Shown here: positions 1 through 32,000 of the stretch, in pieces
How positions within the stretch are numbered: the first letter of the stretch is position 1
How the letters are laid out: each line of letters begins with the position of its first letter
Source: Halomicronema hongdechloris C2206
Lineage (GTDB): Bacteria; Cyanobacteriota; Cyanobacteriia; Phormidesmidales; Phormidesmidaceae
Length of the DNA stretch: 32,000 bases
Direction of reading: 5' to 3'
Assembly (NCBI RefSeq): GCF_002075285.3
Contig: NZ_CP021983.2
Coordinates: forward strand, 2,100,001-2,132,000
Program-made: the position numbers and the translations under genes
The notes under the pieces: generated by a model
What the model was told of the DNA's origin: nothing
Databases searched by the model: none
The model's input: the letters and a program-made list of their open reading frames with translations, nothing else

Positions 1-482
1 GTGTAGATCACATAGCTGAGCTGCTCGAGTGCGGTAACTGGAGCAGGAGGATAGCTGGGGCTCTCAGCAATGCAGTCCCAATCGGTGTCTAGGCACAGAG
101 GGGAAACTGAGGTGGGTAGCACGCCAACGTGAGCTGCTTGCGTTAGCAAACAACGGGCCTGTGCGTCTTCTAGGATATAGGCCAGTCGCTCTTGAGGGTG
201 GCTCGGATCCAGAGGCACATACGCACCCCCCGCTTTCAGCACCCCTAGCAGTGCAATCACCATCGCCACCGAGCGCTCTAGACATACCCCTACTAAGGTT
301 TCAGGTCCCACGCCTTGGCCCTGCAGGTAATGGGCCAATTGATTGGCCCGACGATTCAACTCGTCATAGGTCAGGTGCTGCTGCTCAAACACTAGCGCCA
401 CTGCCTCCGGGCTGCGCTCCACTTGCGCTTCAAATAACTCATGGAGGCAAGCCTCTGAATACTCAGCCTCCGTCTGATTCCA
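1..482 (-). repeat. Copy 1 (cut by the window edge) of the near-identical Gly A-domain coding repeat
   Basis: By eye, 1-392 is identical to 14077-14468. Positions 430-482 match copy 2 (11344-11396) better than copy 3. Confidence 0.9.
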
Positions 483-1949
483 GTCAACTAAAATATGCCG
501 TTGTTCTTGTTCGCTAAAGAGGGAAAGCTCTGATATAGGTAATTTATAGTCAGTAACAACAGACGCTAATAAATTTTGGAAATGTGAAGTTAGGTCAGCA
601 ATAGTAATTTCATTAAATAAATCTAGACTGTACTCTACTTGTCCTCGAATTGCTTGATCGACTTCAGACAAATTAAAACGTAATTCAAATTTTGTTGTTT
701 CGCTTTCTATTGGAAAAGTCTCTAAGTTCAAGCCAGACAGCCTTAGTTCATCTACAGAAGCAAGCTGAAAATCAAACTTGACTTGAAATAGTGGATTGAC
801 TCGACTGAGATCTCGTTCGGGCTTTAAATACTCAACTAATCTTTCAAAAGGCAGATCTTGATGAGCATAAGCTTCTAGTGTTACTTCACGAACTTTTTGT
901 ACTACCTCTTGAAAGGTAAAACTGCTGTTCAGCTTTGTTCGTAGCACTAATGTATTTACTAAGAGGCCAATTAATCCCTCAGTTTCGATCTGGTTTCGAT
1001 TAGCAATATCAGTGCCTATAACAATGTCTTCTTGATTGGAATATTTATAAAGTAAGATCTTAAATGTTGTCAATAGTAAGACAAACAAGCTTATCCCTTC
1101 TTGGGCACTCAGTTGCTTCAACGCTGCAGTAAGCGGTCTTGACAATGTAATAGGATATCGACCTCCACGAAATGTTGGTGTAGTTGGTCGAGACTTATCC
1201 GTCGGAAGTTCTAGCATCGACATATCAGCAAGCTGCTGGTGCCAATAGCTCAGCTGTTTTTCTAATCTCTCTCTCTGTAGCCATTGCCGTTGCCAGAGTG
1301 CCCAATCCGCATATTGAATTGGCAAATCAAGCAGGGGAGACGGTTCACCTTTTGAAAACGCTTCATAGAGGGCCTTAAATTCTCGTGTTAGGATGCCCAA
1401 AGACCAGCGATCAGCAATAATATGATGAAGTGTTAGTAGCAACACATGATCTGTCTCACCTAGACGCAGAAGAGCAAGCCTCGAGGATGATTGAGAAAGA
1501 TCAAAAGGCAGCTGTGAAATTTGTCTAACTAAATCTTGAGATTCTGAAGTTAGCTGAGGTACTTGAGTCAGATCAAAAACAGGCAATCTCACAGAAGTTG
1601 ACTCAATAACCTGCATGGGGTTTCCTTCATCGTCGCTTATAAAGCGAGTTCGCAAGGTTTCATGGCGCCTGAATAGCTCATGAAAAACTCGATACAGTAT
1701 TGCTATTTTAAGCTCACCCCGAAGACGTAGTGCTAAAGGAATATTGTAGGCTGTGTTCGATGGATCGAGTTGCTGAATGAACCATAATCTTTGTTGAGCA
1801 AAGGATAAAGGTGGATTATCTGAGCCTTCTCGCTTAGGAATTATCTGAGACTCGGAATACTGCAATTGCTTTTGCTTTAGCCGAAGCTCAAGCAACTTCC
1901 TTTGCTTGGGTGATAGGGTGGCAATTTGTTGAGAAAGATCTTCTGACAT
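1..1949 (-). CDS. NRPS, 3'-truncated by the window edge: N-terminal docking-like helix, C domain, and the first ~150 aa of a Gly-type A domain
   Basis: Not in the supplied ORF track because it has no stop inside the window. My own reverse-strand translation from the ATG at 1947-1949 reads MSEDLSQQIATLSPKQRKLLELRLKQKQLQ..PLSFAQQRLWFIQQLDPSNTAYNI..LHHIIADRWS (1401-1427)..IANRNQIETEGLIGLLVNTLVLR..AYAHQDLPFERLVEYLKPERD..LVDWNQTEAEYSEACLHELFEAQVERSPEAVALVFEQQH.. with no stop codon seen down to position 1. The frame matches the repeat copies inside the 9510-16043 NRPS. Confidence 0.9.
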   Translation of the reverse strand, partial: MSEDLSQQIATLSPKQRKLLELRLKQKQLQYSESQIIPKREGSDNPPLSFAQQRLWFIQQLDPSNTAYNIPLALRLRGELKIAILYRVFHELFRRHETLRTRFISDDEGNPMQVIESTSVRLPVFDLTQVPQLTSESQDLVRQISQLPFDLSQSSSRLALLRLGETDHVLLLTLHHIIADRWSLGILTREFKALYEAFSKGEPSPLLDLPIQYADWALWQRQWLQRERLEKQLSYWHQQLADMSMLELPTDKSRPTTPTFRGGRYPITLSRPLTAALKQLSAQEGISLFVLLLTTFKILLYKYSNQEDIVIGTDIANRNQIETEGLIGLLVNTLVLRTKLNSSFTFQEVVQKVREVTLEAYAHQDLPFERLVEYLKPERDLSRVNPLFQVKFDFQLASVDELRLSGLNLETFPIESETTKFELRFNLSEVDQAIRGQVEYSLDLFNEITIADLTSHFQNLLASVVTDYKLPISELSLFSEQEQRHILVDWNQTEAEYSEACLHELFEAQVERSPEAVALVFEQQHLTYDELNRRANQLAHYLQGQGVGPETLVGVCLERSVAMVIALLGVLKAGGAYVPLDPSHPQERLAYILEDAQARCLLTQAAHVGVLPTSVSPLCLDTDWDCIAESPSYPPAPVTALEQLSYVIY

Positions 1950-1987
1950 GACTAGATCCAAATTTGACTATTTCTCTTTGAATTATC

Positions 1988-3058
1988 TTAGTAAGTCTCA
2001 GCCATTCGTCTGGTTGGACTCTGAAAATTATCTTTTAGTTCTTTAAGGTGTGGCAACCCACTCATGACTGCATCAACATCAGGATTGAAATCAATTAGGC
2101 AAGCTGCTTCATCGACTCCAGCTTGCTCAAGCCGCTTAACCATTGTTGCGCAGGTTTCTTGTGAGCCGATCAGGGTTCTTCCTTTCAGCCATCCTTCGTA
2201 GGCAAACGACAACAAGCTGTTGATGTCGTCATCTGAAAACTCTTTCAAGCTGATATTAACATTAAGCCCTTTTGCCAACTGTTCTAGCAATCCAAGGTGG
2301 GTCTTTAGATAGCTATAAAAAGGCTGCCTAACCTGCTCCTTAACCGTGTCAAAATCGTCTCCAACAAAGGTGTGTAGCATCATCGCTACTTTTTTGGCGT
2401 GGGGATCATGTCCATGTTCAGCTAAAGTTTGACGATAGCCCTGTATTTGCGCAGCCACTTCTTCTAAGTTTCCGCTTAGGAGAGAAGTCAACACATTGGC
2501 CCCCACTTCACCAGCCTTGAGGAAGGTGTTAGTCGATTGACAAACGATCCAAGTCGGGAGTTCGGGTTGAAGGGGCTTGGGAAATGTTTTCAGCTGGAAA
2601 GCCTTCCCTTCTGGATCTAACAGCTCTATAGGTTCCCCAGCCCATAGCTTTTGCAATGCGCTGATACCATTCCACATCGTATCTTTGCGATTCCCATAGC
2701 TTTCGTTAGACAAGACAAAGTCATCTAGGGTCCAGCCCGAGGCAAAGGCAAGGTCAACCCTACCCTGAGACAGATTGTCCACGACGGCCCATTCTTCAGC
2801 CACCCGAGCCGGATTATGCAACGGCATCACAACACTGCCTGCTCTGAGTCTGACCCGCTCTGTGATCATGGCCAGGGCCGCACTGGTGAGTGAGGGATTG
2901 GGATAGAGCCCACCAAAAGGATGAAAGTGGCGCTCTGGCGTCCATAGGGCAGAGAAGTGATGCAGTTCTGCAAATTTTGCACTTTCGAGCAATAGCCGAT
3001 ATTTGTCAGGCTGATCAGTTGACCCGTCACCAGAGAAATAAAATAAGCTGAAATCCAT
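1988..3058 (-). CDS. Luciferase-like (LLM-class) flavin-dependent monooxygenase of the natural-product-cluster type
   Basis: 356-aa ORF. The N-terminus MDFSLFYFSGDG..KYRLLLESAKFAELHHFSALWTPERHFHPFGGLYPNPSL..AGSVVMPLHNPARVAEEWAVVDNLSQGRVDLAFASGW is typical of bacterial luciferase-like monooxygenases found in NRPS/PKS clusters. It lies 41 nt downstream of the PKS and 38 nt upstream of the next NRPS. Confidence 0.8.
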   Translation of the reverse strand: MDFSLFYFSGDGSTDQPDKYRLLLESAKFAELHHFSALWTPERHFHPFGGLYPNPSLTSAALAMITERVRLRAGSVVMPLHNPARVAEEWAVVDNLSQGRVDLAFASGWTLDDFVLSNESYGNRKDTMWNGISALQKLWAGEPIELLDPEGKAFQLKTFPKPLQPELPTWIVCQSTNTFLKAGEVGANVLTSLLSGNLEEVAAQIQGYRQTLAEHGHDPHAKKVAMMLHTFVGDDFDTVKEQVRQPFYSYLKTHLGLLEQLAKGLNVNISLKEFSDDDINSLLSFAYEGWLKGRTLIGSQETCATMVKRLEQAGVDEAACLIDFNPDVDAVMSGLPHLKELKDNFQSPTRRMAETY

Positions 3059-3099
3059 GGAAAGCTCCCAGTTGTTCTATAGTTTGCGATCTAGCTAGA

Positions 3100-6000
3100 T
3101 TACAGTTCCTGAGCCAGTGCTTGATCGATCTCCTCTGGAGACAAATTCTGAATCTCTTCAACAAACGCCGCGATTTCGTGTTCCGTCTCCAGGTGCGACT
3201 GTTGTTCGCTAATGATGGTGGCTAGTCCTGCAACGGTCGGTGCATCGAACAAAATAGCCTTTAACGGCAGATCGACCTGGAATATCTCTCGTAAGCGAGA
3301 GGTCACCTGTACAGCCAGCAGAGAATGGCCCCCCAGCTCAAAGAAATTATCATGAATACCGACCTGCTCGATGCCAATTAGGGTTTGCCAGATGTGAGCG
3401 ATCGCAACTTCTACATCATTCTGAGGAGCCACATAAGTACTCTGAACATTAGGCCTAGCATGCTGTTTAAGCACCTCTAGGCTTTTCTTAGGTTCAAGTT
3501 TAATCGATTGATCAAATCGTTGCTGCAAGTCTCCAGTAGAAGCGACAACTTGACCAGCATCAACCCTAGCTAATACCCGTAGAAAAGCTTCCCAGACTTC
3601 CCCTGGTGTCATCGCCAATTCAGTTGACAAATCAGGAAGCGATTCACTTTGAGATTCTGTTTTTCGCCCAGTGTGAAACGCTTGACGATTGACGCTTAAC
3701 CAGGGAATCTCTTTTTGCATCTGATTCTGTTGATGGATAATAGCATCCATACTTAGATAAGCTGCAGCATAGTTAGCTAGTCCTAAACCTCCTAAAACAC
3801 AAGACATTGAAGACTGTAAGAGACAGAAGTCTAGTGAAATTCCTTGTAAGGCATTGCATAGACTCGATAAGCTATAAATCTTCTGAAAGTGTTGTTCACA
3901 ATCGGTTAGATCTATTTCTTCAATGGCAGACACTGCTTTTTCGGCTGTAATTTCGGGAAGATATAGAACACCATGAATCTTGCCAAAGTGTTCCAGAACT
4001 TGATGAATTGCTGCCTGAATTTGATCGGTTTGAGTATCATTGAATTCGATCAGAAATACCTCAGCTTTATCCTCTAATACCTGTAACTGACGAATAATAT
4101 CACTCGTCTGATCTGAACCATCATGGGTATCTAACCAAGCTTGCCAACTCTCTCGATGTGGAAGTCCCAGATGACCAATGAATGCAATCTTTGCCTTAGT
4201 TTTTTCTATTAGAGATTGAGCAAAGGACAATCCCATACCATCAACAAGATCACCAACTAGTAAATAAATTCCATTTTGTCTTAATCGTGGGTGAATCTTC
4301 TGTGTAGCAGGTAAACGGATTGGTTCGAAGGTTTGAGTCCAGCGATGATTCCCTCGATAGGCAATCACCGGATGAGTCGAGGATGTTGTGCATTCCGCTA
4401 GTAATTGCTCTATTAGAGTATCAATGTATGCCGACTTAGGTACCTGAATATCAATACTGCGGCAAGTAAGCTGCGGATACTCTTGAGGGATGACTTTACA
4501 TGGTCCTAAGACAGTGGCCTTTGCTGGAATTAAGGATTCTCCTCCAGTGACCTCATATATCTGATCGGTCACAACATATATCTCGAGAGGATTGGTTAGC
4601 TGTTGAGCAATTGCCCGCGTGAGAAATAGGAGACTGTAAAAACCCCGCTTTTGGTAGGGCTGAAATTCTTGAGCTGAAGACGGTAACGGTGTTTCGGATT
4701 CAGCCGTCACTCCCCATAGATGAACGATTTTCTCCGGAATTTGGTCCGAAGCTTTTAGGGCTTGAATTAGAGCGTCGTAACTCTGTTGCTCCTGGGGATT
4801 AATTTCATAGCAGATGGAACTCAATTGCGAAAACTGCTTACCTAAGGAGACCGTAATAACCGAGTGACCCAACTGATTTAAGCGGTTCGCTAGTCCATCT
4901 CCAATACCACAGGTATCTGTCAATAACAACCAGTGATGGGGCTGGTTGACATCTGGTTTGGGTAGCAATGTTCGCTGCCAGGTTGGCAAATAAAACCAAT
5001 CTGCCGGATCAGGTTTGCGCTTTAGTTCGGACAAATGAGGCTGAGAAGATTCTGCCGATCCCTGAGGTGGATCGATCCAATAGCGCTTACGCTCAAAGGG
5101 ATAGGTTGGCAACAGTACCCGTCGCCGCGATTCGTGGGCTGTAAATCCGCTCCAGTTCGCTGGCACCCCTGCTAGCCAGAGGCGACCTAAGGTGGTTAAA
5201 ATCCCTGCTTGATCAGAGGTAGTGTCCTGAGGATGTCGTAACGACGTTAGCACTAAAGCCTCTGTCGTTTGTTGCTTTGCGAACGTACTCAAGGTTCTGC
5301 CAGGACCCACCTCCAGGAAAATGTACTTGGGCTCCTGTAGTAGAGTTGCCATTCCCGCAGCAAACTGCACCGGTTGACGCAGATGATTAGCCCAGTAGCT
5401 CGGATTGGTGGCTTTTGCTGCTGTCAACCAGGTGCCCGTAAGGTTAGAAACTACGGGAATTTGGGGAGGATTGAGGGAGAGGCTCTGCAGCTGCGCCATG
5501 AAAGGCCTGAGTACAGGCTCCATCATGGATGAATGGAAGGCATGGGAGGTATGCAGTCGACGACTCTTAATACCATGGTCTGATAAACGCTGCTGCAACG
5601 CTTCGATGGCGGCGTCAGACCCTGACACCACTGATAAAGCAGGGGCATTGAGACTGGCAAGAGAGAGCTGATCACTGAGCCAAGGATGAATCTCTGCTCC
5701 AGATAGTGGCACCGAGAGCATAGCACCGGCAGGCATTTGCTGCATCAAGCGTCCCCGGGCTGCAACTAGAGTCAGTGCATCTTCTAGGGAAAAGATTCCA
5801 GCTAAACAGGCCGCAACATATTCACCAATGCTGTGGCCGATCATGGCCTCTGGCCGAATTCCCCAACTCATCCACAGTTGAGCCAGAGCATATTCCACGA
5901 CAAATAGAGCCGGTTGCGCGATCGCTGTCTGCCGTAGTTGAGCCGCAGCATCGTCCTTTGGACTATCGCCATAGAGTACCTGGCGTAGATCTAGACCGAG

Positions 6001-7731
6001 ATGGGGGTGCAGTAACTCGCAACATCCATCCACCTGCTCTCGGAACACGGGTTCATGCTCGTAGAGCTCTCGTCCCATGTGGAGATATTGGGCCCCCTGA
6101 CCAGAGAACATAAACACAATTGGCTGATGCTCATCGTCACTGAGCTGGGTCAGAACCGATGGCGACGTGGGATCACCTAAGGCTTGGACTGCTGTCTCAA
6201 GGTTTCGACAGACCACAAGGCGACGATGCTCAAATGGGCGCCGCCCCACCTGAAGGGTATAGGCGACATCTGCCAGGTTCGCATCAGGATGCTGTTGGAG
6301 ATAATCCGCCAACTGAGTTGTGGCAGTTTCTAAAGCCGTGGGTGTTTTGGCTGACAGTGGTAAGATTTGCCAGGGTCGAGACGCCCCGGAGGGAGGGAGA
6401 GCTGGGGCCTCTTCCAACACAACATGGGCATTGGTGCCACCGATGCCAAAGGAACTAATTCCAGCCCGCCGTGGAGTGCCATTGGCTGCCCACGGCTGTA
6501 GGCGAGTATTGACATAGAAGGGACTGGCCTCAAAGTCAATTTGGGGATTTGGTTGCTCAAAATGAAGACTCGGGGGAATCTGTCGATGTTGGAGGGCTAG
6601 AACTGTTTTAATCAACCCAGCCACGCCGGCAGCGGTATCTAAGTGGCCAATGTTGGTTTTCACAGATCCAATGGCGCAGAAGCCACAGCGATCTGTGCCA
6701 GTGCGGAATGCCTGGGTCAGTGCCGCCAGCTCAATGGGGTCGCCAAGGGAAGTCCCAGTACCATGAGCTTCAATGTAGCTGATGGTATCAGGATTGACTT
6801 CAGCTACCGCCAGGGCCTCAGAGATAACAGCGGCTTGACCATCAATGCTGGGGGCAGTGTAGCCGATTTTCTGCGCCCCATCGTTATTAATGGCAGAGCC
6901 TTTGATCACGGCTAAGATGCGATCGCCCTCTGTTAATGCATCCTCCAAACGCTTGAGGGCCACTACTCCAACACCATTGCCAAATACTGTACCTTTGGCA
7001 TTGGCATCAAAGGCTCGACAGTGACCATCGGCAGACGCAATCCCACCCTCTTGATAAAGGTAACCGGTTTTCTGGGGCACTTTGATGGTAACGCCACCTG
7101 CGATCGCTAGATCACTCTCACCGTTAAGCAGACTTTGACAGGCTAAGTGCACAGCAACCAACGAGGTAGAGCAGGCCGTCTGAATCGTTAGGCTCGGCCC
7201 CTTAAGATTTAATTTATAAGAAATGCTAGTAGATAGATAGTCTTTATCATTGCGGGTCAGTACTTCTAGCCCAGCCGCAGATTCTAACCACTGACGGTTG
7301 GGATATAGATTATTGAGAGAATAGGTGCTGAGGCCGGCTCCGGTGAATAGGCCAATTGGACCTGAGTACTGCTCCGGGTCATAGCCGGCTTGCTCAAGTG
7401 CTTCCCAGACACATTCAATTAAGAGGCGTTGCTGGGGATCGGCAATCTCGGCCTCCCTAGGGGTAAAACCAAAGAAATCAGCATCGAACTTGTCAATGTC
7501 ATCCAGCAGAGTTCCTGCTTTGACATAGTGGGGATCGTTGAGCATGTTATCGTCAACCCCTGCAGCCAATAATTCTTCATCTGCAAAGAAAGAGATTGAT
7601 TCAATTCCCCCCTGCAAATTTCGCCACAGTTGCTCAGCATTGTTGGCTCTGGGAAAACAACCTGACATGGCAATGATGGCAATTTCATCTTTCGGAGATA
7701 TATTTTTGTTTATCTGCAAATCAGTTGCCAT
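3100..7731 (-). CDS. Type I PKS module KS-AT(malonyl-type)-KR(degenerate)-T with an acidic C-terminal tail
   Basis: 1543 aa. KS ~6406-7686 (IQTACSTS Cys187, EAHGTGT, NIGHLD). AT ~5287-6123 (GHSIGE Ser634, HAFHS). KR-like region ~3517-5010, including the structural subdomain. Carrier ~3202-3438 (FFELGGHSL Ser1470). Tail: EHEIAAFVEEIQNLSPEEIDQALAQEL. Confidence 0.95.
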   Translation of the reverse strand: MATDLQINKNISPKDEIAIIAMSGCFPRANNAEQLWRNLQGGIESISFFADEELLAAGVDDNMLNDPHYVKAGTLLDDIDKFDADFFGFTPREAEIADPQQRLLIECVWEALEQAGYDPEQYSGPIGLFTGAGLSTYSLNNLYPNRQWLESAAGLEVLTRNDKDYLSTSISYKLNLKGPSLTIQTACSTSLVAVHLACQSLLNGESDLAIAGGVTIKVPQKTGYLYQEGGIASADGHCRAFDANAKGTVFGNGVGVVALKRLEDALTEGDRILAVIKGSAINNDGAQKIGYTAPSIDGQAAVISEALAVAEVNPDTISYIEAHGTGTSLGDPIELAALTQAFRTGTDRCGFCAIGSVKTNIGHLDTAAGVAGLIKTVLALQHRQIPPSLHFEQPNPQIDFEASPFYVNTRLQPWAANGTPRRAGISSFGIGGTNAHVVLEEAPALPPSGASRPWQILPLSAKTPTALETATTQLADYLQQHPDANLADVAYTLQVGRRPFEHRRLVVCRNLETAVQALGDPTSPSVLTQLSDDEHQPIVFMFSGQGAQYLHMGRELYEHEPVFREQVDGCCELLHPHLGLDLRQVLYGDSPKDDAAAQLRQTAIAQPALFVVEYALAQLWMSWGIRPEAMIGHSIGEYVAACLAGIFSLEDALTLVAARGRLMQQMPAGAMLSVPLSGAEIHPWLSDQLSLASLNAPALSVVSGSDAAIEALQQRLSDHGIKSRRLHTSHAFHSSMMEPVLRPFMAQLQSLSLNPPQIPVVSNLTGTWLTAAKATNPSYWANHLRQPVQFAAGMATLLQEPKYIFLEVGPGRTLSTFAKQQTTEALVLTSLRHPQDTTSDQAGILTTLGRLWLAGVPANWSGFTAHESRRRVLLPTYPFERKRYWIDPPQGSAESSQPHLSELKRKPDPADWFYLPTWQRTLLPKPDVNQPHHWLLLTDTCGIGDGLANRLNQLGHSVITVSLGKQFSQLSSICYEINPQEQQSYDALIQALKASDQIPEKIVHLWGVTAESETPLPSSAQEFQPYQKRGFYSLLFLTRAIAQQLTNPLEIYVVTDQIYEVTGGESLIPAKATVLGPCKVIPQEYPQLTCRSIDIQVPKSAYIDTLIEQLLAECTTSSTHPVIAYRGNHRWTQTFEPIRLPATQKIHPRLRQNGIYLLVGDLVDGMGLSFAQSLIEKTKAKIAFIGHLGLPHRESWQAWLDTHDGSDQTSDIIRQLQVLEDKAEVFLIEFNDTQTDQIQAAIHQVLEHFGKIHGVLYLPEITAEKAVSAIEEIDLTDCEQHFQKIYSLSSLCNALQGISLDFCLLQSSMSCVLGGLGLANYAAAYLSMDAIIHQQNQMQKEIPWLSVNRQAFHTGRKTESQSESLPDLSTELAMTPGEVWEAFLRVLARVDAGQVVASTGDLQQRFDQSIKLEPKKSLEVLKQHARPNVQSTYVAPQNDVEVAIAHIWQTLIGIEQVGIHDNFFELGGHSLLAVQVTSRLREIFQVDLPLKAILFDAPTVAGLATIISEQQSHLETEHEIAAFVEEIQNLSPEEIDQALAQEL
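3398..3405. repeat. HIP1 octamer GCGATCGC
   Basis: Exact match read from the sequence. Confidence 0.95.
3517..5010 (-). other. KR-like domain with degenerate cofactor and catalytic motifs (probable KR0)
   Basis: The Rossmann motif reads IYLLVGDLVDGMGLSF where the paralogous PKS (20442-25955) has VYLITGGLGGLGLAIA. The catalytic stretch reads SSMSCVLGGLGLANYAAAYLSMDA versus SSINAITGGLGQVDYSAGNAFLDA, so Tyr is kept and Asn is replaced by Tyr. The core lies at ~3727-4269. Confidence 0.6.
5918..5925. repeat. HIP1 octamer GCGATCGC
   Basis: Exact match read from the sequence. Confidence 0.95.
6919..6926. repeat. HIP1 octamer GCGATCGC
   Basis: Exact match read from the sequence. Confidence 0.95.
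7100..7107. repeat. HIP1 octamer GCGATCGC
   Basis: Exact match read from the sequence. Confidence 0.95.
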
Positions 7732-7801
7732 TATTAATTCCTAGTCTCTACTTTAAACACGTACTGAGTAGTTGGTCTTTTGAATATATTAGGTAGCTCA
7801 C

Positions 7802-9457
7802 CTACACAACTCTGACAGGCCCTTCTAGTGAAGTTTCTATTTCTAACCTGGCCGCAATTTGAAGTTGATCATCTAAAACAGCGTCGATATCAGTTTCACT
7901 CGTTAGTGGATTTGCCAATACTGCCCTCAGAGCTACAATTGTTACTTCTTGATCAAAATGACGAATGCTTTTAACCGTGCGAGAGATGAAGGTTCGGCCA
8001 ACCTGGCGTTGAACCTTTTGCAGTCGCTCATTGAACCGGCTAATGACGCAGTAATCACTTTTAATTAATTGTTTATGAGTAGCACGTTCTCTAAATGGCT
8101 CCGGAATGTACTGATAAACTAATAAATTAATATCAGGCTTAGCAATTAACTCAAACTCAGGCATGGTGCGAATGCGCTCTGCCATGTATTGGGTCTTGCG
8201 CAGTCCTTCATCGATCAAGAACTCATATCCTTCTACCCCAATCAAGTTCAGCGCTGCATGTAAGAATAGGGCCATACCTGGTCGAGACCCTTCTAAGGAT
8301 CGCTTACCGAGATCCAGGGAGCCATTACGAATGGTGTAACTGGCACTTTTTTCAATTGCTTTGGCCAAGTGAGGATTGCGAAAAAATACCATGACAATCC
8401 CCATGGGTAAGTACATCTGCTTATGACCATCGATAGTTACTGAATCTGCTTGCTCAATGCCTGCTAACTTATGGCGATGCTGGCGAGAAAATAGTAGAGG
8501 ATCTCCCCAAGCTGCATCAACATGGAAATGAGTTTTAGCACTCCGGGCAATAGAGGCAATATCATGCAGTGGATCTATACCACCAGCATCGGTTGTGCCT
8601 GCAATTCCAATTATTGCGAGAATGAGTTTTCGTTGCGATTGACAATGCAAAACTGCCTGATGCAATAACTTTAGATCAATATGATTTCTATCGTCAACCG
8701 GAATTTTGATTAAATTTTGTGAGCCGATTCCCAGTAAATCAGCTGCTTTGTCGAAGGAATAATGCATGAGGTTGGAGCCAATGATGGTAGCTCCTTTGTA
8801 TCCATAGAAACTCAGAGCTGCGGATAAGCCTTCCTGTTCAACCCCAGCAAATTTACCACGAGCTCCCAAGGCATTATTCCGTGCACACCATAGGGCTGTA
8901 ATATTGGCAACTGTTCCTCCCGAGACTAAAATCCCTAATGTGCTCTGGTGGTTATGGATATGTTGTTTATAAAAATCGGTGGAGTATTGATAAATTAATC
9001 GGTGCATGCGCCCTAAAGACTGACGCTCACAGGGACTTAGAGACTTAGCAGTTTCTACCTTGACAGCATTTTGATTAAGCGCCGTTACTAACTTGGCTAA
9101 AGGCCGTACAAAATACGGCAAGGCCGATGTCATGTGACCAATAAATCGTGGTGAGGAAGTATGCACCGCATGGGTAACAATATCTTCAGCTAGGGATGGA
9201 AAATACTGTTCAAACTCGAAAGGCGCTCTCGGCAACTCACTGTCGCTAAATCTCTCCATTAAGTGCTCGAAGTCAATGTCGGTCGTTGATAAATTTTCAT
9301 GTAAAAAAGCTTGGGCCAATACGGCTAGCTTCTCTTCGATCGCTTGCTCAACCAATTGGGATTGAGCAGACGGATTGAATAGCTGCATGATCCTTTTACT
9401 AGCCTGACAAGGCTGAGAAGCTATAAAATTCCTAGAAGGATAGTTCATTCTCATCAA
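7802..9457 (-). CDS. Group II pyridoxal-phosphate-dependent amino-acid decarboxylase (PanP / 2,4-diaminobutyrate / glutamate decarboxylase-like)
   Basis: 551 aa. Motifs: HTSSPRFIGHMTSALP, STLGILVSGGTVANITALWCARN, HVDAAWG, and the PLP-lysine motif SVTIDGHKQMYLPMG (S-x-x5-K pattern). An alternative start is Met24 (ATG top at 9388, MQLFNPSAQ..). Confidence 0.8.
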   Translation of the reverse strand: MMRMNYPSRNFIASQPCQASKRIMQLFNPSAQSQLVEQAIEEKLAVLAQAFLHENLSTTDIDFEHLMERFSDSELPRAPFEFEQYFPSLAEDIVTHAVHTSSPRFIGHMTSALPYFVRPLAKLVTALNQNAVKVETAKSLSPCERQSLGRMHRLIYQYSTDFYKQHIHNHQSTLGILVSGGTVANITALWCARNNALGARGKFAGVEQEGLSAALSFYGYKGATIIGSNLMHYSFDKAADLLGIGSQNLIKIPVDDRNHIDLKLLHQAVLHCQSQRKLILAIIGIAGTTDAGGIDPLHDIASIARSAKTHFHVDAAWGDPLLFSRQHRHKLAGIEQADSVTIDGHKQMYLPMGIVMVFFRNPHLAKAIEKSASYTIRNGSLDLGKRSLEGSRPGMALFLHAALNLIGVEGYEFLIDEGLRKTQYMAERIRTMPEFELIAKPDINLLVYQYIPEPFRERATHKQLIKSDYCVISRFNERLQKVQRQVGRTFISRTVKSIRHFDQEVTIVALRAVLANPLTSETDIDAVLDDQLQIAARLEIETSLEGPVRVV

Positions 9458-9509
9458 GAAAGCTGAGTGTGTTTAAAAAGGCCTGGCTGTTCGAATCAGC
9501 AATATGAAT

Positions 9510-12500
9510 CTAAGTTGAGCGTTGCCAATTGACTGTCTCTCGATGGCGCTGTCGCAGATGCTTCTGTTGTCTTATAGAAGCCTTTCCCTTTTTCTTGGAA
9601 GGCTTAGCCTCGCGAATCAAGTTGCTTTGACCGGCTGTTTGACTTAAATACTGGGCAAGATCACCAACAGTAGGATATTTGAATAGAGAGATTAGGGGAA
9701 ACTCACGCTGAAGTTTGTTTTGCAGTTTGCTATGGATAGCAACAACAAGTAAAGAATGTCCACCAATATCAAAGAAATTATGGTGAATACCAACCTTGTC
9801 TAGATGCAGGATATCTTTCCAAAGGTCTGCAATTATTGTCTCCAGTTCAGTCGTAGGAGCTCGATAAGTCGTGTCTAGATCAAGATTGGGGTTGAGTTTT
9901 GCCAGTCCTTTGCGATCGACTTTGCCATTGGGGGTAAGGGGCAATTCCTCTAGCAGAACCATGGCCGCGGGTACCATGTAGTCGGGCAGCTGCTCTTGCA
10001 GGTAACTCCGTAACGCTGAGGGAGAGAGACTGGCAGCTGCAGGGACGACATAGCCCACTAACTGCGGCTCGCCTGAGGCATTCTGGTGGGCAACCACCAC
10101 GGCTTGTGAGATAGCTGGATGGCGCAGCAGCACCGTTTCAATTTCACCCAGTTCAATGCGGAAGCCCCGCAGCTTCACCTGATGGTCCAGGCGACCCAGG
10201 TACTCCAGGCTGCCATCCCGGCGATATTTCACCAAATCCCCAGTCTTGTACAGACGTGCCCCAGGTGTGGGGCTAAAGGGATTGGGCACAAACTGCTCTG
10301 CTGTTAACGCCGGGCGCTGGTAATAGCCTCGGGCCAGCCCCAGTCCACCAATGTGCAGTTCTCCTGGTACCCCAATGGGAGTGGGTTGTCCGGCTTTGTC
10401 CAATACATACACCTGAGTGTTGGCAATGGGACGGCCTAAGGGCACTGTCTCACACTCAGCCGTCAGTTCACTCACCGCAGACCAAATCGTCGTCTCGGTG
10501 GGTCCATACAGGTTCCATACTCCTGCACTGCGAGCATGCAACTGATGGGCTAACTCTAACGGCAAGGCGTCCCCGCCACAGAACACTCGCAGTGCAGATG
10601 ACCCGGACCACTCCGTTGACATCAGCATCTGCCAGGTGGCTGGAGTCGCTTGCAGCACTGTCGCGTCAAATTGCTCTAGTCGCCGAGCCAAATGATGAGC
10701 ATCACAGGCGACCTCTCGACTCACCACCTCCAATCGAGCTCCTTGAAGGAGTGGCAGGTATAACTCCAAGGCTGCAATGTCAAAAGCGACGGTTGTGACT
10801 GAGACCAGTCGGTCCTCAGCCCTGAGCCCTGGATACTCAGCCATGCTATATAGGAAGTTGCTCAACGCCTGATGGGGAATCTGGACGCCTTTGGGGGCTC
10901 CGGTGGACCCTGAGGTGTAGATCACATAGCTGAGCTGCTCGAGTGCGGTAACTGGAGCAGGAGGATAGCTGGGGCTCTCAGCAATGCAGTCCCAATCGGT
11001 GTCTAGGCACAGAGGGGAAACTGAGGTGGGTAGCACGCCAACGTGAGCTGCTTGCGTTAGCAAACAACGGGCCTGTGCGTCTTCTAGGATATAGGCCAGT
11101 CGCTCTTGAGGGTGGCTCGGATCCAGAGGCACATAAGCGCCCCCCGCTTTCAGCACCCCTAGCAGTGCAATTACCATCGCCACCGAGCGCTCTAGACATA
11201 CTCCCACCAAGGTTTCAGGTCCCACCCCCTGGCCCTGCAGGTAATGGGCCAGTTGATTGGCGCGACGATTCAACTCGTCATAGGTCAGGTGCTGCTGCTC
11301 AAACACCAGCGCCACTGCCTCCGGGGTACGCTCCACTTGCGCTTCAAATAACTCATGGAGACAAGCCTCTGGATACTCAGCCTCCGTCTGATTCCACTCC
11401 ACCAGAAGACGCTGCCGCTCAGCAGAGGTCAACAGGGGTAGGTCACTAACCCGCTGCTCCGGCTGCCTCACCACCGCCGTTAACACCTGCTGCAGATGCG
11501 TGATGAGACGTGCCATGGTCGCCGCGGCAAATAAGTCGGTGTTGTACTCTAGCTGCCCTTGCAACCCCGCCTCACCCTCTTGCAGCGATAGAGTCAGGTC
11601 AAATTTGGCGCTTTCTGGAGCACTCTCGAGTACCTCCACCGCTACCCCTGGCAAGGCCAACGATTCCTGGGGCGCATTCTGCAGGATAAACATCACCTGA
11701 AACAGGGGGGAATGACTCAATGCCCGCTCCGGCTGCAGCAGTTCCACCACCTGCTCAAAGGGCATATCCTGATGGGCATAGGCCCCTAAGGTCACCTCCC
11801 GTACCCGCTGCAATACCTCCACAAAGGAGGGCTGCCCCGCCAAGGATGTGCGCAACACTAAGGTATTGACGAAAAAGCCAATCAACCCTTCCACTTCCCT
11901 ACGGGTGCGGTTGGCAATGGGAGAGCCCACCACGATGTCCGCTTGGCCGCTGTAGCGACTCAACACCACTTGAAAGGCAGCCAGCAGTGTCATAAACAGG
12001 GTGCAGTTCTGCTGCCGACTCAACTGCTTCAATCCCTGGGTTAACTCTGGGGTAATTCCAAAGGCTTGAGTCGCTCCCCGGAAGGTCTGCACCGCCGGAC
12101 GAGGATGGTCCGTGGGTAACTCAAGCACTTCCGGGGCACCTGCTAACTGCTGCTGCCAGTACTGCCGCTGTTGCTCTAGCACCTCACCGTGGAGCCACTG
12201 CCGCTGCCAAGCCGCATAGTCTAGATACTGAACCGGTAGGGGGGATAAGGAAGGGGCATGACCTGTGACAATAGCCCCATAGAGCTGAGCCACTTCTCTG
12301 ACTAAAATGCCCATTGACCAGCCATCGGAGACGATGTGGTGCATGGCAAACACCAGCACCTGCTCCTGCTGGGAACATTGCAGCAGGACGACGCGAAGCA
12401 AGGGGGGCTGGTCGAGGGAAAAAGGCTGATGGGTGATGCTCCCAGTCAGCTGTTGGACCCCTTGCTCCTGCCCTTGGGCTGTTAGGTCTTGCAGGTCGAT

Positions 12501-15500
12501 GACCGCCAGGGGCACCTCTACAGTGGGATGGAGATCTACGGCAGGATGGCCCTCTTGGCTGACAAACCCGAGGCGCAGGGCCTCATGACGCTGCAGGAGA
12601 ATCTGGAGACTGGCCTGGAGGGCGTCAATGTCAAGGGAACCGTGTAGTCGCAGGGCACTCGACAGGTGATAGAAGGGACTTTCTGGTTCGAGTTGGGCCA
12701 AAAACCACAGCCGTTGTTGGGCAAAGGAGAGGGGTAAGGGGCCGCTGCGCTCGATAGTGGTTATGGGAGGACTGGTGAGGCCCTGTTCCTCATGGAGGGC
12801 AGCTTCAATGACAGGCGCTAACTCAGCAATGGTGGGATGCTCAAAGAGGCGACGCAGGGGCACCTCTACGGCAAAGGCGTGACGCACGTGCGACATCACC
12901 CGGGTTGCCAGCAGGGAATGGCCGCCTAACTCAAAGAAGTTGCTCTGGATGCTGACGGTCTCTAGCTTCAGCACGTCTGCCCAAATGCTCACGAGCATCG
13001 CTTCGATGGGGGTGCGAGCTGCAACCGTTGCTGAAGTGTCTAGGTGCTGATACTCGGGGGCTGGTAGGGCTTTGCGGTCGACTTTGCCATTGGGGGTGAG
13101 GGGCAATTCCTTCAGCAGAACCATGGCTGCAGGCACCATGTAGTCGGGAAGCTGCTCTTGCAGGTAACGCCGTAACGCTGAGGGGGAGAGACTGGCAGTG
13201 GCAGGGACGACATAGCCCACTAACTGTGGCTCGCCTGAGGCATTCTGGTGAGCGACCACCACGGCTTGTGAGACAGATGAATGGCGCAGCAGCACCGTTT
13301 CAATTTCACCTAGTTCAATGCGGAAGCCCCGCAGCTTCACTTGATGGTCGAGGCGACCCAGGTATTCCAGGCTGCCATCGCGGCAATACTTGACTAAGTC
13401 CCCAGTCTTGTACAGACGGGCCCCAGGTGTGGGGCTAAAGGGATTGGGCACAAAGCGTTCTGCTGTTAACTCGGGGCGCTGGTAATAGCCTCGGGCTAGC
13501 CCCATGCCACCAATGTGCAGTTCACCTGGCACCCCAATGGGAGTGGGTTGTCCGGCTTTATCCAGCACATATAGCTGAGTGTTGGCAATGGGCTGGCCTA
13601 AGGGCACTGTCTCACACTCAGCCCTCAGTTCACTCACCGCAGACCAAATCGTCGTCTCGGTCGGTCCATACAGGTTCCAGACCCCTGCACTGCGAGCGTA
13701 CAACTGATGGGCTAACTCCAATGGCAAGGCGTCCCCGCCACAGAACACTAGCAATGCAGATGACCCGGACCACTCCGTTGACATCAGCATCTGCCAGGTG
13801 GCTGGAGTCGCTTGCAGCACTGTCGCGTCAAATTGCTCTAGTCGCCGAGCCAAATGATGAGCATCACAGGCGACCTCTCGACTCACCACCTCCAATCGAG
13901 CTCCTTGAAGGAGTGGCAGGTATAACTCCAAGGCTGCAATGTCAAAAGCGACGGTTGTGACTGAGACCAGTCGGTCCTCAGCCCTGAGCCCTGGATACTC
14001 AGCCATGCTATATAGGAAGTTGCTCAACGCCTGATGGGGAATCTGGACGCCTTTGGGGGCTCCGGTGGACCCTGAGGTGTAGATCACATAGCTGAGCTGC
14101 TCGAGTGCGGTAACTGGAGCAGGAGGATAGCTGGGGCTCTCAGCAATGCAGTCCCAATCGGTGTCTAGGCACAGAGGGGAAACTGAGGTGGGTAGCACGC
14201 CAACGTGAGCTGCTTGCGTTAGCAAACAACGGGCCTGTGCGTCTTCTAGGATATAGGCCAGTCGCTCTTGAGGGTGGCTCGGATCCAGAGGCACATACGC
14301 ACCCCCCGCTTTCAGCACCCCTAGCAGTGCAATCACCATCGCCACCGAGCGCTCTAGACATACCCCTACTAAGGTTTCAGGTCCCACGCCTTGGCCCTGC
14401 AGGTAATGGGCCAATTGATTGGCCCGACGATTCAACTCGTCATAGGTCAGGTGCTGCTGCTCAAACACCAGCGCCACTGCCTCCGGAGTACGCTCCACTT
14501 GCGCTTCAAATAGCTCATGGATACATTGCTGTTGCGGATAGGTAACTTCGGTATGATTCCACCCCACCAGCAACTGATGTAACTCATCTGTCCCTAATAG
14601 GGGTAAGTCTGATAATCTTGCTTGTGGATTGACAACAATACCCTCAAGCAACGCACGAAAATGCTTAACAATTCGAGTAGCAGTTTCAGGGTTGAACAGA
14701 GCTGTACTATATTCCAGTGCTCCTCTCACTTCTGGCTCAGAATCGACCATGTACAGGGTCAAGTCAAACTTGGCGGCTTGATTGTGTACCGGGAGCCAAT
14801 CCAGCGTCAAACCAGGCAAGGTTAGTTCCCTTTGGACATCTTCCTGCCAGGCAAACATTACCTGAAACAGGGGCATATGACTGAGATTTCTCTCTGGCTG
14901 AAGCTCTTCCACTAGCTGTTCAAAAGGTATATCTGCATGGGCATAGGCACCTACACATACCTCACGTACTCGATTCAGCAATTCTAAGAGATTTGGATTA
15001 CCAGAAAGATGCGTCCGCAGCACAAGAGTATTAGCAAAAAAACCAATCAGTTTTTGAATCTCACTTTGGTTACGATTAGCAATTGGGGAGCCAACACAGA
15101 TATCTTCTTGTCCAGTGTAGCGGTACAGTAAAGCTTGGAAGGCTACCAATAGAGTCATAAACAGGGTTACCCCTTCCTGGTTGCTCAGGGATCTGAGTCT
15201 ATCCGATAAGCTCGCTGATAGCTCAAAAGGGATGACTGCACCTTGGAAGCTTTGGATTGGCGGTCGAGGGCGATCAGTAGGCAGATTCAAAGCTGAAGCG
15301 CCTGCCAATTGCTGCTGCCAGTAAGAAAGCTGAGTCTGTTGTAACTTTCCCCGCAACCGATGACGCTGCCAAACTGCAAAATCTGCATATTGAATAGGGA
15401 GTTCAGATAAGGGGGGTGTTTTGCCTGTAGAAAAGGCTTCATAAAGTATTGCTAGTTCGCGGATCAGCACTCCTATTGACCAACCATCAATGGCAATATG

Positions 15501-16043
15501 ATGGATAGCAAACAGCAATAAATACTCTTGAGTATCTGTTTGTAGCAGTATGGCTCGCAGCAACGGACCAACTGCTAAATCAAACGGCTTTTGCGCTATC
15601 TCTTTTGTTAACTGTTCAATTTCAGCTTTTTGCCCAGCTTCTGACAGGGAGCGTAGGTTTACCACTGGCAGCACTACAGAGATAGTGGGATGAATAATTT
15701 GGACTGCCTGTTCTGCCACCATCTCAAACGTAGTGCGTAACGCTTCATGGCGTCGTACAATCTCATTAAGACTGTGTTCCAGGGCATTGACGTTAAGCGT
15801 ACCTGTTAGCTTTATACATGCTGGTTCACTGTAGTAGGGATTGCCAGGATCTAACTGGTGGAGGAACCACAACCTTTGTTGAGCAAAGGATAGAGGAGCA
15901 GGACCTGTTTGGGAACGTTTGGGAATAATTTCTGTTTTCGAGTAGGGATTTACTTCACCCCGTAGCCGTTTCTCGAGCAGTTCTCGCTGGGTGGATGAAA
16001 GCTTCGATCGTCGGTTCAAAATTTTATCTTTTATGTTGTCCAT
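9510..16043 (-). CDS. Bimodular NRPS C-A(Gly-like)-T-C-A(Gly-like)-T with a basic C-terminal tail
   Basis: 2177 aa. C1 ~14589-15902 (HHIAIDGWS). A1 ~13059-14531. T1 ~12798-13022 (FFELGGHSL). C2 ~11424-12746 (HHIVSDGWS). A2 ~9897-11369. T2 ~9639-9866 (FFDIGGHSL). Both A domains give hand-extracted specificity residues D-I-L-Q-F-G-L-I-W-K (from FDIAALE, VLQATP, VFCGGD, NLYGPTETTIW, NGKVDR). This is one position away from the canonical Gly code DILQLGLIWK. No E domain. Tail: KPSKKKGKASIRQQKHLRQRHRETVNWQRST. Confidence 0.95.
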   Translation of the reverse strand: MDNIKDKILNRRSKLSSTQRELLEKRLRGEVNPYSKTEIIPKRSQTGPAPLSFAQQRLWFLHQLDPGNPYYSEPACIKLTGTLNVNALEHSLNEIVRRHEALRTTFEMVAEQAVQIIHPTISVVLPVVNLRSLSEAGQKAEIEQLTKEIAQKPFDLAVGPLLRAILLQTDTQEYLLLFAIHHIAIDGWSIGVLIRELAILYEAFSTGKTPPLSELPIQYADFAVWQRHRLRGKLQQTQLSYWQQQLAGASALNLPTDRPRPPIQSFQGAVIPFELSASLSDRLRSLSNQEGVTLFMTLLVAFQALLYRYTGQEDICVGSPIANRNQSEIQKLIGFFANTLVLRTHLSGNPNLLELLNRVREVCVGAYAHADIPFEQLVEELQPERNLSHMPLFQVMFAWQEDVQRELTLPGLTLDWLPVHNQAAKFDLTLYMVDSEPEVRGALEYSTALFNPETATRIVKHFRALLEGIVVNPQARLSDLPLLGTDELHQLLVGWNHTEVTYPQQQCIHELFEAQVERTPEAVALVFEQQHLTYDELNRRANQLAHYLQGQGVGPETLVGVCLERSVAMVIALLGVLKAGGAYVPLDPSHPQERLAYILEDAQARCLLTQAAHVGVLPTSVSPLCLDTDWDCIAESPSYPPAPVTALEQLSYVIYTSGSTGAPKGVQIPHQALSNFLYSMAEYPGLRAEDRLVSVTTVAFDIAALELYLPLLQGARLEVVSREVACDAHHLARRLEQFDATVLQATPATWQMLMSTEWSGSSALLVFCGGDALPLELAHQLYARSAGVWNLYGPTETTIWSAVSELRAECETVPLGQPIANTQLYVLDKAGQPTPIGVPGELHIGGMGLARGYYQRPELTAERFVPNPFSPTPGARLYKTGDLVKYCRDGSLEYLGRLDHQVKLRGFRIELGEIETVLLRHSSVSQAVVVAHQNASGEPQLVGYVVPATASLSPSALRRYLQEQLPDYMVPAAMVLLKELPLTPNGKVDRKALPAPEYQHLDTSATVAARTPIEAMLVSIWADVLKLETVSIQSNFFELGGHSLLATRVMSHVRHAFAVEVPLRRLFEHPTIAELAPVIEAALHEEQGLTSPPITTIERSGPLPLSFAQQRLWFLAQLEPESPFYHLSSALRLHGSLDIDALQASLQILLQRHEALRLGFVSQEGHPAVDLHPTVEVPLAVIDLQDLTAQGQEQGVQQLTGSITHQPFSLDQPPLLRVVLLQCSQQEQVLVFAMHHIVSDGWSMGILVREVAQLYGAIVTGHAPSLSPLPVQYLDYAAWQRQWLHGEVLEQQRQYWQQQLAGAPEVLELPTDHPRPAVQTFRGATQAFGITPELTQGLKQLSRQQNCTLFMTLLAAFQVVLSRYSGQADIVVGSPIANRTRREVEGLIGFFVNTLVLRTSLAGQPSFVEVLQRVREVTLGAYAHQDMPFEQVVELLQPERALSHSPLFQVMFILQNAPQESLALPGVAVEVLESAPESAKFDLTLSLQEGEAGLQGQLEYNTDLFAAATMARLITHLQQVLTAVVRQPEQRVSDLPLLTSAERQRLLVEWNQTEAEYPEACLHELFEAQVERTPEAVALVFEQQHLTYDELNRRANQLAHYLQGQGVGPETLVGVCLERSVAMVIALLGVLKAGGAYVPLDPSHPQERLAYILEDAQARCLLTQAAHVGVLPTSVSPLCLDTDWDCIAESPSYPPAPVTALEQLSYVIYTSGSTGAPKGVQIPHQALSNFLYSMAEYPGLRAEDRLVSVTTVAFDIAALELYLPLLQGARLEVVSREVACDAHHLARRLEQFDATVLQATPATWQMLMSTEWSGSSALRVFCGGDALPLELAHQLHARSAGVWNLYGPTETTIWSAVSELTAECETVPLGRPIANTQVYVLDKAGQPTPIGVPGELHIGGLGLARGYYQRPALTAEQFVPNPFSPTPGARLYKTGDLVKYRRDGSLEYLGRLDHQVKLRGFRIELGEIETVLLRHPAISQAVVVAHQNASGEPQLVGYVVPAAASLSPSALRSYLQEQLPDYMVPAAMVLLEELPLTPNGKVDRKGLAKLNPNLDLDTTYRAPTTELETIIADLWKDILHLDKVGIHHNFFDIGGHSLLVVAIHSKLQNKLQREFPLISLFKYPTVGDLAQYLSQTAGQSNLIREAKPSKKKGKASIRQQKHLRQRHRETVNWQRST
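9907..11396 (-). repeat. Copy 2 of the Gly A-domain coding repeat (module 2 of the bimodular NRPS)
   Basis: Aligns with 13069-14519 at a constant offset of 3162 nt (1054 codons). 10596-11135 versus 13758-14297 showed no mismatch on line-by-line comparison. Mismatches are scattered elsewhere. Confidence 0.9.
13069..14519 (-). repeat. Copy 3 of the Gly A-domain coding repeat (module 1 of the bimodular NRPS)
   Basis: See copies 1 and 2. The encoded protein is identical to module 2 from HELFEAQVERTPEAV through WSGSSAL (~255 aa) and diverges slightly in the C-terminal part of the A domain. Confidence 0.9.
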
Positions 16044-16089
16044 AATGTCCCTGTCAAGCTACAAGAAATAGCAATGCTTTCTAACTAAT

Positions 16090-17163
16090 TCAGGATTTGA
16101 TTTTTACATATTCAGGAAATGATTGAATTTGTGTAAGTTCATTTTCTAAAATTTGCAGATCCTTATTCTTTTCATTCTTTTCAATTTCCTTGAACCCCGC
16201 AAACTTATAAGACACATACATCATTCTATTGCGTTCGTTTGAAACAAACTCAGCACGCAAACGGACATGATTCCCTTTAGCCAAACTCATAATATAATTC
16301 AACATAATTGTGCCAACGCCTCTAGACATAACCCGACAAGACATCAGCAAAAGCTTTATCGTCCACACGCCTTCTAGGCATTCCAGCAGTGCTAACCCAA
16401 TTTTTCCGTAACTCCCGTACTTATCATCCAAACTTGCAATTAGCAATTTATGTTTGTCTGATTGCCGAAAATGATTGAGTTCATCATAGGAGTACGTATA
16501 GCCAGTTGTATTCAATTGATTGGTTCTAACCGTTAATTCTTCTGCTCTTTGTAAATCTTCTTCCTGGGCAGAAGAGATAGTGAAAGTCATATTAAGAGTA
16601 GCTAAAAATTCTTCTTGAGTGCCAATAAATTCTTTTTCTGCCTCGTTCCTCTCTATATCACTAAGATACATCAGCCTTCTAAATTTTGAATCCTCTGTAG
16701 TAAAACGAGGATTCATTTCTGGTTTATCTAGTAAGTCATTGAGTTCAGAGGCATTAACACAGAAAACTTCAGGAAGCGAAAAATTAACTTCTTCAAGCTC
16801 AAACATCTGATCATCAATAAAAGCAAATGCATCAATGCCAAGATTGAGTGACTTGGCAATTGCTTGAATAGAACTCGATTTAGAGTTCCAATTGATTTGG
16901 GGATAGAGAAAATACTCATGCAGCTCAAACTCTTTGAGTTGCTGCATAGCCTGAGTATAGTCATTCTTACTGGCAACAGACTGTAAGATACCTCGACTAT
17001 CTAATGTCTTAATAACATCGACTGATTTGTTTCGTAGATAAACACGCTTATCCTCTAATAAGATTCCATTCCAAAGTGTGTTGTCTAAATCCCAGACGAC
17101 ACATTTGATCATCTTTTTATCGGCTTGTTTTTGATTTAAAATTTCAGCTTTTATATGAGTCAT
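16090..17163 (-). CDS. FkbH-like HAD-superfamily (IIIC) glyceryl-ACP-forming enzyme
   Basis: 357 aa. HAD motif I: KCVVWDLDNTLWNG. C-terminal GNAT-like half with LLLMSCRVMSRGVG (the conserved SCR cysteine of FkbH-type enzymes). Starts 4 nt after the upstream acyl-CoA dehydrogenase stop. Confidence 0.8.
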   Translation of the reverse strand: MTHIKAEILNQKQADKKMIKCVVWDLDNTLWNGILLEDKRVYLRNKSVDVIKTLDSRGILQSVASKNDYTQAMQQLKEFELHEYFLYPQINWNSKSSSIQAIAKSLNLGIDAFAFIDDQMFELEEVNFSLPEVFCVNASELNDLLDKPEMNPRFTTEDSKFRRLMYLSDIERNEAEKEFIGTQEEFLATLNMTFTISSAQEEDLQRAEELTVRTNQLNTTGYTYSYDELNHFRQSDKHKLLIASLDDKYGSYGKIGLALLECLEGVWTIKLLLMSCRVMSRGVGTIMLNYIMSLAKGNHVRLRAEFVSNERNRMMYVSYKFAGFKEIEKNEKNKDLQILENELTQIQSFPEYVKIKS

Positions 17164-17167
17164 TTTC

Positions 17168-18352
17168 TCATGTCCTTGCCAGTAAATCTTGAAAATTAAC
17201 AGTAGAAGGGGAGGGTGACGTATATTCCTGATAACCGTAATCAGCGATAGTTATCTGTTGTATTTGTGTACTACCTTCAATGATTTCCATAATTTTCGCA
17301 TCTCGCAAACATCTAGCGACAGCATATTCATTGGTGCAGCCATTAGCACCGTGGATTTGTACAGCATCATTTGCAGCTTGAGTTGCTATTTTAGAGGCAA
17401 AATATTTAGCAATCGAAGTCTCTGCTATTGAACCTGGATCGCCAATTTCTTTGAGATAGCCAGCTTGATAGCATAGTAATCTCGCTGCTTTGACGTTGGT
17501 GAGCATCTCAGTCACTAGTTGCCGAATCAATTGGTGTTCTCTTAGATAGACACCGAACTGCTTGCGTTCACTCGTATACCGAATGCAAGCTTCTAGACAA
17601 GCTTGGGCAATTCCTACGCATCCCCAGGCAACACTATATCGACCACAATCTAGGGCAGTGGAAGCGACGTGGGAGAAACCAAAGCCCTGCCTGCACACAA
17701 GATTTTCTTGGAGAATCTGACAATCATTGAAGTGTAGCTCGGCTAACATTGAAGCCCTAACCCCCAACATTCCAGAAATGGGTTCAATCGAGAGTCCGGG
17801 GCTATTTTTCTCAACCAAAAAAGCAGAGGGCTTACCATCACATTGAGCAAATACTAGAAAAATATCGGCAATTTGTCCATAGGTAATCCATTTTTTTTGT
17901 CCATTCAAGAGATAAGCGTTTCCAGAAAGCGTCGCTGTTGTCTCTACACTTTTGGCATCGCTTCCCACATTGGGTTCACTGAGAGCAAAGGCAGCAATTA
18001 CTTCACCGGATGCTAGTTTAGGAAGCCAATAGGCTTTTTGAGACTGACTGCTCCACTTGAGCAGAGCTAGAGAAACCATGCTGTGAACAGTGAGCAAACT
18101 CCGCAGCGAAGAACACCCCCGTCCAATTTCTTCCGATAGGAGTCCGTAGGTAATCATATCCATGCCACTGCCACCGCTATCTTTGGGTAATAGGGCACCC
18201 AGATATCCCTGCTGAGCGAATTTTTTGATCAGTTCTGCAGGAGTGCGCTCTTGGCGATCCCATTGATTGGCATAGGGAACGATCGCTTCATCGACGAAGA
18301 CTCTAAATGCTGCCCTATTTTCTTTCTGTTGAGTTGTTAATTCTAACTTCAT
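17168..18352 (-). CDS. Acyl-CoA dehydrogenase family protein (FkbI/ZmaE-like)
   Basis: 394 aa. ACAD-like throughout: FAQQGYLGALLPK..GGSGMD, AFALSEPNVGSDA, KKWITYG, QFGVYLREHQLI, and the C-terminal IMEIIEGSTQIQQ (catalytic-Glu region). Confidence 0.88.
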   Translation of the reverse strand: MKLELTTQQKENRAAFRVFVDEAIVPYANQWDRQERTPAELIKKFAQQGYLGALLPKDSGGSGMDMITYGLLSEEIGRGCSSLRSLLTVHSMVSLALLKWSSQSQKAYWLPKLASGEVIAAFALSEPNVGSDAKSVETTATLSGNAYLLNGQKKWITYGQIADIFLVFAQCDGKPSAFLVEKNSPGLSIEPISGMLGVRASMLAELHFNDCQILQENLVCRQGFGFSHVASTALDCGRYSVAWGCVGIAQACLEACIRYTSERKQFGVYLREHQLIRQLVTEMLTNVKAARLLCYQAGYLKEIGDPGSIAETSIAKYFASKIATQAANDAVQIHGANGCTNEYAVARCLRDAKIMEIIEGSTQIQQITIADYGYQEYTSPSPSTVNFQDLLART

Positions 18353-18355
18353 CCA

Positions 18356-19285
18356 TCAACCTTGATAAGAGTAATGATTTAAAAATAGGTATCGATCAAT
18401 AATTTTCTTTTTGACTAAATCAATTAGCTCAGAATTCAACTGGACATTGAATCGACTTTTGTTGGGTTTGTTATAAACAATACTGGCACAATCCTTTAAA
18501 TAATCCTCAGAAGCAGGCATTGACAAAAAATTACAGAGTTGTTTTAAGCAGTACTTGGGATTTTCAATAAATGATTCATTAGTGATTTCCAAAATCTTAT
18601 CTAAGTCTATTCTGGTTTTCAGTTCAGCAACTGCTTTACAAACTAAAGAATATAATTCAATCGCTATTTCTATATCAACTTCTTCTCTTTTTGTGAACGT
18701 ATCAATAACATCATAAGGATTTCTAATGACGTGAATAAAATGAATGTTTGTCCCCATCTTTTTATAAAGAATGTCTAGCAAACCCGGATAACTTTTTAAT
18801 ATTGCCGTGGTTGGAGCAGCCTCTTTATCTCCAATCACCTTTATCTCTCGAAATCGATCTTGCTATTGATTTGGAACGGCATAGGAATACCCAGCTACAG
18901 TTTTACCTGCTTGAGCATGAACTTGAGCCCCTTTAAGAATAAGGTAATAAATTTGCCCTTTGCTATAGCTGTGTTTATTAATATATTTAACCGCACCTAA
19001 TTCATCAGAGATCACCATGTCGGGATGGGTATCTAAACAGGCTCCCACTAAACTATGGCCTGTTCTGCCACAACCAATAAAAATACAATAATTTTCTATT
19101 TTATCAAAGTATTTTCTATGCTTCCAAGCTCCATACATAGACCTTAGATATGTATAAATATTGGTCTGGGTGTCTATATGCTGAGAGTCAGCAAGAAATC
19201 GAAAATAAAAATCTTGGGTTTGCGAAGATGTTGCTTCGAGTAAGTGATTATTTGCTTGCATTTTTTCATTAATGAATTGATTCAT
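18356..19285 (-). pseudogene. Sulfotransferase-family gene interrupted by a single in-frame TAG (track ORFs 18863-19285 and 18356-18838 are its two halves)
   Basis: The N-half carries a PAPS 5'-phosphosulfate-binding-loop-like motif, IFIGCGRTGHSLVGACLDTHPDM. The C-half carries a 3'-phosphate-binding-like motif, IHFIHVIRNPYDVIDTF. I checked codon by codon that both ORFs are in the same frame: ..YAVPNQ-TAG-QDRFREIKVIGDKEAAP... The downstream 'start' is only a GTG. The joined length of ~309 aa is typical for the family. Confidence 0.7.
18863..18865 (-). other. In-frame amber codon (TAG on the minus strand; 'cta' on plus) inside the sulfotransferase reading frame
   Basis: Read directly from the sequence. 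Flanking codons are CAA(Q) at 18866-18868 and CAA(Q) at 18860-18862. Confidence 0.9.
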
Positions 19286-19299
19286 ATAGTGCTAGCCAT

Positions 19300-19545
19300 C
19301 TATGTCAGAATTGATTTTTTTCGTTCCAGCAGAGAAGCCATCGCACTGATCGTTCTGAAGTTATCCAATTCGAGGTCTTCGTTTTCAACAGTAACTTGAA
19401 ACTCTTGTTCGATAAATAAAACCAGTTGCATTGCGAACATCGAGTTCACAAATCCTACAGCAAAAATATCCTCATCATCCTGCAGGTCATGGTTACCAAA
19501 AAATTGCGAGAGAAATGTTTTCAGTTTAGCCTTAAAATCTTGCAT
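19300..19545 (-). CDS. Free-standing acyl carrier protein (FkbJ/ZmaD-like)
   Basis: 81 aa and acidic. Helix-II-type motif GFVNSMFAMQLVLFIEQEF, with Ser35 as the putative phosphopantetheinyl site. Sits between the two dehydrogenase genes and the FkbH gene. Confidence 0.7.
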   Translation of the reverse strand: MQDFKAKLKTFLSQFFGNHDLQDDEDIFAVGFVNSMFAMQLVLFIEQEFQVTVENEDLELDNFRTISAMASLLERKKSILT

Positions 19546-19565
19546 CTTTTCAAACCTTCAATCCT

Positions 19566-20420
19566 TCAACTGTAAGCGTAAAAACCCTTGCCACTTTTCC
19601 TTCCATATAGCCCAGCATCAACCATCCTTTTGAGCAAAGGGCATGGTCTATATTTGCTGTCATTAAAACTTTCGTACAAAACTTCAATTGAGAAGAGAAT
19701 CGTATCTAACCCAATCAAGTCAGCGGTCTCAAGTGGTCCCATTTTGTGACCAAAACAGGTTTTGAAGATTCTATCAACTTCTTCAGCTGAAGCGACTTGA
19801 TCGTGCAGAAGAAAAATCGCTTCATTAATAGTCAACATAAGGACGCGATTGGAAACAAATCCTGGCGAATCATTGACAACAATGCCCTCTTTTCCCATTT
19901 GAGACAACAAGTTTTTAGCTGTCTCAATGGTTTCTTCGGAAGTATGATATCCGCGAATCATTTCAACGGTTGGCTTCAGAGGAACGGGGTTCATAAAATG
20001 CATGCCCAGCACTTTAGAAGCCCGCTTGGTTACAGAAGCAATGCGAGTAATCGGAATCGCTGATGTATTGGCGGCAAAGACAACACTCTCTGGACAAATT
20101 GCCTCAAGCTGCGGGTAGACTTCCTTTTTAATACTCCACTTTTCCGTGACATTCTCAATCACAAATTCTACCCCATCTAGCAACTTGTAGTTTGTAGAAA
20201 ACTGGATGCGATTCAGAACAACGTCTGGATTTTCCGGTTTCTCTTTTTTATTAAAGAAACCTTGAAAGCGAATATTATTTTTAATTTCTTGGTTGGCCTT
20301 CTCCAGAATTTCTTCGGAAACATCGATGAGAATTACCTGATGACCGGTTTGGGCTAGGTTTTGTGCTATCCCGACTCCCATCACGCCCGCTCCCACAACA
20401 CCAACGGTTTGAATCTTCAT
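19566..20420 (-). CDS. 3-hydroxyacyl-CoA (3-hydroxybutyryl-CoA) dehydrogenase family protein (FkbK/ZmaG-like)
   Basis: 284 aa. N-terminal NAD Rossmann motif VGVVGAGVMGVGIAQNLAQTGHQVILIDV. Also ANTSAIPIT, HFMNPVP, GFVSNRV, and the C-terminal dimerisation region GPLETADLIGLD. Confidence 0.9.
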   Translation of the reverse strand: MKIQTVGVVGAGVMGVGIAQNLAQTGHQVILIDVSEEILEKANQEIKNNIRFQGFFNKKEKPENPDVVLNRIQFSTNYKLLDGVEFVIENVTEKWSIKKEVYPQLEAICPESVVFAANTSAIPITRIASVTKRASKVLGMHFMNPVPLKPTVEMIRGYHTSEETIETAKNLLSQMGKEGIVVNDSPGFVSNRVLMLTINEAIFLLHDQVASAEEVDRIFKTCFGHKMGPLETADLIGLDTILFSIEVLYESFNDSKYRPCPLLKRMVDAGLYGRKSGKGFYAYS

Positions 20421-20441
20421 TCTCCCTCCAGGATTTAGTAT

Positions 20442-23400
20442 TTAGCGAGCTGCATAAACGTTATAGATATTAGAGTTTTCGTATAAGTCTTCCTGTTCTG
20501 CTACAACGTTATACTTTTGCGTTTTGAGTAGGTTCGTTATCTGTACTAGTCGCCCTTCTGTGTCATGGATTTCTAGAACAATCTGCTTAATCTTTTTCCA
20601 GTCCTTATCTTTAATACCTTGGAGAACGTCTAGTTCACTCTTCTGCACGTCGATTTTGAGTAAATCGATGTTTTCAATATTGTTTTCGCTAATCACATCA
20701 GAGAGTGTTTTTAGTTGGCAAGTAAAACTTTGGCTCTTAAACCGCTCTTCTAACAATTCATCGGAGTATTGCATGACCTGTTCCATGCCAGCCATTCCGG
20801 TTTGGAGTTGGTTGAGCATAATGGCTTTTAAGACTTCCTGTTCCTCTCCGCGATCGCCATAGAAAGAAGACATCCCAGAACTCTGAGGGTAGAACGTAAA
20901 TGTTGCAGTTTTTGTCTCGTTCGACAAACCGACATTGAACAACTTTACATTCACCTCATGTAGCGCTGTATTGAAACTTAAAATTTCAAACAGAGGAGGG
21001 GCTGGTTCAAAGGCATAAATTATGGGATTTTTACAGTGTTGATAGGCGAACAGCGTAAACAGGCCGATGTTAGCTCCTACATCAAAAATACAGTCACCCT
21101 CATTCAACGCAATTCCATGCTTGAGATAAACTTTATTTTCAAAGATGTCTTGGTAGAAATAATCAGCCTCAGTTTTAGTTTGGTAGGCAATTTCTAAATG
21201 ATTGGGTAGCTTGTAGCGTCGCTGGCTGACTACTCTGGGAGTTTGTTCTGATGATTGGGGAAGAACGGATACGAGTTCTTCGGCTTCGTTTTCGGTGAGT
21301 TCTTCTATCTCTCTGATGAGAATTTCTTCAATAATCAAGGCTAACTCTGCCACAGAGGGTGCTTCAAAAATGAATCGCAGGGATAGTTCTACTTGGAATT
21401 CCTGACGCAGTCGGGAAAGGAGCTGAATTCCGATCAGGGAGTTTCCTCCCACATCAAAGAAGTTGTCATGGATGCCTATCCGATCAACTCCCAGCAACTC
21501 TTGATAGAGTTCAGCAATTTTGCACTCAGTTTCATTTCTAGGCGCAACATAGGCAGTTTTTAAATTCGGTCGCAGTTGTGTTGATTGAGGATGACGCTTC
21601 TCAAGATTTTCGAGTAAACTGGCGGCTGCTAAAACTTCGTTCTCCTCAAATAGGGTTTGCAGGTTTCGCGTTGACACAACAACTTGAGGCTGTTGACTGG
21701 ACAAAATGTGCCATAAGGCAGCTATCCCCTTTTTAAATTCGATACCGTATCGTTCTCGCATCTGCCTGAGTCCAGCTTGGATTTCTGGAGAAACGGCAGC
21801 TTGCAAGTTGTGCCCTGGTCCAGGATCCCAGTTGATGGAAACGGTATGAATGTTGCGCCGATAAAAATTGTAGTGGGCGAAGGCATCGAGAAAAGCGTTG
21901 CCGGCGGAGTAATCGACTTGACCCAAGCCCCCCGTAATTGCATTTATGGAAGAAAATAAAACCAAAAAATCTAGCTGTGTGTCCTTCAATACAGCATCTA
22001 AAACCATGGCTCCCTTGACTTTGAAATTGAGAATACTTGCCGCTGATTCGGTCGTTTTGAGCTGAATAATGCTGGCACCTATTGGTGGTGTCGTTTGAAT
22101 GATGCCATGAATTTCGCCAAAGCGATCGCGCACCCGATCGACCATCCCTTGCATCTGTTCGAGGTGGGTAACATCGGCTTTAATAACCAGAACCTCTGCA
22201 CCGAATTCCTCCATCGCCTGAACTTTCTTTATCTTGATACTGACTGGGTTGTCTTCTTCATGGTTAGATAACCACTGCTCCCATTCCGTTTTTGGCGGCA
22301 AACCCGAACGTTCAATAATCACCAATTTGGCTTGCACTGTCTTTGCCAAATGTTGCGCGATCGCAAGTCCAAGTCCTCCTAATCCACCCGTAATCAGGTA
22401 GACTCCACCTTGCCGTAACTTAGCAGTGCGCAAGGTTTTCCCTGCTACGGGTAAGGGTTCAAAGCACTGCACCCATCGACGATTGCCGCGATAGGCAATG
22501 ACTTTATCAGCAGTTGGTGCCGCAAGTTCGCTAAAGAGTTGGTCTATCAGTTGCTGCCATTGCCTAGTACCCGATTGAGGTAGCGTAATATCGATGCTGC
22601 GGCAGGTGATGTTTGAATATTCCTGGGGAATGACTCTACAGGGTCCTAAAAGGGTTGCCTTTTCTGGACATATGTCGTCAGTGTCGGTTAACTCCTGTAA
22701 GTTGTTAGATATGATATCAATGTGTAGGGGATCATCAATACCCTGTTCTCCTAATGCCTGCGCTAGAAACAGCAGACTGTAGAAACTAAGTGATTGGATT
22801 TGTTCCCAACTCTCAAGTCCAGGCTCTGCCTGCTCGTTCGCTGTTATAGTCCACAAATGAACAATGCTTTTGGGAATTTTATTAGAGAAATGAAGTTCGC
22901 AGAGCAAGGTGTCATAGTCATCCCTTTTCCCAGGATTAATAGTGTATTCCTGTTGATTGAGTTTCCTAAATTCTTCCCCAATCCCGACAATGATGATATC
23001 TTGACATTCCTTTTCTAGTTGTTTCACAAGCTGGGAACCCACTCCACAGCGATCAACCAACACTAACCAGGGTTGCTTGCGATTACCCCACTTCCCTGAC
23101 TCAAACGGTACCGGTGGCGCGGCGCGTTTCCAAGAAGGAATATGGAACCATTCGGTAATGTCTAACTTTTGTTGGGAGTTTGATGCTCCTGAATTGACAG
23201 GATTGCCAGGTTTTTGAGGTTCAATCCAATAACGCTGGCGCTCAAAGGGATAGGTCGGTAAGGGAAGGCGATGACGGCGTTCATTGATATAAAAACCGGA
23301 CCAATCAATCAGTATGCCTGCAAGCCATAGCTGCCCTAATGTGTTGAGCAAGAAGGCTACATCTGACTGCCGGTCATAGGTATAGCGCAGGGAAGGTAGC

Positions 23401-31271: not shown

Positions 31272-31524
31272 AATCAGTCTTAGAAATACTGGAGGCCAGA
31301 TTGGGAAGCAGGTCTATGTCAATCCTCTTGACCTGCCGATTGAAGGCATTTCAATAGCTTCAGGCATCAGGCTAGCAGATAGAGGGAAGCCTTAGAGCAG
31401 GGAATAAACAAGCAATGGTGACTAAGTTAGCTGATTACCCAGGCAATGACAAGAGGAGAACCAAGCTACCGATGATACCAATAGTAGAGTGCAATTGAGC
31501 AATACGAGATGGAAATCAAGTGCC

Positions 31525-31621
31525 GTGCAAATTTTGCACATCAGTCTGCAACAACGACTCCCTGGGATCATGCAATGTGCAATGCATTGCATGAAGCCTA
31601 CCCTTGATGCAGCAAATTTGC
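31525..31621. promoter_or_regulatory. Cluster of three related palindromes (candidate operator sites) 254-350 nt upstream of the first cluster gene
   Basis: GTGCAAA-T-TTTGCAC (31525-31539). TGCAATGCATTGCA (31578-31591), nested in CATGCAAT..ATTGCATG (31569-31593) and preceded by a direct TGCAATG (31571-31577). GCAAATTTGC (31612-31621). All share a GCAA(A/T)/(A/T)TTGC half-site. No binding protein can be assigned. Confidence 0.35.
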
Positions 31622-31637
31622 AAGTGTTTTGAGGACG

Positions 31638-31694
31638 ACATGACATCAATCAATCCTTAACATCGATTGATGCTTGGGATGAAGCCTGTCATGT
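31638..31694. promoter_or_regulatory. Nested inverted repeats in the upstream non-coding region
   Basis: ACATGACA (31638-31645) pairs with TGTCATGT (31687-31694). CATCAATC (31644-31651) pairs with GATTGATG (31665-31672). On the plus strand this is followed by TTTTCT. The stems are AT-rich and asymmetric, so the function (RNA structure, weak terminator or protein site) is open. Confidence 0.25.
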
Positions 31695-31967
31695 TTTCTG
31701 CAAAGACTCAGTTCGCTTAGATTCTTTATCCATAAAGGGCTCAGAGAACGGCTCCAGACATCATTCATTGATTTAATTCAATACCAGGCAATTCAGATTT
31801 AGACCTTTACCTAGCTGCATTTAATCAAAATCGTTACCATTAGAAGATAAACATCGGAACACTTAGGATTTTTCAGTAAAACTTAATATTCAATTCGCTG
31901 AGATGACTAATATCAAATCCGCTAAAATGACTGGCGTTACAGCGATTGATCACAACTGCGACATGTC

Positions 31968-31997
31968 ATTCCGGGCAAGCGCAGCGCGACCCGGAAT
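31968..31997. repeat. GC-rich hairpin or REP-like element at the window edge
   Basis: ATTCCGGG (31968-31975) and CCCGGAAT (31990-31997) are perfect reverse complements around a 14-nt loop, CAAGCGCAGCGCGA. It is truncated context at the right edge, so copy number is unknown. Confidence 0.3.
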
Positions 31998-32000
31998 CCA

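Follow-up and report, generated by a model that had tools for sequence, protein, structure and literature searches.

Mosaic identity among three glycine-type adenylation domains in an orphan NRPS/PKS cluster of Halomicronema hongdechloris C2206

The cluster and its adenylation-domain repeat

The genome of Halomicronema hongdechloris C2206 encodes, on the minus strand, an orphan hybrid NRPS/PKS cluster that holds three copies of a Gly-type adenylation (A) domain. The window analyzed here is a stretch of 32,000 nt (NZ_CP021983.2 of assembly GCF_002075285.3, positions 2,100,001-2,132,000), and the coordinates below are window positions. Our searches of the literature found no description of this cluster. 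The features are as follows:

1..482, minus strand: copy 1, the N-terminal part (linker end, A1-A3) of the NRPS3 A domain, cut by the window edge (Pfam AMP-binding hit)
437..500, minus strand: end of the C-A linker, WNQTEAEY[S/P]EACL, present in copies 1 and 2 (11351-11414 in copy 2) and absent in copy 3
483..1949, minus strand: C domain of NRPS3 (C3), outside the repeat (Pfam Condensation hit; GC 0.40, GC3 0.31)
9510..16043, minus strand: NRPS2, 2177 aa, with the order C1-A(copy 3)-T1-C2-A(copy 2)-T2 (Pfam hits and core motifs)
9907..11396, minus strand: copy 2, a complete predicted Gly-type A domain, haplotype b, module 2 of NRPS2 (motifs, code)
9907..10592, minus strand: C-terminal part of copy 2, A5-A10 including Asub, with 56 sites differing from copy 3
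10593..11135, minus strand: exact 543-nt tract, equal to 13755-14297 and to copy 1 where visible (0 differences)
11136..11262, minus strand: ten synonymous sites at which copy 2 alone differs, with copies 1 and 3 in agreement (site table)
11397..13068, minus strand: T1-C2 segment, unique sequence between copies 3 and 2 (GC 0.586-0.587, GC3 0.66-0.67)
13069..14519, minus strand: copy 3, a complete predicted Gly-type A domain, haplotype a, module 1 of NRPS2 (motifs, code, alignment)

The NRPS2 protein is 100% identical to a protein of Halomicronema hongdechloris C2206 (P0001). Pfam AMP-binding and AMP-binding_C hits, with the core motifs in order, place the copies in the AMP-binding superfamily; copies 2 and 3 show A1, A2, A3, A5, A7, A8, and A10, and the portion of copy 1 inside the window shows A1-A2. 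The repeat unit starts just upstream of A1 and ends three residues past A10 (NGKVDR), the boundaries that the initial annotation had given it, and judged by its motifs it is one complete adenylation domain, A1-A10. The canonical glycine code is DILQLGLIWK. Copies 2 and 3, read at the motif positions, carry the Stachelhaus code DILQFGLIWK, which had been correctly called as Gly-like and which agrees with the glycine code at 9 of 10 positions. Gly domains with the variant code DILQLGMIWK are also on record (PMC12283262). By this sequence criterion, a code close to the canonical one, the copies are predicted glycine-activating A domains.

The initial annotation had further proposed that three modules load the same residue. 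The Gly-like code bears this out, but in the deposited genome a frameshift cuts the third module short: copy 1 has a 1-nt deletion in a T-run inside the repeat, about 622 nt left of window base 1. NRPS3 consequently ends inside its own A domain, which makes the presence of three functional Gly modules uncertain. The part of copy 1 to the left of window base 1 is known as a protein (P0121), not as DNA, and the frameshifted tail of this protein is derivable only from copy-3-type DNA. The C domain that adjoins copy 1, C3, finds its best matches in C domains that follow a luciferase-like monooxygenase (LLM), at 54-57% identity (next best, 48%), and it is 64% identical to an Egbenema protein (P0122); on these matches, C3 is the orthologue of the post-LLM C domain of related clusters.

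Identity along the repeat and its likely origin

The three copies are direct repeats on the same strand, 3.2 kb and 10.9-14.1 kb apart. Their A domains share 96.9-100% amino acid identity, whereas the adjoining domains are not homogenized: identity is 46-52% among the C domains and 38% for the T domains. The Asn-type A domain of NRPS1 was considered as a further homogenization partner and rejected; it has ordinary, motif-level similarity only, and so takes no part.

The 68 differences between copies 2 and 3 (1444 sites) are unevenly spread. The C-terminal 686 nt are ∼92% identical (56 differences; Ka 0.032, Ka/Ks ∼0.12), and the flank at 11136-11262 shows no amino acid change (Ka 0), while the exact 543-nt tract, which spans A2 to just before A5 inside Acore, lies between them. 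A difference-free run as long as the longest one observed was matched in none of 200,000 permutations, whether all sites or third codon positions alone were permuted. The initial annotation had read this pattern as gene conversion rather than a single old duplication, and the substitution rates agree: a single old duplication predicts even divergence, while Ks runs from 0.27 in the C-terminal flank to 0 in the center (0 of 138 synonymous sites differ) and 0.23 in the other flank, which argues for gene conversion.

The relationships of copy 1 likewise change from segment to segment. Positions 1-392 equal 14077-14468 of copy 3 with no mismatch, as had been claimed, and at window 437-482 copy 1 goes with copy 2, while copy 3 diverges from 14522, with a 3-nt indel in the linker. 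At the protein level, copies 1 and 3 agree in 354 of 355 residues, and at the eight amino acid differences between copies 2 and 3 that P0121 covers, copy 1 sides with copy 3. Thus, the closest partner of copy 1 is copy 2 in the linker and copy 3 in the N-terminal part; all three copies are identical in the center, and the C-terminal part is of copy-3 type (protein level). Over at least 1.07 kb, copies 1 and 3 hardly differ, the portion of copy 1 beyond the window being known as protein. Two haplotypes can be distinguished, a (copies 1 and 3) and b (copy 2), which are Ks ∼0.25 apart in both flanks. A few details of the initial annotation shift accordingly. The exact block reported as 10596-11135 and 13758-14297 indeed holds no mismatch and is slightly longer (10593-11135 and 13755-14297); the differences private to copy 2 are all synonymous as described, but number ten rather than more than ten and end at 11262 rather than 11290; and the switch of the copy 1 tail to copy 2 is present, but it starts at 437 rather than 430, with copy 3 breaking off at 14522 rather than 14520. 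This partner switch, reported for 430-482, mainly reflects different end points of the converted tract.

Both of the patterns by which gene conversion is recognized, uneven divergence and relationships specific to segments, occur here, and the paralogues are far closer to each other than to their counterparts in related clusters, as in concerted evolution. Among foreign A domains, the nearest reaches 68.7% identity to the window copies, and those in 81 related loci at most 60%; A domains at the matching positions in relatives are Ser-like (DVW), namely in module 1 of locus L004 and in the post-LLM module of Egbenema (L081). We therefore consider it probable that the three paralogous Gly-type A domains were homogenized by several rounds of gene conversion (non-reciprocal homologous recombination), the exact 543-nt stretch being a putative recent conversion tract. 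A single recent duplication followed by point mutation, with the center kept identical by selection, could appeal to the location of A2-A4 and most of the specificity pocket in that center. We regard it as very improbable: the 138 synonymous sites of the center should carry ∼31 changes at the Ks of the flanks, selection on the protein cannot fix synonymous sites, the copy relationships vary by segment, and the permutation on third codon positions contradicts it.

Under gene conversion, at least three events would be involved. In an older one, the A domain would have spread to sites where relatives have different A domains (Ser-like both in the post-LLM position of Egbenema L081 and in L004 module 1); in two recent ones, conversion would have occurred between copies 1 and 3, and a central tract would have passed between haplotypes a and b. 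Such conversion would be near-neutral, because all copies load the same (predicted) residue, and high identity would promote more of it. NRPS2 is expected to contribute Gly-Gly to the product, and a further Gly would follow the PKS2 extension only with an intact NRPS3. Every copy spacing is a multiple of 3, and crossovers would consequently give in-frame loss or gain of modules.

The sliding identity of NRPS3 against Egbenema P0122 gave the expected dip in the specificity region and no crisp breakpoint; metagenome contigs scanned with a degenerate pattern of the variable A2-A3 region gave no match; and no second strain or independent assembly of the cluster was found. When the C-terminal 137 aa of copy 3 served as query, the matches listed were fragments of at most 240 aa, with P0001 absent from them.

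Base composition and the deposited assembly

The copies and the T1-C2 segment have a host-like GC content inside a low-GC backbone, the nearest relatives of which are found in Egbenema, Nostoc, and Fischerella. Copy 1 (1-482) has a GC of 0.571 and a GC3 of 0.588, and 9907-14519 forms one compositional A-T-C-A block, with sharp steps in GC and GC3 at 9907 and 14519, that is, at the repeat borders; controls show no comparable contrast. The initial annotation had passed over this step. Gene conversion among the copies leaves the high GC of the unique T1-C2 segment unexplained. GC-biased gene conversion as the sole cause was also considered and is rejected, since this unique segment has the highest GC3 of all.

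The compositional borders could instead mark the import of ready-made units, in which the A-T1-C2-A block and copy 1 came from a donor of ∼58% GC with tandem, near-identical Gly modules. That GC and GC3 step at the repeat borders, that T1-C2 is equally GC-rich, and that controls lack such contrast all fit this reading; natural A-T-C-A exchange is on record (PMC8097286), and tandem identical Gly A domains exist in a metagenomic protein (P0002). A donor was not found, however, the best identity of any foreign sequence to the block being at most 57%, and T1-C2-A2 is collinear with module 2 of L004 at 57-60%, the same as the flanks; compared with L004 domain by domain, the high-GC block did not stand out from its flanks. 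Furthermore, copy 1 sits 10 kb away in another gene, such that import needs at least one extra event within the cluster, and the uneven divergence of copies 2 and 3 still demands conversion somewhere. We thus judge import of this kind to be improbable.

A more tentative reading, which we hold to be possible though on balance doubtful, is that the GC pattern records a recent natural refit, with a whole A domain (Acore and Asub) and an A-T-C-A unit swapped into a horizontally acquired assembly line. The swaps may have occurred at the WNxTE linker and just after A10. If true, positions at which relatives are Ser-like or differ in another way would have become Gly-Gly...Gly, the resulting in-frame direct repeats would lend themselves to the gain or loss of modules, and the fusion points would be field-tested ones that go against the usual rule of keeping the native Asub and C-A linker.

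The identity pattern must also be weighed against the way in which the genome was assembled. According to the genome paper, the C2206 assembly combined 17x 454, 41.5x Solexa (36-bp reads, 5-kb mate pairs), and 14x PacBio RS data, and chimeric PacBio reads, mis-assemblies, and manual joins were reported. The initial annotation had warned that exact repeats could mislead the assembly, and for 454 reads, 36-bp Solexa mate pairs, early PacBio data at 14x, and manual joins this warning is well placed. A 454 read is shorter than the exact cores (543 nt; 1 kb or more between copies 1 and 3), and with 14x PacBio and manual joins some of the exact matching, or the order of the copies, could be a product of the assembly. 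In the strongest form of this explanation, A domains that are similar rather than identical were merged into one consensus by hybrid MIRA assembly and manual finishing, perhaps along a wrong repeat path, the alternative path being C1-A-T2 / PanP-PKS2-LLM / C3-A-T1-C2-A-T3.

The mix of 454, Solexa, and PacBio reads, with the faults noted in the paper, and cores longer than 454 reads are compatible with such an artefact, and the 1-nt deletion in the T-run of copy 1 is a typical 454 or PacBio error. The alternative path would also place a one-module NRPS before the decarboxylase, the arrangement of five of six syntenic loci, and an NRPS of two modules after the LLM, the arrangement of L004. Against an artefact, unique C or T sequence is within reach of a single 454 read at both ends of each copy, and the flank differences are dense enough for phasing; clean blocks are seen rather than scattered mixed sites; both complete copies are open-frame, with Ka/Ks well below 1; and identical A-domain pairs are found in other NRPSs (P0002). 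The deposited arrangement also gives coherent haplotypes (a-a, a-a, b-b), while the alternative needs two recombinant copies. Orthology of the C and T domains did not discriminate between the two repeat resolutions. On this evidence, we consider an assembly artefact unlikely, though less so than import, and gene conversion remains our preferred explanation.

Users of the C2206 genome meet, in this cluster, exact repeats from 0.4 kb to 1 kb or longer, one alternative resolution of which would alter the module order, and what may be a homopolymer error cutting NRPS3 short. Any prediction of the product hinges on these repeats, the module order, and the NRPS3 truncation.

Comparison with known systems

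[quoted passage not shown] For NRPS evolution and engineering, it offers homogenization of A domains that is clean at the nucleotide level, with borders at the end of the C-A linker and at the residues just past A10, and a GC contrast that shows the exchanged pieces without a donor sequence.

In the concerted evolution described for NRPS and PKS domains, same-type domains in a cluster are homogenized by internal recombination (Medema et al., 2014; PMC4256081), such that paralogues group by cluster rather than by position, most clearly where the change is neutral for the product. The homogenization of same-type domains within one cluster is shared with the case here, which differs in that it concerns three A domains only, of the same predicted substrate, with C and T domains untouched, and in that its evidence is a nucleotide-level mosaic rather than a tree over many clusters. 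Gene conversion or replacement of A domains is also known from the cyanobacterial microcystin synthetase, in mcyA2 and mcyB1/mcyC (PMC3640908; works cited in PMC8097286). Both are cyanobacterial NRPSs with intragenomic recombination of A domains between modules and breakpoints around the A domain; the mcy exchange, however, alters the amino acid, gives rise to toxin variants, and is seen in many strains, whereas here the predicted residue is the same and a single genome is concerned.

In the landscape of NRPS recombination drawn by Baunach et al. (2021), Acore is the usual target, A-T-C-A exchange is listed as rare, and Asub and the C-A linker are usually preserved in natural exchanges (PMC8097286). 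The 543-nt exact tract inside Acore conforms to this landscape, and the compositional A-T-C-A block resembles the rare exchange listed there; in contrast, the repeat takes in Asub up to A10 and, in copies 1 and 2, the end of the C-A linker. The metagenomic protein P0002 offers a further likeness, since its two Gly-type A domains (DIL..IW) are 100% identical beside less similar C domains (72%), although its A domain shares only 60% identity with that of the window.

Gene content of an orphan NRPS/PKS cluster

Every large open reading frame in the window lies on the minus strand, and Pfam and NCBIfam scans give the following gene order in the direction of transcription.

25956-31271, minus strand: NRPS1, FAAL-ACP-C-A-T, with A-domain code DLTKIGEVGK (Asn-like)
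20442-25955, minus strand: PKS1, KS-AT-KR-ACP, with a C-terminal FkbM-type methyltransferase domain (20442-21100)
16090-20420, minus strand: extender-unit cassette (3-hydroxyacyl-CoA dehydrogenase, ACP, two small ORFs, acyl-CoA dehydrogenase, FkbH)
9510-16043, minus strand: NRPS2, C1-A-T1-C2-A-T2
7802-9457, minus strand: PLP-dependent aspartate 1-decarboxylase, PanP family
3100-7731, minus strand: PKS2
1988-3058, minus strand: luciferase-like monooxygenase (LLM), MupA/Atu3671 family
1-1949, minus strand: NRPS3, C-A..., continuing past the left window edge

The NRPS2 product shows 100% identity to a protein encoded on a 5,577,845-bp chromosome of H. hongdechloris C2206. A literature search returned no published account of this cluster, which is an orphan. 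NRPS1 stands at the head of the assembly line, and its FAAL-ACP-C-A-T layout and Asn-like code imply a predicted N-acyl-Asn start unit. The cassette genes and the FkbM-type domain at the end of PKS1 point to hydroxymalonyl- or methoxymalonyl-ACP as a possible extender unit. The cassette had no match in the fetched DNA of 80 decarboxylase-anchored loci, and no FkbH-type gene was among those called in the Egbenema bharatensis locus. The pair of small ORFs in the cassette (160 and 140 aa, within 18356-19285, minus strand, the stretch of lowest GC in the window) share a frame and are 24 nt apart with a single stop between them; the upstream one carries the motif GCGRTGHS, and the downstream one weakly matches the C-terminal half of a sulfotransferase profile. 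They are probably one gene of ~310 aa broken by an in-frame stop.

The decarboxylase scores above the NCBIfam cutoff for PanP, which supplies beta-alanine, and none of the A domains in the window has a beta-alanine code; its Egbenema orthologue (2418-4062 of that locus) is split across two reading frames. The stand-alone LLM lies directly upstream of the Gly module of NRPS3. Gly cleavage by a MOX domain embedded in an A domain leaves a terminal amide. Such cleavage has been reported for Gly A domains that contain a MOX (LLM-type) domain (PMC12283262), and the LLM and Gly module here are possibly analogous, though the A domain following the LLM in relatives is Ser-like.

Identity pattern and probable gene conversion among three A domains

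Three near-identical A domains occur in the cluster: copy 1 (1-482, cut by the window edge, in NRPS3 after C3), copy 2 (9907-11396, module 2 of NRPS2) and copy 3 (13069-14519, module 1 of NRPS2). What is repeated is an entire A domain, beginning just ahead of motif A1 and ending three residues after A10. The specificity code DILQFGLIWK, present in both complete copies (2 and 3), agrees at 9 of 10 positions with the canonical glycine code, DILQLGLIWK, and the Gly-like assignment of the initial annotation stands. A related code, DILQLGMIWK, has been reported for Gly-activating domains (PMC12283262).

The copies were compared in register and by an independent gapped alignment, with concordant results. 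The mismatch-free blocks described in the initial annotation were recovered. The one shared by copies 2 and 3, given there as ~540 nt, measures 543 nt (10593-11135 and 13755-14297); the other pairs 1-392 of copy 1 with 14077-14468 of copy 3. Copy 2 had been credited with more than 10 silent differences from copies 1 and 3, extending to 11290; all are synonymous, but they number exactly 10 and lie at 11136-11262. From 437 to ~500 copy 1 instead tracks copy 2, with the linker end WNQTEAEY[S/P]EACL common to both, while copy 3 departs from 14522 on and has a 3-nt indel in its linker.

An alignment of copies 2 and 3 over 1444 sites shows 68 differences, 56 of them within the C-terminal 686 nt. Not one of 200,000 random placements produced a difference-free run as long as the observed 543 nt, and the outcome was equal (0/200,000) for the corresponding run of 191 positions when third codon positions alone were considered. 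By the Nei-Gojobori method, Ks is 0.27 and Ka 0.032 in the C-terminal part (9907-10592 of copy 2), none of 138 synonymous sites differs in the centre, and Ks is 0.23 and Ka 0 in the N-terminal part (from 11136 upward). Even divergence after a single duplication is rejected because Ks is so uneven along the repeat, and protein-level selection is rejected as the cause of the identical centre because it could not hold synonymous sites fixed. The permutation and Ks results thus support the proposal of conversion between modules rather than one old duplication.

The C domains adjoining the copies share only 46-52% identity, and the T domains 38%. The copies are spaced by 3162, 10914 and 14076 nt (measured between positions 1, 10915 and 14077), all multiples of 3, and therefore a crossover between any two would cause in-frame module loss or gain: either T1-C2 or the entire PanP-PKS2-LLM-C3 segment would be deleted or duplicated, with an in-frame fusion.

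Truncated NRPS3 of the deposited genome and order of the repeat copies

Copy 1 to the left of the window was assessed via P0121, the protein annotated for NRPS3. In the A domain of P0121, 354 of 355 residues agree with copy 3 (208/208 outside the window), and 9 residues differ from copy 2. The protein terminates in ...TAER LCPIPLAPHLGPVCTRLGT and a stop, a tail which is exactly copy 3 DNA in the +1 frame and which copy 2 DNA could not yield; one nucleotide is thus missing from the T-run of CGCTTTG, ~622 nt beyond the left window edge. From the residue matches and the tail, copies 1 and 3 belong to a common haplotype (a) that extends over at least 1.07 kb, with copy 2 as haplotype b. The deposited NRPS3 consequently breaks off within its A domain after 876 aa, while its orthologues have the full C-A-T layout and reach about 1120-1135 aa. 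The deletion may be real, with the frameshift marking a recent pseudogene, or it may be a homopolymer sequencing error; it lies in a long exact repeat, inside which short reads have no unique placement.

The deposited genome is a MIRA assembly that combines 17x 454, 41.5x Solexa (36-bp reads from 5-kb mate pairs) and 14x 454-corrected PacBio RS data; its authors remarked on chimeras among the PacBio reads and made contig joins by hand (PMC6416890). The earlier warning of an assembly hazard is well founded. A three-copy repeat with entries C1/C2/C3 and exits T1/T2/T3 has exactly two linear resolutions: the deposited order, and C1-A-T2 / PanP-PKS2-LLM / C3-A-T1-C2-A-T3. The alternative needs two recombinant copies, whereas the deposited order consists of coherent haplotypes (a-a, a-a, b-b). 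This coherence favours the deposited order, short of proof.

Composition, relatives and comparison with known systems

The block spanning A-T1-C2-A (9907-14519) has a GC content of 0.57-0.59 (GC3 0.59-0.67) and copy 1 one of 0.57, far above the abutting domains C1 (GC 0.46, GC3 0.40), T2 (0.43, 0.37) and C3 (0.40, 0.31), with steps located at the repeat borders and finished within ~100 nt. Given a whole-genome GC of 54.6% (PMC6416890), it is the backbone that is atypical, while the copies and T1-C2 resemble the host. In two control loci, from Nostoc (L004) and Egbenema (L081), adjacent C and A domains differ in GC3 by no more than 0.11. A donor of the block was not found (no match >57% identical), and the block is as similar to the Nostoc locus as its flanks are. 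A sharp GC mosaic runs through the cluster, with host-like patches of 0.53-0.59 (among them 9907-14519, copy 1 at 1-482, and the FAAL-ACP-C part of NRPS1 at 27600-31271) in a backbone of 0.31-0.46; no donor was found. GC is also raised in the KS-AT region of PKS2 (5100-7000), where the Egbenema orthologue rises similarly.

No foreign A domain in a set of 360 retrieved proteins exceeds 68.7% identity, and the best across the 80 decarboxylase-anchored loci and the Egbenema locus is ~60% identical. The Egbenema cluster is the closest relative (PKS2 67%, LLM 78%, decarboxylase 67-75% identical), with the order NRPS, decarboxylase, PKS, LLM, NRPS (C-A-T), PKS, NRPS, NRPS-reductase. Its post-LLM A domain has a Ser-like DVW signature, as does module 1 of the bimodular Nostoc counterpart. 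A Gly-type A domain directly precedes the decarboxylase in two related loci (L004 and L005), and the pre-decarboxylase NRPS, bimodular in L004, has a single module in five syntenic loci. The Gly A domain may have spread inside the Halomicronema cluster into positions that other A domains occupy in relatives.

Among the retrieved relatives, 5 of 119 multi-A NRPS proteins contain A-domain pairs at least 85% identical. One (P0002) has two Gly A domains that are 100% identical with C domains at 72%, and another (P0025) has a 100% identical pair within a single NRPS. PKS modules are similarly repeated in two loci, at 99.8% over 1082 nt (L019, 13233-14314 / 17929-19010) and 92.6% over 2179 nt (L018, 12079-14248 / 16743-18914). 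Concerted evolution of NRPS/PKS domains via internal recombination is documented (PMC4256081), as is A-domain gene conversion in cyanobacterial microcystin synthetases (PMC3640908). The initial observation is confirmed and its interpretation supported. The Halomicronema copies, from an orphan cluster, are one more case of a process already known; the compositional block, the frameshifted third copy and a testable alternative assembly are added here. In natural exchanges it is mostly a portion of Acore that is swapped, while Asub and the C-A linker are left in place; a single A-T-C-A exchange departs from this (Baunach et al., PMC8097286). The exact central tract of the Halomicronema copies fits this Acore pattern, whereas the full repeat unit is less usual in also taking in Asub and some of the linker.

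What the first reader, a model, noticed from the sequence alone, without database searches (positions are those of the whole stretch)
18356..19285. Sulfotransferase nested in the extender-unit cassette is split by a single in-frame TAG
The two small ORFs in the track are one reading frame: ..GYSYAVPNQ [TAG 18863-18865] QDRFREIKVIGDKEAAPTT... Together they give a ~309-aa protein with both PAPS-binding signatures (GCGRTGHSLVG 5'-PSB-like; VIRNPYDVI 3'-PB-like). One explanation is a recent nonsense mutation; TGG(Trp)->TAG is a single transition, and a Trp would fit the NQ-W-Q context, but that is inference. A second is a sequencing error. A third is a leaky or read-through stop. If the enzyme is functional, its location in the FkbG position suggests sulfation of a glyceryl-/hydroxymalonyl-ACP or of the KR-generated hydroxyl. 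In the established CurM/OLS ST-domain precedent, sulfate is also used as a leaving group. If it is a true pseudogene, this strain may make a desulfo congener while relatives make a sulfated one.
Basis: partly seen in the sequence, partly recalled or inferred. Interest (0 to 1): 0.65.

Follow-up and report, generated by a model that had tools for sequence, protein, structure and literature searches.

The report
Broken sulfotransferase gene in cyanobacterial cluster
A single sulfotransferase gene inside a cyanobacterial lipopeptide/polyketide gene cluster has been knocked out by one stop codon and is starting to decay, while its neighbours stay intact; this is an ordinary young pseudogene, though it shows how such clusters swap tailoring steps.

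Summary
Window 19285..18356 (minus strand) is one 309-codon frame broken by a single TAG at 18863-18865. The rejoined protein is a PAPS-type sulfotransferase (ST).

All 119 homologues listed but one short one are single proteins of about 240-330 aa. The closest, at 88/85/80% identity, sit in the same FkbK-ACP-ST-FkbI-FkbH order. They have TGG (Trp) where the window has TAG.

It is very probably a true, young pseudogene, not an error or recoding.
- The window copy also changes two residues that are invariant in 69 homologues (G143D, W283L), plus A86T.
- Its own-branch nonsynonymous/synonymous ratio is raised (about 0.47, against 0.05-0.18 for its neighbours).
- TAG ends three neighbouring genes normally.
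- The source matches the published Halomicronema hongdechloris C2206 genome (72x hybrid coverage), where the halves are annotated as XM38_019890 and XM38_019880.

The "FkbG slot" reading is not supported. This ST clade travels with a FAAL-NRPS plus a KS-AT-KR-ACP module even where no FkbH cassette exists. Its nearest characterised relatives are the CurM and olefin-synthase ST domains. The likeliest substrate is therefore the KR-made hydroxyl.

The ST lies inside a ~2.8-kb recombination tract. Only this cluster's PKS carries a fused FkbM-type methyltransferase, so sulfation may have become dispensable here (inferred).

The parts
18356..19285 (-). Sulfotransferase pseudogene: one frame of 309 codons. 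The conserved start is probably Met9 at 19261. It is annotated in the source genome as two genes, matched by order to XM38_019890 (N half) and XM38_019880 (C half).
   Evidence: Translation. Pfam Sulfotransfer_3 across both halves. Full-length homologues. Annotation order. Start-codon comparison.
18863..18865 (-). Premature TAG at codon 141. It replaces a near-invariant Trp (TGG in the closest orthologues).
18857..18859 (-). GAT (Asp143) where all 69 homologues have Gly (GGT in the closest orthologues). It is a radical change 3 nt downstream of the TAG.
18437..18439 (-). TTG (Leu283) where all 69 homologues have Trp (TGG in the closest orthologues).
19028..19030 (-). ACC (Thr86) in the LDAHP motif, where at least 90% of homologues have Ala (GCC in the closest orthologues).
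   Evidence: The motif is shared with TPST.
19052..19075 (-). 5'-phosphosulfate-binding loop GCGRTGHS, in the N-terminal fragment.
   Evidence: Aligns to PRSGST/PRSGTT of CurM ST, OLS ST and TPST.
18710..18724 (-). 3'-phosphate-binding motif RNPYD, in the C-terminal fragment.
   Evidence: Aligns to RHPY of CurM ST and OLS ST.
17700..20457 (-). Tract of about 2.8 kb (FkbK, ACP, ST, 5' half of FkbI) that is 86-96% nt identical to Coleofasciculaceae-type loci. Both flanks are much more diverged, so this is a recombination block with the ST in the middle. Its ends are approximate (200-nt windows).
   Evidence: Sliding identity. Per-gene dS and identity.
19566..20420 (-). FkbK-like 3-hydroxyacyl-CoA/ACP dehydrogenase of the hydroxymalonyl-ACP cassette. 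It is intact.
   Evidence: Pfam 3HCDH_N/3HCDH. Own-branch omega 0.07.
19300..19545 (-). Stand-alone ACP (FkbJ-like). It is intact and ends in TAG.
17168..18352 (-). FkbI-like acyl-CoA/ACP dehydrogenase. It is intact, and its ATG lies 3 nt after the ST stop codon.
16090..17163 (-). FkbH-family glyceryl-ACP loader. It is intact.
   Evidence: TIGR01686, 280.9 bits against a cut-off of 146.65.
20442..25955 (-). PKS module KS-AT-KR-ACP with a fused C-terminal FkbM-family methyltransferase domain (about residues 1590-1837, window roughly 20442-21190). This is the module the ST clade always accompanies. Among the loci examined the MT domain is unique to the window.
   Evidence: Pfam. TIGR01444. Relatives lack it.
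25956..31271 (-). FAAL-ACP-C-A-PCP initiation protein, the other constant neighbour of this ST clade.
   Evidence: Pfam. Synteny.

Best explanation
What it is. This is a genuine, evolutionarily young pseudogene of a stand-alone PAPS-dependent O-sulfotransferase. The fold is TPST / CurM-ST-like (Pfam Sulfotransfer_3). The gene sits in a hybrid FAAL-NRPS/PKS cluster of what is almost certainly Halomicronema hongdechloris C2206.

How it broke (shown). A G->A transition turned the near-invariant Trp141 codon TGG into TAG. Translation then stops after 140 residues. That fragment keeps the 5'-phosphosulfate loop but lacks the central VIGDK strand, the 3'-phosphate motif RNPYD and the whole C-terminal half.

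Effect on the enzyme (inferred). The fragment cannot bind PAPS or catalyse transfer.

Already under relaxed constraint (shown). Two residues invariant across the family (G143D, W283L) and one near-invariant residue (A86T) have also changed. The four other cassette genes (FkbK, ACP, FkbI, FkbH) remain intact and under purifying selection.

History (inferred). The ST sits in the middle of a ~2.8-kb tract recently exchanged with a Coleofasciculaceae-type cluster, so it probably arrived or was refreshed as a passenger between the homologous FkbK and FkbI genes. In this cluster the partner PKS module has a fused FkbM-type O-methyltransferase domain that no relative has. That domain may cap the hydroxyl the ST would otherwise sulfate, making the ST dispensable.

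Function in intact relatives (inferred). The enzyme most likely sulfates a hydroxyl on the N-acyl-aminoacyl-ketide made by the FAAL-NRPS and the KS-AT-KR-ACP module. The KR-generated beta-hydroxyl is the common denominator. The hydroxymalonyl-ACP extender unit is a less likely target.
For: One frame, one TAG.

ST identity:
- Pfam Sulfotransfer_3.
- AF2 model of the 88% orthologue with pLDDT 92. Foldseek top hits are TPST2, CurM ST and OLS ST, all at probability 1.0.
- Profile against PDB: CurM ST 6.5e-12, OLS ST 2e-10.

Orthologues are single genes with TGG at the site.

Decay signature:
- Leave-one-out over 70 sequences: the window is the only one with two changes at otherwise invariant columns, and 65 have none.
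- Unique changes on the window's own branch in the ST are 15 nonsynonymous to 8 synonymous (omega about 0.47). Its four cassette neighbours together have 66 to 115 (Fisher p = 0.012). Other ST lineages give 0.06-0.33.

No recoding: TAG terminates three of the other eleven ORFs listed (ACP, the two-module NRPS, the decarboxylase).

Low prior for a substitution error:
- The window's proteins lie on one NCBI contig of 5,577,845 bp. That equals the published H. hongdechloris genome size.
- The assembly had 17x 454, 14x PacBio and 41.5x Solexa coverage.
- The published gene list has the same gene order, with the ST as two genes.
- The TAG is not in a homopolymer.

ST tied to FAAL-NRPS plus KS-AT-KR-ACP, not to the cassette.

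Recombination tract.

MT domain unique to the window.
Against: - No reads or second assembly of the strain could be retrieved, so the TAG itself is not independently verified.
- The omega of about 0.47 rests on 23 changes. It differs only marginally from other ST lineages (p = 0.10).
- There are no frameshifts or deletions inside the gene, so decay is slight.
- The link between gain of the MT domain and loss of the ST is a correlation with n = 1.
- The substrate assignment rests on synteny and distant homology only (14-16% identity to CurM ST and TPST).
- The proteome study detected none of the cluster's proteins, so it says nothing about expression of the ST.
Confidence: 0.82

Rival explanations
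1. Sequencing or assembly error. The real genome has TGG and the gene is intact and functional.
For: No reads or independent assembly were available to check. The region is AT-rich (ST 33% GC against a 54.6% genome), so coverage could be locally atypical. The assembly was built from older chemistries.
Against: The lesion is a substitution outside any homopolymer. My understanding is that 454 and PacBio errors are mostly indels. Average coverage was 72x, including 41.5x Solexa. Even with TGG restored, the gene would still carry G143D and W283L at columns invariant in 69 homologues, plus A86T. An error would have to have happened four times, always at conserved sites.
Confidence: 0.07
2. The gene still works. 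Either the TAG is read through at low level, or it functions as a two-piece enzyme: the 140-aa N fragment plus a C fragment re-initiated at GTG 18838, 24 nt downstream of the stop.
For: A GTG lies in frame shortly after the stop, and re-initiation over such distances is known in bacteria (my knowledge). The two PAPS-binding motifs are each intact on their own fragment. Pairwise dN/dS against relatives is still well below 1, at 0.18-0.21.
Against: The split falls inside the most conserved coil of the family (YSYAVPNQWQGRF) and just before a core beta-strand. Re-initiation at the GTG would delete eight residues, including conserved F145 and R146. G143D and W283L hit invariant residues. No homologue is split. 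No Shine-Dalgarno-like sequence stands out before the GTG. The low pairwise dN/dS mostly reflects history before inactivation.
Confidence: 0.05
3. TAG is recoded in this organism or at this site (suppressor tRNA or a non-standard amino acid).
For: None found.
Against: TAG is the ordinary stop of the ACP, the two-module NRPS and the decarboxylase genes in the same window. Each ends at the position expected from homologues. No tRNA is present in the window. Orthologues encode Trp here.
Confidence: 0.01
4. One reading: the intact enzyme occupies the FkbG role and makes a sulfated extender (2-O-sulfo-hydroxymalonyl-ACP) or sulfated glyceryl-ACP.
For: In the window and the three closest lineages (L001, L005, L008) the ST sits between the cassette ACP and FkbI, where FkbG-type genes can sit. 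Sulfated glycerate units made by FkbH plus ST domains are known in suomilides and dysinosins.
Against: Orthologous STs at 43-55% identity occur in clusters with no FkbH/I/K genes in the stretches examined (L009, L012, L014, L015). In L010 the ST lies outside the ACP-FkbI junction. The cassette genes stay under purifying selection after loss of the ST. The suomilide and dysinosin STs are domains of an NRPS loading module with no FkbK or FkbI.
Confidence: 0.12

Closest known systems
CurM ST and olefin-synthase (OLS) ST domains (PDB 4gbm, 4gox)
   Same: They are the nearest characterised sequences to the family profile (E = 6.5e-12 and 2e-10) and among the top structural matches. They share the PRSG-type 5'-PSB loop and the R-x-P-Y 3'-PB motif. 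Like them, this ST clade always accompanies a KS-AT-KR-ACP module, and OLS is also FAAL-initiated.
   Different: This ST is a stand-alone gene, not a domain between ACP and TE. There is no CurM-type thioesterase in the window or beside the relatives' STs. The PKS product is passed on to NRPS modules rather than released as a terminal olefin. Identity is only about 14-16%. The window's copy is also dead.
Tyrosylprotein sulfotransferases TPST1/2 (PDB 3ap3, 5wri)
   Same: TPST2 is the best Foldseek hit (E = 6e-8, TM about 0.5). The motif FIG..PRSGxxL...LDAHP is shared.
   Different: TPSTs are eukaryotic Golgi enzymes acting on protein tyrosines. Nothing here suggests a peptide-Tyr substrate.
FkbH-PCP-OMT-ST loading modules for sulfated (methyl)glycerate (suomilide/banyaside Bsl, dysinosin DysB)
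   Same: These are cyanobacterial. An FkbH-type loader and a sulfotransferase occur in one pathway.
   Different: There the ST is a domain of the NRPS and acts on a glyceryl starter, and no FkbK or FkbI is present. Here the full FkbH/I/K/ACP oxidation cassette is present and the ST clade also exists without any FkbH.
Methoxymalonyl-/hydroxymalonyl-ACP cassettes (FkbG-H-I-J-K of the FK506/FK520 type)
   Same: FkbH (TIGR01686 above cut-off), an acyl-CoA-dehydrogenase-type FkbI, a 3-hydroxyacyl-CoA-dehydrogenase-type FkbK and a discrete ACP are all present and intact.
   Different: There is no FkbG O-methyltransferase gene. An ST gene lies between ACP and FkbI instead, and an FkbM-family MT is fused to the PKS.
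Cyanochelin-type beta-hydroxy-aspartate lipopeptide siderophore clusters
   Same: The relatives that carry the intact ST combine a FAAL, a PKS, TauD-type hydroxylases and C-A-PCP-C modules. In L009 there is also an AMIN-domain TonB receptor.
   Different: The cyanochelin papers I could read mention no ST, FkbH or sulfate. The window's own cluster has no TauD. It continues with an Asp-1-decarboxylase, a second PKS and a MupA-type monooxygenase.

Membership tests
PAPS-dependent sulfotransferase superfamily (Pfam Sulfotransfer_3; TPST / CurM-ST-like) | Profile match above the curated threshold | tested here: met
   PF13469: 31.2 bits against a cut-off of 27, on the rejoined protein, residues 70-258.
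PAPS-dependent sulfotransferase superfamily (Pfam Sulfotransfer_3; TPST / CurM-ST-like) | 5'-phosphosulfate-binding loop and 3'-phosphate-binding motif | tested here: met
   GCGRTGHS and RNPYD are present. They align to the corresponding motifs of CurM ST, OLS ST and TPST1.
PAPS-dependent sulfotransferase superfamily (Pfam Sulfotransfer_3; TPST / CurM-ST-like) | Sulfotransferase fold | tested here: met
   Tested on the 88% orthologue, not on the window protein. AF2 pLDDT is 92.1. Foldseek probability is 1.0 to TPST2, CurM ST and OLS ST.
PAPS-dependent sulfotransferase superfamily (Pfam Sulfotransfer_3; TPST / CurM-ST-like) | Uninterrupted reading frame with the family's invariant residues (needed to be an active member) | tested here: not met
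   TAG at codon 141. G143D and W283L fall at columns invariant in 69 homologues.
PAPS-dependent sulfotransferase superfamily (Pfam Sulfotransfer_3; TPST / CurM-ST-like) | PAPS-dependent sulfuryl transfer activity | not testable with these tools
   Needs an enzyme assay.
CurM/OLS-type 'activating' ST | ST embedded as a domain between ACP and a dedicated TE in a terminal KS-AT-KR-ACP-ST-TE module | tested here: not met
   It is a stand-alone gene. No thioesterase domain was found in the window's megasynthases or in the relatives' PKS proteins.
CurM/OLS-type 'activating' ST | Close sequence relationship to CurM ST and OLS ST | tested here: inconclusive
   They are the best PDB hits to the family profile (6.5e-12, 2e-10). 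Only the C-terminal half aligns well, and identity is about 14-16%.
CurM/OLS-type 'activating' ST | Sulfates the ACP-bound beta-hydroxyl made by the module's KR, with the sulfate then leaving | not testable with these tools
   Only synteny with KS-AT-KR-ACP modules supports this.
FkbG-equivalent tailoring enzyme of the (m)ethoxy/hydroxymalonyl-ACP cassette | Obligate co-occurrence with FkbH/I/J/K | tested here: not met
   ST orthologues occur in L009, L012, L014 and L015, and no FkbH, FkbI or FkbK is detectable in the up to 21 kb examined around them.
FkbG-equivalent tailoring enzyme of the (m)ethoxy/hydroxymalonyl-ACP cassette | Fixed position within the cassette | tested here: not met
   It lies between ACP and FkbI in the window, L001, L005 and L008. 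In L010 it lies upstream of FkbK.
Hydroxymalonyl-ACP biosynthesis cassette (context of the finding) | FkbH-family loader, FkbI-type and FkbK-type dehydrogenases, and a discrete ACP | tested here: met
   TIGR01686: 280.9 bits against a cut-off of 146.65. All three acyl-CoA dehydrogenase domains are present, plus 3HCDH_N/3HCDH and PP-binding.
FkbH-ST loading modules (suomilide / dysinosin type) | ST and FkbH as domains of one NRPS loading module, with no FkbK or FkbI | tested here: not met
   All are separate genes here, and FkbK and FkbI are present.

The most novel reading that the evidence does not exclude
Intact members of this ST clade may be trans-acting partners of a FAAL-NRPS plus KS-AT-KR-ACP head-group module. 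They would work like CurM and OLS STs by sulfating the KR-made beta-hydroxyl, but without a TE. The sulfate would then either stay, giving a still-undescribed class of O-sulfated cyanobacterial lipopeptides or siderophores, or leave, acting as a dehydratase surrogate. The Halomicronema cluster would record a live swap of that step for O-methylation by a newly fused FkbM domain, with the ST left to decay.
Probability: 0.25. Interest if true: 0.55.

Novelty: new member of a known kind. Interest (0 to 1): 0.3.

Why it matters
On its own this is an annotation correction. Two small genes in a published genome, matched by gene order to XM38_019880 and XM38_019890, are one dead sulfotransferase. The product of this cluster should therefore not be predicted to carry a sulfate.

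More usefully, the comparison shows three things.
- This ST clade is a companion of the FAAL-NRPS / KS-AT-KR head-group module, not of the FkbH extender-unit cassette. That redirects substrate predictions for the intact relatives, which look like siderophore clusters.
- The hydroxymalonyl cassette stays under selection without the ST.
- Tailoring steps in these clusters are exchanged by short recombination tracts and domain fusions. The window gives a dated snapshot: an ST arriving as a passenger, an MT fused to the PKS, and the ST decaying.

Tried and rejected
Independent copies of the strain's sequence (all failed):
- The genome-contig scan found nothing closer than 50% aa identity.
- An exact-pattern scan of metagenome contigs around the TAG, allowing TAG or TGG, found 0 hits.
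- The protein-pattern scan of metagenome contigs found nothing above 45%.
- An exact look-up of the window's FkbI found no contig on record.

The TAG could therefore not be verified against reads or a second assembly.

Literature:
- Searching for the genome size as a number failed for syntax and then found nothing. A first organism search was off target. The genome paper was then found.
- The cyanochelin lead: the relatives look like beta-OH-Asp siderophore clusters. The cyanochelin B and C papers mention no ST, FkbH or sulfate. The original cyanochelin paper is not held. No known product could be assigned.
- Searches for ST plus FkbH or FAAL gave only the sulfated-glycerate loading modules and OLS.

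Other checks:
- A suspected second FkbK-like locus in the genome (fadD_1) is ordinary beta-oxidation, fadA/fadE. Rejected.
- Rfam and tRNA scans of the window found nothing.
- Promoter and terminator scans around the gene were no better than shuffles.
- The shorter ACP-ST spacer in the window was considered as a second lesion. I rejected it as evidence because spacer length varies among intact relatives: 128, about 100 and about 84 nt.
- The low GC of the ST was considered as a sign of decay. I rejected it because all orthologues are 33-37% GC.
- The MT domain has no PDB sequence match.
Full report
**1. The observation**

On the minus strand, 19285..18356 translates as one frame of 309 sense codons. 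There is a single internal stop after ...GYSYAVPNQ. It is TAG, read as CTA on the + strand at 18863-18865.

The mechanical ORF list shows the two fragments: 18863..19285 (140 aa) and 18356..18838 (160 aa, nominal GTG start).

The rejoined protein matches Pfam Sulfotransfer_3 across the junction (residues 70-258, 31.2 bits against a cut-off of 27). GCGRTGHS lies at 19052-19075 and RNPYD at 18710-18724. These align with the PAPS 5'-phosphosulfate and 3'-phosphate motifs of CurM ST, OLS ST and TPST.

One correction applies. Comparison of the upstream region with three orthologous loci shows that the conserved start is the second Met (MQ..., 19261).

**2. Where the window comes from**

Both fragments and their neighbours are NCBI/UniRef proteins on a single contig of 5,577,845 bp. 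That is exactly the published size of the Halomicronema hongdechloris C2206 chromosome. The genome has 54.6% GC and was assembled from 17x 454, 14x PacBio and 41.5x Solexa reads (PMC6416890).

The paper's gene table lists this order:
- XM38_019810: NRPS
- XM38_019820: luxA
- XM38_019830: not seen in the passages read
- XM38_019840: ddc
- XM38_019850: NRPS
- XM38_019860: hypothetical protein
- XM38_019870: acyl-CoA dehydrogenase
- XM38_019880: "Sulfotransferase family protein"
- XM38_019890: "hypothetical protein"
- XM38_019900: dltC
- XM38_019910: 3-hydroxyacyl-CoA dehydrogenase
- XM38_019920: PKS
- XM38_019930: peptide synthetase

This is the window's gene order. The public annotation therefore already splits the gene in two without calling it a pseudogene. 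None of these proteins was detected in that study's proteome, so it says nothing about the ST.

**3. Orthologues**

A search of 5.8 billion proteins found 195 homologues, and 120 are listed. All but one short one (181 aa) are single proteins of about 240-330 aa. The closest are 88%, 85% and 80% identical over the whole joined frame.

W occupies the TAG column in 17 of 18 aligned sequences, with Y in one. It is W in at least 90% of a 69-sequence alignment. In the loci carrying the 88% and 80% orthologues the codon is TGG, so the lesion is one G->A transition.

These orthologues lie in the same order as the window, FkbK-ACP-ST-FkbI-FkbH, after a FAAL-ACP-C-A-PCP gene and a KS-AT-KR-ACP gene. No orthologue is encoded as two genes.

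**4. Error, recoding, or real pseudogene?**

(a) TAG is the normal stop of three other genes in the window: the ACP, the two-module NRPS and the decarboxylase. No tRNA is encoded in the window. Recoding is not credible.

(b) The lesion is a substitution outside any homopolymer, in an assembly averaging 72x coverage.

(c) The copy carries further damage.
- GGT->GAT gives G143D, 3 nt downstream of the TAG.
- TGG->TTG gives W283L.
- GCC->ACC gives A86T in the LDAHP motif.
- G143 and W283 are invariant in 69 homologues spanning 36-89% identity.
- In a leave-one-out count over 70 sequences, the window is the only one with two hits at otherwise invariant columns. Sixty-five have none, and four have one, two of them conservative exchanges (D->E, V->I).

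(d) I counted changes unique to one terminal branch among four close loci.

| Gene / lineage | Nonsynonymous : synonymous | Omega proxy |
|---|---|---|
| Window ST | 15 : 8 | ~0.47 |
| Window FkbK, ACP, FkbI, FkbH | 66 : 115 combined | 0.05-0.18 per gene |
| ST in the three intact lineages | 32 : 40 combined | 0.06-0.33 per lineage |

Fisher's test for the window ST against its own neighbours gives p = 0.012. Against the other ST lineages it gives only p = 0.10. Pairwise dN/dS is still 0.18-0.21, and there are no indels. Inactivation is therefore recent.

Taken together, a real, young pseudogene is by far the best reading. I could not verify the bases against reads or a second assembly.

**5. 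What the truncated product lacks**

The AF2 model of the 88% orthologue (pLDDT 92.1) shows a strand followed by the GCGRTGHS loop. A long conserved coil (YSYAVPNQWQGRF) comes next, then the core strand VIGDK, then the strand leading into RNPYD, and finally a helical C-terminal half.

The stop falls in the conserved coil. The 140-aa fragment lacks two core strands, the 3'-PB motif and everything after them.

Re-initiation at the in-frame GTG (18838) would drop eight conserved residues. It would also leave G143D upstream and W283L downstream. A functional split enzyme is therefore unlikely, though not excluded.

The ST stop and the FkbI start are 3 nt apart, here and in relatives. The early stop may therefore reduce translational coupling into FkbI (inference).

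**6. What kind of sulfotransferase it is**

Foldseek's best PDB matches are TPST2, CurM ST, TPST1 and OLS ST, all at probability 1.0 with TM about 0.5 and 14-16% identity.

The family profile hits CurM ST at 6.5e-12 and OLS ST at 2e-10, then the TPSTs at about 1e-8.

It is a distant, stand-alone relative of the PKS "activating" ST domains. It fails their architectural definition: no ACP-ST-TE fusion, and no TE in the window or in the relatives' PKS proteins.

**7. Is it an "FkbG replacement"?**

The cassette is real and intact. FkbH scores 280.9 bits on TIGR01686 against a cut-off of 146.65. FkbI-type and FkbK-type dehydrogenases and a discrete ACP are present.

The ST clade, however, is not tied to the cassette.

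| Locus | ST identity to window | Arrangement |
|---|---|---|
| L010 | 54% | PKS, TauD, ST, FkbK, ACP, FkbI, FkbH |
| L009 | 54% | No FkbH, FkbI or FkbK; ST lies 12 nt upstream of a KS-AT-KR-ACP gene |
| L012 | 45% | No cassette |
| L014 | 50% | No cassette detected |
| L015 | 43% | No cassette detected |

All of these have a FAAL-type initiation gene and a KS-AT(-KR)-ACP gene next to the ST. The constant partner is the FAAL-NRPS plus KS-AT-KR-ACP head-group module.

With CurM and OLS STs as the nearest characterised relatives, the KR-made beta-hydroxyl is the most economical substrate. This is an inference. A TauD-made hydroxyl is less likely, because the small TauD seen in L009, L010 and L012 is absent from the stretches examined in L001, L005 and the window.

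The known FkbH-plus-ST systems (suomilide, dysinosin) use domains in an NRPS loading module and have no FkbK or FkbI. They are a different arrangement.

**8. Why it may have died here**

Sliding-window identity shows that window ~20457 to ~17700 (FkbK, ACP, ST and the 5' half of FkbI) is 86-96% identical to the L001, L005 and L008 loci. Upstream, the 3' end of the PKS aligns at only about 50%. Downstream, the 3' half of FkbI and FkbH fall to 65-80%.

Per-gene dS against L001 agrees: FkbK 0.42, ACP 0.39, ST 0.31, FkbI 0.76, FkbH 2.0, PKS 1.1.

The ST therefore sits in the middle of a ~2.8-kb recombination tract bounded by genes that every cassette shares. It may have been carried in as a passenger.

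The window's PKS1 is also the only one with a fused C-terminal FkbM-family methyltransferase (PF05050; TIGR01444 at 111.8 bits against 37.7). The relatives' PKS proteins stop after the ACP or, in L012, add a C domain. No fetched locus has a tblastn match to the MT.

O-methylation may have taken over, or may block, the position the ST served. That is a hypothesis from a single case. The rest of the cassette remains under purifying selection, so the cluster as a whole does not look dead.

**9. Verdict**

The FkbG-slot functional inference is not supported.

This is an ordinary young pseudogene and a small annotation correction. Its modest wider value is for understanding how tailoring steps are exchanged in cyanobacterial FAAL-NRPS/PKS clusters, and for predicting the substrate of an uncharacterised stand-alone ST clade.

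Noticed in passing
window 20442-25955 (PKS1, AT domain at about residues 533-862); also L001, L005, L010 against L009, L012 and window 3100-7731: The AT domains of PKS modules in clusters that carry the FkbH cassette have GYSIGE at the active-site serine motif plus an insertion of about 28 aa upstream. ATs in cassette-less relatives and in the window's second PKS have the canonical GHSIGE. All keep the HAFH motif, which is usually read as malonyl-specific. This may mark ATs that accept ACP-linked hydroxymalonate.
   Followed up: partly
window about 20442-21190 (C-terminal ~250 aa of PKS1): An FkbM-family methyltransferase domain is fused after the ACP of a KS-AT-KR-ACP module. It is absent from every related locus fetched and has no PDB sequence match.
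   Followed up: partly
window 1-32000: There is strong compositional mosaicism at gene and domain scale. The ST is 33% GC and FkbH 36%. The NRPS A1-PCP1-C2-A2 region is 57-59% and the FAAL 56%. The genome mean is 54.6%. This suggests the cluster was assembled from sources with different base composition.
   Followed up: partly
window 7802-9457 (-): The PLP-dependent decarboxylase is annotated 'ddc, L-2,4-diaminobutyrate decarboxylase' in the source. It scores above the cut-off for PanP, pyridoxal-dependent aspartate 1-decarboxylase (616.6 against 606.1 bits). That suggests an in-cluster beta-alanine supply.
   Followed up: partly
window 1-1949 (-) and 1988-3058 (-): A MupA/Atu3671-family luciferase-like monooxygenase (488 bits) is followed by the start of another NRPS gene. 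That gene begins with what reads like a condensation-domain N-terminus and runs off the window's low end, so the cluster continues beyond the window.
   Followed up: no
L009 1096-15537: This is a compact relative: FAAL-ACP-C-A-PCP, TauD, a glycosyltransferase, a gene matching PF13748 (ABC_membrane_3), the ST, then KS-AT-KR-ACP. No thioesterase is visible. It lies next to PepSY and an AMIN-domain TonB-dependent receptor. It may make a small sulfated or glycosylated lipo-amino-acid siderophore with an unclear release mechanism.
   Followed up: no
window 19262-19299, against L001 9873-10033, L005 and L008: The ACP-ST spacer is 84-128 nt in intact relatives and contains a shared element (..CATCCGTGATG..). 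In the window only 38 nt remain before the conserved start and the element is gone. Spacer length varies too much among relatives to call this a lesion.
   Followed up: partly
window 16090-31271 (whole cluster): In the published TMT proteome of the source strain (white and far-red light), every gene seen in the table passages from XM38_019800 to XM38_019970 has zero identified peptides. The cluster was silent or below detection under those conditions.
   Followed up: no
window 20442-31271 against L010 and L001: The window's FAAL and KS-AT regions are closer to the L010-type cluster (86% and 82% aa) than to L001 (72% and 75%). Its FkbK-ACP-ST block is much closer to L001 (93/90/88%) than to L010 (80/73/55%). 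Different parts of the cluster have different nearest relatives.
   Followed up: partly
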